Positions 1 to 64,000 of a stretch of DNA of 64,000 nucleotides are shown one piece after another. Location: the NCBI GenBank assembly GCA_021432655.1, contig MU271182.1, forward strand, positions 186,001 to 250,000, in the 5' to 3' direction. The stretch comes from Atractiella rhizophila (taxonomy: Eukaryota). Position numbers and translations under genes: made by a program. The notes beneath the pieces were generated by a model. It was not told the origin of the DNA, did no database searches, and saw nothing but the letters and a program-made list of their open reading frames with translations. Each line of letters begins with the position of its first letter. Within the stretch, counting starts at the first letter, position 1.

Positions 1-487
1 AGGAGAGAATAGGACGGCGTCATGGAACACGGGACAAGGATAGGATGGTGAGAAATGGCGAGGGCGTCCGAACAGAGGTGCCAAGAAAGCGCGACGCGTC
101 CCTCCGACATCCCCATCTACCTCCCTGCTATCCGACGTCCATGTTCGACTTCTATGCTCACGGACTTGGTGCAGGTGGAGTGCGAGAGGAGGTGGAGTGA
201 AACTAGCAGAAAACGGAGCAACGGACCTAGCGCAAATTCCAGTTAGGAGGCTTGCGGAAAGGAAAGAGAGGGAGAAAGGAATACATTGCCAGCAAAAAGG
301 AAAGTCCCGACGAGGCTAGTGTGCGAAAAAGGCGGAGGGGTTGGCGGAATGCGAAATGAAGGGCGAACTTTGCCGCACAGGGTAAGTGCAGCAGAAAGAG
401 GAGGCAGAGGTCGAAAAGGAGTAGAAGAGACGTCGGGACGGTCTTTCTCACCGCTCTGTCCACCATTTCCACCATATGAAGTGACTC

Positions 488-3400
488 TCATGATAATGAC
501 ATTGACCCAGCAGATCGCGGTACATTCTTCTGAAACACATCCTGTATCTCCTTAACTCCAAAATCAAATGATAACTTATCGTCATCAGGGAAGCATCTGC
601 AGATTAAGGTGGTCCACTCCTTGATCAGCTTCGTCATTTCCTCCTCGCACACTTTCCAAACCGCCTGAGCAGCTCTCGAACTTTCAGCAGAAGGATTGCT
701 AATATCTCCAAAATGTTTATCGATCTGCTTCGAGAGCACTTCAGTCCCTTTCTTTAAGTCTTTGCGGTCGAAGGACGAGATAGTCTCCTTGAGCGATAAT
801 TTGGTATATCCATGAAGCGAGACTTCATTTGTTGGCGTGGTTCGAAGCAGTTGCTCCATCTCAGAGAAGAATTTGAGAAGGCGAGAGAGGAGATGACGAA
901 GGGCAACCTGGCTGTATTGATTTAAATGCTTGTCATACAGAGCTTGCCCGCGATCGAGCGATGGTTTGAGAGGAGCAATCTTCTTCGGACGGATCGTCGT
1001 GAGAAAGTGATGCATATTTTCTGATGTGGGTTAAGCAGTGATAAACTAGATGTGGGCAAAGCTCACCGATGAAGATGACATGGTAGTTCAGCTTATCTTT
1101 ACTATCCTCCGCAGCTGCAGCGTCTCCTTCCATTTCGGCCATTTGCTCCAAACTTTCCAACATGGACGAGAAAACTCCGTTGTATACAGCATTCACAAGT
1201 TTGCGCGCCGGAAGCCTATCATCTGATGGGACGATTTGAGATTCTATCCGGTCCACGAAGCGCTACCATCAAGCATTCTAAGGTCCTGGACGCGACCGAC
1301 CTTCAGCATGAAAGACGCACCGGGAACACACGAATAAAGGGAACAACTCCTTTCCGCTTCTCAAGAGTAAGCTTTGTCTGCTCGATAGCTTTAGTCTGCT
1401 CTTTGAAGATTTTTTGCAAGAATACGCTGGCTTTCTGATAATTTTCTTGCATCATTCGAGCAATAAAGTCGTTCCTCTGTGTTGCTGCACGCGTGGCTTC
1501 TCGATCCAAGACGGCGAGAATACCGACAATTTGACTGCCCCCACGAAGTCAACCACCGACACGATAAAATTAGAAGATCGTTACAATCCGTCTTGAGCGG
1601 TTTGGGAGTCGATCCAAGCACTTAATTCGGTGGCCATGAACCCAAATATCTTGCCAAGAGAATGCCGCATATCCATATCCGTAAAGCGAGTCTGTTGTCC
1701 TGCCATCGCAGCGGCTCCCTGCTTAAAGCTAGGTTCGAGGTCCATGTAGTCGGCAAAGGTCGAGGGGTTCACAGAGGAGGAAAAGGTGTGCAAGAACTCA
1801 GCTATGAAGGCTTGCTCTCTCTCTATTTGGCTCACAATACGGTCGACCAGCTGTTTGAAGGTCTGGAGACCAGAACCGTGAGCAACACTTAACGGGGCAA
1901 TGGTGCACTCTGACCTGATGAGGTGGCCTTCCGAGTTTGTTAAAAAAATCGCCTGTCTTCAACTTCTTTCTGGCTGCGGATTTGTTAAGCGCGACTGCAG
2001 CATTAGCACATTGGTACGTGAAGCCTGTGAGAGCAATTGAACGCAGTTTTGATGGAAGAATCAGTTGCCTACTAGCTTCTTGCTCATCCTCTGTTGGTTT
2101 GTGCGATAGTTTTCTGTAAGCAGCAAAGAGCCCCGTCATCTCTTTCCGATGGAGATCACTGGCGGAGCTACAATAAGCCTGTGTACAGTTGTCAAGAGAG
2201 CCTGAAACTGAGGGAAGCAACTGACAGAACAGATTTGTTGAAAGCGTTCATAATCGACCTCCTTCATGAAAAGCATAAGGCCACGGTACCGACCCAGATT
2301 CTCTTCCAATTTAGCGTGACTGGGTAAGCAAAGGTTGTTCTTGTCAATCGACCACAATGAATCTTTCTCCATCTGGTTGATCTATGAGACGGATCAGAAA
2401 GGCACCTGAAAGTAGAGAACTCAGACGTGGAGCTTGAACTTAGCCACCAAGAACTCCTGTACCGTGGTACAAAATTGTGGAGCCCGTTCGCGATGTTCAA
2501 CAAGACGTTCATTAACAGCAATCATGTCTCCGATGCCTGGTAATTCATCAATTTCGGAGATGATGAAAGACAGACCCATCTCTCCGGTCGACAAGAAAGC
2601 TTTATAGTGTGTCGTAGCTGACCGTTCTAACATTTGGAGAGTCTGAGGTGCCGGCGAGGGGAAAACGGCCAAACTTGTGCTTTGGCCACGAGAATGTTCC
2701 ATAGGTCGAGGCGCTACTCGCAGTGGTGGACATGGTGCAAAGTGAATACTAGTGATGCCTTCACGATTGTGATTGGAGGCCAGAACTGAGGCTCTTGGGC
2801 TAGGTTGAATCGATCCAACCTCTATCTCCCTTTGTGTAATCGAAGCAATCTTAGAGATGGTCGGCACGGCAGCACTTCCAGAAGTGAGGCGGTTCCCTCG
2901 GGCTTCCAGTTTCTGGATGCAAGTCTCATGCTCATCTTGATTGATCGCATTGGACTTGACGATTGCCAAAAGATCAGTCATGTTTTGCTCCTGTGAAGAA
3001 ACCCTGAGTCCAGTCAACTAATGAATGAGGAAAACGGTACCAGGTTTGTGATGGCGTTAGAGACCTTCTGCGTTTCTACCTTAGAGGCGTTGAAGACGTC
3101 GTAAAGGGCGATAGTGGTTGTGACCTACAAGAAGTAAGACGTTTCGCCCAACTAATGAGGAAGAGCCAACGTTAAATCTTGCAATCGCTTTGTCGACATC
3201 GAGAGAGAGTTTTTTCAATTCCTCCCCAATGCTGTTTGCATGCCACGCACCCCCCAACAAGCTGTCCCGTTGCTTTTGGATACGGTTGAGCACTCCTTCA
3301 GCATTTATAATCGCACTATTCTTCCTTCAATATTGAAGAACAAAAGAATAAACATGGGCTCCACTCACCTTTCGATTATAGAGTTATTCTCTTGTGGTAC

Positions 3401-3604
3401 CCCTTTCTCAGCTGCATTCTGGATCAAGGTTTCCAGCATGAGGATCTTTTCTGGAAGGGCCTCAATCTCTTTTGAGTTGTCTTTCATCTAGGTAACACCT
3501 GAGCCGCTCCAATTCTTCGGCAAGAAAGCACAAACCTTTTGCAAATGTTTGACGATTCCCCATGAAGCTTTGACCGCAGCGCTTGTCCCAGTAACGAAAT
3601 CCAT
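488..3604 (-). CDS. SEC3: Multi-exon chimeric gene: MLKL/HeLo-like N-terminal helical domain + low-complexity linker + C-terminal half of exocyst subunit Sec3 (Sec3 paralog lacking the PH-like and coiled-coil regions)
   Basis: Manual splicing from ATG 3604 through GT-AG introns (3535-3488, 3368-3316, 3170-3125, ~3064-3018 and further ~45-60 bp introns) gives an open frame to the stop at 488. C-terminal Sec3 motifs: HAKLEENLGRYRGLMLFMKEVD, IEREQAFIAEFL, KAIEQTKLTLEKRKGVVPFIRVFP, KDKLNYHVIFIENMHHF. Confidence 0.85.
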
Positions 3605-4219
3605 CCTATCTTGGGGACGCCTGCAGAAGCACGCGATTTGGATAATGGGAAGAGGAGGTGTCGGAAGTCAGGGACCTAGAGCTCTGGAAACTCAAACTTG
3701 CTCTCGCTCGAGCTTAGTTCAGAGAGATTTGAGAGAGATGGTGGACAGGACGGAAGGCGCTGAATGAGTCACTTCACTGTTCCAGGTGCTGGGCTGTGAA
3801 TAATTCTCAATGGGACAAAGAGAGGATCAAAACTTTAAAACAGAGTTCAAGCCAAGGACTCGCCAGACAAGTTCATGACACCATTGTGTGAAAGGTTCCT
3901 TCGAGCTGTCAGAGGACAATGCCTCCTCCTTCTGAAAACCTCATCCTTGTCTGCCCTCTCCCTCCTCGTAAGAAGCCGCGGCGCCGGTATGTGAAAAGCA
4001 AAGCCCATCTAGCGACGACGGGAACGTTTGGATCAGTTTGCGAAGTGTGCGGAGATGGCTGAGGGCTTGCTCAAGAAGCAAGGATTTGAGACGGAGCTTT
4101 TCTTGATTTCTCGATATCGGTTCCGGCTCTACTGCAACTGCAGTTCAGGTATCGCTACCTTGACAGAACCCAGACTCAGTCGCCTAAGTCTGCAGCGTTT
4201 CCCTCCTCTGCCGCCATAG

Positions 4220-4305
4220 GAGCTTCAAGCTCGTCGAGTTCACATGCTGGAGTCCCCCCCAACCTTATGAAGACTGGGAAAGAAACCTGTCTCAAGGCAC
4301 TGACA
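4220..4305 (-). repeat. LTR-like fragment related to the 5' end of the Copia element at ~28325
   Basis: Minus strand TGTCAGTGCCTTGAGACAGG...CCAGTCTTCATAAGGTTG...GAACTCGAC aligns with 28330-28410 (TGCCTTGAGACGGG...CCAGTCTTCATAAGGTTG...GAACTCGAC). It starts with TG. Confidence 0.6.
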
Positions 4306-4426
4306 GCCCTCGTCCCTCGGGCATCCCCACCCCCGCCAGTGGCTTCGCCCCTTGGACCCCAGCCTCCCGCGGCCACTGCGTGGAGCTCTTGCCTCTGGCA
4401 GCCACTGCGTGGGGCCTTGCCTTCGG
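4306..4426 (-). mobile_element. Orphan Helitron 3' subterminal module
   Basis: Near-identical to 18842-18963, 46110-46233 and 61829-61952 (CCACGCAGTGG x2, GGGGCGAAGCC, TGCCCGAGGGACGAGGGC). Confidence 0.85.
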
Positions 4427-5075
4427 ATCAGTGATCGAGACCCAAAATTCACAGCGACATTTTGGAGCTCTCTCATGCAGATCCTAAAATGTATGTCTAC
4501 AGCATATCATGCCCAGACAGATGGGTCCGCTGTACGACACATTCAAACGGCTATTGACGCTATTTGGCGATATTGTTCCTTTGGTTTATATCACATTGAC
4601 GATTTGGGCTTTACTCATGATTGGGTGTCCTTATTACCTGCACTAGAATTCACCTTCAATTCATCAAAGCATTCTAGCACAGGAAGAAGTCCTTTGAATT
4701 GGAAAGAGGTTATATTCCCCTTGCTCCTCAAACGTTCTGCGGCAAAAGAACTCTTCGCTACGGCTAAATCGCAGTGCAATCCACTTTGCAAACATGCTAG
4801 ATTTAGCGCAAAAGAGAGCTGTAGATTGTATTCAGGATGCCTTCGAGGCCGCAAAGGATCGCTGGGACAGACATCACACGCCGTCTCCTATCACAGTTGG
4901 CAACAAAGTCATGATCTCAACAAATCATTTCAATTTCAAGGATCCTCACCCAAAACTACATGATCAAATTTGCAGGACCATTCACAGTTACAGAACTGAC
5001 TGGCCCAAATACAGTCAGAGTACAATTAACACCTCCTTATGACAAGAAACAACCCGTGTTCTCTGTTCAGCTCTG
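4427..5075 (+). pseudogene. Ty3/Gypsy integrase C-terminal fragment (frameshifted)
   Basis: ISDRDPKFTATFW, MSTAYHAQTDG, DWVSLLPALEFTFNSSKHSSTGRSP, and the GPF motif KFAGPFTVTELTGPNTVRVQL, spread over several frames. Confidence 0.85.
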
Positions 5076-5105
5076 CAACATCCCATTGTTGTTGACAAGA
5101 CTTGA

Positions 5106-5504
5106 TGGTGTCATATCCATCAGCTGGAAGAACACTTCCCAGAACAAACTGAATCCATGAGGGATCTATGGGATAATGTAGCAGGGACTGTAGAAGGTTT
5201 AGGCTTAAGTAGCATATTCACTGGGGTGGTTCTCAACTACGGCGTCTCCACTTGGCTTCATGTGGACAAAAAGGATCATAAATTGTGTGTAGTCATCCCC
5301 TTTCATGGTGGTGAACAGCTGGGAGGGTGAGAAGGTGGGGATCTTCTGCTACCAGAGCAGCGTTTGAGATTAGAGCTGCTGCAGCCGGTGAGGTTTGCCT
5401 CAACCAAGATGCTCCACTGTAATATGGAGGTCAAGGGGTGGAGAGGATCAATTGTCCTGCAGTATGATTCATACTTGGGAAGGGAATTGGGAGTTGATCC
5501 CTAG
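5106..5504 (+). pseudogene. TET/JBP-like 2OG-Fe(II) dioxygenase remnant
   Basis: Not in the ORF track. Frame 3 reads ...IFTGVVLNYGVSTWLHVDKKDHKLCVVIPFHGGEQLGG*EGGDLLLPEQRLRLEL...KMLHCNMEVKGWRGSIVLQYD. It has HxD (5259-5267), GGxLxL, a distal H and RxS. In-frame TGA at 5328-5330. Confidence 0.75.
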
Positions 5505-6539
5505 GTGCATGACTGAGGGTTATACTTTACTAGTATTGAACATTGAGTCCTTGTATTCAACATCATCATCATAATCCAAAGTTAGTGAACCTTTGTTGTA
5601 CATGAGCAGAAACTACTTGAGACAGCTAGGAAGTGGAGACCAAGGTAGTGGGAATTGTGTGGGTACCTGACCTGCTGACCTGCAGTTGCTGTAAACGGAC
5701 CTTAACCCTTCCAGATAAGATCTGGTGACCCTAACCTGTAACATCAGCACATTTGTAGGCTAATATGTCTCTGTGAAGGCCAACTGCCATGGATACCTGA
5801 GAGTGAAAAACAATGCTCAGCTCCTTGATCCACTTTGACTGCTCCAGCCAGCCCAGGTATATTCTAATTCCTTCCACCAGTGGATTGGCTCTGTCTCTTA
5901 TTTGAGCTCATCTCCGATATGAAAGACTTCGCTTAGTTGGGGCCAGGAACGCAAGCCATATTCAGGTACCAAGGCTATGAGCCTCTGACTTGCATCCATA
6001 ACATAACATTTCTCGCAAACAAAGTTACCAAAGTTACTCCTCTTATGGCTAGCCTTGCACTTTCCCAGGGAAATTAAGGCGATGCTGAGGAGAAACACTG
6101 GATGATTTGAAGTTTAATTGTCCGCCTCTCCCAATCCCTCCGCTCTGAATTCGCCCCAATAGTCTCCTCCATGCACTCACTCCTCTTGTCATTTGCCTTG
6201 CGACGGTTTTGTGAACAAACTAACACTTTCAAAGGAGATAGGGGATGGCTTCACATTGTACCTTTCTTATGTCTTCGCAACAGCAACTATCTGAACAATC
6301 TCGTTGGCAGCCTAGTGGTACATCGCTTCATTCACCTTCTGTCTTGGGAGTTTTGACTTTCAGCCAGCATCTCCGAAGTCCAGGCAATCGAGATGCCGGC
6401 CACAATCGACAACAGAGCAAAAAAACGACCATCATCTCCACCATCCCGACCCGACATTATACTTAAGAAAATTCCCACCTTCTCCCAACCACACCTCTCC
6501 AAAATTTCGCCCAACTCATCCCACCTCTAACTTTCTCAG

Positions 6540-8068
6540 ATGCTTCCCCCTCCTGGCTCCCAGCTAGGCAGAGAAGAGCTTACATCGCCATCTGCTGTAA
6601 GGGACATTGAAGTAGATTCTACCTCAATGTGGGACCCAATCTCAAGGGTTCCTGGCTATCAATCCAACGCTCGTCTCGAGCCTCAGACTCCTAAAGCCAA
6701 AAAATTCCTCAACGCACTCCTGCCAAATGTCCTAGATCATGAGGATCCCATCAAGATACTCCAGCTACTGCGGGACTTCCTTTATAATACACGCAGACTC
6801 ATGCGCAACCAGAACTTGATGACGTTCAAGAATCACGAGTTTGACTTCTTAGACAGCTTGATGAACCATCTGAGCACCCGCCTGAGCTCCCCAGAGGCGA
6901 GAGACTCTCCGTCGTCAGTAGGGCTAGAGGTCAAGAGGGGTATTGAAACCCTAAAAGGCCAACCACTTTGGGAGCCAAGACGGCGGAACGCATGGCCAGC
7001 CACCTGTCAAAACTACATGGAGGAACCAAAGCTAAGCACCATAATCTCTCTGTCCTCCCCCAATCTGTCCACCACCACACTCCCCCCAGCCCCCACAAAG
7101 CTCTACTAATGATGCTTGCCCAGCTCACGCTCATGTGGAAACAGCCAACCGCCCTGGACTCTGAAAGTACCTCGGATTCTCCTTCCAAAGAGGGGGTTAT
7201 AGGGTCATATCTTAGTGCAACCTCATCAAAGAGGAACCTCAGAAGCTAGTCATGATTTTCAAAGACGTGTTCATGGCAAAAAGCATTCCCAGTGAAGTGT
7301 ATAAACACATGTAGGGAAGTGATAGACAAACTCTCAAGTTGTTCGCTCACCTTCGAGTCAGAGCTACTCAGCACTTGAAGAGTGGCGATTTGCCTCTCCA
7401 CTTCTACGATCCCATGGATATGGAAGAAGCAATTAGAACACACAAGAACAGTGGCTTCTTGCCGTTGAAGACAGATGGTCCATCAAGCAAAAAAGCTTCC
7501 TAGTAATAGCCCACGCTGTCCCCATGTCCTTCGACATTGAGGCCACAGAGGAAACACGGAGAAGACTTGAGCTATTCAACCTCGCCTTGATGAACCATGT
7601 GAAGAAGTTAAGCTGGTGCCTCCCTAAGCAGTCCGCAACATTGTCTCAGGAGCAAGTGAAAACACACTCCTCTCTCATCCTCAACATCTACAATCCTACT
7701 GCTGCCGACGTGCTAATTGAGTTCGGTCTTGTCATTGACGGGAAAGCGTTCATGGTCGAGAAATCCATCCGAGATGTTCTAAGATGCTATAAGTGTCAAA
7801 AACTTGGTCACACCGCCGCGAGGTGCAAGGCCCCAGTGTCCTGTGGGGTTTGCGCCGGCCCCCATTTTACTAAGAGTTGTACCCTCTCCTGCGTCAACCC
7901 CTCCCCTGTCACAATGCGTTATACTGTCCCCATAAACCGATAAAGTGCTCCTTATGTGGGGCTAATGACCACAATGCTCAATGTAAAGGCTCGGAATGTG
8001 AGATCCCAAACGAAGCAAGGACTTCTCATAGGATCCAGGTTGGCTCATCCTACTACTATGTGAAATGA
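6540..8068 (+). pseudogene. LINE ORF1 (gag-like, CCHC zinc knuckles)
   Basis: RCYKCQKLGHTAARC, CGVCAGPHFTKSC, CSLCGANDHNAQCKGSEC. Frameshifted. Confidence 0.8.
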
Positions 8069-8256
8069 GTGCAGACCAGTTTCCGAGTCATCATTTCTCC
8101 AACAATCTAAGTTCTTCAAATTCATCACCTTTAATCTTTCTTCGAACCCTTCCTTTTCTTCTTCACCACCCATACCTTCCCCAGCCCAGTCCGCCTTTTT
8201 CAATCCCTTTCTAGCCTCCTCTCTCTGGCAGACCGCAAGCCCTGACGAACTTTCTC

Positions 8257-9984
8257 ATGTGGATAGCCCCTCTACGGACACCTCCATCCCTCCTCATCCT
8301 CCTCCCTCTCTATTCTGTGTGTTGCAATACAACATGCAGAAATCAGGCAGAAATTACCGGTCACCTTCCATTCTCTTCTCTCTACTACGCACTCTATCTA
8401 CGATGTCCTGCTCCTCCAAGAACCCTATTTTACACCAGGCAACTCTCTCCCATGCTATCCTAATTGGTGTCGATTATCGTCCTCTCCATCGGCATGCTCC
8501 ACCATTCTAGTCAACTCAGCAACAATCGCCAGTTCCGCTGTCTCCCAGATAGTCTCCCCCACACCAGACATCTCTGCAATAAGAGTAGACCTCGCTTCAC
8601 AATCCCTAATTTTCATCAATGTCTACAATGGTTCAGCACACTCCTCTGAAATCTTAATTGCCTTGTCAGATCTCATCCTTCAACAACAAAGGCTTGTCCC
8701 ATATTCTTGTGGATCACTTTTCTATGTAGGCGGAGATTTCAACCTTCATCACGATCACTGGAACCAAGAAGGGATGCGAAAGCGGAGGAGCTTCTTTCGT
8801 TAATGATAACTGCCGGCCTCGAGCTCAGATCAGAGCAAGGAGTAATCACATGGGCAGCAAGGGACTCAGAAACAGTAATCGTCCTGGTCTTTGTGAATCC
8901 GGGAATAGACAACTTGATAGATTGCTGCATCACCGATCACTCCAGAAAGGAACCATGGTTCTGACCACTTTCCCATTTTCACAGTACTCAACCTAATGAA
9001 ACCCAATCACCTAGAACAGAGGCTTCTCAACCTTCAAAAAGCTGACTGGAATTGAGTGAGGGAAGAGGCAGGAGGAAGACTCAAGGGTACCAATTCAATC
9101 TTGACAGAAGATTGGAAACTGAGGAGGAAATCAACAATGCCACAGAGTTCCTGACGAAAGTGCTTCAAGGTTTTCAAACAGGTGTTGGGATGCGGATCTA
9201 ACAGCTCTCAATGCTCAAGCAAACAGGCACAGAAACTTCCAGAAGACCAAAAGAGATGAGGACCATGCTTTGTTGTGGCAGAGTTCTCTTCAAACTTTTA
9301 GGCATGCGGTCAAGGCGCGGAAGGCTCGCACTGGAATAATTTTCTAGCCGCCTTATGGACAGCATCGTCATATGCAAAGCATGAGAGCCATGAGAGACAA
9401 ATCCCACCTCTTAAGAACCTTGAGGACTCTTTCACTCTCGACAATGAAGGCAAAGCGAGGGTATTTCATGACACCTTTAGCGCCATGCACCCCAACCCGG
9501 AGCTAGAGGACTTGGATCAAGATGGGTTAGACAACTCAATAGAAGTTGACTTCGGAGCGATTGAGATTCAGGAGCTAGATGAATACATCAAGAGAGCAAA
9601 AAGGAAGTCGGCCCAGGGGACGATGGGATTTCACATTGGGTCTTGAAGGAAACGTGGGATGTAATAAGGGAAGTTCTCTTCCATATAATAGATTCTTGCT
9701 TCTGCATAGGGTACTACCCACAGTGTTGGAAGGGCTTTTCAATATCACTGTTGAGAAAGCCGAAGAGGCCCAACTACACAGTAACCAAAGCGTGTCGTCC
9801 AATCGCACTGCTCAGGTGCCACGCTAAAGTTCCCGATGGGGCCCTAGTCACGAAACTCGCTTACTTCACTGAGAAACACCATCTCCTTCCTGATCAACAC
9901 TTTGGAGGGCGTGTGGGGACAGGCGCCACTGACACCCTTATATCCGTGGTAGAGTTCATCATGGATGGCTGTGTTATCTGGTAA
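8257..9984 (+). pseudogene. LINE ORF2 (APE endonuclease + partial reverse transcriptase)
   Basis: VLQYNMQKS, VGGDFNLHH (~8726), GSDHFPI (~8957), YYPQCWK...LRKPKRPNYTVTKACRPIALL, LLPDQHFGGRVG. It ends before YxDD. Confidence 0.85.
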
Positions 9985-10589
9985 GTTTCTAGTCGCGGGA
10001 GCAGCGTTATGTGTGAACCCCAGATGACGACAACACTCAAATAGGTATTTATTCCTAGATTCTTGATATGCGACATTTTCCTCATGACCCATGACAGCCC
10101 TGCTAATCACAGCCAACTGACTCAGCACCAACCAATATGTTCGCTGGCACTCAATCCTTTTCTGTCGCTAATGGTGGCTACTTAGTCTACAGTCTGTTTG
10201 TCAGAACCACACTTTATTAGGGTGGAGAAGTGCCTACACCGAGAGACAATTTATCTTTGAGGAACAACCAGGGATAACAGTCACACCAAATGGTTGTGTA
10301 AGGGCTGTTCTCATGGATAGGGAGATGAATGGTGAGTTTTTAGGGCCATGGGTTGCCGCAAGGAATGATGAACTAATGCGATAGATGGTAATCGATTCGT
10401 TCGTAAACAATTGGAAGGAAATAATTCGCATAATCGATGATGAAATATGTTTTTACCCTATGCCTCATGTTGTCAATACTTATTTTGAATGATCTCTGCG
10501 CTACACACCTGCAGCACCACTTGCCAGCGGTAACCTTCTATGAATTGTATGTTGCAGAACACCAGCTATTGAACGGCAGCAATGCATTT

Positions 10590-10715
10590 CACCATATACT
10601 CACCATATACATCACCTACTTCCATATAGAGCACCTTTGCCTCTTCAAATGCCTTCAGAGCATCCTCATTCTCGCCATGGGGGTAAAAACAATTGCCGAG
10701 GGACCTTGTCAGCGA
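10590..10715 (-). pseudogene. Displaced 3' part (TPR repeat) of the patatin-NLR gene
   Basis: After removing the hAT, ...ERLKLRRSLTR continues in frame as SLGNCFYPHGENEDALKAFEEAKVLYMEVGDVYG, which is TPR-like. Confidence 0.7.
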
Positions 10716-13700
10716 TAGGGATGGACATCGAACCCGAAGCGTACTTACGCCGCCGATTCCGATGCAAGAACGAAGCCGATCGAAGCTTCGCGTTCTCTTC
10801 GGTTTACGATTCGACTACGATACGACTCCCAACACCATATCGAACGCCCTCCCATCCAATTTTACGATTCGGTACGATGTACGATTCAGAATGTAGCTTC
10901 GGACGATGAGAATCAAAGGTGCGCACTCCAATATTCTTTTGTTCACTTCCAAACTTGTTCCTACTTGTTCTAAAGTGTAGATTGCAGGCCACCTAGCTAT
11001 ATAAACGGGTCCTTGAGCCCTCTCTCCAATTATAAGGCATTTCCTCGTTATCAACTACAGTCCCACCGCTCCACCAATTATCAATGTCTGCATTGGGGAA
11101 GAGGGTTAGATCCTCTGTTGACCTTGCAAAGAGGAACAATGAGGATGGCACGGCAATTAGCGAGTCGAAGAGGAGGAAGAATGAAGAATCTGAGTGGGGT
11201 GCTCCCTTATGTTTCCTTTCCCGATGTCACTAATCAGCCTCTGAGTAGACACATGAAGATACCTGGATACGATGCATTGAAGATTCTGCATGCTGCATCT
11301 TATACATTGAGGATTGACCGCAACATTGTCAGTGTTCTTTTCTTCCCCTTGTCAGCAGTCGAATTAGCTTAACTCTCTGACACAGCCGGATGGCACCACA
11401 CGTCTCGCTACCATTTGTCAAGGCCTCATGGGTCAAGTGTCATCACTTTTGGAGGACGATGACGAGCCGCTTCACCATGCTTTCTCCGGTTGGATCCCCA
11501 GTCTAGCCGATATAGGGGGAAGACAGGGTCTCGTTGCCTTCCGAGTCCTGTGGGTTGCGCTCATCAACATCGATGAACATTCCATCCCAGTCTATCTGCT
11601 GAATGCACGTAAGGCATCGATTTGCGCCGCTGATTCATGCTGTACTTGCTCAACATGCCCTCGTCGCCGAAATTGGTGTCGATGATCTCGATGGCACTTA
11701 TGACCCTCTGTTGGACAATAGCGGGTCAGCAAGAGATGATGAGCCAGATCCGATTGCAGTGGACATTGATGGGGAGGAGTTAGCAAAATCTCTTGAGCGG
11801 AATAAGAAGATGGACCCAAAGTCTAAAGGAAGACGAACAAGAACTTTGGTTTGTATTTTCTTTCTCCTTCAATCATTGTTTGTATTGACTTATGTGAGCA
11901 GACTGCTGCCAACAATACGACGGCGACCTCGACGTTGAATCCCTCTTTGAGAGAAGTTGTCAACCTTGATGATGAAGAACCGAAAAGCCGTGTATGTGTT
12001 GTACAGCCTTTCTGCACACATTCTCCAACTGATTAACCTGTGTACAACTACCTTCAAAGAAACGCAACCCGGTCTGGCTCTTCTACAAAGAGATCCCCAA
12101 GGCTCTGGCGCATAATGATGTTCAACATGGACATAAGAATGGAACGACATACCTTGGGTGCAACTTCTGTCGTTGGACCGGCCGCATTACCAAATCCAGC
12201 AACGGCAAGCTCACCCATCTTGAGGATCACCTTATCAATGCTCCGACCCACTTTAAACAAACTCGAACCCTCTTCAAAATGATGAAGACGAAAATCATGA
12301 ATGGGATTCCCATCTCAGAGGAAGAGAGGGAGATGGCAACACAGGGTTTGCCGGTGTGTATAGTTCCAACTTGTATTACATTGTATCCTAATAATTCTAT
12401 AGATATCTGATGGTATAGCTGAAGGGGCGAAGAAACAAAAAGATATGGTGGATCATGTAAACACCATGCGTGCACGCTTTGGCGAACAGGTATGTCTTCA
12501 CTGTACTGTGCCTATGCAACTCTGCTCTGACGCTTTTGTCTCTGCAGAGTTTCGATCAAATGAAGTTCGAAAATCTTTTGACAGAGTTCTTTGTTGCAAC
12601 CGATCAGCCCTTCCTGCTCACTGAGAACCCTCAGTTCCGTAACCTTCTTGAATATCTTCAGTATACCTATCCTACTTTAAAACCTGGACAAGACTCTGGC
12701 CCCAACCTTGAGGAAGAAGCTGCTTGGAATACAGATGATGAGGGGGGCACGAGCGAAGGAGAGGAGGCTGAAGCCGAGGTCGACCTAAAGAAGATCAAGA
12801 TACCAAAGAGGAAGGCGTTGAGGGGCAAGGTGATGAAGAAAGGGGATACTCTGTTGGAAGAACTCAAGAAGGAACTGCAGGTTTGCTATTTGATTGACAG
12901 TTAAACATCAATTGCTAACAATTCTTCTATGAATAGGGAGTAGATACCACGATTCATCTTGCACTTGATGCGTGGACCTCCGAAAATGGCTTCTCCTTCC
13001 TTTGCACTACTGGAACCTACATTGATCGTAATTGGGAAGTGAATGAGGTCGTTCTTGATTTTGCAGAGCTTCCGGGATCTCACACTGGGGAGAATATGGC
13101 TGAAGCTGTGTGGAGATGCATCGAGTTCTTTGGAATTGCAAGCAAGGTGACTAGATTTCTTTTGATTTGTCTTCATGTTTCCTTCTCATACATTGTGGAT
13201 GTAGATCGGCTGCATTACCTCTGACAATGCATCTAATAACGACACAATGATGACCTCTCTTGCTCGCAAGTTCACTTCAAAAGGAATCCCCTTCGATGCT
13301 AAGGAACGCCGGATTCGCTGCTTCCCCCATATCATCCATCTTTCTGCCCTCGCCCTCCTTGATTCCCTCGGCATCTGGACCAAGTCAGAACAAGATGACA
13401 AAAAGAAGAAAAGGAGGACAAACTATCAAGACTGTGTTACAGAGAAACTTAGTAGTGTTTATGAAGACGGAAGGGCAGAGTTGGATTACCATGATGAGGA
13501 GCTGGACAGGTTGAAAGGTGCAATCCCTAAAGTAGGTCACTCCGTCACTTCTAATGCAACATACCTGCTGAGCCAATGATGTTCCTCCTGCAGCTGCGCG
13601 CATTCATCCGAGGTATCCGTAGCTCTTCTAATCGGCGTGGCAACTGGTTAGAGGAGCTAGAGAAAGCATTAGCAGAGATTCAGAGTATGTCTAACATGTC

Positions 13701-15025
13701 CTTGAGAATGCTTATTCTTGATGTTCGGACTCGATGGAGTTCCACCCATGAGATGCTCAATCTTGCTGACTCCTACCGGCATGCTATTGAACGCTATTCG
13801 GATCACTACGAGATCGGCGAGGACGAAAGGTTATCTGAGGAGGATTGGGAGGGGATAAGGACTGTCTGTAATTGGCTGAAAGCTTTCCGAGATGCGACCC
13901 TTCAAATGTCAACAACATCGATCCCCTGTCTCTCCTCAACCCTCCGTCAGTACCATGGCTTGCTCAAGCACCTGAAGAAGGCAATCAAGGAGTTTCCGCC
14001 CAACATCTCAAAGGGTTATCGGAGCGGACTTGTTGACGCCTACACAAAGATTGCAGAGTACCACTACCGTTCTGATGACTCTCCATATTATGTCTATGCT
14101 GCTCGTATGTCATCACATTGCACTTTACATGTATGGTCAAGGCTGAAACCTACTTAGTTCTTGATCCTCGGCTTGGACCCAAGTTCTTCGAACGCTCAAT
14201 TTTCAGTCAACCGGAGAAAGCTGCGATAGAGAAGCATAAAGAAAATCTGATTCAACTATTCAAGGACAGATACTTTCCGAAGTATGGCAATGGATCCACA
14301 ACCGAACTGATGCCCACCTCCACTGGCAATGACTCTTACCTCGATAAAGCCTTCAATGATGTTGACAGTGACAGCGACGATGACGATGTGCAACTAGCTG
14401 ACGACACGATGACTGAACTTGAGGCAATGCGTGAGGTCAATTACTACATGACCCATTATCAGCTTCCTAATGGCACCGATATCTTTGAGTGGTACAAAGA
14501 TCAAGCAAAGACACAGCTCCCTGCTTGGTCCCGCATGGCACAAGATATCCTCTCTATTCCAGGTATATACTTTTACTACTCTTTGTGGCAATTGTATTGA
14601 CTTTTCAATTTGCTATCAGGATGTGCTGTTGGAGTCGAACGCATCTTTTCTGGTGCTCGCGACACCATTGGGATCAGACGACACCGTTTGAAGCCTTCAT
14701 CAATCCGTGTCCTCATCCTTACGAAAGCGAAGCTCAGGCTGGATCGGAACAGGGAAAGGAAGAGATTATTGAGAAAGTTGCGGGAGTTGCAGGGAAGCAA
14801 AACTGGGAAGGCGGCAAAATAATGGATTAGTCTTGATATTTCAGTGGAATACAAGTCAAACTGTCCCGTATCTGTCGAACGACCCCGCCGAAGTCGGATC
14901 GGTGGTTATACCGAACGGACTGGATATTGGTTTACGATAGACGATACGATTCGAGTACGATACAAAGAACACCGGTGAACGAAAGTACCCTTTCCGGGTC
15001 CGATACGCTTCGATAGCCATCCCTA
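10716..15025 (+). mobile_element. Full-length hAT DNA transposon
   Basis: TIRs TAGGGATGGacATCGAA and TAGGGATGGctATCGAA (reverse complement at 15009-15025). Perfect 8-bp TSD GTCAGCGA at 10708-10715 and 15026-15033. Subterminal TACGAT repeats at both ends. Confidence 0.95.
11084..14822 (+). CDS. hAT transposase (multi-exon; BED finger, DDE core, dimerisation domain)
   Basis: BED-like VWLFY...CNFC...HL...H (~12070-12250). Core motifs LALDAW, ITSDNASNND, RIRCFPHIIHL, DVRTRWSSTHEML, MAQDILSIPG/CAVGVERIFS. TATA-like TATATAAA at ~10998. The 5' exon structure is tentative. Confidence 0.88.
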
Positions 15026-17733
15026 GTCAGCGAACGCCTCAGTTTTAACCGTTCAGGCTCGATGTGACCCGGAGACAGGGGCACCCCCAGCGCCGTGTTC
15101 ACTACATGTGTCGCCCGTTGAAACAGTGCAGTTGAGAGCCGATGCTTCAGGCGTAGAAACTCTGATGTCTTTTCAAAATGCCGCAGGATTGGTAAAGGGT
15201 TTGACAGGCATAACATGCTCCTTAGCAGGACATGTTCAAGGTTTGGGTATTGTTCACGGGATTGAAACAGTGCGTGCTGATCCTCGTGGGCCTCAAACTG
15301 TTGAATATTTGCCTCAGCTTTCTGCATGAGATGGTATGAAAGAGGCAGCAAATTCGAAGCTTGAACCATCGAAAATGGTGATTCGGAACGAGAGTCACGG
15401 TCGTTGACGTATTCGCGAATAGGAGCTAGCATACGGAGAGTGCCTTCGAGGCCATTGGCAACCCCAATCTTCGAAATTACACCGATAACCTTGAAGATAC
15501 CCTTATGCTCATAAGAACTGGATAGGAGTGCTGACAAATCGTGGTAGGATAAACCGCCAGGCACACATGGCAGGAGGGCAAGCACAAAAAAACCACCCTC
15601 CACCTCCTTGCACAGAACCGGAGAATCGAGGGAGAACGATATAGAGTTTTGAGCGTGATAGCGGCTTTGCTGTCCTCATCCCATAAAATGCTAGTCTTTT
15701 TCTCTTACCACTCGCCTACTAATTCCTCGAGTGTCATGGTTTGGATCCTCGGTGGCCCGTAGAGCAAATAGCTTGATGGACAAAGCATGGAAGTCCAGCT
15801 ATTGAACTAGGCTTCTGACCAGCAGATGTGAGAACTCATCTTCTCGCTGATATGAATCTGCAAAGAGTTCCAGCGCACCGTCTTTCGGCAAACGTCCAAC
15901 TGAGACCTTGACAAACTTCACCCACGCCTCCTCCTTCATAGGCGCCAGCTTCTTCACGCTTCTGCTTGATCTCCCCCAATGGGCCACGACGAGCACTGAC
16001 CCACCTGAGTTGTTTGAAAGAAGTGTTCGAAAGAATGTCTCCTTTGTTGTCGTTGTCAGCACGTAGTGGAGTTTCAAAGTTATCCAAAACAAGAAGACAT
16101 TTTCGACTTCCGAAGTAGGTGGCCTCATTCTCCAGTGGGGTCTTGCTAGACTGAGCCAGCGCGAAGAGATAATTGCAAATGTGATCTGAAAGCCTGGCAA
16201 AGTCGTCAAAGTTGTCGCAGCGAACCTGAAAGCGGAGATCTTCTCGAGTGTCTGCTGCGAAGGCCCGCTTGATCGCTTGATCTCCTCTGCGTGCAATGTG
16301 TCGAGTGCAACGGTGGATTTTCATTTCCAGCTCCACCAACAAATCGCGACGTGACGGCCACTAAGGATAGCTTCTCTCGCAAGTTGGATCTCAGCCTCTC
16401 GCCCAAAGCAAGACCCTGGAGGCGGTAACGGAAACCTTCGACGAACTGCAATCCGTTCAGTGCACATTATCAGAACATAAACATAGTAACGAAACGGGAG
16501 GTGAGGGATCATACCTTGTACGAGATGGTCAGCAGCATGACGAGCTTCATGACCCATGGTGTCCATATACGCCTTTCGTACGGCCGACCAGGACCTGAGT
16601 TCGCTCCCACTCCTCCCACTTGATGCTTCCCAACGTATGGACGGAAAAACAATGGTAGCGATGACCCAGAGGTTGTTCTTGCATCATCATTTTCACCTGA
16701 TTCGCCACGCGGGAGCAATCCTCGACGATGGCCTTCACAGCCTGCTCAATCTGAGCCATCGTACGACCTAATGAGACAGCCTGAGCAAGGCCTGAACCCA
16801 AAGATACGAGACAGGCAACTTGGCTTCTTTCTCCCCAAATCCTCTTTGACTCGTCAATCCCTAATGCTGCTGGGTTATTGTTTCCCATGGCGACATATTT
16901 CGTGTGTCGATGACGATAGGAGGGAAGAAGTCAGGATCAGAGGAGGTTGCTCTTGCTGCCTTCCACACTACACATTGAGCAGCAAAGCGAGCCGCATGGG
17001 GGACGTCGTACGTGCGCATCTCTGTCGAAACGACGGCATCTGATTCGTATCTTGAGACGATGAATGTTTGCAGCGATCTGCAATCTTGTCATCCTTCATG
17101 GGAAGACGGGACGACGGCACAGATGATGAAGCATGTCGAGCAATGATGCCGTGGAAGACTGCTCCGAGATTGGAGTTTCTTCGGAAAAGACTTTGGCCAC
17201 GATCTGTTCGCCGCACGGATGCATTCTTGAACGGTCATTCCCAATCGTCCAAGCATGAGGGCAATCCATCCTCCCGTAGAAGTGCCACAAATGAGATCGA
17301 AAACATCGCAGGGTCGAACCTCTTCTCCCTCGGGAACGCCGAGGAGATTTCCAATTTGGAGCATGTAAAGTGTGGAAAAGGTACAGATGCCGCCGTTGTC
17401 AATAGCGAGGATTCGGACGCCTTGGTCGTTCGTCTTCTTGACATCGCCGAGGACTTGTAAAATCTTGACGGCTTGAACTTGGGAGCGGCTGGGGGATGAG
17501 AAAAGTGTTGGAGTAGCAGCTCTGGAGGCAATGCGCGATGCGGTACGCGATAGGAAGCCAAGTTGTGGGCCAAAAATTGTCGGTTTGGCAGTCAGGAAAC
17601 GGCTGGGTTGAGTACAGCTGCAATATTGAAAGATTTTGAACTCCGACGCCTTGATTAGACTATGGAACTTGTCACGAACCGGCGGTGAATGCGTTGTCGT
17701 CATCAGATACAGATAAATTCCCAGGGTCTTCAT
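15026..17733 (-). pseudogene. Patatin-like phospholipase - NB-ARC/STAND - TPR NLR-like gene, frameshifted and hAT-interrupted
   Basis: Patatin: VRILAIDNGG, RPCDVFDLICGTSTGGWIALMLGRL, NNNP, CLVSLGSG. NTPase: FGREAEI, a degenerate Walker A at ~16340 (GGAG...) and Walker B LLVLDNFETPL. A helical region follows and leads into TPR. The 5' start is uncertain. Confidence 0.85.
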
Positions 17734-18815
17734 CGTCGCTGGGATTTAATGAAGAAGGTTTAGGGGTCTTTCTGAAGGCTGAGGCGTCCATCGCCTAGAG
17801 CACGATGACAATTGACCGAGAACTCCTTGTTGAACGTGAGATACGAAACTGAGGAAATAGGTCAGATCTGGACTAGAGCTACGAGGAGGGAGGGCAGCGA
17901 AAGAAGCGGAAGAAGACACAAGGCAGTAGAGCCGCATTCCGATTCAAAGATCCACACGCCATGGAAGAACATCCCTTACGAACGTGAGAACATAAGGATA
18001 AGAAGGGGAGGTCAACTTAGCAACTGGAACCATTTGTCAACTTGCAAGACGGTGGACCGAACGCTAGGAACAAGAAAGATGTCGCGATGAACCAACTTGC
18101 CTAAGAATTGCAGTTGTGGATATGTGTTTGAGTTGAGTCAATGGAGATATGAAGGTTGCACAACTTGAATATATTGACAAGAGAGAACACATCTTTTATC
18201 TCATCGTCGACAGGGCAAGAGTCAACAACGACTCACATGCGAGACTTTCTTCGACCGATCGCGTAGTAGCAACCAACTGCTGGCACTTGACACTCAACGC
18301 GCAAAATCCAGGAACAATTTGCTCTCCCTGACAGCATGAGAGAGATGCAGAGAGGGTTCGTCGGTTGATGTAGACAAGGCTCGATTCTCGAAAACCCTCG
18401 TCCACCTGATGTTCAATATTGATGGCTATGAGACATTCCGCGTTCCGCGGTCATTTTTGGGCGGATGCATCAAAAGTGCCCCGAATTCAAACGGACATTC
18501 TCATGAACAAGCTTCGCCATTCTCAACCCTGAGGATCGAACTTTGTACTTTGTTTGAGAGACGGAATCGTCGAGTTAAAAACTGGTCGACCATCAAAATT
18601 AGTCCTGAATTGGAAGGGCGATCTTGACCTGATTCGTAACGCGGATCCGGGGCCATCATCCCAGCAGCGAATTCCAACCCTCTTGCCCTTGCTCCACCCT
18701 CCCTGTCGCTTCTGTCATCATGCAAGCAACAGATGACACAAGCGAACGAAACTCCAGAAAACGTAAGGGCTAATTGGAGGTGTGTCTGTCACCATCCAAT
18801 TGCGATTTTCCGTGA

Positions 18816-21800
18816 CAAGTGTGTCAGTGCCCTCGTCCCTTTGCCCTCGTCCCTCGGGCATCCTCCCCCCCGCCAGGGGCTTCGCCCCTTGGACCCCAGC
18901 CTCTGGCGGCCACTGCGTGGAGCTCTTGCCTCTGGCAGCCACTGCGTGGGGCCTCGCCTTCGGCGAGCACAGACTCACCATATGTACTCTACTGTCTTCA
19001 AAAAAAAAAACAATGAAAGCTGAGTGGTCTCCTCGTACCTCGGAGAACCACTTCAGCTTTTGACTATACTGTTAGGAACATGCTGTGAGATGATCAGTGA
19101 TTGAGTACTTGTAACACTTCCTTGTAAACTACATTATCTGTTTGCTTGTTTTCCTCTCCTTGCTTTGTTTTGACCAATACTCGCAAATTGTTTGCATTTG
19201 AAACCCGTGAAAGACCAACATAAAGCTGCCCATGAGAGAAAGGAGAAGACTCTAAGTACAAACCCACATGTCCAACAGATTGTCCTTGCACTTTATTCAG
19301 AGTTAAGGCAAACGCTAAGCGCACAGGGAATTGAAAGCGCCGGAATTGAAAAGGAAGCTGGTTTGACACTGCACTGTCAATGCCAATTCAAGGAATGAGA
19401 ACTGATTCGCCACTGTGTGTACCTGTAATGATGGTTGCTTTGATGACTCGTCGGAGAAGCTGAGTGACAATGAGCCACGTGCCGTTGCACAGGCCAGCAG
19501 ATGGATTGAGATTTCGCAGAAGAATGATGGGTGCAAACGATGCGAAGGGAATCCAGAGATCTCCAGGGTATTCAGGTACTCAACAGAGAAGCGGTTTCTG
19601 AGATCTCCCTCGTCATCTATAATTTGATCTGCACTATAATATACCCGATCTCCTATGGATTCGAGCCACTGAATCAAGTGATCGTTGATGCCATCCACAT
19701 GATGTGGGCATGTGGTAGACCTCTCTTCTGACATTCAATGACCTAGACATATCTGATAACCCTTCCAAAGATCTGTCGTACCACTAAATCCTTGATGTAC
19801 TCTAGAGCCTTCAGTCAAAAAACCCTTGAAACCAAATCTGGTCGATCCTCTGGTTTTTGTCCTGGTAGGAGGGCTTCCGTGATCTCTGCCCAATGTGGGT
19901 TGTAAGTGAAGGTTGAAAAGATATTTGGGGGTCCTTTGGCACCAACTATAGTCATTGCATCCTGGAACAGCTGATTCATTGAACGTGGACTGCCAGTGAA
20001 ACTTGATGGTAATATAGTCCGCCTCCCGATATCTTCTAAAGAATAGCCTTCTGCAAGGGCATCCGTAAGACCTTGATACACCTCGGCTCGAAGAATAGAC
20101 TTGATTGAACCGCAGATAGCGGAGTCGATTCACCTCAATTTGAGCATAAGCATCAACTACCAATTCTTGCAGTAGCCGACCACCGTTGAGAGGGAGTGAG
20201 AATATATCATTTCGTTGATGCAATATGTAAGAATAGAACTCCATTTGGCTGACACGTTGTCGAACCCCAGAATTACCAACTTGCATGCCGTCACCATTGA
20301 AGTGCTCCCGCTCGCGAGGAGGAAGATCTGCAGGCAGGTCTCGATACGGAATCTGCGGATGCCATCCTTGGTCCCCATATGGAAACAGAAGAGGAAAACG
20401 AAGTGGAAGATAATTTGAGTTGAGCTCATTCACACGCTGTAAGTTGCTACTGGTCCTGGTTGGCCTGAGATGGATGACAATATCTCTGGCCACTCCATAT
20501 TCTTCTCTGTTACCGTCTCCTAACATCACTACAGCAACTTCACTGGCTACAGGAATGTTGTAGCGTCTTGGGTCCCTATCTCGTGGGGCGACTGTGCGAA
20601 GATGTAGTGTTGTAGTGGGATCCTGTTCCATTCTTTCTTTTGCAAATTTGTAGATCCTGGGATATGGGTTGACATGGAAGAGCATAGCCTGAAGTTCTTC
20701 AAGCATAGCACGACTCAGTGAGACTGAAGAGTTCCCAACTCTTCGTTCAATCTGTACACCTGAATCTGTAATGTAGACCTGTGCAAATGTTTCACACCCT
20801 TCTTGTTGTGGTAAAAGAGTGCCAATAAGGTGGCACAGCTCTCCCTGAATTTTGAAGGAGTAAGGACCATGTCCAGGAATTGATACCTGACGGACGCCTA
20901 AGGATGTAAATGCAAAAGCATTATTGAATATCCTGATATGCTCTCGAAATGCCATTGACTCTATAATGATTGTTCCTCTCAGATATGTATATGCAAAAAA
21001 TTGAATAGAAATACTTACCTGTTGTATTGTCATGTGTAAAAAGCTTTCGTAGCTCTTCAGGTGGAGGCGGAGGGTCAGGTAGCAGCACCTTGCTGTGGAG
21101 ACAGCACAATGCAAACTTTGGATTTCATTGTGGGCTGTTAACGATCTTCTCTTCCATCCAATGAAAGGCTTTGCAATGTGTACAAAGTAATCCCCAAGTA
21201 GAGAGGTGGTGTGCCTCAAGATCCATATCAGGTGAGTAGTTGAATGCAGGATAGTGATGTTGCCTTATTTCGCCTCACAACAACGGGATTAATGCCCTAT
21301 CCTCATCACTGTCCACACCATCAGGATCAGGAGAGGATGGGTATGATCGGGTTTCTTCTTCACTGTACTCCTCAGCGGAGGGTGAATGCTGTCTCCAATG
21401 TCGTCGAGCTCGCCATGATGATATAGATAGTAAAGAGCTTCGACGCTGCCGCTGACACTGACATGGAGCCCTAGTTGATCTTGTCTCATGTTGAGATGGA
21501 GTAGATGGAGTAGGATTAAAACGTGCAGGGCGTTGCCTCTCTCTTACAGGTCGACCTTGGTATAGTGGTGCCTCCTGCTGCAGACATTGATGCCGTTTGG
21601 ATCGACGCTCTCGATTTCTTGTTTGATTTCTCTGAATTGCACATGGCATGGGAGTGTAGCTTGCTGCACATAACAAAATGATATGAGTGAAGAATATATA
21701 AGCCAGAGTCCACACACCTATGCTTTTTTTGCTTGATTTGATTTGAAGCTAACAGGCTGAGGGATACTATGGTAGACTGTTAGGAAGCATATTTGTGGTG

Positions 21801-22423
21801 AAAGAAACTGTTTCACTTGCATGAATGCTTGCTCACTTTCCCTCATAGTTGGCAAACAACAGTTTTTGGTGCATGACATGAGAAGTCTCAGAAAGCTCTG
21901 AAGAAATTGCGGGCACGCAGTTTGCACACAATAGGATTTGGCAGTGACAAAATGTGACAGGACTGAAAATCGAACCCACACCAACACCAATCAGTCAAGG
22001 CTCAGCTCAACCATATACCAACTACACCATCGCGCAAACTCTGTACATTGCTGCCTTATTTGAGTAGGTAAAGAAATTTTTGTCAAAGTGCCGAAGTCAG
22101 TCACTTGACTCAGTCATGGAATACAACTATTTTTTAACCTTTATTGTATACTGTTGGAAAGGCGCTGACACGCGTATTCTGGTGGTATGCTCAGAATTTT
22201 GATGGGGTTGTTGTGGACCAAGAAGTCAATTGAGTCAGTAAGGAAAACATTTTTTTTTTCGTCTTTCAAATAGGCTTTGTTGTATACGGTTCGAAAGGCG
22301 CCGACACGCGTATTCTGTTGGTATGCTCAGAGTACTGGCAGGGTTGTTGTGGGTGGTGAGAGAAGTGCTCAAAAGTACATGCGTGAGTCATGCTAAAAAC
22401 CCGTCGTGCTTTATATATAAGGA
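18816..22423 (-). mobile_element. Helitron copy A (internally deleted, non-autonomous; same family as copy B)
   Basis: 5' TCCTTATATATAAAGC preceded by A and 3' hairpin + CTGACACACTTG followed by T. It retains Rep N-terminal and Pif1 C-terminal fragments (QFPVRLAFALTLNKVQGQS, FSHGQLYVGLSR). Deletion junction at 19700/19701. Confidence 0.92.
22145..22355. repeat. ~136-bp tandem duplication inside the 5' region of Helitron A
   Basis: TGTATAC...GACACGCGTATTCTG...GGTATGCTCAGA...GGGTTGTTGTGG occurs at 22145 and 22281. Helitron B has a single copy. Confidence 0.8.
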
Positions 22424-24060
22424 TTCACCGAAGAAAGCTTTTCGGAAGGTGGCCTGCCGCTAAAATCAGCAGGCGACCTTCCGGTTACGAGCATGTTACC
22501 TGCTGAAACTCCATCAGGCGACCTGATTGCGACGATTTGTCCAATCATCAGGTCGCCTGCTGCCAGCCATCAGCTATATTGCAAGAACTTGATGGCTGGT
22601 GGCAGGGGACCTGTGCGTACCTGATGGTAGAATCCTGCACTGGCTACAGCTCCTCCCTTCCCCAGCTTCTTTACACCTCTTACATGCACTGGGACACCTG
22701 TGAGGATTATGTTGGGATTACGAATGCATTGTACTATTTAGTGTCACATAAACATGGTAACTCATCCTTATCAGACAAAAAATTTATTCCGCAGCTGACT
22801 CATGAATCAGCTTCATCCTGATGTAGTAGAGATTACTCACAAATCATACTTGCAAACATACTAAGTTATTTCCCTAACTCACAAGCAATTAGCATGGCCA
22901 GAAATCACTCAAGCAAAGGAAAAGCATACCTTCGGAGCAGGTGAAAAGATACCTAACAAAGTTCCATCTCATCAGTCTCCGGTGCAATGTGGAACCAAGA
23001 AAAGAACAAACGAAAAAGATACTTACATTAACCGTCAGAACTGCCACGATCTTTCCCTTCCAAGAGCATAATCGAGCCTTTCTTCCACATCATTAAGTAG
23101 CAATAACACAGGCATGCATCTTCAAGCTATCACACCGCTGATGTGGAGGACCTCGCATTTGAGCGTTCAAGGCAGGGCGTGTTGTCTTGCTGTCCCCCAA
23201 TACATTAGAAGGCAGAACAAAGCTGTCTTTTGAACATTCATAGAAGGAACCCTATATTAACTTGTTGGTCTCATCGGAATTCTCCTCACCTAGAATGATG
23301 CAAGTCGAAGCATTGTCGCCAAACCACTGTTTTCGAAGCTGGGTGCCACCCAATTTTCCTGTTCCTCCCTACCACTAACGAGCATATGACGCACCTTTAG
23401 CGGTTTCCCACCTCACTCTGTCGTTGGGCATCTTCTCCTGCTTGGCACAAAGCCCCATATCCTTCTTTATTCACTTTCGCCAGTAGTGGTCCATTACAAA
23501 GCGAATTTCACAGCAGACACATCAGAGCACCTGAGAGGCATTATGGAGTGGGTGCATGACTTGGAGAGGTACGATTGTGGCGTATTCGTTGGATTGGATC
23601 ATCGATGTCGTTTAGGTGCCCAAAACCTACCCTAACCCTACTACCTCACGACCTTCGCCAAAGGAAAAATGCTAAGTCCAAACCTGCATGTTGGTGGTAA
23701 GCAGGGAACCTGACGGCAAAATAGAGTTCCTGCGTGTAGCCATCAGGTCACCTGCCGAAAGAGTTTCCACGGTGGATTAGTGGTTGTGCAGTGTTGTCTG
23801 CATGGTATGCGATTAACGTACCTGGGTAGCAACTGCTGATTGAGGACCTAGGAGTGTATAGGGGGAAAACTTGCATGTGATAATGTATCTGGTTTTGTAT
23901 GCAGTGGTAGGGAACTGATCTGCTTTCACAGACCATACCTTGCAGACACTGCCGTGCAAAGTGAGCGATCCTTCCGAACTCTCCATATGCTGAGTTAGCT
24001 TGTAGGAGGGTTGTCGCAAGCAGCGTAGAGCAAGCAACGATCCTCCCCCTGCTTCCTCCC

Positions 24061-24528
24061 TTGCAAGAGTTGAACTCCAATCCGAACCAAGGTCAAACAA
24101 CCTCAAATGAGATCCCAGAACCTCCCCCGGATGCCCCAGACGTCGAACACAAGAAAAGAATTCCCTACATTCCCTGGCTCCCCTATGGCGCAAGCCACCA
24201 CAAAATCCCCTTGGAGACCGTTATCGAGGATCGATCCCGTTCTCCTAATCGCGCTCTGCCAGTTCAGGAAATGACGAGTACATTGGTTCAATCAAGAAAG
24301 GAGGTAAAGCGTAAAGCCAAGAAGCTGAATTGGGCGAACGTCGAAGATGTGAAGACAGTGTATGTGCGAGAGGCAATGGAGGGTGTGAAGATTGTGGATT
24401 TTGCGTTTAATATCGGTGCTAGGAAGAGAACAGATCCATGTGCATGGGATGTGAGGCTATGCGGTGGGCCGAAAGAGAAAATGTGGGTGGAGGATGTGGG
24501 GAGCGAAATATGGCTACCAAAGCGATAG
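24061..24528 (+). CDS. Hypothetical protein (155-aa ORF)
   Basis: Open frame only, with no recognised domain. Confidence 0.25.
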   Translation: MQELNSNPNQGQTTSNEIPEPPPDAPDVEHKKRIPYIPWLPYGASHHKIPLETVIEDRSRSPNRALPVQEMTSTLVQSRKEVKRKAKKLNWANVEDVKTVYVREAMEGVKIVDFAFNIGARKRTDPCAWDVRLCGGPKEKMWVEDVGSEIWLPKR

Positions 24529-25405
24529 GCGCTTTATACGTCACAATTTTAGCAAACCATGTTAGGTTAGGGTGATGATCTTTTGACGGTAATGTCTTTA
24601 GGAATTGTATACACCTGTTAGCATGTTAGCATTAGCCAGGCACTTTCAATTTTTTAGCTTGACTGGATGTTAACTCGTTTCCCATCCTCTTTCGCAGTCT
24701 CTGGCCGGGACGCCTAACCTCGTGATCGCAGGCTCCATCCTTCTCATCTCCCAGTCTCCCGTCAGAAGGGAGCACTTGAATATCTCGCTTAAGCAGCCAT
24801 GGGTCATCATCTGACCTTCAACCTCTTTTCTCGTAAACAGCCATGGCCTCTACTTCTGCCTCTGTAAACGATCCCTTCTTTTCCAGTCTCCACCTGATGT
24901 GCTCCTCCTTCACCTCCATCAACTCCCTACTTAAGCCGAGAACTGACTGTCTGAAGGCAGTCACCACTTGCTTGATGAGCTCCTTGAATGCCAGCGCAGT
25001 CATGAGCTGGAGATCGTCCACAGTTCTCTGTGATCCAATTACCATCTTTCTAACCTGATCGATGCGGAAAGTTCGTAAAACGGCATTCCATCAGAGGAAT
25101 TGTCCACGTTCGTCGGGGTCATGCTGCTAACCGCACACGAGGCGGCGGTCTACAAGAATGTAGACGATTGACTCCATATCGTCCCGCACGGGCACATCAT
25201 GCACCGTGCTCTCTAGCAGACGCAGGGACATGAATTCCTCCGTTCCCTACCCAACCGTCAACAATGGTATTCGCATCCAAACAATTTCTCGATTCTTCAA
25301 AAAAACCGAACCGTGCCAAGGCAGAAGCTGATAATGACCATGATGACGACGAATGACTCGAGAATCCAGCAGTCTTAGCAGAACCGTCGCCCAAGGGGTC
25401 GGAGA

Positions 25406-25470
25406 CCGTCGGGGTTAAAACTGGTCAAAAACTGGTCGACCAGTTTTGTACTGCGGGGAAACTGGTCTAT
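25406..25470. repeat. Palindromic AAAACTGGTCGACCAGTTTT motif cluster (putative transposon terminus or regulatory element)
   Basis: Perfect 20-bp palindrome at 25428-25447. Related sequences at 18568-18592 and 56346-56374. Confidence 0.6.
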
Positions 25471-26141
25471 GTCGGGCGCGCCGCGCGCCCGAGGCCACAA
25501 ACATGGCCAAATCTTCCTTCGAATGAAGAGAAGAGTTCTCAGAAGAAAGCATGAATGGAATGAGGAAAAGAAGGAAGAAGGACAGACCCACAAACCCTAA
25601 GCAAAGGCGGAGGAAAGGACTGGTGTAGTTGTGCAAGTCCTTTCCTCCTTCTTCCATCTACGTATCCACCACGCTTTCCTTCCCCATCTTCTCATCCACC
25701 TAGCTTCCTCCTGTTGATTCCAAGGGTCGAAAGGAATGAATTACAATGAAGTTATAATGGGCTTTTTATACCTTAAGGAACTCCGCAAAGGGGAAAGAAA
25801 ACTAGAGCCACAAATGACAGTGGCACGAATGCAGCTTAAAACAGTGCCAAACTCTGACACCTCCGACATCCTCTATTCTCTGATCTGTGAGTGTGCTTCT
25901 GCAGCACGGCGAAAAGGTGCCCCTCTCTTGTTATGTCTCATTCCTTTCCTCTTTGCATGAATGTTGTACTAACAATTATCTCCCAGCATTTTCTGTTTCC
26001 ACTTGCTTCTCACCTTCTGTCCACCAACTTCCACAGCCACTGCTCTCTTGTGCCCCACCCCTCCTCATCGCATCCACTCTGTCCCACCCTTCACGCCTTC
26101 TCCCAGCAGAGTACCAGCTCATTGGACCTTATTCAATCGTC

Positions 26142-28293
26142 ATGTCTGCACTTTCCTCCAACATCTTTGATCCCCCTGTCATGAAGGCACTAACCCACAC
26201 TCGACAGAAGGCTGGGAATAAGAAGGGAAACTGGCTTGTGGACTGGGAAACAATGTGGACAAGCCAATCGGTCAATGATACAGTGGAGAAATGGAAGAAA
26301 AAGAAAAGTATTGTGGGAGAAGAGGAGCGACTATTCTTTGCTGCCCAAGTGTTAGAATATAGGAAAATTGTTAACCGAGTCCTTGACAGAGAGGTATGCT
26401 ATTCTGTACTTATTTTAAAGTCTCTGGGTTACAAGTAAAATGTAGATTAACCAAGGAGCCATTCCCACTGGCTTTCCCCTCTATGGACCTCTTTTCATTC
26501 CTCCCACTGCCGATTATGACCATTTACGGCGAAGAAACGTTTCTGACTGTCCGGAAAAATTTCTCATTGAACCTCTCCCTTGTCCTAACTCCTGAATACT
26601 TTCCTGGCTATAATATGGAGAAATGTCCGGTCAAAGGTTGCATGGCGAAAGTTGAAAAGCAGGGGCTGGCGCCAACTGGTTATCGCTCAGTTTATGGGCT
26701 ATCATGCAATTTGAAAGCAATTGGTTGTTCTCTCAAATGTCAGACTCATGGCAAATGGAGCACAACCTCTCCTAACTTTTGGAGGAACTTTCAGCCATAT
26801 GAATTAGGTATCGGCATATTTTTTAAAATGATTTAATAAACACATGACTAAGTTGCTTGCATAGATGGAATACCTTACTTCCGGGAGTCATCGGCTGTCA
26901 CTCGAGAGCTGTTCAGCTTTATTACAGAATTACGGCCAAAGACTGATGTTGGCAAACTGGGAGAAGCGATTCAGCGTGCGTAACCTGTCTTTGCTTAGAA
27001 AAAAACAACTTATACACTCTTTGTGTTTTGCAGAGCTACATTCGGAGCATGTCCAGCAGATTAAACGAGTTTGGCAACAGTACGCTATTGAAGAACAGAT
27101 TCGTCACAAATGGCCGTCCGGCCCGTTCAAGCTAATCTTGAAGCAGTTCCCAGCTGTTCTATCCAGAGCTGCCGATCCAACTATAAAAGCCGATGCAATT
27201 AATCCCTCTCCATCATCTGACCTCATCAAGACAATCTACGAACACTGGATAGAGTGTGAGCGTGGCCCAGAAAGCAACACGTATTTGAAGACCCTTACTG
27301 GTATGTATTTTGGCTTACCTTGGCCCTCTATCCTAATAAACCACCAGGTCTTTCGTTAGGCCTCGATGCAACCCTCAAGGTCGCCAAGAAGGCAAACATT
27401 TACACTACCGTGAAGGAGACTGGTGGTCATCAAAAAGTATAAGTTACAAATATTTTTGGTGGAGGATTGTTGACAATGGTAAATGAGGACCGAGAACTTG
27501 TGGGATACGTAAGTTATAAAGTTGCTGTCATCTGTAAATTCAAGGCCTAATGATAACAATCCATGAATTTCTTGTTGGAGACTCACTGCTCGAGATGGGT
27601 CCACCACTTCAAGATTTTGCTCAACGTGCATGGCTCCTTGGAGTCGACTTTGAAGGTAGCGGGCAGGCATGTGTTGACCTCTGCTGTCAACATAGGAACA
27701 GTATCCTTCTCTATGTGCCCGAACTCTGGATTGGTCAGGATCTAGCTCATCTCGAAATGCGTGTCTTTGAAAAAATTCCTCATATCAATCCGGCATGAGC
27801 AGATTTCATTGTGGCATTTCGAGACGCAATCTTGAAGAAAAAGGCAGACTTGCACGGTGGGGTTGCTGAGTATTATTCAGTTGAAGAAAGCTTGGAGCGG
27901 CTTACGAAAGTTGAAGACAAGTTCAAGAAGAATCCTGATCTTTGGAACAAGTGCTGTGCCGCATGCGAGCTTCAAAAAGGTCACATTGCGAAGGGATGCC
28001 TTATTCCAAAGCATCAGCAACTCCCGTTTACGACATCAAATAATGAAAACTGGCATAATGCAGCTGGCGAGCCATTTCATGGATCAGCTTCTTCTCTTAC
28101 AACTGTTCTGCATCTCACATTGCTCTGGATCATTCAACAAAGAGAAGGTTTTCGCATGTCGGCCTTGCAGATCATCAGCTTGCAGTGTCCAAAGGTTAGC
28201 ACAGGAAGACAAACCATGGTTAGACATAGGGAGTTCTCCTTGCTCAGTTTCAAACCGGTCCGCCCAGCTTTGGATGTTCTTCGCTCCGTATAA
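26142..28293 (+). pseudogene. Multi-exon DDE transposase with DxxH signature (Mutator-related; superfamily uncertain)
   Basis: Cys-rich CPVKGC...LKCQTH, LGLDATLKVAKKA, GGLLTMVNE, VDLCCQHR, GQDLAHLEMR, TTSNNENWH. In-frame TGA at 27796-27798. Confidence 0.65.
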
Positions 28294-28324
28294 CATCCCG
28301 AAACGATGAGTTGCGGCCACTGCC

Positions 28325-31300
28325 TGCGATGCCTTGAGACGGGTATACCTGCCAGTCTTCATAAGGTTGAAGAAGCACTCCAATGCTCGAACTCGACATG
28401 CTTGGAGCTCAGTGTGAGAGAATGTACCATTCTCCCGTTCTTTGCACTCTTTGGCGCGGTTACACGTTCATTTGTTTTTCATTCCTGTGTCTGCCTACAT
28501 TACAATATGTACATAGGGTTAGGTTTCTCCGTCCTGATTCCTCAGCGTTTTCCACCATCTCATATTCGCTGGGGATCAGCTCACATGGTAGTGAGAACCA
28601 TCTGTTAGCCACAAGTATCTCCTCGATTGTTCAGTATTGGTTTTAACGCCGCCCATTGCGAATTCTTGTAACAACACTACGAAGTGTACTGATTGTACAT
28701 GTCTTCTCGATACCTCACCCCATTCGACGACAGAGATCCTCCTCCACATACACCAGACAACCCTACTAGACAATTTTCTCCTGCCCTATCAAATACGACC
28801 GAGTCTTTAATCCCTTCATCTAACACCTCATCACCTCCACACTCGTTTCGGGCAATCGATATGGAATCTTCGCTGGGACAACGGGACTTATTATTGATGG
28901 AGTGCCTTCTATTCTAAGGGCAGGTTTTACCAGTTGGTGGGCGGCGATGAGAATGGGTCTCCAGGTCCGTATGGTTTACCGCTATGCATTGGACGAGCCG
29001 GTTGGGACGGAGGACTTTCGCCGTACTCAACCTTTGCGTAACACTTTCAGCAATTTGTCACAATGGGAGGACGCTATGGAACGTTGGGAAGCTGGGAACG
29101 CCAAGGCTGTGGCTATAGTCCTTGCGAATTTGGACCCCACGGCTGCGAATCAGCTTTCTGAAGAAGAAAAGCGTGTTGCTAGCTCCATCGTAGCAAGGAT
29201 GCGGGCACTATACAGCACAACCCAGGCCGTTATGGGTCACACGATTATAGCCAAATTGATCACATTTTATCAAAGTGGATCTGGATGCACATCCTTGGCG
29301 CAGTTCATCACCGAATGGAACGCGATTTATGCTGAACTACTCTCTGCAGACTCCGCTTACGCTCTGTCCGATGCAGTCCGCTTCCTCCTCTTCGTTAACC
29401 TCCTTGAACCTGAATGGAGGAAGTTTGCACTCAATCCAAAGAATGTCACCAGGAATGATCTAAACAATCTTTTCCAGAAACTGAAAGCGGAAGATGTAAC
29501 GAACACTGTTCTAGAGCATGGAGACCCTGGTATGCCCATGCATTTTCAGAGAGACACAAGTGTATACGCTGTGTCTTCTTCTCAGTCTCGATCTTTGTCA
29601 GTGCCACCTTCCTCCCAGCCGATATGTTTTTCCCCATCCTCTGCTCATCATTTTCCACCTGCGTCATCTGCAACACTGCAAAGCCAGACTCCCACATTGA
29701 GGCACCCATCTACACCTCCTTATCGACCCTCCTCGGCAACTTCTTCACTACCACGTATCCTCGTTTCTACCCCCCCTGTCGCTCCGATGTATAACCGACC
29801 TTGGTCGGTTCGGCCTCCTACTTTGCAACACTCTGGGAAGACGTATTGTCTCGCAAGGCAGGTTTATGGTCGTCCAGGGACCCGTGTATTTGGCCGCCGG
29901 GCGTGGGACTACGACGGGATTGACTCCGGGCCAGGATCTATCTCGCCGTCGGGTCATTTTATTGTACAGCCAAATACAAGTGTATACTGCCTTGGTATAG
30001 GACACATATCTTCCAGTTGCCGAGTGCCAGTTACACAGCGAGAGAAAACCCGTGATGCTGCCTTCGAGGCGATGGGTATTACTCTTCGACCTAACTCCTC
30101 CGGTCGATCTCAATATGTCCACACTTCGGTGTTGATTGCCAGCCCGGCTTTTGCATCTCCAAACGAACTCAATAGTGATGGCATTCCCCGCGCGGCCAAC
30201 GACATTTTTAGCCCTGGACCTGATGGGCGGTACGATGGAAACCTTGATGGAAAGATCATCCACAATGGTGACCTGTCCTACTGGCCATCCTACATCCAGG
30301 TTGCTTATAAACAACGATGCTGGCCTGTTCCTCTCCCGGCTCAGCATCCAGACCTTGACATTCACCCACTGTTTCTTCCATAATTCTCCCATGACAACCC
30401 AGTGCCTTCAAATGATCCTCATTTTCACACCCATGTACAGTACGCCCCGAATGGCGACATGTCTTTTGACGAGGCATTGCAAGAAATTTCAGACCAGGAA
30501 TACCTCAATTTCATGGAAGAACACGATACAACCCCCGGAAAGATCCTGCCCTCCATTTCTCCCTCTGCACTCCTTGCTTCTACTAATAATTCTCTTCTGC
30601 CTCGTTTAACAAGTTCTACTCCATCCGTATGTGATCAGCCGAAATTTTCTTCTAATTTGTCTTGGATTCGAAATTGCCTTCCTCTTACCATATCAAAATT
30701 TGTTCCTTTCAACCTTCCTCAAAATTTTCTTCGTTTTCTTGAATCCCCTGCTTCAATTGCTGAACGTTTCCTACCTGTTGACTATGCAGCGAATGTTGCT
30801 GCTCTCCATTCCACCACACTTTCCAACCTCGATTCGACAACTCGGTCAAACCCCTTTACGAGTTACGACGCCGTAATTCCTCCTACGGCATTCCGCTTCC
30901 TCACACATGATCGACCGGATGTTCCTTCCGTGTCTGTGCTCTGCTACGTTGATTCTGCAGCAACAGTACATATGTCGGGCTCCACTGCGCTGTTCGACGA
31001 TCTTCGACCCATCAACCCACCAGTCTTTGTGGGCGGAGCGTTTGGGAGTGGAGGATTTGCAACCCACGTTGGCAGGGTCTGTGCACTCCTTGAGGATCAA
31101 AGCGGAACATTGGTTTCCCAAGCAGATCTCGGCACAAGCCTCTACGTCCCTGGGCTTGGTGCCAAGTTGGTGTCCCATTTCGACCTCATGAGGCGTGGGA
31201 TCCGGTTCACCAACGACCGCGAACACCTCTTCTTTCGTAGAGAAGATGGTCGACACTTCGGTATGGCGAAGTTTGGCCAATCACAAATAGAACTCCAGGC

Positions 31301-34300
31301 AAGTTCCCTCTCCCCAACCCAACCTACAGAAAACATAGCTCATCCAAGCCCGTCTGCTTTTGCAGTTACGTCTTCCAAAATGTGGCATTCACGATTAGGC
31401 CACATAGGCACTACATGCTGGCGGGAGCTATGTACGCGGAGGTGGGTTACGGGTTTTGATTGCAATCTACGTGCTTTTGAAACTTGTACTGTTTGTGCGG
31501 CCGGGAAATCGAAAACAAGACCGAATCGACGGACCACAAAGAAGTCTTTGTTCACCAAGGGCGAACGGATTGACTGTGATTTGTGGGGCCCTGCACCTAT
31601 TCCTGCTTCGCAAAGTGGTTTTAGAAATGGGCTTGGAATCGTTGAGGAATCTACTGCCATAATATGGTGGATTCCTCTATGACTTAAGTCAGATGCCGCT
31701 GCGGCGTTGAGAGTGTGGATTGTGGAGACAGAACGTCGTCACAATGTCAAGGTAAAAGTTTTGAGAAGCGATAATGGTGGGGAGTTTAAGTCTATGGTTT
31801 TCACAAGCTTCATTAAGAAATCGGGTATTCTTCATGAAACATCCATTCCTTACGTCCACAATCAGATGGGTTTTATGGAGCGTCGCTGGTACACTATTTT
31901 CGATGTAGCACGCACTATTTTATTAGAATCTGGGTTACCTTTGTCATTTTGGGAAAAAGCTGTACAATTCACTGTCTACACTTTAAACCGCCTACCTACA
32001 TTTTCTCATGGTGTTTGGAAATGTCCTTTAGCACTTTGGTCAGGGGATGCACCTGATCTCTCTTCTCTTCGCACATTTGGTTGTTTGGCTATTATTCACA
32101 TTCCGAAGGAGCGGCAGATCTCCAAACTTCATCCGAGAGGGGCAAGGGGATATTTTGTGGGGTGTTTGCCTGGTGCCAAGGGCTGGTTGTTCTGGGTACC
32201 GTCACAACGGAGATTCATCGAGGCGAAAGATGTAAAATGGTTTGAAGATGAATTTTATCGGGATCGCCCTCAAGAGGATACGGCTAGGTTGAGTGACTGG
32301 ACTCTTGATGAATTCATGCCTTCAGATTTTCACAACCTCGCCGACGAAGTACTGATCAACATTCCTGGCCTTGAAGAAATCATACCTCCCGTCATACCTA
32401 CGCTTTCGAATACACAGGATACACAAACGAATTCGGCAACCCCGGTTATACCGACAGTTTCGACCACATTGCCAGCTCCTCCTGACCCTGTGCCATCGGC
32501 CCCTCCTGCACCCACTCCTTTGATCTCTGGCGATGGAGGTGGGGACGGATTACTGCATGGTGAAACTGAGGAACAGCCTGCTTTGCCACGCACTAGGCAA
32601 GTCCCTAAGCGCTGTCCATATCACGTCCCTGCGCCATACCCTCCACATAACCAGCGCCCAAAACGGAATATTCCTCGGTTTGATTATACTGATCAGTTAA
32701 AAGGGAAACCTTCAGATAAACGACTAGACCAGCCACAGCACTCCGTGTTCTATTTCGATGCTAACTTTAGGTCTGCCACCCAAGACTTCATTCCTTCTTT
32801 AGCTAGCAGGAACATGTCGTCCATGTTAGGGTCCTCCCTACAGTCTTCGCTTACTGGTGATGGTGAGGATGTACGACGATGGCAGGTATTTACTGCCAAC
32901 ACAAAATGGACAGGCAGTCTTGATGAACCCACTTTCAGACAGGCGCTCACAGGTCCAGATGCTGAACATTGGTGGGCGGCCATCTTAGCTGAAATAAACG
33001 CGCTGCAGGCGATGGGGACGTGGGATGCGGAGCCAGTACCTTTGCCTCCTGGCAAGAAAGCAGTAGGTTGTAAATGGGTATTGCTGATAAAAAGGGATCT
33101 AGATGGTAGTGTCATTAAATACAAGGCATGGTTGGTTGCTCGAGGTGATACGCAGACAGAGGGTGTTGATTTTGATGAAACATATGCTCCTACGGTGCCT
33201 ATGGCTTCTGTCCGTGCGATTCTCTCCCTTGCTGCCTCAACACGCATGAAGCTGGGACAGTTCGACGTGAGCAATGCCTTTCTCAATGGCGTGCTCAATG
33301 AGGAGGTCTATCTCCGCCAGCCACAGGGCTTTGTGGACTGTGACCATCCGACTCATGTGTACAGATTACGAAAGACTCTATACGGCCTCCGGCAAGCAGG
33401 CAAAGGTTGGAAGATGCTGCTCATACTTTCTTTATAGGCCACGGTTTTACTCGGTTGGATGCAGACCATGGAGTGTACATCAAGAGTGGGTTAGAAGGTC
33501 TTACTATTGTTGCTATCCACGTCGACGATGGCCTGGTGGCTGCCTCTACACACGCGCTTATAGAACACCTATACACAGCCCTCCGGTCTCAGTTCAACAT
33601 CACCACATCACCAGTAGGGAATTTTCTAGGGATGAGGATAACGTGGGACGAGGATCAAAGTCGCATAACGCTGGACCAGGAAAGTTACATGCATAAATGC
33701 ATTGACAGATACGGTTTACAGGATATGCGCCCGGTTAAAACACCGTGTGAAGTCAATGAGAAGGTCTCCGATACCTGGTCTCCTCAAAATGAGGGCGATA
33801 GGGAGTATATGAAGAGGATTCCTTATCGTGAAGCAGTGGGAGCTCTGATCTATGCTGCAGTCAATACCCGCCCGGACATAGCGTTTGCGGTTAACCGAGC
33901 TGCACGATACAATGTGAACCCTGGACATCGACATTGGTCCATGGTACAACACATTTTTCGATATCTTCTGGGGACGATGGGGTTTAAGCTGATATGAGAT
34001 GCTACAGGGAGCACCACATTAGATGGATTTTCTGACTCTGATCATGCTGCTGACGTGGATACCAGACGCTCCATCTCTGGTGTTACCTTTCGGTTAGGAC
34101 GTTCAGCCATTTCATGGATCTCGAAGATGCAGCCTACTGTCGCCATTTCCTCAACTGAAGCGGAGTACATCGCCCTGTTGACTGCAGCGAGGGAGGCGAT
34201 TTGGCTACGAGCACTCCTCGCTCAACTGGGTTTTGCTCAACAAGGGCCCACACTAATTCGGGGTGATAACCAGGGGTCTCTTTTACTTGCGAAACACCCA

Positions 34301-34470
34301 TCTAACCACAGCAGGACCAAGCACGTTGACGGGCACTATCACTTTACACGCGAAAAGGTAGCGAATGGGGACATTGTTCTCAAATGGATCCCGACACAAG
34401 AAATGGTTGCCGACGTTCTTACCAAAGGTCTAGGACACCTGCAACACTCAAGACTGTTCTGAGATGGGCC
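28325..34470 (+). mobile_element. Ty1/Copia LTR retrotransposon, decayed; probable 5' LTR ~28325-28635, no 3' LTR seen
   Basis: Domain order is gag-PR-IN-RT-RNaseH. PBS-like TGGTTTTAACGCC at ~28638. Confidence 0.9.
28861..34462 (+). pseudogene. Copia gag-pol
   Basis: PR YVDSAATVHMSG; WHSRLGH..CTVCAAGK; IN DLWGP, RSDNGGEF, MERRW; RT CKWV, FDVSNAFLNG, YGLRQA, HVDD; RNase H SDSD, STEAEY, GDNQG, ADVLTK. Stops at ~31680 and ~33995, plus frameshifts. Confidence 0.92.
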
Positions 34471-34557
34471 TTCTCTCATTATGATCGATTGGTCTGACTC
34501 AAAAAAATTTTTTTCTTTCTCTCTCTCTTGACGGTTGCTTTCCCTTCATGTATTGGC

Positions 34558-35361
34558 CTAGTCTCTATTCTGCCTAGAAGGAGGTGAGGTTGCGAGGGTA
34601 GGTGCCGTACTGTGCTGGCCATCATCTTTGTGAGCCACTGGGACGTCAGGAGTGGTATGGGGAATGGAGTAAGGCGGTGGAAGAGGCCGGTTGTCGATGA
34701 GGAAGGCTTTGAGCGGGCGGCATGTCTTTGCTTCCCTGAAAAACCAATCAGCGCCAGCTTCGGTGATCAAAAGAGATTGAGAAAGGAGAGGGGAAAATAA
34801 AAATACAAACTGTTCCAGCAATTCTTGCTTTTTCTTACGGTTATGGCGGGTTTGCTTTGGCACCTTGGTACCAACGTTGTATCCTGAACAGCGGCCCAAT
34901 GCCTTTTCTCCCTTCTTCTGATTCAACTCTCGCCCTCCCTCAGACATCAACTCAGCAAAAATGCCCGGAAGTTGTGCTTCAGCTTCTGCAATGAGTATCT
35001 GTCCTTCAGCAGTTTCAGGAGCAAGCTCATTCGCACTCTCTTCTGATGCAGATTCACCCTCAGAGTCAGAACTTTGCTCTGATGAAGCCCAACTTGCATC
35101 ATCAAAGGTTCCGAAGCAATTCAAAGTCTCTTCATGCTCGCTGCAAGAAGAGATCTCAAAAGGTTCAGGCAATGGAGCATCTGTTAATGTGAGGATCTCG
35201 CTTTCTTCATCAGAAGAATCTGATAAAAGTAACCATGGGTCTGTAACAGATCCTCCCAGTATCTTCAGAGCTTGTCGTTGCTGACTCTTCGCAGCTTTAG
35301 CTGCCCTTGCTGTGACAAGCTTTTGGTCACGAGCTTTCATGCTCTTTGAGCGCCTCCCCAT
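34558..35361 (-). CDS. Hypothetical protein with basic N-terminus and acidic Ser-rich region, probably the 5' part of a DNA-transposon gene
   Basis: 267-aa ORF with a probable intron at ~34810-34735. It ends abruptly against the Copia 3' end. Confidence 0.35.
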   Translation of the reverse strand: MGRRSKSMKARDQKLVTARAAKAAKSQQRQALKILGGSVTDPWLLLSDSSDEESEILTLTDAPLPEPFEISSCSEHEETLNCFGTFDDASWASSEQSSDSEGESASEESANELAPETAEGQILIAEAEAQLPGIFAELMSEGGRELNQKKGEKALGRCSGYNVGTKVPKQTRHNRKKKQELLEQFVFLFSPLLSQSLLITEAGADWFFREAKTCRPLKAFLIDNRPLPPPYSIPHTTPDVPVAHKDDGQHSTAPTLATSPPSRQNRD

Positions 35362-38300
35362 GCCGCTGAAAGATTTGGCGAAGGGGGAAATGGAAAAGAA
35401 AGAAGGGAAAAGTCGACGTTGCAGACAATTGGAGCCTGAGGACTTGTGTTTGTGGTGCTAATGCAGCACCGGAACTGAAATCGGCCGTTCGGAGCCGAAC
35501 GCCGACATCGGAACTAACTTTGCCGAAGTACACTGGAGACGTACAACGGCTGTCCCAATTCCAAGATCTTTGAAAATAAAACCTTTTCTGGAAGTCAACC
35601 AATAAAAAATCTGTCTTACAAAACTCTTCTAAATACACCAAATAAGCTATATGTAAGACAGATTGTTGAAATGTTCACTCTGGGAGTCACGATTTTGGAA
35701 TGACTCATGTTGTAGCCTCTGATGCGGGACTAGCGGACCTGCACCATAGGAGGGACACATTCGGAGGAAATTTTAAGGTTTGACGATTGCACCAGCCCTC
35801 AATGCATCTCCACGTGTTTTGCCTTCAAACTGACGACGACATTTGCCTAATCATGACCCTAGGGATTGCAAATTAGGTCGGTTCAATCTCTGAAAATTGT
35901 TGAATGATGTACAGTAGAGCATGAGTAAGTTGAAAATTGATTGAGTGGAGTAAAAAGGAACAACGGGACGAAACAATGCCGCGAATTAGCTGAGTTTTGA
36001 GCAGAGCTGCTAAAATTCGTATTGAGGAAAAGGTAAAGTAAAGTGGAATACGTCGGCGAGGTTCCGAGGAGGATCTTGGAAGTGTCACTTGGATCGTTAG
36101 TTGTTACCAAACCCGCGACGCCAGTAGCTCGCATGCTATTCGCAAAAAAAGGTGAGTGTACCCCATCATTGAAAAGAATCAGTGATACCCAGACACAACG
36201 GAAAAGTAACCGCAAGGAACATGGACAGCAATTTCCACAAATCCAGGAATTCCAGTAGTCGCCAGTTCTCGAGGTCCGTCGGGACGCGCTTTCGTATGGA
36301 TACCAGCCCTGACTGCGGTGCATTGATATCAACATCAACATGCCGTCGTCTTGGTGTTGTAGTCGAGAGAGCTTCCCCTTCTTCCCACGCTCGGTGGTTT
36401 CTTCGATTCGGACTTATGTGGATTTGATCATGCTTTCAGCTGAAGGTTCGATCCACGATGCTTGGAACGGTGCTCGATTCGATTCAGTTCATGCCTGCCC
36501 CGCGACAACATGCATCGGATCGAATGAAAGAATAGAGAGCACGGAAGAGCAAGACCCACTTCTTTCCATGCACAACTGGGACTGGGAAGCAGGTCGCACC
36601 ATCGTAGTTCATAAAACCGTGATGGTTGTTCCAGGGTTGGCTACAACGCCATTTAGCTTATCTTTCCATATCGACCTTGAAGAGTGGGAGAGAGAGATAG
36701 ACCTGTGATGCGGATCGTAGTAGATGCTGCGCCATTCCGGGCCAATATATGAGCTGTGGGTACCAACCTGATCAGTGAGGAAACCTAGCGTAGTGAGGAG
36801 CACGGGAGACGAACTTCTTCAACTGATCTGCAGGTACGACAGCTGGCATCGTCAGTTTCTGATTCGAGGTGTAGCCAAGTCAGGCCTTCGGAATGGAACC
36901 CAACTTGCAGTTGTGATTCTGCGGTATCAAATTCAGAGGCTTCGCTTCGACAGGAGATCCTTGCTTGTTGGAGTCGGAAGAAGTTGGCAGAGCCGCCTCA
37001 AATGCAGAAGAAGTGAAGAGGGAGAGGAAGCAGAGGTTCTGAATAGTTCCAGCCATGGTGTATTAGCAAGTCGACCACTTCGAGAGTCTCAATTCGAAGT
37101 GTAAAAGGGTCGTGATTTCGTCTATCCGCGCTGCGGATGAAGCAGGAATCGAGATCGCAAGAAAATAAAAGGGCAAGCCCAAGAGTTGTTAGACATTGAG
37201 GTCATCAGTTTATCATCTATGGCAGGGAACAGGCAGTGAGATGCACCAAAAGACCAAGAAGCCTTGAAGGAGGACAAGAAGGAGCTCCTACTCTGTCGAA
37301 GGGAAGGGGGAAATTGAGAGATCTTTTTAACGGTTGCACCAGGCTGGAGAAAAGAGAAAAGACTTTGAGAGGAACGAGACTTTTATATCCCATTGGCGCG
37401 CCCCTTTCTGCGATCACAACAAATTTTAGCTCGACTCAGGTCGGAAATGTGTGAATTGGATCTGAGACATCCGCGAAACTCCACTAGAGAAAGCTGAGAG
37501 GAGCTCTAATATAGAGAATGGCAGCCTTGTTGATTATTCAGGAGTTTTTGTCCTAAACCCAAGGTCACGTGACAGTCGACTCAACACGATGTAAACAGGA
37601 TACAAACCTGATGGACTGATGCATTCAGGTGAGATTAGCAGAAGTTGTGTACCGCCAGTAGCTCCTCAAAAGATAAGAACGAGAGTGACAACTGTATTGA
37701 TGCAGGGGTTGTCACGAGGGATTTGAACATTCTATGGACAATCTGTGAAATGACGCTGGTTTCACAGCGTAATATTTGATATCAACGGAGGTTCTTAAAA
37801 CAAGCGCCATCCCAGCTTTGAGTGGAGACTGTCACAGAAACCCTGCAGAAATCCGATCTTAACAGAAACCGGTTAACTTGGATGTCAACAGAAATTTCGG
37901 AGCCCTGTGACCCTTTTCGACAATCGGCTCCGGTGTGTTGCAAGTTAAACGGTTTTCAAAACTGACGGTATAGAACTTATGGAACGCTGGTATATCCGCA
38001 TGAACAACTGCTGGTGTGTCTTTGTCCTAAATATCAGATGTTAGGCAGATTTCGTTTATGAATGCCTCCTTTGAGTATGACAATGGTGCTGTCATGGGGA
38101 TGGGATAAAACCCTATACCAAACCTGATGACCGCTTGTTAGAGCGTCACTCACCCTCTTGCTGTCCATTATGGTGCCCAAATCGAGAAAACCCCAAAATG
38201 AAATTTTCCCTCAAATATCATAGAGTGTGATGCAGTCACCCGTATATCTCTAGGATACGACATGCCCTATGGCCTATGGCAAACACGTCACTGTGAAGTT

Positions 38301-40099
38301 CAGAGTGATACAGTACATAACAGGAAAAGCTCTAATGACTGTTGATGAAATTCAGTGCTTCGAATCAGCCTTGGAAGCACAAAGCTATCATTAACAAGTT
38401 AACAAAGCAAAAATTGACAGAAAAGGATCAAGTATCGACTTCAGCTGTTGATCAATAGGTTCCTGCTGTTTTTCTGCTAATGATGAGCTGATATCATTAT
38501 ACTGTCTGCGCCACATTGTTTTCACAAGGTCGTTCTGAGACGGCCATAGTTGTTATCTGGAAATACGGCCTGCACATTAGATCCCTGAGAGTACTAGAAT
38601 TGACTTCCCTTTGAGATTAACTTCCCTCGTACTCAAGAGGCGTAGGAGAACAACTGAACAACTAGCCCATGCACTCATTGGCTCCGAACGTCCATCCGCA
38701 ATGACACAATAAAGGCTCCCACGTCTCCCCATAAAAAGAGCATAGGTTCCTTCCCGTGAATGACAGCCCGTTTCAGTTCTGAATTTCGATTGCTACTGGA
38801 TTGCTCATTCCTCCTCGTGTTCCGCAATTTAGACTCACCTTGCAAGCAATCAAGAAGTTTAAAGTTTAAACATCACATACCTTGGAGCAATTCGAGGAAT
38901 TTGATCACAATGAATCGGATTAAGGGTTTTATTGGATTACTGTGACCTCAATTTCGCTGCCACCAGGATCAGTGTTATCAAAAACCCAGATAGCTAAAAC
39001 TCGAACCCAGGTTTTGCAAACATGGTTCTTCAATGTAGCATCTCGCGAATACGAGGAAACGTGCGAGTGTATGGTACGTTATAAAGCTAATCTCTTTTGT
39101 CAGCCGACAGATGTCCTTCAACCTTCAAAAAGGTTAATGTGACATTTTGACCATTGATGGCAACGCCAAGGTTGATTACACCATCCTTGTTGACCACATT
39201 TTTGACCCGTTCAAGTGATAAAGTAGACAATTTTTAGGACATCACTCCAGGTTTCCAATTCCGGTTCAATGAATGAGACAAGATAAACGAAATCGGGAGT
39301 GTGTGAACTAACGCAGGTAGGCCAGTTAGGAAAGATGGTAGAATGGAGAGATCGATCCTTTGGGAGCTGGCTAAAGCGGTGATGAAATGGACCAGCGCCG
39401 TCATCTTTTAAGAAGACCAGGCACACTACTGCCCATAACCCAAGTTAGAAGAGCAGAAGAAAGCTGAAGGTGGATAATAAATTGTGCCTTAATAGCATCA
39501 TAAGCCTTTGCCATCCTCATCCTCATCGTCAGCCTCCTCATCCAAGTCGTTCTTCTCAGCTTCCTTTTCATCGTCCTTCCCATCCTGATTACTGTAACAA
39601 AAATTTCACGACAGAAATAAACCGATATCCCAAACTGTGGCCTACGAGACTTCCTAGATGAACAAGTTCTTGGGAGAATGAAGGAGAATGGGAGATAGAT
39701 GGATCATTCGTTGCTGGCGATAGAGGTATGCTGTGCGCGTTTACATCAGGCGGAAAACTTGGACTTCAGGACGACTACGACAAGCTGTCACGGTGTTGGG
39801 CACAGAGAGTAACTCGGCGAATGAATGAAGTGATTCAAGTGGTGGTCGACCTCGCACTCGAATATTCTGGAATGCAAAAATGTAGTAATGATTAATGATT
39901 CATCTTGAATACAATTTAGACTGATCCAGTGTCTGTGGAATGGAATGTGTCTGTCTCTGAAGCAAAAAATAAAATAAATTAAAAGATATAGGTATATGGA
40001 AACTTGAAATGACATCAATACCCAATGTGTTTTCATGTTAAGTAGCTTGAACGTAATATATGTGATGCTGTTGTTGCCCTGTATAACATATAATAACAA

Positions 40100-40458
40100 T
40101 GAGGTGAACATTAAAAAAGCGGAGCAAAAAATACTCACATTTGTATATCAAAAATACAATTTGCTATTACTTCACCATTATCTATCACATTCCAGGAGTG
40201 AGTAGGGCGAACGCAAGGTCTGAGAGCCGGCTACAACGATGTATAATTCGTAGTACGAATAAGCTAATATCAAAAGAGCGGAGGACAAAATACGTACCTC
40301 AGATATCAAAACATGCAATTCCCTGTTGCTCCACCATTATCCATCGTATTTAGACCTGAGTGTGGTAAGTTATGTGACTGAGGGCTAGATATTACTACGT
40401 ATAATGCATAATAAGATTGAGCGAACATCAAAAAAAGCGAAGGAAAAAATACACCCTA
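40100..40458. repeat. Degenerate ~160-bp tandem repeat (third unit split by Helitron B, continues at 46246-46345)
   Basis: AAAAAAGCG..AAAATAC...CCATTATC...GAGT...CTGAG recurs at ~40110, ~40270, and ~40430 joined to 46246. Confidence 0.75.
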
Positions 40459-43400
40459 TCCTTATATACAAAGCACGACGGGTTTGACCATGACTCATGC
40501 ATGTACTTTTGAGCTCTTATATCACCGCCCACAACAACCCTGTCAGAATTCTGAGCATACCAACAGAATACGCGTGTCGGCGCCCTTCGAACCGTATACA
40601 GCAAAGCCTGTTTGAAGACAAAAAAAAAAATTGTTTTCCTGACTGAGTCAGGTGACTTTTGACCCTTTGGGCAAAGCTTTGGTTACCTACTCAAGTAAGT
40701 TGATAGAACGTAAAAGTTGTACTATGGTTTAGTTGGTGTGCGGCAAAATTCAGGTTAGGGATCATGTTTAGGTGAGTTCGATTCTCGGTGGGGTCACATT
40801 TTGTCACCCTGAAAAGTGCAGCACTGTGAAGTGCCTGCACTCGATTTCTTCAGCGCTTTCTCTGATTTCTCGCATTGTGCGCCAAAAATCATTGTTTCCT
40901 AACTATGAGGGAAAGTGAGCAAATGTTCATGCAAGTGAAACAGTTCTTTCAACACAAATATGCTTCCTAACAATCTACTATAGTATCCCTGAGTCCTTTA
41001 CCATCAAATCAAATCAAGTAAAAGGGGCATAGGTGTGTGTACTCTAGCTTATGTATTCTTCACTTACATCATTTTGCTATGTGCAGCAAGCTACACTCTC
41101 ATGCCACATGCAATTCAGAGAAATCAAACAAGAAATCGAGAGCGCCGATCCAAACGGCCCCAAAATCTGCAGCAGGAGGCACCACCACACCAAGGCCGAC
41201 CTATAAGGGAGAGGCGACGCCCTGCACGTTTTAATCCTACTCCACCGACTCCACCTCAGCATGAGACGAGACCAACTAGGGCTCCACATCACCGGCGACG
41301 TCGAAGCTCATCACTGTCTAGATCGTCACGACCAGCTCGACGACATCGGAGACAGCGTTCACCCTCCCCTGAGGAGGACAGTGAAGAAGAGGCTCAACAG
41401 CACCCATCCTCTCCTGATCCTGATGATGGAGACAGCAATGAGGATAGGGCATTAGTCCTGTTGTTGCAAGGCGAACAAAGGCAACATCACTATCCTGCAT
41501 TCAACTACTCACCTGATATGGATCTTGAGGCACACCACCTCTCTATGTGGGGATTACTTTGTACACATTGCAAAGCCTTTCATTGGATGGAAGAGAAGAT
41601 CGTTAACAGCCCACAATATAATCCAAAGTTTTCATTGTGCTGTCTACATGGCAAGGTGCTGCTACCTGTTCCTCCACCTCCTCCTGAAGAGCTACGAAAG
41701 CTTTTTACATATCACAATACAACAGGTAAGTATTTCTATTCAATTTATTGCATATACATATCTGAGAGGAACAATCATTATAGAGTCAAAGCAATTTCGA
41801 GAGCATATCAGGGTATTCAACAATGCTATTGCCTTTACATCCTTAGGTGTCTGCCAGGTATCAATTCCTGGATACGGTCCCTACTCCTTCAAAATTCAGG
41901 GAGAGCTGTGCCACCTTATTGGTACTCTTTTGCCACAACAAGAAGGGGGCGAAACATTTGCACATGTCTACATTACAGATTCAGGTGTACAGATTGAACG
42001 AAGAGTTGGGAACTCTTCAGTCTCACTGAGTCGTGCTACGCTTGAAGAACTTCAGGCTATGCTCTTCCATGTCAACCCATATCCGAGGATCTACAAATTT
42101 GCGAAAGAAAGAATGGAACAGGATCCCACCACCACACTACACCCTTCGCACAGTAGCTCCACAAGAGAGGGACCCAAGACGCTACAACATTCCTGTAGCC
42201 AGCGAAGTTGCTGTGGCGATGAAGATGGCAACAGAGAAGAATATGGAGTGGCCAGAGATATTATCATCCAGCTCAGGGCAATCACAACCAGTAGCAACTT
42301 ACTGCGTGTCAATCAGCTCAACTCAAATTACCTTCCACTTCGTTTTCCTCTTCTGTTTCCATATGGGGACCAAGGATGGCATCCGCAGATTCCGTATCGA
42401 GACCTGCCTGTAGATCTTCCTCCTCGCGAGCAAGAGCACTTCAATGATGATGGTATGCGGGTTGGTAATTCCGGGGTTTGACAACGTGTCAGCCAAATGG
42501 AGTTCTATTCTTACATGTTGCATTAACGAAGTGATATATTCTCACTACCTCTCTATGGTGGTCGGCTATTACAAGAATTAGTAGTTGACTCTTATGCACA
42601 AATTGAAGCATATCATCTCCGCTACCTTCGGTTCAATCAGTCTATTCTTCGAGCTGAGGTATATCAAGTCTTACAGATGCCCTTGCGGAAGGCTATCCTT
42701 TAGAAGATATAGAAGGCGGACTATATTACCATCAAGTTTCACTGGCAGTCCACGTTCCATGAATCAGCTGTTCCAGGATGCGATGGGTATAGTTGGTGCC
42801 GTGGAACACCCAAATACCTTTACAACCTTCACTTGCAACCGAAACTGGGCAGAGATCACGGAAGCCCTCCTACCAGGACAAAAACCAGAGGATTGGCCAG
42901 ATTTGGTTTTAAGGGTTTTTCGACTGAAGGCCCTGGAGTACATCAAGGATTTAGTGGTACGACAGATTTTTGGAAGGGTTATCGGATATGTCTGGGTCAT
43001 TGAATTTCAGAAGAGAGGTCTACCACATGCGCACATCCTGTTGATTCTTCATCCTGAAGATCTTATCAGGGACGAGGCAGCCATCGATCAAGTAATTCAA
43101 GCAGAGCTGCCTGATCCGGACAAGGACCCTGTATTGTTTGAAATAGTCACCAAACATATGCTACATGGTCCATGTGGTGAACATAATCCACATGCACCTT
43201 GCATGGTTGATGGAAAGTGTGGCAAAGGGTATCCCAAGCCTTTTGTCGAGGAAACAAGAATCAACGAAAATGGTTACCCTACCTATCAACGACGTAACAA
43301 CGGCCGGGTTTTTCGGAAGATGATACAGGGTCAAGAATTTATATATGATAATCGATGGGTAGTGCCCTCTAACCATTTGGGTCCTAAGGAAGTTTCTGGC

Positions 43401-46245
43401 TCACATCAACACAGAGATCTGTATCTCAATTCGCTTTATCAAATATGTCTTTAAATACGTATACAAGGGGCCAGATAGAGCACAATTAGTCTTAGAATCA
43501 GATGGCAGTGGAGCGAGAGAGCCAGTGGATGAGATTAAAGAGTATTTAGATGCACGGTATGTTGGTGCTTCGGAAGGTTCGTTTTGTCCATTCTCAAAAA
43601 GTTGACAGTTAAGTAGTGTTATAATTTTTAGCGTGCTGGCGGATTTTCCACTTCAAGCTTCATGATCACTCTCCAACTGTGATTCGACTGAGCATTCATC
43701 TTCCAAATCAACAGATGGTCATTTTTAATGCAGAAGACGATCAACGTGAAGATATACTTTCAAGGAGAAACATTGGGAAAACAATGCTCAGCGAATTTTT
43801 CCAATTTTGCCATGACCCTCCCCAGGTCTCCTGATTGTGGACCTATCCTCAAGCACCCTCGACACTTGGTCTGGCAGAGTAGTTCAAAGCGCTGGAAGAT
43901 ACGTGAGAAAGGCGATGCTATTGGTCGGATATATTATATTGCGCCATCACAAGGGGAGCTCTTTTATCTTCAACCACTTGTTCTCAAGGTCCCAAGTCCT
44001 AAATCTTTTGAAGATATTCGTACAATTTATGGTCAAGTTCACGAAACATTCAAAGCAGCCTGTGTGGCGTCAGGTCTACTGGAAAGTGACGAAGAATGGG
44101 ATCTGTGTCTGGAAGATGCAAATGCAATCAAACGAGGATAGCAATTCGTTCTCTTTTTGTCTACATTTTGGTCTTTGGAGTTACAAGCGAACCATTACAA
44201 CTGTTTCGAAGACACTATGGTAAGCTCAATGAAGATTGTGCACATCTTCTGCAAACAGTTTATTGAATGGCTACGCCTTCTGAAGACCAGATCCGAGACT
44301 TATGCCTTATTGAGCTAGAGGATCTGCTACATGGTCTAGGCAAGACACTAGAGGAGTATAGGTTGCCGTTACCTGCTCACAGGTTTGCACGATGGGGTGG
44401 AGAGACAAGGATAATTGGAGAAGAGCTGGCGTACAACGTTATGGAGTTAGAGCAACGTCTTGATAGGGATCTTCCTCTTATGAATGAGGATCAACGACAC
44501 ACATATGATACAATCATCGAAGCCTGGCGGAATGGCACCGGAGGACTCTTCTTTCTCGATGGGCCTGGAGGAACTGGAAAGACTTTTGTTCAGAATCTTA
44601 TACTGGCAAGAGTAAGATCATCCAAGAAGATTGCACTAGCAGTAGCCTCTTCTGGAATTGCTGCTATTCTGCTTGAAGGTGGTCGTACCGCTCATACGCG
44701 CCTCAAGATTCCCCTCAATGCAGATGCTCAGTCAGTTTGTGGTATTTCGGCTCAAAGTGATCATGGAAGGCTATATGTCGAGGCAGAAATTATCCTGTGG
44801 GATGAAGCCATTATGAGTGATCGCCTCTCCGTCAGCTGTGTGGATCGGTTGGGGCAGGACCTTAAAAAGGATTCAAGACCATTTGGAGGAACACTTATAG
44901 TTTTCTGTGGTATGATACTTCCCTTTAAGTAGTTCTTTATTAACATACTGTTCACAGGAGATGGCAGACAGTGTCTTCCGGTAGTGCCAATGGAAGCCGA
45001 GCTCAGATTGTGGATGCCTGCATTATTAATTCTTACTTCTGGCCGAATGTTCAAGTCCTGCCTTTGAAAACCAATATGCGCCTTCTTCGAGGCCAACAGG
45101 AAATGACACCAGCCGAATTTCAGCATACAACCAGATTTGCCCAGTGGCTCCTTGATGTTGGAAATGGTCTCACTGATAATCCGTCAGACAATGGATGTGG
45201 AGCCTTAACGATACCAGATGGATCTATTATTCCATCCCACGAAGGACTAGATGGTCTGTTGCGCTCAATTTACGGACAACTAGATTCTCTACGAAATATC
45301 CCTGCTCTGAGCTTCCTTCGAGAATACTTCCGGGTTTGCATGATTCTAGCAGCAAAGAATGTGGATGTGGATGGCATCAATGATCGCTTGATTCAGTGGC
45401 TCGAATCCACAGGAGATCGGGTATATTACAGTGCAGATCAAATTATAGATGACGAGGGAGATCTCAGGAATCGCTTCTCTGTTGAGTACCTGAATACCCT
45501 GGAGATCTCTGGATTCCCTTCACATCGTTTACACCTCAAGATCGGTGCACCCATAATTCTTCTGCGAAATCTCAATCCATCTGCTGGCCTGTGCAACGGC
45601 ACACACCTCATAGTCACTCAGCTTCTCCGGCGAGTCATCGAAGCAACCATCATTACGGGTGCACACAGTGGCGAATCAGTTCTCATTCCTCGAATCGGCA
45701 TTGACAGTGTAGTATCAAACCAGCTTCCTTTTCAATTCCGCCGCTTTCAATTCCCTGTGCGCTTAGCATTTGCCTTAACTCTGAATAAAGCGCAAGGACA
45801 ATCTGTTGGACATGTGGGTTTGTACTTAGAGTCTTCTCCTTTCTCTCATGGGCAGCTTTATGTTGGTCTTTCACGGGTTTCAAACGCACACAATTTACGA
45901 GTATTGGTCAAAACAAAGCAAGGAGAGGAAAACAAGCAAACAGATAATGTAGTTTACAAAGAAGTGTTACGAGTACTCAATCATTGATCATCTCTCAGCA
46001 TGTTCCTAACAGTATAGTCAAAAGCTGAAGTGGTTCTCTGAGGTACGAGGAGACCACTCAGCTTTTCAATGTTTTTTGAAGACAGTAGAGTACATATGGT
46101 GAGTCTGTGCTCGCCCAAGGCGAGGCCCCACGCAGTGGCTGCCAGAGGCACGAGCTCCACGCAGTGGCCGCCAGAGGCTGGGGTCCAAGGGGCGAAGCCC
46201 CTGGCGGGGGGGGATGCCCTCGTCCCTCGGGCACTGACACACTTG
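40459..46245 (+). mobile_element. Helitron copy B, full length (5787 bp)
   Basis: A|TCCTTATATACAAAGC ... hairpin-CTGACACACTTG|T. No TSD. The flanks rejoin into one tandem-repeat unit. Confidence 0.95.
41101..45987 (+). pseudogene. Helitron RepHel (HUH Rep + Pif1 helicase), intron-containing, with stops and frameshifts
   Basis: FTTFTCN, VIEFQKRGLPHAHILL, YVFKYVYKG, DGPGGTGKT, WDEA, LCNGT, QFPVRLAFALTLNKAQGQS, HGQLYVGLSR. Confidence 0.93.
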
Positions 46246-47090
46246 TATATGTCAAAGATACGATTCCCTATTACTTTGCCATTATCCATTGTATCTCAGG
46301 CGTGAGTATGTCGAATGCAAGGCCTGAGAGCAGGCTATAAGGATTATTAGCCTTGAGGGGATATTAACAAAGCAGAGCATTAACTCACATTATTTACGGT
46401 TGTCCGACTCCTCAACAGTGCATTCAGTCCTCTTGCAACTGCAGTTGTAATTGATCAAATAAAGCTCAGGATTTGCCTTTGTTTATAATAGTTGATGTGA
46501 TACTTATAAAAAATTTCAGAAGTGGAGGCTGGTGCATTATACGTCCCAGACTGAAAATCACAAAAGATATATTTGTATCTGGCTACTCACTAAGAGAACC
46601 ACTACTTTCTCTTCCCTGCTTCAATATGCAACCTTTCTTTTGTCAAAACCCAGTCCATCTTTTCCTCTATCCATGTCATTGCCAAAAAACTCGCATGTTC
46701 ATCATCTCCACCAATTGATCGACATCTGGTACTTTCCCATCCTTGATATCTGTGAAAAACTTCTTTACCACATTCTTGTCTATGCTCCATTTCCCCACCA
46801 TATTCTTGCAGAGTGGGACATTGAGTAAGTTGTTCTTTGGCAGTGGGTACCGGACCTTGGACCAATGCAGAAAGTTGTCGTCACAGATGTCACGCTTATG
46901 ATTGTTTGTATTCTTCTCACCATACCCATCCTTTTGTTTCTTGCATTGACCCCAAGTCTTTACAGCTCCAAGGTTTCCCTTCTTTGTTGGCTTTGGTTAT
47001 GTGACTTTCACTGGTGGAGGGAGTGTTGTTTGTAGTTTCCAGAATAGTTTGATCACTGTTTAACACATTGTTAGTAATTTCCTTTTCTTG

Positions 47091-48015
47091 TCAATAAAAG
47101 TGTTCAAACTCACAGTCTCCTCTGGCTACTCTGTGAATGTGACTAGCAACCTCCTTCTCGATTTCCAACAAACCGTTTTTAAGCACCAAACCATCGCGAA
47201 TGATTTTGTCATTCGGAACACCCTTTTCTGCATTGTAATATGCAGGGTTCAAGATAAGCTGGGGGTTATTATAGTTCTCAGCAAACAACTTCAGCTGCTT
47301 CTCCGTCATTGAAGAAGTAGCTTTAAACTGGAGTCGGTAGGCGACAAGTTTCCAGAAGCCATCAGAGTACATTTGAATTGTACTCTTCTCCTGATAATCT
47401 GCAAACGATGTGCCTGTTGCTGAAGTAAAGGTCTGTGATGCTCGAGATTGAGAGACATTTGTGGGCAGAGGAACTGGCAGTGGTTGTGCTTCCACATCAA
47501 TATTTGTGGAAGATGGGGACTGGTTCGATTTTGTGAAGTTCCAAATAGAAGGTGGCAGAGGTGGCTTGATATCAGGATCCAAAAGTTCTCGATTTAGGTG
47601 AGGGCGTTTGGAGGAGATGGCGAGTGTAGTAGTGGCATCATCCTCACTATCCAATTGGGTCGCCATGCGCTTTTCTGGCAAGCAAGATGAACTGATCGCA
47701 AATTGTTGTAATTGAATGTTTTCGGATTTCTATAACAGCTCAATATGAATATATTCTCATGTTGAGAAGACTGGGCAAGAGAAGACTTACAGCCTTTGGA
47801 AACACCTCCATTTCAACATCAGAGTCCACAGGAAGTTTACCATTCATAACAACCGTTCCATTCATGACAGCCATAACAATTACTTTGGAGTGTTCGATAT
47901 CATCTGGTTTCAGACTTTGGAGAAGCTCCTTTCGCTTCGCTTTATAGGGATCTAGGTCAAGTCCCATAAGGCTAAACTCATGGAATATCAATAAATGTAT
48001 TACTCCCAGTAGCAA
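47091..48015 (-). pseudogene. Hypothetical multi-exon gene fragment, probably transposon cargo
   Basis: Consecutive minus-strand ORFs separated by intron-sized gaps. No domain recognised. Confidence 0.3.
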
Positions 48016-48484
48016 GTACAGAAAACATACTACTTTTCACGCTTAACGAATCCAAACTCATGCTTCGAAAGACGTCCATGTTGTAAGAGGCAGCCGAGAA
48101 GCAGCATGCACAAGAGGAAATCTAGCCTTTTGCCATCAGCTTGAGGGCACATTGAAACCAAACCAAACATGCTGTAACCTTACACTCACCAATCAAACAG
48201 GCAGGCTGTTCCAGAGAGCCGTAAGAATCATGGCTGCCTCATTCCCCTCTTTGTCCAATTGCTCCTCCGACATGGAGTGGATCACTGGTCGAACTCGAGG
48301 TCAGCTGCACGATCATCATTCTCCATCACCATCTCCATTGGCCTGTTATCCAGCATCTATAGAGAAGATGAAGTGTGTCTAGACAAAGGAGACGGTACCT
48401 GTGCAAGCACACATTGTACTGCATCGTAGCCTTGTGCTTTTCTCTTTCCTCCAACCTCTTCTGCCTCAAATGTCTTGAAATCTC

Positions 48485-51400
48485 CTATTTAAAGACTTTG
48501 GAGACTTCGTCACTATTGGGAGGAGGGAAAACAGTTGAGACATCTTGATTGTGGTTTAATATTTCGGCATAGGTGGCATTCACATGCTGCTGTTGAAGGT
48601 GGAATGGCATGGTATAGTTCCAAAGGGAAACACCTTCAGCATTGACACAAAGTGCGCAGTGGGAGGGGATGTTCGATGAAGGATTATCAGTCTTGTACTT
48701 TTTCTTCCCCGTCCTTTTGTCAATTGGGATCCGCGCTCGAACGTGATTGGAAGTTGAAGGATGATATCCGCTGCCACACACCCCACCTACCACAACTCCA
48801 TTCCCCTTCTTCTTCAACATTGTTGAAACAGCTCCCATTATTCAAACCACAAAACCTGCAGGTGAAGAACACAGGCTAAAGTTATAGTGTGTCAGTTTAG
48901 CAGAAGATGGTCTTGAGAAAGAAAGAAATATCCTGATACATTCTTGTCACCAATTCTAGATGTGTGACAGGGGGAAGCAGAATGAGGTGCGAAGGTTGTT
49001 CACAGTGGCCCGGATGGAGAAAGCTAAGAATATGGGCAGCCACATGCGATCGCATGTGGTTCAGCTTAACAATGGCTTTACAGCCAGGTATCTTGCATGG
49101 TTTAACCTCATAGAGGTTTGAAGCTGAACGAAGGAGTAGAGAGTCCGATGATGACAGACATAGCCGTTGCTCTCCTAGCTTATGTTTCAGTATATAAATA
49201 TACAACCATAATCAGGAATACTTACCAGACTGATAAGGGTAAGCGCCATGGCAGTGGAAACATTGTATCTCTTGGTCAAGTTTGCATGCGTGATTGAAGA
49301 CATGGTGTAACATGGAGCCGCTCAAAGACCCATGTCAAGCGAACATTTCCATTCAGATCTGTGGATGATTGAATCGCAAAGTCCTTATCTGCCGTTAACG
49401 GTATGAGTGTTAGGATGAGACGTCAAATGCTTCACGAAAGATGGTGGATGACGATGATGCATCTGCAACTGGAACATATTGGTGGTTCCACTGCCAGTGG
49501 GTTTCATGGGTTGCTGATGATTGAGTTGCAGAAACTGTTGAAGTTGAATCGGGGGTGAGTTGGAGAAGCCGCACTCGTAAAGGGGTTGAGAAAGCAGCAT
49601 TACCGAGTTTTGAATGAGAAATGAAATCCCCACTGCACCAAAACTCTTACAGGAATCAAACACGCATATGGCAAGTGAAATTCCTGTCCAACGTTGAGTA
49701 AGGTGGCTATGAGGTTTCCATGATGAAGGAGGTTTGGATCCTTCTTCCATGTTTCGTTGCGGGCGATGAGATCCGTATTCGGCCCAGTTCCATACTTAAG
49801 TTTTCCCTTATACTTCCCCTCTCAGTCCGCACTCAATGCCACCCAGGCAGCATTCATAATATACCTGACCGCAGTTGCAATGTGAATCTCCACTCCATAA
49901 TCATCCTTGAAGAAAGTCAGACCGCTTCCTCTTCCATTGGTAATCGATGCGATCCTCTGTTTCATCCATTTCCATCTCATCCACAACATCCAGATTCAGA
50001 GGATCTGCCAGATCCACAATTATCTCTTGGTCCTCATCAAACACGTGGGCGGATGGAAGAACAGGTACTGTGACTGCCGGGCCTGTAGAGAGCTTCGCAA
50101 TCATGGGGACGGGCGCTGTAGACGGAGGAATCGTCCAAGGAGTAAGTGGTGGAGGTGGCATGGAAATTGAGGATGTGACTGGAACAGTCGATCTTAAGGA
50201 TGTTCCAGGAAGTTGAAGTGCCAGGACTGGGGGTGCGGATGATGCAGGATAAGAAGGCGTGGGGACTGACAATGTAGGAGAGGGAGGGGTTTCGGTTATG
50301 GAAGGGAACAGGTCACTGATAATGTCATCATCATTGCTGCCACCATTGGGAGGCAAAAGTTTGGCTTTTCCCATAGGATTACAGATATCAATGCCTGCCT
50401 TCTCCATTGACATCCAAGGGGGGGCTAGGTCTGGTATGCCAGAGTTGGATAAGATGCTTTCGCAACTGGCTCGTCCTTTCATCCAGGCTCTTCGCAATCC
50501 TTCCTTCCAGGTAATCTCCTCACCCTCTTCGGCAATTTCCTTTGGAATCGTGCTAATGCGGACATCCCCTTTCACTGCTATGGTTCGGAGGTGGTTAGAA
50601 CCGTCGCGACTTCTGAGACAGAGCCGCTGGTTAATTGGTTGAAGATCTGGATGCTCGTGCCATATCTGCTTGATGAGAGTGGCAGTAGAAGCTCGATCAA
50701 TGATCTGGATGGCATCACAGTCTGAATCACTTCCCACCATTGTTCTCAAGATCCCAAAGAGCTTTCCTAGGGAATCAGTCCCAAGTCTGATAATGTAAAA
50801 TTGATATTCCGAGTCCATCTGACAGGCACGGGCTGCTAGTTTGAAGATGGTGGAAATGTCAAGGAGGATGTCAAGGTAAAGTACCGGATGCATGAAAGTG
50901 TGGCCATACTTGTTGACAAGGACGGTGCAGAGATGAGCAAATGTTGATAACTTAATCAGTTGTTAAGCAAGACTGAGATCAACATCTGTAAATGCATCAT
51001 AGTATTGTTCCATCATCGCTCCGATAAGCTGCCAAGCTCTCCACTCATCCTCTACTAAAGGAGACTGGCTTGGTGCCTCTTGCATCTGGGAAATATTGAC
51101 GAGACGAGCGAGCAAGCGAGTAGCTTTAGGCACGTTCTGATGGTCATCGGGGTCAAGAAGTTGTTCTAAGGAGTGTTCTGACATAGACGGAAGAATTGAG
51201 CGGAGGTGCTGGCGACGTGAGGTAGGAGATAGGTGGATGCCTCCGATGTAGATCACTTTTGAAGATCGTATCCAAGCTGCTGACGTTTTTATCTTGTGCA
51301 AGGTGTCTATGAATGCAAGGATACCCTCTCGGCTGCAAGAATAGTTGAACAATGGAAGATCCCGGGCTAGAAAGCTTTCGAGGTCTGGAAGGACATCAAG

Positions 51401-52700
51401 AATATGATGAGACATAAAGCGTTGGCGAAAGAGGGTGCACGTGTGGATGCACCATTGGAGTTGATAACCCAAACCTCGCAACCTGTATCCTTCAGGTATT
51501 CTCGTGCTGTCACCACAACAGTATCAATCATGTCGCCCTCTGTTTCCGCTGTTTCTTCCATACAAGAAGTAGATACAGCCAAGGGGATGAGAGGAGGGAC
51601 TAGACTAACATTAGTCAACACAACGAGGAAGTAGTAACTTAGGACACACAATTTTCAGAATAAACTGACATTCCCATTACGGTTGCATACTTTCCAACAT
51701 GCCAGCTCCCATCATCAACCCATCCTTTTATTCTCTTCAATGCTTCGAAGTTTTCCAGTTGTAGGTCTCTTCCTTCCAAATGTCGACGACAACCACCAGC
51801 AAGGAGCTTTGTGTGAGAGTCAAAAACAAACTTCTCTGCCATCTTGAGCTCATCAAGGTCAATTCCCACACCAAAGCGCTGACCAGTTTGCCGGAGTGTC
51901 GACATGGGGAAAAAGACGTCAAGATTATGGTTGACCTCTTGAGGAGTAGGGTAGCTGGCAGAGAGCCGAATTCGAGCGTTTGCATTATGACACCAGATGG
52001 TCGTACGAGAAGGTAACTGATCGCTGAACTGTTTGCGAAGGACCTCGAGAGGGATACGTCCGCCATAAGCCTTTACAATTGTGGCTACCTTGATGATCTT
52101 GTCACTGTAGGAGCGCATATGATACGAGCCTTTGGAAGCTCGAATAACGAGATCAGTGATAGCCTTCATGCCCATTTTTGTTATCCGTGACCTTCGAAGA
52201 AGCTCTGGGATTCTGGAGAAATGGCTGTGTTCAATGGCGAGGATGAAGGAGTGAACAAGCTCAATTTGTTTCTTCATCTGTTTGTGATTACGAGTTGTAT
52301 TCAAAACCTTCATGTCCAAGTAAGTGAGCATCTTTCCAGTCCAATTCAGAAGCTGAAGCTGACCTTCAGCCGCTCTACCCTGATCTTCTTTGCTAGCTCC
52401 GTACTCCGGTTAGAAAGGTAGACTGAGTTCTGACGGATGGATGGAGAGTTCTTAAGAGGCTTCTTCTTCCGCTTCTGAATATTCTTGACAGAAGAATGAA
52501 GTAGAAGCTGTTGACACTTGCTGCATCTTGTTCCCCCTTTTGCCATTTCGGTGACAGGCAGCCTTTCGGAGCATTTGGTAGAGAGGAGTACATCATGATT
52601 TCTGTCGAGGATGTAGACGAATGGATTGAGGGGATCGGTAGATTTGTGTATCGTTGGAACGAAACCGGAGGTGGGCAATTGATCTGGCTAGCAACCAGAA
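48485..52700 (-). pseudogene. P-element/THAP9-like transposase with C-terminal Cys/His-rich region, decayed
   Basis: IDLDELK (D1, ~51850); INSNG (SDG-like, mutated); FIDTLHKIK (DxxH); DPDDHQNVPKA (compare DKQxV); LGTDSLGKLFGILRTMVGSD (compare QDxLExFFxxxR, with E changed to G). C-terminal HMRSHVAAHIL and CALC...H...H. In-frame TAA at 50963. Confidence 0.65.
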
Positions 52701-53036
52701 GAGGAAGAGGGAGAACAACGAATAGAGCAGTTGTACTTGCTCCTTCTGACGCATTAGCCGCAACGTATGTAGTGTCGTCCTCTGAACGTGTTGTTATTGT
52801 GTTATTGTAGAGATGCGAGAATGACTATTGCTTTAAACAGTTACTTGTTTTATATACTTGCGAGTGAAATGGTCTAGATCCTTCAAGAAATGTAAAGTAA
52901 TGAGAAATATGAAAATAAAACGAGTGGCAAAAGAAAGACCGTCCCTGAACAGACTGTCAAGTCCTGTGAGGTTCATCTCAAAAGGTTTAGGTCCAATTCT
53001 TTCTTTTGCCTCTATAAACTGATCTGATTTTTATCA

Positions 53037-53780
53037 GAAGTATTGATGCCCATGCCAACTTGTCCGAAGAAAGAAAGGGTGTACATGAAGACATTTCCTC
53101 AAATGATGGACCCCGAAGATGTCGGCTATTTCAAGGCATGGTGCCAGGGACCAGCAAGACCAATAAGCATCCGTAGTGTGTTAACCCACATTACTTTGCA
53201 AACATACTGACTCTACAAAAGACTGGTATGAGGATAAAGTTGTCAACGGCGCTTATCTCCACAAATCAATGAATCCGGTTCTCAGCAAGATTTCTCGGAC
53301 ATCTGGAATGCAGCCAAAAGGCCAACCAATATCAATGAGCAAGGGCATCGAGATATCAATATTGATACCGGTACAAGACTCTCTCCTCTCCTCTGGATGC
53401 TGTTATCTCGTTTGTTCCTCCTTCCTTGCTTCTTCCCTTCCTTTGTCCTTACACCTCACTATACCGCTTGGTGGGACAGTGGATGGGAGTATGATCAGAA
53501 GTGTTGTGCTGAGCTGCAGAATGCCATCGCAAACAACATCCCTTGCAACTATGGTGGAAATGGTGTTCAGCCGAGGGGGAAAAGAGCTGCGAACTGATCA
53601 GCCTTGTCTCAGCAGAAGAAGCGTGAGCGGTAGGAAGGAAGTGTTCCTCGTCGGATTGAATATCCCTCGCATCTCAAAAGTCCCTGGTTCCGTAAGCGTT
53701 CACGACCGCGTAAGGGAGATATGGTATTGAAGACTGAGGATACTCAGAAATGGTATGCTGAGATGGCTGCCAGGTCAAAC
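53037..53780 (+). pseudogene. C-terminal fragment of a Mutator-like DDE transposase
   Basis: DWYEDK...MNPVLSKIS, then a frameshift, then DIWNAAKRPTNINEQGHRDINIDTGTRLS. This contains the W-x5-TN-x2-E-x2-H catalytic-E motif. Confidence 0.6.
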
Positions 53781-54559
53781 AATCATCGGCAGCATGAGAT
53801 CCTGCACTGTCCGCTCCAGTCGCAAAGTTACCATCCCGAGATGAGAGAAAAGTGGTGTCGTAGTTGGGGAGGGGATTGTCAGCCAAATGCAAGTGAGACT
53901 GATAGAAGGATGGGTGCAGCTGCAAGGGGAGCAGGCGAGAAGAAGCAGCTGAGACAAGTGTTTGCCCCAGTGACATAGCTGACGTTGTGCCGACAGGATC
54001 CCTTGCTCCCTTCCCCAGCAGCAATCAACATCAATCGATCTGGTGCAGAGAAGAGAGCTCACCTCCACCGGCCTGCTCTTTCCAGCAGTACCGCTACTTC
54101 GAGCTCTACCCCTCACTCTCATTCTGCTGCCTCCTTCCGCCACATGAGCTGCCTTACGTTTTGACCCACGGCTCTCCGATTCCTCCGTGTTCCGTTTCGC
54201 CGTCAATTCCGCCTCTCGTTTAGTGATATTTGCTACAGCACGGGCAGCAATAGAGCTCAATATTTTGTTTGCGCTAGGTTTGTTCCTTCAAGTTTGATTA
54301 TCAGCTTTATCCATACTATCCTCCCAATCAGTTCTGCTGTCACGAATTTGTCTCTCTATTTAATCTCACCCACACCATTGACACCTAATTGAACGAGCAA
54401 TGATCGGCAGTGTAATACATTCAATGTGGACTACATGAAGATCCCTTTCTTTATAATGATATCATTGAATGTCATATGGAACGATAGAACAAGTAAAGGA
54501 GGAAGTCAAGGAGCGTGAAACGAAGGAAAATCAGGCAATCGAAGGAGAGAAATAACTTT

Positions 54560-56280
54560 ATCATGACTCCCCTGTATCCTCGTCGCCAATGTCATCTAAA
54601 TCCATGTCTTCATCCTCATCCATGACTAAATCTCCATGGTCATCGTCGTCAATGTCGTAACCCTAGTCAACTTCCTCTTGCTCCTTGTGCCTGAAGCCGT
54701 CGTAACCTCGTTGAAACTGGTTCCTTCGATCGTTCTCCGCGGCTTGTTCTCTCGAACTCCATCTTGTTCGACCAGTGTTACGACGTCCAGCATGGTCCTC
54801 CTAAGCAAATTCTTGAACATCCCTTTCAGATTCCTCTTCCAAATCAATAGATTCGGCGTCGTCATCAAGGTTGGGAAGCTTATAACGGGTGTCCAGGTCA
54901 CCGTTCTTGATATCGTCGAGGTAACAATTGAGCCTGTTGCTCATCTGTGAATACGTCCGGGAAGCTAAGATCAAAATTGGGATCTAGCACCGCATTTAGT
55001 CGAATACGAATGGGGAGAGGCAGTCTGTTATGGAAAACAAGATCAAAAATGTAGACCGGAGGCTTCATGGCATTCTTCTTCTGAGCCAGTGTAGCACTTT
55101 TCGGAAGAAGAGGGAGAGCATGAAATCTTGACTTTGCTTTCTCAGCATGTCAATCTTGAGGAAGTACGTGAAGTTCTGGGTTTCTTCCTCGACTGCCTCG
55201 AACCTTCTCATATTTCAGGGCATCTAAGCGCATTTCATCAAACAACCGAAGAAAGTGATCCCATAAGACTGAGCGAAAAGGTTCGGTCTTGATCTCATAA
55301 CCTCTCCCGGGACCAAGATCCTCGTCATCAGAGGTGACATCAGAATTCCCACCAAGTTGCACAACCAGTCTGGGAGTCCACAACCTTCAGCAAAGTCCTT
55401 TCGATATTTCGCAAGCTATGCCAAGTCGAAAGCGCCGCGACACCTCAGCTTAGAACAGATGCAGATAGCAGAAGTGAACGAACCTGGTTCCTTCGTTTTC
55501 GTATTGTGTCAGCAGCCACATCAGCGGCGATACTTCCAGCTGCTGCTTGCTCCTTGAAAAACACATGTGTAAGACATGTATGCACAAATGAATGATAGGC
55601 TGCAAGGAGAAAGCTGTGATTTCCAAGAATGTCTCTGTTGGGAGCTAAAGCGAAGAAAGCATTCCCAGCAATAAGCGCTTTCATGATTGTGAGGAAAATG
55701 AAGCGATGAGCAGAGTTATGCACTGAGAAAGGCTGTTCTCTGAGATTGGGATTGAATTTCCGAAATCCAAACTGAGATGGAGTATCCTTGACAAAGGCAA
55801 AATCACTATCAGGAATCTTCATCAATGCAGGTAGAACCATTTTGCCTCGAAATTGAGGGTCAATGCGAAGTTCTGACGGGGTTCGAAAGGCGACATTCGC
55901 TGCGGAGATGCTGGCATTTCGTTGTCCTCTTGCTACTGAAAATATATCTTCTACGGTGGAAACATTTTCGCTAAAGGAGTGCCATTCGTCTGGATTGACC
56001 TCTTGGAAGACCATATCACCACAAGGCCGCCTAGGACGCAAATGGTGACGTCGACAGCTTGCTACAGGACATAATACTGAGCATATTCTACCCAAAAGAG
56101 AATCGGGCACAAGTTCACAAGTGCGGATGAGCGGCTCTGTTTGCCTGCTACATCTTTGTAAAGAGTGAGAGGGTACTTCTATGCCCGACGTCTTGATTGC
56201 TGTCTGGGGAAGCTGAGGGACAACCACGTCTCCTTGCTAGGGCTGCGTGCGGCGGGGATGAGGAGGCATAGGATGACATG
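54560..56280 (-). pseudogene. Basidiomycete transposon-associated protein of unknown function, with acidic C-terminus
   Basis: FNPNLREQPFSVHNSAHR...YHSFVH...KE...G...RKRR, SDDE...YEIKTEPFRS. Contains stops and frameshifts. Confidence 0.45.
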
Positions 56281-56484
56281 GAGCTCGAGCGACTCTGCTG
56301 GATACTACCTGCAGATGCTGAAGGGGAACCTTGTGCGGCGAGCGTCCGTCGGCGTTAAAACTGGTACCAGTTTTGTGGGCAAATCTCCTCAAAATCAAAG
56401 CGCAAAAAACTTTTTTCACCTTGCGGCCTCCGGCTGCTTTTGCAAAACGCACGGGCTGACCAGTTTGCCCTTTTTGGCTGCAAA

Positions 56485-59400
56485 TCCTTACCTCTAAAAG
56501 CCATCCCTTCTTGGCATGAGTCATAAAACGCACTTTTGAGCGTTCATACCTCCCTCAGCAGGCACATTGAAACGAAATGAATTACACCATGTTACTGCAT
56601 ATGTTTGCGCCTTTCTGGAGCTGCAAGGAAATTTTATTTTGAAGTGGTGAGAAAAAGTGTTTTGCAGCGGACTCGAACCCTTTGCAACCGTGAACTCTGC
56701 TTCCCCGGCTCCACTGGCTTCCCCACTTGGCCCACTTGGCCGCTAAACACCGTGCGCAGCTGCCCCGCAAAGCAACCGCAGCACACGGCGCCAAAACAAG
56801 GCCGCACGCTATTTCTTCAGCGCATTTTGGGATTTCTCAAGTCGGGCGCCAAAAAGTATCATTTGCCTACCTTAAGGGGAAGAAAGTGAGCACATATGAG
56901 CTAGAATATACTGCCTTTAGTGCTTTCTAACAGCACTTTAGAATCATCATGCCCCGCCCTAAGCAAAAAAATGGTGCAAACCGACGAGTTCATGCTCAGC
57001 AGCAACGACGAGAAGAGAGCCAGTCAGATACCCCTCAGGCTGCTCCACGACGCACAGAGAGACGTCATGCAGGACTGCCCCAGCGTTTTCAGATTACGCA
57101 ACCTACCCCACCTCAGCACTTGACACGCCAAATTCGTGAGCAACAGCAGCAGGCTCAACCTCTGAGGGTACGACGACAACATCGGCAGCCAGACCCTCAG
57201 CCTTTAGATGGAGACATCACTGAAGGATCCTCTGATGGAGGATTTGGGAACAATGATGTTCCTGACCCAAGGATGTGCCACCAAGAGATGAAAGGCATGA
57301 TCGGCATCCTTTCATCGCATTTAACTACTCTTCGGGAACCGTGGAAGCCGTGCGGCTTTCTGGCTGGAGCGTAGTCTTCTGCTCAGAATGCAGTGCCTTC
57401 CGTTGGCTTGAGGAGCGAATAGTCAAGAGCTCTAAGCGTAATCCAAAATTTACGAACTGCTGCTCCCATGGAAAGATTGTTCTTCCTGCTTATGAAAATC
57501 CTCCACCAGAGTTGTTTCAGCTGTTCACCAATCCAGATACGCATGAATCAAGACAGTTTCGTGAGAATATCCGCTCCTACAATAATGCTCTTTCCTTTAC
57601 TTCTCTCGGAGTCAAGCGGCCACCTATCCCTGGGCATGGAGTTTACACTTTCCGGATTCAAGGGGAGCTTTGCCATCGCATCGGTGCTTTGCTTCCGGAA
57701 TCTGATGGCGAAGAAAAGTTTGCACAAATATATATGCTGGATTCTGAAGAGCAGATTCGTCAAAGAATAGGGACCATTAGAGGGAACAAACTTAAGGAAG
57801 TGACATTGAGAAAGTTGCAAGACATGATGTGGCGAGTTAATCCATGGCCGGAAATCTATAAAACTGCAAGGGAGCGTATGGCAGATGACCCAGCATTACA
57901 ACTCCACATTCGAACTATTAATCCTACAGATCTCGATCCCCGTCGATATAATAGGCCAACAGGTCATGGCATAGGAGAAATTGCAGTGCTTCTCATTGGA
58001 GAAGAATCAGGAGCCACCGCAGGTGTCACAAGAGATATTGTGGTCAAACTCCGACGGCCTGATGGTCAGAACTTTTATGAAAAAGTCAGCGATCAAAATG
58101 CCAACTATCTCCCACTGCGATTTCCACTTTTATTTCCATATGGCGAGCAAGGTTGGCACACGTACATTCCCCTCCGTCATGGTGATCTGCTTCAACGTGG
58201 TCCACGGGAAGAACATCGAAATAATGACGGACAAATAGTTGGAAACATGGGAGAACGAGTTCATGTTACGCAGATGGACTATTACTCCTATCTTTTTCAC
58301 CCAAAGAAGAATACTTTCTCTCTCATTCACCATGGTGGTCGACTATTTCAAGAATTGGTTTGCGATGCTTACGCCCAAATAGAGAGTGGAAGATTGAAGT
58401 TTCTTCGGTTCAATCAAGATCTTCTCCGAACTGAATCCTATGCTGGACTTGGTGACGCCTTAGAAGATGGCCGAGATGCAGAGATGTTGGGAAGCGGACC
58501 ATTTTACCATCCACACATACTGGAAGCCCACGTCAAATGAATCAACAATTTCAGGATGCGATGGCGATTGTTGGAAACAGAGGTTCTCCCGCTATCTTTA
58601 CAACATTCACCTGCAATCCTCGATGGCCCGAAATCACAGAAGCCCTGCTTCCTGGGCAAACAGCTGCAGATAGGCCAGACTTGGTCTCTAGGGTTTCAAC
58701 GTGAAGGTGAAGGCCTATATGCAGGACATCAAAGATAACTCAATCTTTGGACGGACAGTTGGCTTTGTCTTGGTGATCGAATTTCAGAAACGTGGTCTGC
58801 CTCATGCTCACATCCTCATCATTCTCAATGCCGAAGACACCATCCGGGATGTTGAGGCTATCGACCGCATAGTATCTGCTGAATTGCCTGACAAGGACAC
58901 CGATCCTGAGTTATTTGACATTGTCTGCAATCACATGCTCCATGGACCCTGCGGAGATACCAACCCAGATGCTCCATGCATGATAGATGATCCTAAGAAC
59001 CCTGGGAGAAAAATCTGTGGCAAAGGGTTTCCAAAGCCCTTTGCAGAAGAAACAGGCATCAACGAAGATGGTTATCCCACCTACCGGCGACGTAACAATG
59101 GACGCACATTTCAGAAGACACCGAACGGATTTATTTACGACAATCGCTGGGTCGTACCATTCAGCGCTTATGTCCTTCTGAGGTTTGTAGCTCACATCAA
59201 TGTGGAGCTTTGCATCTCCATTAAATCAGTCAAATACCTCTTCAAATATGTCTACAAAGGAAATGATCGGGCACAAGCTGTACTTCATCATGCAAGAGGT
59301 GAAGGTGTGAGGGTTCTGGATGAGATTCAAGAGTACTTGGATGCCAGATTTATCGGATCTTCTGAAGGTAATGCTTAACATGATATTATGGGTAATCTGA

Positions 59401-61955
59401 TATATCTTTCTAGCCTGTTACCGGATCTTCCACTTCCACTACACCAGCACTTCCCTGTGGTTATCCGCCTGGCAATACACCTTCCTGATAGGCATTTTGT
59501 GACCTTTAATCCCCAGGATGAGTCACTGGGAGACATTCTCAACAGGAATAATGTCACCAAAACGACGTTGACTGAGTTCTTCACCTACTGTAGGGAAAAC
59601 CCCAACATTACTGAAGACCTTACCTATCCAAGAGCGCCCCAATTCCTTACTTGGAAGTCAGCCACACGCTCTTGGAAAATTCGGGAGCGCCAAGAAGCCA
59701 TTGGACGCATATATCACGTTGCACCTTCACAAGGGGAACTATTCTATCTCCAAATGCTCCTCCATAAAGTTGTCAGCCCAAAATCTTTTGAAGATATCCA
59801 GACAGTAGATGGAACCATCCACGAGACTTTTAAGGCTGCATGTATGGCTCTTGGGTTGTTAGAAAGTGATCAAGAATGGGATTTCTGCCTTGATGAAGCC
59901 AGTGCAGTTAAGAATGGCTTTGCGATGCGGTCTCTCTTCGTCTATATTCTATTATTTGGTGTTGCCAGTGAACCTAGAAGACTATGGGATGGCCATAATG
60001 GGCAGCTCAGCGATGATTGTAAACACCTTCTACAAACAAAGTATGGCACAGCCGATCCGACACAGGAGCAGATTATCAGTCTTTGTCTCCTTAATTGAAG
60101 ATCTTCTCCAGGCGTACGGTAAAACTCTAACGGATTTTGGACTACCACAACCGGCAGAGCGGTTTGAGAGATGGGGAGGGGAGACAAGGATTATTGGTGA
60201 AGAGCTTGCATATGTTCGATCATTACTTCAGACACGCCTTGAGACAGAGTTGCCATTGTTAAACGAAGATCAACGTCATGCTTATGACACGATTGTAGCA
60301 GCATGGCAAGGTGGAAATGGTGGATTGTTCTTTATCGATGGACCAGGAGGGACTGGAAAGACATTTGTGGAAAATTTACTCCTTGCCAAGGTTCGGTCAT
60401 CTAGGAAGATTGCGCTAGCAGTGGCCTCTTCAGGTATTGCCGCTATCCTGCTGGAAGGAGGACGAACGGCCCATACACGCTTCCGGATCCCACTGGACAT
60501 TGATGCCGACTCAGTCTGTAGTATTACTGCTCAGAGTGATCATGGACGACTTTGCCGTGAGGCAGAATTGATAATTTGGGATGAAGTAGGAATGAGCCAT
60601 CGATGGTGCTTTGAAGCAGTTGACCGGATGCTTAGAGACATGTGCAAAATAGATGCACCTTTTGGTGGAGTTATTTTGGTCCTAGGTGGTGAGTGAATCA
60701 AGTTAAAGAGTTCAGCTCTAATAATTTTCAGGTGATATGCGACAATGTTTATCAGTGATTCCCAAAGCTTCACGGGCACAGATTGTCAGTGCATGCGTTA
60801 TCAACAGTCCTTTCTGGCCAGCAGTTCAAGTCCTCCCTCTGACCGTGAATATGCGCCTTCTTCGTCATCAAGCTGAAATGACACGGCGGGACTTTACGAC
60901 TGCCTCTCGCTTTGCTGAATGGTTGCTGTCAGTTGGGAATGGTGCAACCGACAACCCAGAAGACTGTGGCCATGGTCCATTGACTATGAAAGATCAAACA
61001 ATAGTCCCACGATCCCGTGGCCTGGAGGGTCTTTTAAATGATATCTATCCTGGACTCAGCACTATGACACAAGAAGTGAACTCAGTTGAGCTCAGGCAAT
61101 ACTTTCAGGAGCACATGGTCCTTACAGCCAGAAATATTGATGTTGACCTGATAAATGATCAGCTTATTCAGGACTTTGTCTCCCGGCAGGAGCGAGTCTA
61201 TCTCAGTGCCGATCGATTGATGGACGACAGTGAGAATATTCAACAAGGATTTACGGTTGAGTACCTCAACACTCTCAACATGACGGGACTTCCTCTCCAT
61301 CGGCTTCATCTCAAAGTTGGAGCCCCTGTCATCCTGTTATGAAACCTCAATCCTTCAGCTGGGCTCTGTAACGGTACACGGTTGATGGTCACCCAGCTGC
61401 TTTCTCGCGTTATTGAGGCTACAATCATCACAGGAGCATTTCCCGGTACCTCAGTCCTCATCCCACGTATTGCTTTGGATAGCAAGGTCTCCAATTCATT
61501 TCCTTTCACCTTACGCCGGTTTCAATTCCCCATCAAGTTGGCTTTCTGCCTCACCATCAACACGTCACAGGGACAGTCGGTGGGAACTGTTGGATTGTAT
61601 TTGGACACACCAGTTTTTACACATGGACAACTTTATGTAGGACTTTCTAGGGTTTCAAACGCAAAGAATCTTCGAGTTTATTTACACCAAGTGCAAGGGA
61701 TAGAGAATAAGAGGACAGAAAATATAGTGTACAGAGAAGTTTTGAATTTTCACAATCAGATGCATGTAGACCTACAATGAAATCATATAGATTCGTACCA
61801 AAACCCATGTGCATATGGTGAGTCAGTGCTCGCCGAAGGCGAGGCCCCACGCAGTGGCTGCCAGAGGCAAGAGCTCCACGCAGTGGCTGCCGGAGGCTGG
61901 GGTCCAAGGGGCGAAGCCCCTGGCGGGGGGGGATGCCCGAGGGACGAGGGCATTG
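56485..61955 (+). mobile_element. Helitron copy C (diverged family), full length
   Basis: A|TCCTTACCTCTAAAAGC ... hairpin-TTG|T. The flanks rejoin to recreate a copy of the local GCAAA..CTCAAAAT..AAGCGCAAAA repeat. Confidence 0.88.
56949..61780 (+). pseudogene. Helitron RepHel, intron-containing, frameshifted
   Basis: CSECSAFRW, CCSHG, VIEFQKRGLPHAHILI, KYLFKYVYKG, DGPGGTGKT, IWDE, QFPIKLAFCLTINTSQGQS. Premature TGA at ~61340. Confidence 0.93.
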
Positions 61956-62085
61956 TTTTCTCAAAATATAAGCGCAAAACCATTATTCTACTTGAGCCTG
62001 GGCGACCAGTTTGCCAACCCTTGGGCACCGTTTGCCAACCCTTGGGGGACCAGTTTGCCTTCTTTGTTCTTTAAGAGCAAGCACA

Positions 62086-64000
62086 ATGTCGACTCACGTC
62101 TACGAGTTACTTTTTCAAATAGTGCAGCTTGGTGATGAAAATCACATTATCAGCAAACGTCTGTTATCGAATATCCTGCCAATAAAACAGTGGCAGCGTT
62201 AAAGAAGGCGATTCGTCAGGAGTTTCCGGAATATCTCAGCGGCCACGAATTTGACTTATGGATGCTGGTCCCAATGCTTCGCAGTGTGGAGCAAGACTCT
62301 CTGAAGACGATCAAGTTCCCCTGCGACAGATTGAAACAACTCGACCCTACCTTCCCGCTATCGGATTATTGGCCACAAGTCCCTGCAAATAGGCACCTAC
62401 ATTTCGTGGTACAGTTAGGTCTGCCTTCTCAAGAACGTCCACCTTCTCGTAAGGATTCCTTGGCGATCCGTCTTCCATCTGACCTGTTGGCTAGCTTGGC
62501 ATCATCATGGTAGCCTGGATGAGTATCAATCCCGCGCACGTATCAAGACATCGACAAGAGGATCATTCTTGCCTCACTCTCTTCTTGCAGAAAACCGAAT
62601 CTTCCCGGTCGACGTCCCTCGTACTAGACCTGACAACTCGCGTGAAGATAGCAACATTGCAGCGCTCCGCCAAGCGAAAGCTACGTTAGGGCAACCGTTC
62701 CAGCTCCCCGCTGATCCTGACCCCGCTACGCTCGCAATCGGAACATCGCTTCAAAATGAGTTTTGCGTAGGTGCTGGGACCATTGGCCGAATAGCAACGA
62801 AGGCAGAGCTTAGCCATTATCATCATGTTGCCGTGGTCGAGGTACCTATGGAGAGATTTTTAGACGGCAAACAGGCGTATATCAACTGGACCTACATGAT
62901 GCCTGTCGCGAGCGAGCTTTCCCGCCAGAGATATGGATCAATCAAAGTGTCCGAATTTGTCGCGTAAGCTCTCGCTCCTTATCGTTGACCGCCGCCAATG
63001 TAACCTATTGTTCAGGGATAAGTCATGGCCAATTTGTCTCTATCCTTGCACTCCTGAATCGTCAAACAACCCTGCAACGCAGTACAAATATCAGCCTCGC
63101 AGCGACTTTCAGATTCGACAGCACGGGATTCCCCAGGTTCTAGTCGAAATACAATCAAAAAAGACAGGAGAAGATCGAATTCGAATGTTACTGCAAGGTG
63201 CAGCCGTTGCCAGAGTGGTGCATCATGCGATCAAAAGGGACGCCGAGAAACCACACATGGTTATGGCTTACTATATCACCAACGAATTGGTCGCCCAGCA
63301 GTATATATTGTGTGTTGACCCAAATACAGTGTGTCATTTTCGCAGCTCATCCGCCGTCGATTCTGATTTGTCACAGGAAGAAGTACTTTACTCGGAATAC
63401 TCCTTTGATCTCAGCCATCGTGAGGAGGCATTCAAGTTTCTGCTTGAGTTATACAACTGCCGATTGGTGATCGACTCGGATGAAAGCGCAATAAAAGCCA
63501 CGTCGAAGCGCATCGAAGAGAGCTTGAACTCTTTGGAGCAGCTTCCGTCATTCACGGGCGGTGATACTTCGAATAAGAAACGCAAAACTAGTCATGGAAA
63601 CGAGGGAACCGAAACACACGAAGGAAACAAAGGCGGTCTTCTTGCGGTCCCACAACTGCAATCTTACCTCAGTAAGTTGGGATATCTACTAGAGTTGCCT
63701 AGAGTTGAAGGTTCCTGGAGTCCGTTGGAAAATGTGCGCATTTCAAGTTATCGAATTCGTCATCCTGAATTATGACAATAGCTTTCACATCCGTCAGTCG
63801 TGGCGGCCTACGCGCGCGACGGAGCCCGCGTGATGATCAAGCGTGCATGTAGCCCCAGGGAAGCGCAAGTTCAACAACGCCTGGCGAGTACCTCCGATGT
63901 TAGAAACCACACGATGAACACTCGCGAAATTTTAGAATTCCAGCAAGACACGCTACTTGTTCTTCCCCGTGGGATTCCTTTACCGTCCTTACGTCTGGAT
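62086..64000 (+). CDS. Crinkler (CRN/CR)-type protein: Ubl header + PD-(D/E)xK REase-like domain + protein kinase (runs off the window; possible 5' frameshift)
   Basis: Header: TVAALKKAI...FDLW...LDPTFPLSDYW...RHLHFVV. REase-like: YQPRSDF...VLVEIQSK...DRIRMLLQ. Kinase start: VMIKRA...REAQV...RNHTM. Confidence 0.75.

What the first reader, a model, noticed from the sequence alone, without database searches (positions are those of the whole stretch)
488..3604. Apparently intact fusion of an MLKL/HeLo-like cell-death domain to the C-terminal half of exocyst Sec3
Seen: four small 5' exons splice in frame to give MDFVTGTSAAVKASWGIVKHLQKMKDNSKEIEALPEKILMLETLIQ...GAWHANSIGEELKKLSLDVDKAIARFNVTTTI. 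A Ser/Pro linker follows, and Sec3 similarity starts at ~2650 (LERSATTHYKAF). I found no stop in the spliced frame, although most neighbouring genes are decayed. Known: canonical Sec3 has an N-terminal PIP2-binding PH-like domain and a coiled coil, both absent here. The N-terminus fits the pattern (K.N..e...L...I..L ... I.eeL..l...v..Ai.rF.v) of MLKL-like four-helix bundles on fungal NLRs and kinases. Inference: this may be a duplicated Sec3 fragment used as an integrated decoy or sensor wired to a membrane-targeting death domain. That would be an architecture I do not recognise as described.
Basis: partly seen in the sequence, partly recalled or inferred. Interest (0 to 1): 0.9.

Follow-up and report, generated by a model that had tools for sequence, protein, structure and literature searches.

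The report
Putative death module fused to Sec3
The fungus Atractiella rhizophila has an intact, spliced gene that joins a helical module resembling cell-death executioner domains to a fast-evolving copy of the rear part of the exocyst protein Sec3, an arrangement found in no other organism searched.

Summary
A 12-exon minus-strand gene (CDS 3604-488) gives an uninterrupted frame identical to the public model P0001 (857 aa, Atractiella rhizophila). Contigs of run X1 lack all 11 introns. One contig joins exons 1-4 to Sec3-homologous exons 5-7.

Residues 250-857 are a Sec3 paralogue (Pfam Sec3_C-term E 7.5e-70) with no PH domain and no CorEx coiled coil. The same species has a canonical 1249-aa SEC3, P0015, with PH, coiled coil and C-terminal domains.

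The fusion copy is 73% identical to P0015. It carries 42 lineage-specific changes against 2 in P0015. It still preserves invariant Sec3 columns, and its open frame is not what neutral decay would leave (0 of 3000 simulations).

The N-terminal module has one detectable relative in 1.84 billion representatives, P0014 from the same species. Its MLKL/HeLo-like identity rests on language-model and predicted-structure neighbours only. Pfam, a PDB profile search and AlphaFold2 did not confirm it.

The sensor or decoy function is inference. I rate it a new variant of a known kind.

The parts
488..3604 (-). Complete CDS of the chimeric gene (12 exons, 857 codons plus TGA at 490-488); equals P0001, 'hypothetical protein BT69DRAFT_521830 [Atractiella rhizophila]'
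   Evidence: Script splicing of the window translates exactly to P0001. P0001 was retrieved at 100% identity with exon 5. Introns (high..low): 3535-3488, 3368-3316, 3170-3125, 3040-2991, 2426-2382, 2225-2179, 2072-2025, 1914-1863, 1584-1535, 1320-1263, 1066-1021. All are GT..AG and all 11 are skipped by contigs of run X1.
3605..3792 (-). 5' untranslated leader seen in the intron-less contig
   Evidence: Contig record 2 of X1 starts at 3792. An in-frame stop lies at 3668-3670, with no in-frame ATG before 3604.
3536..3604 (-). Exon 1, residues 1-23 (first helix of the N-terminal module)
3369..3487 (-). Exon 2, residues 24-63 (holds the MKDNS and EKGVPQENN stretches invariant between P0001 and P0014)
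3171..3315 (-). Exon 3, residues 63-111
3041..3124 (-). Exon 4, residues 112-139
2427..2990 (-). Exon 5, residues 140-327. One exon holds the end of the N-terminal module, the linker and the start of Sec3 homology, so the fusion junction lies inside an exon.
   Evidence: Covered without a break by contig record 2 (2427-2989).
2814..3604 (-). N-terminal helical module, residues 1-198 (introns included). Homologous to residues ~23-187 of P0014. Putative basidiomycete MLKL-like/HeLo-like four-helix bundle plus helical extension.
   Evidence: phmmer over 1.84 billion representatives finds only P0001 and P0014 (E 5.7e-27, 43% identity, query 22-183). Atlas neighbours. All-helical in both AF2 models, at low confidence.
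2661..2813 (-). Linker, residues 199-249; Ser/Pro-rich and predicted disordered
   Evidence: pLDDT 25-30 for 10-residue blocks 201-250. Composition. No homology to P0014 or to Sec3.
491..2660 (-). Sec3-derived part, residues 250-857 (introns included): CATCHR-type helical rod corresponding to canonical SEC3 (P0015) residues ~658-1249. It starts after nearly all of the coiled coil (Sec3_CC is 550-680 in P0015).
   Evidence: BLASTP against P0002: 433/609 identical, query 250-855, subject 181-772. P0002 equals P0015 478-1249. AF2 pLDDT mostly 80-93. Foldseek top hits are Exo70 structures (2b1e E 2.2e-5, TM by target 0.55), then 5yfp_G, Tip20 and Munc13.
584..1778 (-). Match to Pfam PF20654 Sec3_C-term, residues 480-826 (profile 4-355 of 355)
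   Evidence: E 7.5e-70, 236 bits. Exons 9-12 match the profile collinearly when scanned singly.
2226..2381 (-). Exon 6, residues 328-379
2073..2178 (-). Exon 7, residues 380-415. The two X1 contigs overlap here by about 31 nt (2133-2163).
   Evidence: joint sides 45 and 91
1915..2024 (-). Exon 8, residues 415-451 (annotated donor at 1914)
1585..1862 (-). Exon 9
1321..1534 (-). Exon 10
1067..1262 (-). Exon 11
488..1020 (-). Exon 12 with the stop codon

Best explanation
This is a young, lineage-specific chimeric gene of Atractiella rhizophila that is spliced, transcribed and kept open by selection. It has three parts. (1) An N-terminal all-helical module of about 200 residues belongs to a tiny family shared only with P0014 of the same species. 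It is most probably a divergent member of the basidiomycete MLKL-like / HeLo-like four-helix-bundle group. (2) A disordered Ser/Pro-rich linker of about 50 residues follows. (3) The rest is a DNA-level duplicate of SEC3, with introns retained, that kept the CATCHR rod but lost the PIP2-binding PH domain and nearly all of the CorEx coiled coil. From recalled knowledge of the yeast exocyst structure, CorEx is what builds Sec3 into the exocyst. Proposed mechanism (inferred): the protein works like MLKL, as a membrane-attacking helical bundle held in check by, or targeted through, a C-terminal non-catalytic domain. Here that domain is an exocyst-derived rod acting as a bait, sensor or localiser. 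Binding or modification of the rod (by a factor that normally targets Sec3 or the exocyst, or by exocyst partners at sites of secretion) would release or concentrate the N-terminal bundle at the plasma membrane. Shown: gene structure, splicing, chimeric composition, presence of a separate canonical SEC3, asymmetric fast evolution with a retained frame. Inferred: the fold class of the N-terminus (my odds ~0.6) and the death or sensor function (~0.3).
For: Reality: the spliced CDS equals P0001. X1 contigs skip all 11 introns with CT..AC ends. Bins holding an intron have exactly the depth expected for zero cover of the intron (for example 69.6 = 120.1 x 66/114 for 3478-3591; my arithmetic on table 2). 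Contig 2 runs 3792 to ~2133, joining exons 1-4 to exons 5-7, which hold 146 Sec3-homologous residues.

Chimeric origin: the N-terminal module matches P0014 only and is unrelated to any part of canonical Sec3 (hhalign probability 0.6%). Residues 250-857 are 71% identical to P0002/P0015 and form a 100/100 clade with them. P0015 is a complete SEC3.

Selection: at sites where at least 6 of 9 outgroups agree, P0001 has 42 unique changes and P0015 has 2 (binomial p 1e-10). P0001 keeps 104 of 120 invariant Sec3 columns (87%) but matches P0015 at only 300 of 430 variable columns (70%; Fisher p 1.6e-4). 0 of 3000 neutral simulations reaching the observed 161 amino-acid differences stayed free of stops, and the inferred mutation spectrum has no RIP-like bias (C>T+G>A 28%, T>C+A>G 22%).

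N-terminal identity: the Atlas feature search gives as first hit the same Basidiomycota cluster with MLKL_N on 26% of members for both P0001 (0.94, 191 of 256) and P0014 (0.93, 184 of 256). Further rows carry MLKL_N, RPW8, PigL_N and SesA. Among structure neighbours of the Atlas model of P0001, the PigL_N rows have TM 0.53 by query and 0.58 by row, and 0.60 by query; an RPW8-NB-ARC row has 0.59 by query. PMC9815663 (passages) reports about 600 basidiomycete MLKL-like sequences. Many score just below Pfam thresholds and hundreds stand outside NLRs, so a miss by Pfam is not unusual for this class.

Concept: fungal NLR PLP-1 monitors the exocytosis SNARE SEC-9, and the exocyst is a recurrent pathogen target (PMC10197012, passages). 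Plant NLRs carry integrated Exo70 domains (PMC13291817, search listing and abstract start).
Against: No alignment-based method links the N-terminus to MLKL_N, HeLo, HeLo-like/PigL_N, SesA or RPW8. Pfam gives nothing at E<=10 for P0001 or P0014, and nothing at E<=1 for exons scanned singly. A two-sequence profile against 177,635 PDB sequences gives one irrelevant hit at E 0.95.

AlphaFold2 does not produce a confident bundle: mean pLDDT is 45.6 with three long helices, and 30-64 in the full-length model. The Atlas calls its structure rows 'under the bar: name no family', and unrelated bacterial helical proteins score the same TM. The Atlas model of P0014 is poor and its structure neighbours are unrelated.

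The first helix is only moderately hydrophobic (mean Kyte-Doolittle 0.32 over residues 2-20). There is no NOD, kinase or amyloid motif that would tie the protein to a known death pathway.

The gene is known from one genome only, so conservation cannot be judged. Fast evolution, including 16 of 120 invariant Sec3 columns changed, also fits relaxed constraint. dN/dS could not be computed. The library type of run X1 is not on record, and no single contig spans the whole CDS.
Confidence: 0.4

Rival explanations
1. A non-lethal, exocyst-related role. The N-terminal helical module is simply a new coiled-coil or bundle for targeting or oligomerisation that replaces the PH domain and CorEx. The protein would be a specialised Sec3-like tether, adaptor or competitive regulator of exocyst partners at particular secretion sites.
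For: The Sec3 rod is well folded in the model (pLDDT 80-93), has the CATCHR fold, and keeps 87% of invariant Sec3 columns. These columns could preserve partner-binding surfaces. The N-terminus has no alignment-based link to death domains. Exocyst subunit paralogues with new roles are known in plants (EXO70FX clade, bioRxiv 10.1101/2024.12.13.628418, search listing and abstract start).
Against: Without CorEx it cannot enter the exocyst in the canonical way (recalled from the yeast exocyst structure; absence shown). The 42:2 rate asymmetry is unlike a protein keeping a conserved housekeeping interaction. The Atlas neighbours of both family members point to MLKL_N, RPW8 and PigL_N clusters rather than to tethering factors.
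Confidence: 0.3
2. An evolutionary by-product. A transposon-mediated or segmental duplication in a repeat-rich region dropped a SEC3 fragment behind the 5' half of a P0014-like gene. The chimera is transcribed but has little or no function and is drifting.
For: The gene sits among broken Helitron, Copia, LINE-like and hAT remnants. Helitrons capture and express gene fragments in fungi (PMC4289320, search listing and abstract start). It has a very long branch (0.36 against 0.0015), and 16 of 120 invariant Sec3 columns are changed. It is found in one genome only.
Against: The frame is open over 857 codons, with 11 canonical introns all removed in the contigs. 0 of 3000 neutral simulations keep the frame at this divergence. 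All gaps against the paralogue lie within one continuous in-frame protein alignment. Substitutions avoid invariant columns (p 1.6e-4). No repeat or transposon end flanking the gene was found within 1-9000, although the 3' flank runs off the window.
Confidence: 0.2
3. An artefact: mis-assembly or mis-annotation joining two separate genes.
For: The public model is an automatic annotation. No single contig covers the whole CDS, and the run's library type is not recorded.
Against: The junction between the two homology regions lies inside exon 5. Both the genome window and an intron-less contig read through it without a break (2427-2989). That same contig carries the splices of exons 1-4 and 5-7. 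The reading frame is continuous.
Confidence: 0.03
4. The N-terminus is a very diverged remnant of Sec3's own N-terminal or coiled-coil region, so there is no fusion.
For: Both regions are helical.
Against: Comparing the profile of P0001 1-200 plus P0014 1-206 with 11 canonical Sec3 proteins gives probability 0.6%, E 0.1, and that hit lies in the C-terminal end of Sec3. The module has an independent homologue, P0014, with an unrelated Pro/Gly/Tyr-rich tail.
Confidence: 0.01

Closest known systems
Sec3 / EXOC1, exocyst subunit (canonical copy in the same species: P0015, BT69DRAFT_1312361)
   Same: Residues 250-857 are collinear with, and 73% identical to, P0015 ~658-1249 (428 of 589 aligned columns). 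Pfam Sec3_C-term matches at E 7.5e-70. The rod has the CATCHR fold.
   Different: It lacks the PH-like PIP2-binding domain and the coiled coil. Those are present in P0015 and in all 10 full-length relatives. It evolves far faster than the canonical copy (42 against 2 unique changes) and carries a foreign N-terminal module.
MLKL (four-helix bundle plus brace plus pseudokinase), the necroptosis executioner
   Same: The layout may be shared: an N-terminal helical bundle with a helical extension, then a non-catalytic C-terminal domain that could regulate it. Atlas feature neighbours carry MLKL_N.
   Different: There is no kinase-like domain. No Pfam MLKL_N match at E<=10. The fold is not confirmed. 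A disordered linker of about 50 residues replaces a tight brace-to-domain contact.
Fungal HeLo / HeLo-like (HELL) and basidiomycete MLKL-like (BaMLKL) effectors such as HET-S (PMC10197012 and PMC9815663, passages)
   Same: N-terminal position, size, all-helical nature and fungal host. BaMLKL domains often stand outside NLRs and escape Pfam thresholds. The only relative, P0014, is a short protein (398 aa) with a low-complexity tail, an architecture reminiscent of HeLo plus a C-terminal signalling tail.
   Different: Known partners are NLR modules or short amyloid motifs, not an exocyst subunit. The words 'exocyst' and 'Sec3' occur 0 times in the main text of PMC9815663. Membership of the family is not shown by any alignment method here.
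Plant NLRs with an integrated Exo70 domain (barley NLR, PMC13291817; listing and abstract start only), and guarding of exocytosis proteins by fungal NLR PLP-1/SEC-9 (PMC10197012, passages)
   Same: A duplicated exocyst or exocytosis component is attached to, or watched by, a cell-death-triggering protein. The attached copy evolves apart from the housekeeping copy.
   Different: There is no nucleotide-binding oligomerisation domain or repeat sensor here. The subunit is Sec3, not Exo70. The host is a fungus. The bait would be wired directly to the putative executioner.

Membership tests
Sec3/EXOC1 exocyst subunit | C-terminal helical-bundle region (Pfam PF20654 Sec3_C-term) | tested here: met
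   E 7.5e-70, residues 480-826, profile 4-355 of 355. Exons 9-12 are collinear with the profile. CATCHR fold by Foldseek.
Sec3/EXOC1 exocyst subunit | N-terminal PH-like PIP2-binding domain (PF15277) | tested here: not met
   No hit at E<=10 in P0001. Present in P0015 (E 2.3e-21) and recorded for 10 of the 12 other Sec3 hits.
Sec3/EXOC1 exocyst subunit | CorEx coiled coil (PF09763 Sec3_CC) | tested here: not met
   No hit at E<=10. Homology to the paralogue starts at P0002 residue 181, while Sec3_CC spans 73-203, so only about its last 22 residues remain.
Sec3/EXOC1 exocyst subunit | Assembly into the octameric exocyst | not testable with these tools
   Needs co-purification or pull-downs. Loss of CorEx argues against canonical assembly (recalled knowledge of the yeast exocyst structure).
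MLKL_N / HeLo / HeLo-like (PigL_N) / SesA / RPW8 four-helix-bundle group | Match to a family profile (PF22215, PF14479, PF17111, PF17107, PF05659) | tested here: not met
   None listed at E<=10 for P0001 or P0014, nor at E<=1 for single exons. HMMER filters drop most matches above E ~0.1, so very weak similarity is not excluded.
MLKL_N / HeLo / HeLo-like (PigL_N) / SesA / RPW8 four-helix-bundle group | Four-helix-bundle fold with an N-terminal helix | tested here: inconclusive
   AF2 gives all-helical models at pLDDT 45.6 and 30-64. Foldseek on the weak model gives nothing below E 0.34. The Atlas model of P0001 neighbours PigL_N models (TM 0.53 by query and 0.58 by row; 0.60 by query) and an RPW8-NLR model (0.59 by query), but bacterial helical proteins score alike.
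MLKL_N / HeLo / HeLo-like (PigL_N) / SesA / RPW8 four-helix-bundle group | Sequence relatives among solved structures (MLKL, HET-S, plant MLKL, CC-R) | tested here: not met
   Profile A2 against PDB sequences gives one unrelated hit at E 0.95.
MLKL_N / HeLo / HeLo-like (PigL_N) / SesA / RPW8 four-helix-bundle group | Language-model feature neighbourhood of the family | tested here: met
   The first hit for both P0001 1-180 (0.94, 191 of 256) and P0014 1-190 (0.93, 184 of 256) is a Basidiomycota cluster with MLKL_N on 26% of members. For P0001, 10 of the ten best hits with a family share a family or clan; for P0014, 8 of ten. This is a lead, not an alignment.
MLKL_N / HeLo / HeLo-like (PigL_N) / SesA / RPW8 four-helix-bundle group | Membrane permeabilisation or cell death on activation | not testable with these tools
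   Needs expression assays.
NLR with integrated decoy domain | Nucleotide-binding oligomerisation domain (NACHT or NB-ARC) plus repeats | tested here: not met
   No such Pfam family in P0001 at E<=10. No NLR-type domain among the 41 ORFs of at least 150 aa from the rest of the window that I scanned (41 of the 48 listed), nor in the 16 minus-strand ORFs of 14.6-19.1 kb.

The most novel reading that the evidence does not exclude
A NOD-less 'bait-and-executioner' protein. A duplicated exocyst Sec3 rod, freed from exocyst assembly by loss of CorEx and the PH domain, serves as a fast-evolving decoy for factors that attack the secretion machinery, and it is wired directly to a pore-forming MLKL-like bundle. 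This would be the first fungal exocyst-derived decoy. It would parallel plant Exo70 integrated domains while bypassing the NLR switch altogether.
Probability: 0.25. Interest if true: 0.85.

Novelty: new variant of a known kind. Interest (0 to 1): 0.6.

Why it matters
Fungal immunity and allorecognition are thought to rest on guarding of core cellular machines, with exocytosis prominent among them (PLP-1/SEC-9). In plants, exocyst subunits have been copied into immune receptors as baits. A fungal gene that attaches a copy of an exocyst subunit straight to a putative membrane-attacking module would extend the integrated-bait principle to fungi. It would also extend it to a receptor with no nucleotide-binding switch, and would give a compact two-part protein in which bait and executioner can be tested separately. 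Even if the death-domain reading fails, the locus is a clean, datable example of chimeric gene birth in a transposon-rich region. It has a housekeeping parent copy for comparison and measurable asymmetric evolution.

Tried and rejected
- Whole-genome access: none is held for this window. The paralogue question was answered from protein databases instead.
- First Pfam call on exon references failed on a frame error. It was repeated with corrected coordinates.
- My minimal-intron path search merged introns and was discarded in favour of short canonical introns.
- The look-up of sequencing runs: no RNA holder listed. The one holder, X1, has no library type on record.
- AlphaFold2 of residues 1-200 with P0014 gave pLDDT 45.6, which is unusable. 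Foldseek on that model gave nothing below E 0.34, only generic helical bundles. A few plant CC-NLR resistosome chains appear at E>1 and I do not count them.
- Profile A2 against PDB sequences: nothing relevant.
- Metagenome scans with the N-terminal alignment (266 pattern matches, 0 confirmed) and with P0001 (44 pattern matches, 0 confirmed): no relatives.
- Earlier scan notes: nothing near the place, nothing for the words searched.
- RIP-type hypermutation as the cause of the long branch: rejected on the inferred spectrum.
- N-terminus as diverged Sec3 coiled coil: rejected.
- Other copies in the window: none by tblastn.
- Repeats or transposon ends flanking the gene within 1-9000: only short, probably chance pairs.
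- Supplements of PMC9815663 searched for the Atractiella accession, locus-tag prefix and genus name: 0 occurrences in 10 files. Files 8-10 were not searched, so listing of P0014 among the paper's BaMLKL homologues is not excluded.
- dN/dS: not computed, because no DNA of the paralogue could be fetched.


Full report
**What is there**

On the minus strand, an ATG at 3604 opens a frame that runs through 12 exons and 11 short GT..AG introns (45-58 nt) to a TGA at 490-488. The ATG is preceded by an in-frame stop at 3668-3670. A search with exon 5 alone returned one protein, P0001 (857 aa), at 100% identity. Its source names it 'hypothetical protein BT69DRAFT_521830 [Atractiella rhizophila]'. That species belongs to Basidiomycota, Pucciniomycotina, Atractiellomycetes. 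With the annotated donor of intron 8 (1914 rather than my first choice of 1908), the window's spliced CDS translates letter for letter to P0001.

**Is it one transcript?**

The one public run that holds the locus (X1; library type not recorded; 67% of sampled words) was laid on 400-3800.

- Its contigs are identical to the window but skip all 11 introns, each with CT..AC ends on the plus strand.
- Bins that contain an intron have exactly the depth expected if the intron has no cover. For example, 69.6 for 3478-3591 equals 120.1 x 66/114 (my arithmetic on table 2).
- The run therefore holds the spliced form and not the genomic form, which is what cDNA gives.
- Contig 2 (1371 nt) starts at 3792, 188 nt upstream of the ATG. 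It passes through exons 1-6 and 45 nt of exon 7.
- Contig 1 (1361 nt) runs from 91 nt inside exon 7 to 548. The two overlap by about 31 nt in the stretch most conserved with the paralogue, which is a typical graph break.
- The junction between the two homology regions lies inside exon 5, which contig 2 covers without interruption.

No single contig spans the whole CDS and the library type is unknown, so long-read cDNA remains the formal proof.

**The Sec3 half**

- Pfam finds Sec3_C-term at residues 480-826 (E 7.5e-70) and no other family above noise.
- A search with residues 255-857 found 13 proteins including P0001 itself. Ten are full-length Sec3 proteins of Pucciniomycotina and Ustilaginomycotina with PH, coiled-coil and C-terminal domains on record, at 33-42% identity. 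Two have the coiled coil but no PH domain: P0002 of A. rhizophila and P0011 of Melampsora.
- P0002 is 71% identical to P0001 over P0001 250-855 (433/609).
- The cluster look-up showed that P0002 shares a 90% cluster with P0015, a 1249-aa A. rhizophila protein. P0015 has Sec3-PIP2_bind (63-146), Sec3_CC (550-680) and Sec3_C-term (880-1221). It is 769/772 identical to P0002.
- The species therefore has a canonical SEC3, and the window's gene is an extra, truncated paralogue. It begins about 22 residues before the end of the coiled-coil profile, so it lacks the PH domain and nearly all of CorEx.
- With a 14-sequence alignment, AlphaFold2 models residues ~300-850 at pLDDT mostly 80-93.
- Foldseek matches the model to Exo70 crystal structures (2b1e E 2.2e-5, TM by target 0.55), to Exo70 in the yeast exocyst (5yfp_G), and to Tip20 and Munc13. 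This is the CATCHR rod fold.

**How the Sec3 half has evolved**

- In a maximum-likelihood tree, P0001 groups with P0015 and P0002 at 100/100 support. Its end branch is 0.36 changes per site, against 0.0015 for P0015.
- Site counts say the same. Of 589 aligned columns, 428 are identical.
- Where at least 6 of 9 outgroups agree, P0001 alone has changed at 42 sites and P0015 alone at 2 (p 1e-10). With a looser rule the counts are 82 and 18.
- The changes are not random. P0001 keeps 104 of 120 columns that are invariant in all ten canonical proteins, but matches P0015 at only 300 of 430 variable columns (Fisher p 1.6e-4). Even so, 16 deeply conserved positions have changed.
- Of 161 differing residues, 136 can be explained by one nucleotide change. 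The inferred spectrum shows no C>T/G>A excess (28%, against 22% for the reverse transitions), so RIP-like hypermutation is not the cause.
- In 3000 neutral simulations mutated until 161 residues differed (mean 255 mutations), none stayed free of stop codons.
- All gaps against the paralogue lie within one continuous in-frame protein alignment.

The copy is thus evolving several-fold to about twenty-fold faster than its parent while its frame and core are under selection. Without the paralogue's DNA I could not separate relaxed constraint from positive selection.

**The N-terminal module**

- An exhaustive phmmer search of 1.84 billion representatives with residues 1-200 found only P0001 and one other protein, P0014 (E 5.7e-27, 43% identity over 22-183). 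P0014 is a 398-aa A. rhizophila protein (BT69DRAFT_1356107).
- In P0014 the same module is followed by an unrelated Pro/Gly/Tyr-rich tail.
- The module is unrelated to any part of canonical Sec3 (hhalign probability 0.6%), so the gene is a true chimera of two families.
- Evidence against an MLKL/HeLo-like identity:
  - No Pfam family at E<=10 for either protein.
  - No relevant PDB sequence for the two-sequence profile.
  - AlphaFold2 models too weak to use.
- Evidence for it:
  - The Atlas feature search gives the same first cluster for both proteins, a Basidiomycota cluster with MLKL_N on 26% of members (0.94 with 191 of 256 features; 0.93 with 184 of 256).
  - Further rows carry MLKL_N, RPW8, PigL_N and SesA.
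  - The Atlas's own model of P0001 has PigL_N and RPW8-NLR models among its nearest structures at TM 0.53-0.64 by query. I recall PF17111 (PigL_N) as the former 'HeLo-like N' family.
  - The tool calibrates 170 or more shared features as typical of true family members.
- The Atlas itself labels the structure rows as below its naming bar, and bacterial helical proteins score as well.
- PMC9815663 (passages) describes about 600 basidiomycete MLKL-like sequences. Many sit just below Pfam thresholds and hundreds occur outside NLRs, so a divergent member missed by Pfam is plausible.

I put the odds of membership in this four-helix-bundle group at about 0.6.

**Context and origin**

- I scanned the 41 ORFs of at least 150 aa that lie outside this gene and are not near-duplicate overlaps (41 of the 48 listed).
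  - Three groups have Helitron-type hits. Two of them (42.6-46.0 kb and 57.3-61.3 kb) also carry PIF1; the third (19.7-21.3 kb) is a weak Helitron_like_N fragment (E 3.1e-4).
  - One is a Copia-type element (30.4-34.0 kb).
  - One is a LINE-like remnant (7.4-8.8 kb) and one is a hAT fragment.
  - All have interrupted frames.
- A weak patatin fragment lies at 17089-17745.
- The Sec3 part kept introns, so the duplication was at the DNA level.
- The fusion point is inside an exon and is bridged by about 50 residues with no homologue, which suggests that the linker was recruited from non-coding DNA.
- Helitron capture of gene fragments is documented in fungi (PMC4289320, listing only), but I found no element ends around the gene. 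The mechanism of origin is therefore open.

**Mechanism and rivals**

- Best reading (0.4). An MLKL-like arrangement in which a membrane-active N-terminal bundle is tethered to an exocyst-derived rod that senses, is targeted by, or localises with factors that bind Sec3. This fits the architecture, the retention of a folded rod without the assembly elements, the asymmetric evolution, and the precedents of SEC-9 guarding in fungi (PMC10197012) and Exo70 integrated domains in plants.
- Non-lethal exocyst-related adaptor (0.3).
- Transcribed by-product of transposon-driven shuffling (0.2).
- Annotation or assembly artefact (0.03).
- Diverged Sec3 coiled coil (0.01).

**Novelty**

No protein combining this module, or any module annotated as MLKL-like, with Sec3 appeared in the searches. 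The literature searches 'HeLo-like + exocyst' (1 paper, a review that does not describe such a protein; passages seen) and 'MLKL + Sec3' (23 papers; the 10 listed are unrelated by title and abstract start) found no description. I file it as a new variant of a known kind: a putative HeLo/MLKL-type effector module with an unprecedented exocyst-derived partner and no NLR switch.

Noticed in passing
window 19735-21264 (-), 42585-45987 (+), 57266-61342 (+): Two Helitron-type copies on the + strand carry Helitron_like_N plus PIF1 helicase and the Pif1 2B domain, each split over several ORFs and so probably inactive. The third site, 19735-21264 (-), has only a weak Helitron_like_N fragment (E 3.1e-4).
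   Followed up: partly
window 28824-33997 (+); 7437-8803 (+); 14079-14600 (+): A Copia-type retrotransposon (gag-pre-integrase, rve, RVT_2) broken into successive ORFs. A LINE-like remnant (zinc knuckle plus endonuclease/exonuclease/phosphatase). A hAT dimerisation fragment.
   Followed up: partly
window 17089-17745 (-): An ORF with a weak patatin-like phospholipase match (E 9.9e-6, below the gathering score). Patatin is an effector domain of fungal NLRs such as PLP-1. The 15 neighbouring minus-strand ORFs scanned gave no NLR or other family.
   Followed up: partly
P0014 residues ~270-398 (A. rhizophila BT69DRAFT_1356107, not in the window): The only relative of the N-terminal module ends in a Pro/Gly/Tyr-rich low-complexity tail that includes a PPPY motif. 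This could be a regulatory or aggregation-prone tail, as in HeLo-type effectors with C-terminal signalling motifs. Not analysed further.
   Followed up: no
window ~403 (3' of the stop codon): One X1 contig fits from 403 upward but continues below it for 50 nt with letters that are similar, not identical, to the window. It may come from a paralogous or allelic 3' region, hinting that the duplicated segment reaches into the 3' flank.
   Followed up: no
P0002 and P0015 (A. rhizophila, contigs of 31 kb and 96 kb): P0002 (772 aa) is 769/772 identical to the C-terminal 772 residues of the canonical SEC3, P0015, but lies on another contig. It is a haplotig, an allele or a very recent second duplication with a truncated model.
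   Followed up: partly
P0011 and P0009 (Melampsora larici-populina): The poplar rust also has a second Sec3 model without the PH domain (889 aa), nearly identical to its full-length copy in the tree. Partial SEC3 duplicates may recur in Pucciniomycotina.
   Followed up: no
window ~2540-2580 (P0001 residues 277-289): A 13-residue insertion relative to the canonical paralogue, in a stretch that AlphaFold2 models at low confidence (275-295).
   Followed up: no
window 4362-4415: Two adjacent 25-nt direct repeats (84% alike, 29 nt apart), about 760 nt upstream of the start codon, at the edge of a degenerate ORF (4304-4963, +). By eye that ORF looks integrase-like, but Pfam does not confirm it.
   Followed up: no

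Follow-up and report, generated by a model that had tools for sequence, protein, structure and literature searches.

This locus raises the question of why the last ~140 bp of a Helitron should be almost identical between elements whose RepHel genes have clearly diverged. The initial annotation of the 64-kb window (the whole stretch of DNA analyzed here) had listed a series of small hairpin motifs, a G-run and a terminal hairpin in this module, all of which were present where it had placed them, and had considered both a structured single-stranded DNA (ssDNA) signal and a module exchanged between families. Based on the analyses below, we assign a probability of about 0.7 to a recent swap or homogenization of ends among Helitron1 lineages, in which hairpins H4 and H5 form the terminator, H1–H3 are accessory, and H5 and a further hairpin, H0, probably contain sheared G·A pairs.

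Module Copies and Element Ends

Self-comparison of the window identified four copies of the module that were mutually 93–96% identical. The family C copy (61809–61955, + strand), the reference copy of the initial annotation, was 95% identical over 130 nt to the family B copy (self-match 46090–46236, 136-nt module 46110–46245, + strand, H5 loop inverted), compared with 64–66% for the RepHel DNA of B and C in the window, which confirmed the reported near-identity of ~140 bp beside diverged genes. The orphan module reported at 4306 was also confirmed, as a fragment truncated at both ends (4306–4426, − strand) with 95% identity to the 61.9-kb copy over 121 nt. A fourth copy, unlisted until now, was located in a deleted B element (18816–18987, self-match 18842–18987, − strand; 96% identity to the 61.9-kb copy over 146 nt). 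The module had been described as terminal, and H5 does lie near the end of the element, but the 61.9-kb copy stops short of the true terminus, which comparison of flanks placed in intact copies at ...CACTTG followed by T, 12 nt farther on. The last 11–12 nt were missing from both this copy and the orphan.

A complete family B Helitron (40459–46245, + strand) begins with TC and ends with CTTG, with a host A before it and a T after it, and lies between flanks that correspond to two halves of a repeat unit of the host. A second B copy (18816–22423, − strand) has an internal deletion and keeps both ends and the module. The family C element has a 5' end (LTS; 56485–56690, + strand) that starts with TC and is homologous to, but diverged from, those of families B, C2 and D, and a RepHel gene in several broken frames (57266–61780, + strand) with Helitron_like_N, PIF1 and Pif1_2B domains. 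Pfam searches identified Helitron_like_N and PIF1 domains upstream of both the 46-kb and the 62-kb module copies, with Pif1_2B likewise present in copies B and C, and the closest public proteins to RepHel had at most 48% identity over the full query. The relatives and the G+C content suggest a fungal host. A 5'-end-like match at 26364 proved to be no element and was discarded.

Searches of the host genome (51 Mb in 1998 contigs) gave 41 scored module matches among 106 candidates, and a 22-mer from the module core matched 74 times compared with once for the control. After de-duplication there were 80 matches, 38 in family B, 20 in C/C2 and 11 in D, with 11 unplaced in any family. The module follows the end of the helicase in the B, C, C2 and D loci, the 5' ends begin with TC (40459, 56485 and 22423 in the window; C2 and D likewise), and most genome copies end in CTTG followed by T, an ending that the 61.9-kb copy has lost. 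The order toward the terminus is the 19-nt H5, 8 nt, CTTG and the host T, with H5 ending 12 nt before the terminus. Some 5' ends follow a T, or the CTTG of another element, instead of an A. CTTG lies outside the strict CTRR and is a reported variant of it; such ends have been reported for Pleurotus HELPO2 (PMC4289320). A search for the inverted repeats of the Helitron2/Helentron signature found none of at least 40 nt joining the ends of B or C, which are TC and CTTG. These are Helitron1 elements, with the stretch as their right terminus (RTS), and the module both behaves as a Helitron1 terminator and belongs to that class.

At loci L254 (G000:C203), L131, L151 and L155 the 5' ends are stacked or duplicated, including a C 5' end preceded by a B 5' segment, and repeated TCCT(T)A starts. 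Stacked and duplicated 5' ends have also been reported for the self-insertion of Fusarium Helitrons.

Hairpins of the Module

In the family C copy (+ strand throughout) the module is led by a 17-nt tract, found in full only in B and C (61812–61828), which is shortened in C2 and absent from D and is the breakpoint zone of the B/C exchange. It is followed by H1 (61829–61843), with a 6-bp stem and a c[GAA]g loop, and by two 29-nt tandem units (61847–61897). The first unit carries H2a, with a c[GCA]g loop, and GCC-AGA-GGC; the second carries H2b, also c[GCA]g, and H3 (GCC-GGA-GGC, 61889–61897), with a c[GGA]g loop. H2a and H2b start at 61847 and 61876, and both read CCAC-GCA-GTGG. The penultimate block (61899–61924) consists of GGGGTCC and H4 (61907–61921), a G/C stem of 6–8 bp with a c[GAA]g loop. 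H5 (61934–61952), the canonical terminal hairpin, is preceded by a G-run and has a 5-bp stem around the invariant GAGGGACGA.

A full copy has five CGNAG sites within 83 nt, each at the apex of a stem and all on the sense strand, with none on the antisense strand. H1, H2a, H2b, H3 and H4 each have a GNA triloop closed by C-G and at least two further pairs, as in the definition of cGNAg hairpins. Both CCAC-GCA-GTGG motifs of the initial annotation are present, but H2a and H2b are one 29-nt tandem duplication and not independent. Since two of the five cGNAg loops thus lie in one duplicated unit, the independent loops number four. One unit was absent from 20 of 69 copies counted by eye (10/38 B, 8/20 C and 2/11 D), and larger losses were also seen. 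The breakpoints differed among five aligned unit-loss copies, which had no derived bases in common; differing breakpoints indicate recurrent loss.

The three stemmed 9-mers tested had chance means of 1.12, 0.88 and 1.27 per window, and 2, 1 and 2 were seen in the window outside the module copies. A hand estimate, based on 16 possible 3-bp stems at ~1 match per 128 kb each, gave ~0.01 stemmed cGNAg expected in 95 nt, or perhaps 0.1 at the local G+C. The whole module folded no better than shuffled sequences (z −0.8 to −1.7 as DNA, −1.1 as RNA), and we rejected a selected global structure on these non-significant scores. Individual hairpins folded modestly better than shuffles (z about −2.1 to −2.6), and the energy model gave similar energies for both strands, with no strand preference. 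We consider the cGNAg hairpins H1–H4 to be candidate mini-hairpins; the footprints described below for H0 and H5 suggest stems that fold in vivo.

Family E and the Parts of the End

Family E, the most numerous family, consists of non-autonomous, non-coding elements of ~280 nt (111 genome pattern matches compared with 2 for the control). Its 5' ends are of the C, C2 or D type, each matching the first bases of its autonomous partner, and are joined to one other 3' end. This end shares 50 invariant columns of ~72 with the module, i.e., it has ~22 differences. H1, the two 29-nt units with H2 and H3 are absent, and there is no stemmed cGNAg at all in E. H4 has kept its stem (7 of 8 pairs never vary) with CAT as its loop, and the 9-nt core of H5, GAGGGACGA, is unchanged. 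The E end works despite lacking H1–H3 and having a non-GNA loop in H4, and E has been mobilized without H1–H3. As E has no stemmed cGNAg, it is unlikely that the cGNAg cluster is required for mobilization, unless long elements alone need it; only H4 and H5, the last two hairpins, look necessary.

A single-strand origin would be expected in every element needing conversion to double-stranded DNA, and stemmed cGNAg is absent from E; searches of Rfam, plasmids and phages likewise yielded no homology to any origin described so far or to an RNA or DNA family. We consider a required cGNAg priming origin unlikely. The structured ssDNA signal of the initial annotation stands insofar as the hairpins probably fold on the displaced strand, but a required cGNAg second-strand origin or Rep docking site does not agree with an end that lacks H1–H3 and has CAT as its H4 loop. 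Its reading of the ultra-conservation as selection on a needed cGNAg cluster is not supported either: the linkers are identical too, the adjacent DNA is ~51% identical, and E is mobilized without the cluster. It had named GNA loops that vary across families as evidence against its proposal, which is largely what E presents in lacking H1–H3 and having a CAT loop in H4. The CAA loop seen in window copy B does not represent its family, since GAA is retained in most of the 38 B copies.

At the E elements of L131–L160 and other loci, the 5' and 3' parts meet in an inverted repeat (GAACCC...GGGTTC) that may have directed E's deletion.

One 3' End in Four RepHel Lineages

The module is common to four RepHel lineages, B, C, C2 and D (60–89% amino acid identity). 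The helicase C-termini were 62–63% identical in amino acids between B and C, 60% between B and D, 82% between C and D and 89% between C and C2, and the RepHel DNA was 64–67% identical between B and C/D and 73–80% between C and D. The 5' ends of the four lineages are homologous yet distinct and diverged. The family-majority module sequences (38 B, 20 C/C2 and 11 D, compared by eye) differed at no more than 1 of 136 columns, and this single column is a T/C site that is polymorphic within families. The identity extends to all of the ~47 linker bases among the 136. The lack of fixed differences across lineages of 60–89% amino acid identity, together with an E end that tolerates change, indicated recent exchange, in agreement with the earlier suggestion that the module moves between families.

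C2 and D are colinear in the 63 nt upstream of the module, where 32 of 63 positions are identical (~51%; last codons and UTR, compared by hand), with an abrupt rise in identity from ~51% to ~100% where H1 starts, at its first base. Between B and C the shared sequence reaches 17–19 bases farther upstream of H1, and the B UTR beyond it is unrelated. Vertical descent of the module under extreme purifying selection on all 136 bases, with no exchange, is very improbable. The colinearity of C2 and D up to and through the module, with its sharp step at H1, is what such descent would leave, but identity at ~47 linker bases is vanishingly unlikely next to DNA of ~51% identity (a hand estimate), the E end functions although it differs at ~22 of 72 nt, and the B UTR is non-homologous, with a breakpoint 17–19 nt upstream of H1. 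A difference of at most 1/136 is too small to be due to selection alone, given an E end that differs at ~22/72. The fragmentation of the assembly into 1998 contigs could suggest an artifact in which different elements were given reads from a single repeat end; this has a negligible probability, as copies with flanks and substitutions of their own number in the dozens and occur in every family.

The step in C2/D identity exactly at the first base of H1 would be unexpected for a random conversion tract and counts against a pure swap; H1 may thus have been conserved before homogenization. The recent recombination that the initial annotation had held up as a threat to its own reading is the best explanation of the identity and largely goes against that reading; this step speaks against a swap pure and simple. 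We also weighed, and consider unlikely, a reading in which the cGNAg cluster H1–H4 is a selected single-strand signal for long autonomous elements only (a lagging-strand priming site, an RPA-free landing site or a helicase brake) and the swap spread as a better end. Such a signal would agree with five cGNAg loops on the transposed strand only, with identity that begins at H1 and with the presence of the module in all four autonomous lineages; second-strand priming of Helitron circles is described as open (PMC5876387), and mini-hairpins at the G4, ssiA and N4 sites are described as binding SSB poorly (PMC13037366). It is opposed by the mobilization of E without any stemmed cGNAg, by the loss of one H2/H3 unit from 20/69 copies along with larger losses, and by the lack of detectable similarity to known origins in Rfam, plasmids and phages.

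Head-to-tail CTTG/TC joints were found at four distinct sites among the loci examined, one of them joining a C-type end to a B start, and E elements sit directly behind C- and D-type ends. A degenerate B copy (L109:2790–2840; G000:C61, near 121.6 kb) has a different end after its B UTR: another C/G stem around nearly the 9-nt H5 core, a second small hairpin and a TTAG end before T or similar. This type of B end was seen once only, and as a single lead it is a possible pre-swap B terminus.

With recent exchange as the preferred reading, RepHel would nick the plus strand at a family-specific 5' end and then peel the strand off. H4 and H5 would fold on the displaced strand as a pause or termination signal, a role inferred here and established for Helraiser, and RepHel would cut after CTTG. 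One version of the 3' end would recently have swept B, C, C2 and D by recombination or template switching of co-replicating elements, aided by head-to-tail tandems and by residual similarity beginning at H1. H1–H3 would be accessory mini-hairpins carried with the swept end and not required in trans, and may slow the helicase or compact the strand. The 3' end would be interchangeable because family specificity does not come from it.

H5 and H0 Cores

Two pairs of the H5 stem differ on both arms between the module and E; the alignment tool counted one of them, and a gap offsets the other. The covariation that the initial annotation had called for was seen in H5, but it is weak, being a single comparison of two lineages in which one such pair also arises in 342 of 500 shuffles. 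The core of H5, GA-G-GGA-C-GA, is invariant and can be drawn as C-G, G·A, A·G and G-C pairs with a GGA triloop, and the C-G to T-A change in E-type H5 retains pyrimidine-GA-purine. Family B has an upstream hairpin of its own, H0 (46030–46057, + strand), in which a stem unrelated to that of H5 surrounds (C/T)GAG-GTA-CGAG, a core of the H5 type with a GTA loop. Pyrimidine-GA-purine occurs in register on both arms of H5, E-type H5 and H0 (two to three independent instances, judged from sequence only). The H5/H0 core pattern had six matches in the window, all in H5/H0 hairpins, compared with 0.46 expected; a genome search for further ends that carry the H5 core, using a pattern whose spacer length is unlike that of known ends, matched 8 times compared with 7 for the control. 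We regard the H5 core as a possible sheared-G·A block, H5 and H0 as probably folding into DNA-specific sheared-G·A hairpins, and the last two hairpins of the module as possible candidates for unusual ssDNA folds. A GNA triloop closed by G-C is reportedly weaker than one closed by C-G.

H0 was loop-inverted at four distinct sites and cleanly deleted in other copies, and H5 was loop-inverted once, in window copy B. Inversions of this kind, like the clean loss of a stem, suggest extrusion of the stems as the DNA is replicated. The module also lies ~50–125 nt past the stop codon on the coding strand, where its structure could act in the 3' UTR of the RepHel mRNA (in stability or termination) instead of in DNA. 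We consider this highly improbable, still more so than vertical descent: the RNA fold had a z of only −1.1, mini-hairpins are described as far less stable in RNA (PMC13037366), H4 and H5 are retained in the non-coding family E, and loop inversions are DNA events.

Searches beyond the Genome

The metagenome scan covered the best 80 of 588 helicase loci. A first scan with a three-sequence alignment found no relative, and a covariance model of the last 77 nt of the module gave no match better than E 0.1 in 87 loci (the best 80 metagenomic and 7 viral). The viral contigs contained seven distant helicases (29–30% identity), and an exact 25-mer from the module was absent from them. Rfam gave no match to the module (best E 5.1), and no significant origin homology was found in plasmids (best E 0.03 over 24 nt) or phages (best E 6). 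The best short match of the origin searches was a Paenibacillus intergenic repeat with the H4 block (E 0.03), which is a lead only.

Termini were predicted blind to the loop, as a stem followed by a CTRR-like word and T, at loci with at least 120 nt downstream. This gave 18 metagenomic termini on single contigs among the best 80 loci, of which 3 had a cGNAg loop as called; none did among 5 antisense and 16 upstream control predictions, and 3/18 alone is not significant. By eye, one further cGNAg in another register and two C-closed GNNA loops brought GNA/GNNA loops to 6/18, in a comparison whose controls lack GNNA scoring. A pattern test downstream on the sense strand gave five matches, four with real stems, compared with none for the inverted loop; the match at L232, which had no stem, was dropped. 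The other predicted termini had AAC, ATC, AAA, GTT, TTA and TGT loops. Closure by sheared pairs is also possible for ANC and ANA loops.

The predicted end at L223:4276–4340 is module-like, with a GGGGTCC-G6[GTA]C6 block and a terminal hairpin, and the predicted Helitron-like end at L178:1838–1936 has three structured elements. The latter, which include GA-GC[GCA]GC-GA, would favor a selected H1–H4 signal, but most metagenomic ends have a single hairpin. Pif1 domains were checked at three metagenomic loci. GGGGTCC with a G-stem/C-stem block was observed to recur at two metagenomic Helitron-like ends and in the Paenibacillus intergenic repeat (loci L223:4276–4340; L178:1838–1936; L266:1200–1224). 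Our search of openly available full texts found no paper linking Helitron with triloop.

Comparison with Known Systems

In the account of Helraiser, the LTS is essential and the RTS dispensable, new 3' ends arise readily, and the terminator hairpin keeps ~90% activity after a stem swap but not after a loop change (PMC4778049). The plus strand of Helitrons is described as nicked at the left end, displaced, circularized and transposed, with the mechanism of second-strand priming open (PMC5876387). The elements studied here resemble Helraiser and its RTS in having a 5' TC, a 3' tetranucleotide before a host T and a subterminal hairpin ~12 nt from the end, with the signal on the plus strand and a loose, exchangeable 3' end (PMC4778049, PMC5876387). 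Unlike the Helraiser RTS, the module ends in CTTG, has up to six hairpins instead of one, has G/C-rich stems and GNA loops in place of an ATT loop, and forms an end common to RepHel genes that are only 60–63% identical.

Pleurotus HELPO1 and HELPO2 are similar in being fungal-type Helitron1 elements, with a CTTG end in HELPO2 and subfamilies that combine one 3' end with different 5' ends, which is how fungal Helitron families are defined there; in that source's description, by which and not by sequence we compared them, there is one subterminal hairpin and no cluster (PMC4289320). Helitron 3' ends have elsewhere been described as diverse (PMC4588551). The printed terminal hairpins of Fusarium FoHeli1/2 include C-GAA-G loops, and their 3' ends are more conserved than their 5' ends across groups, as here; unlike the module they belong to Helitron2, with asymmetric inverted repeats, hairpins at both ends and an ATTTT end, and the account of their ends does not treat the loops as mini-hairpins (PMC5148889).

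H1–H4 have the loop and closing pair of the d(GCGNAGC)/d(GCGNNAGC) mini-hairpins of the phage G4 origin, RSF1010-type ssiA and N4 promoters, a class that includes C-closed GNNA loops, and both occur on a strand displaced as ssDNA (PMC13037366). Unlike those sites, the module showed no sequence homology to them in our searches, E does without the hairpins, and there is no known primase or polymerase partner. The CGAG block, with tandem sheared G·A pairs, has been solved by NMR (PMC10085684). Like it, H5 and H0 carry pyrimidine-GA-purine on both arms in the required register, which E keeps through its C-G to T-A change; unlike it, they are capped by a G-C-closed GNA triloop and are known here from their sequence (PMC10085684).

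The genome presents a clear natural case in which 5' ends track the transposase and 3' ends move freely between lineages, with each of two different 3' ends found in combination with three or four 5' lineages. Such free movement is reason for caution in classifying Helitron families by their last 30 bp. If loop chemistry matters, it would explain why the loop of the Helraiser hairpin is essential and the stem is not, it would provide a sequence rule for finding Helitron ends, and second-strand priming would become directly testable with two natural ends, those of the module and E. We speculate further, and doubtful as it is, that Helitron right ends may be read as DNA-specific non-canonical folds (sheared-closed mini-hairpin loops and tandem G·A), which would signal RepHel to stop and, where the element is long, offer a protein-free second-strand priming site, and that an improved end may behave as a selfish cassette, spreading through RepHel lineages uncoupled from the transposase gene.

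Other Features of the Window

Copy B is inserted within a diverged 159-bp host tandem repeat (40107–40452, 46238–46344). The flanks of copy C (56380–56484, 61953–62060) resemble one another, and copy C, which lost its 3' tip, ends at a shared GGGCA. To its right, from 62086 onward, there is a gene-like stretch broken by stops, which may resemble Crinkler-type N-termini. Remains of a Copia-type retroelement (GAG-pre-integrase, rve, RVT_2) occupy 28824–34462, and 28330–28410 has a 77% inverted match to 4220–4299, beside the orphan module. The word TGA(C/G)TCA, presumably AP-1/Gcn4-like, occurs ~30 nt inside all four 5' ends (40488–40497 and 56517–56524 in the window) and again right upstream of the module in B and C (61819–61825 in the window).
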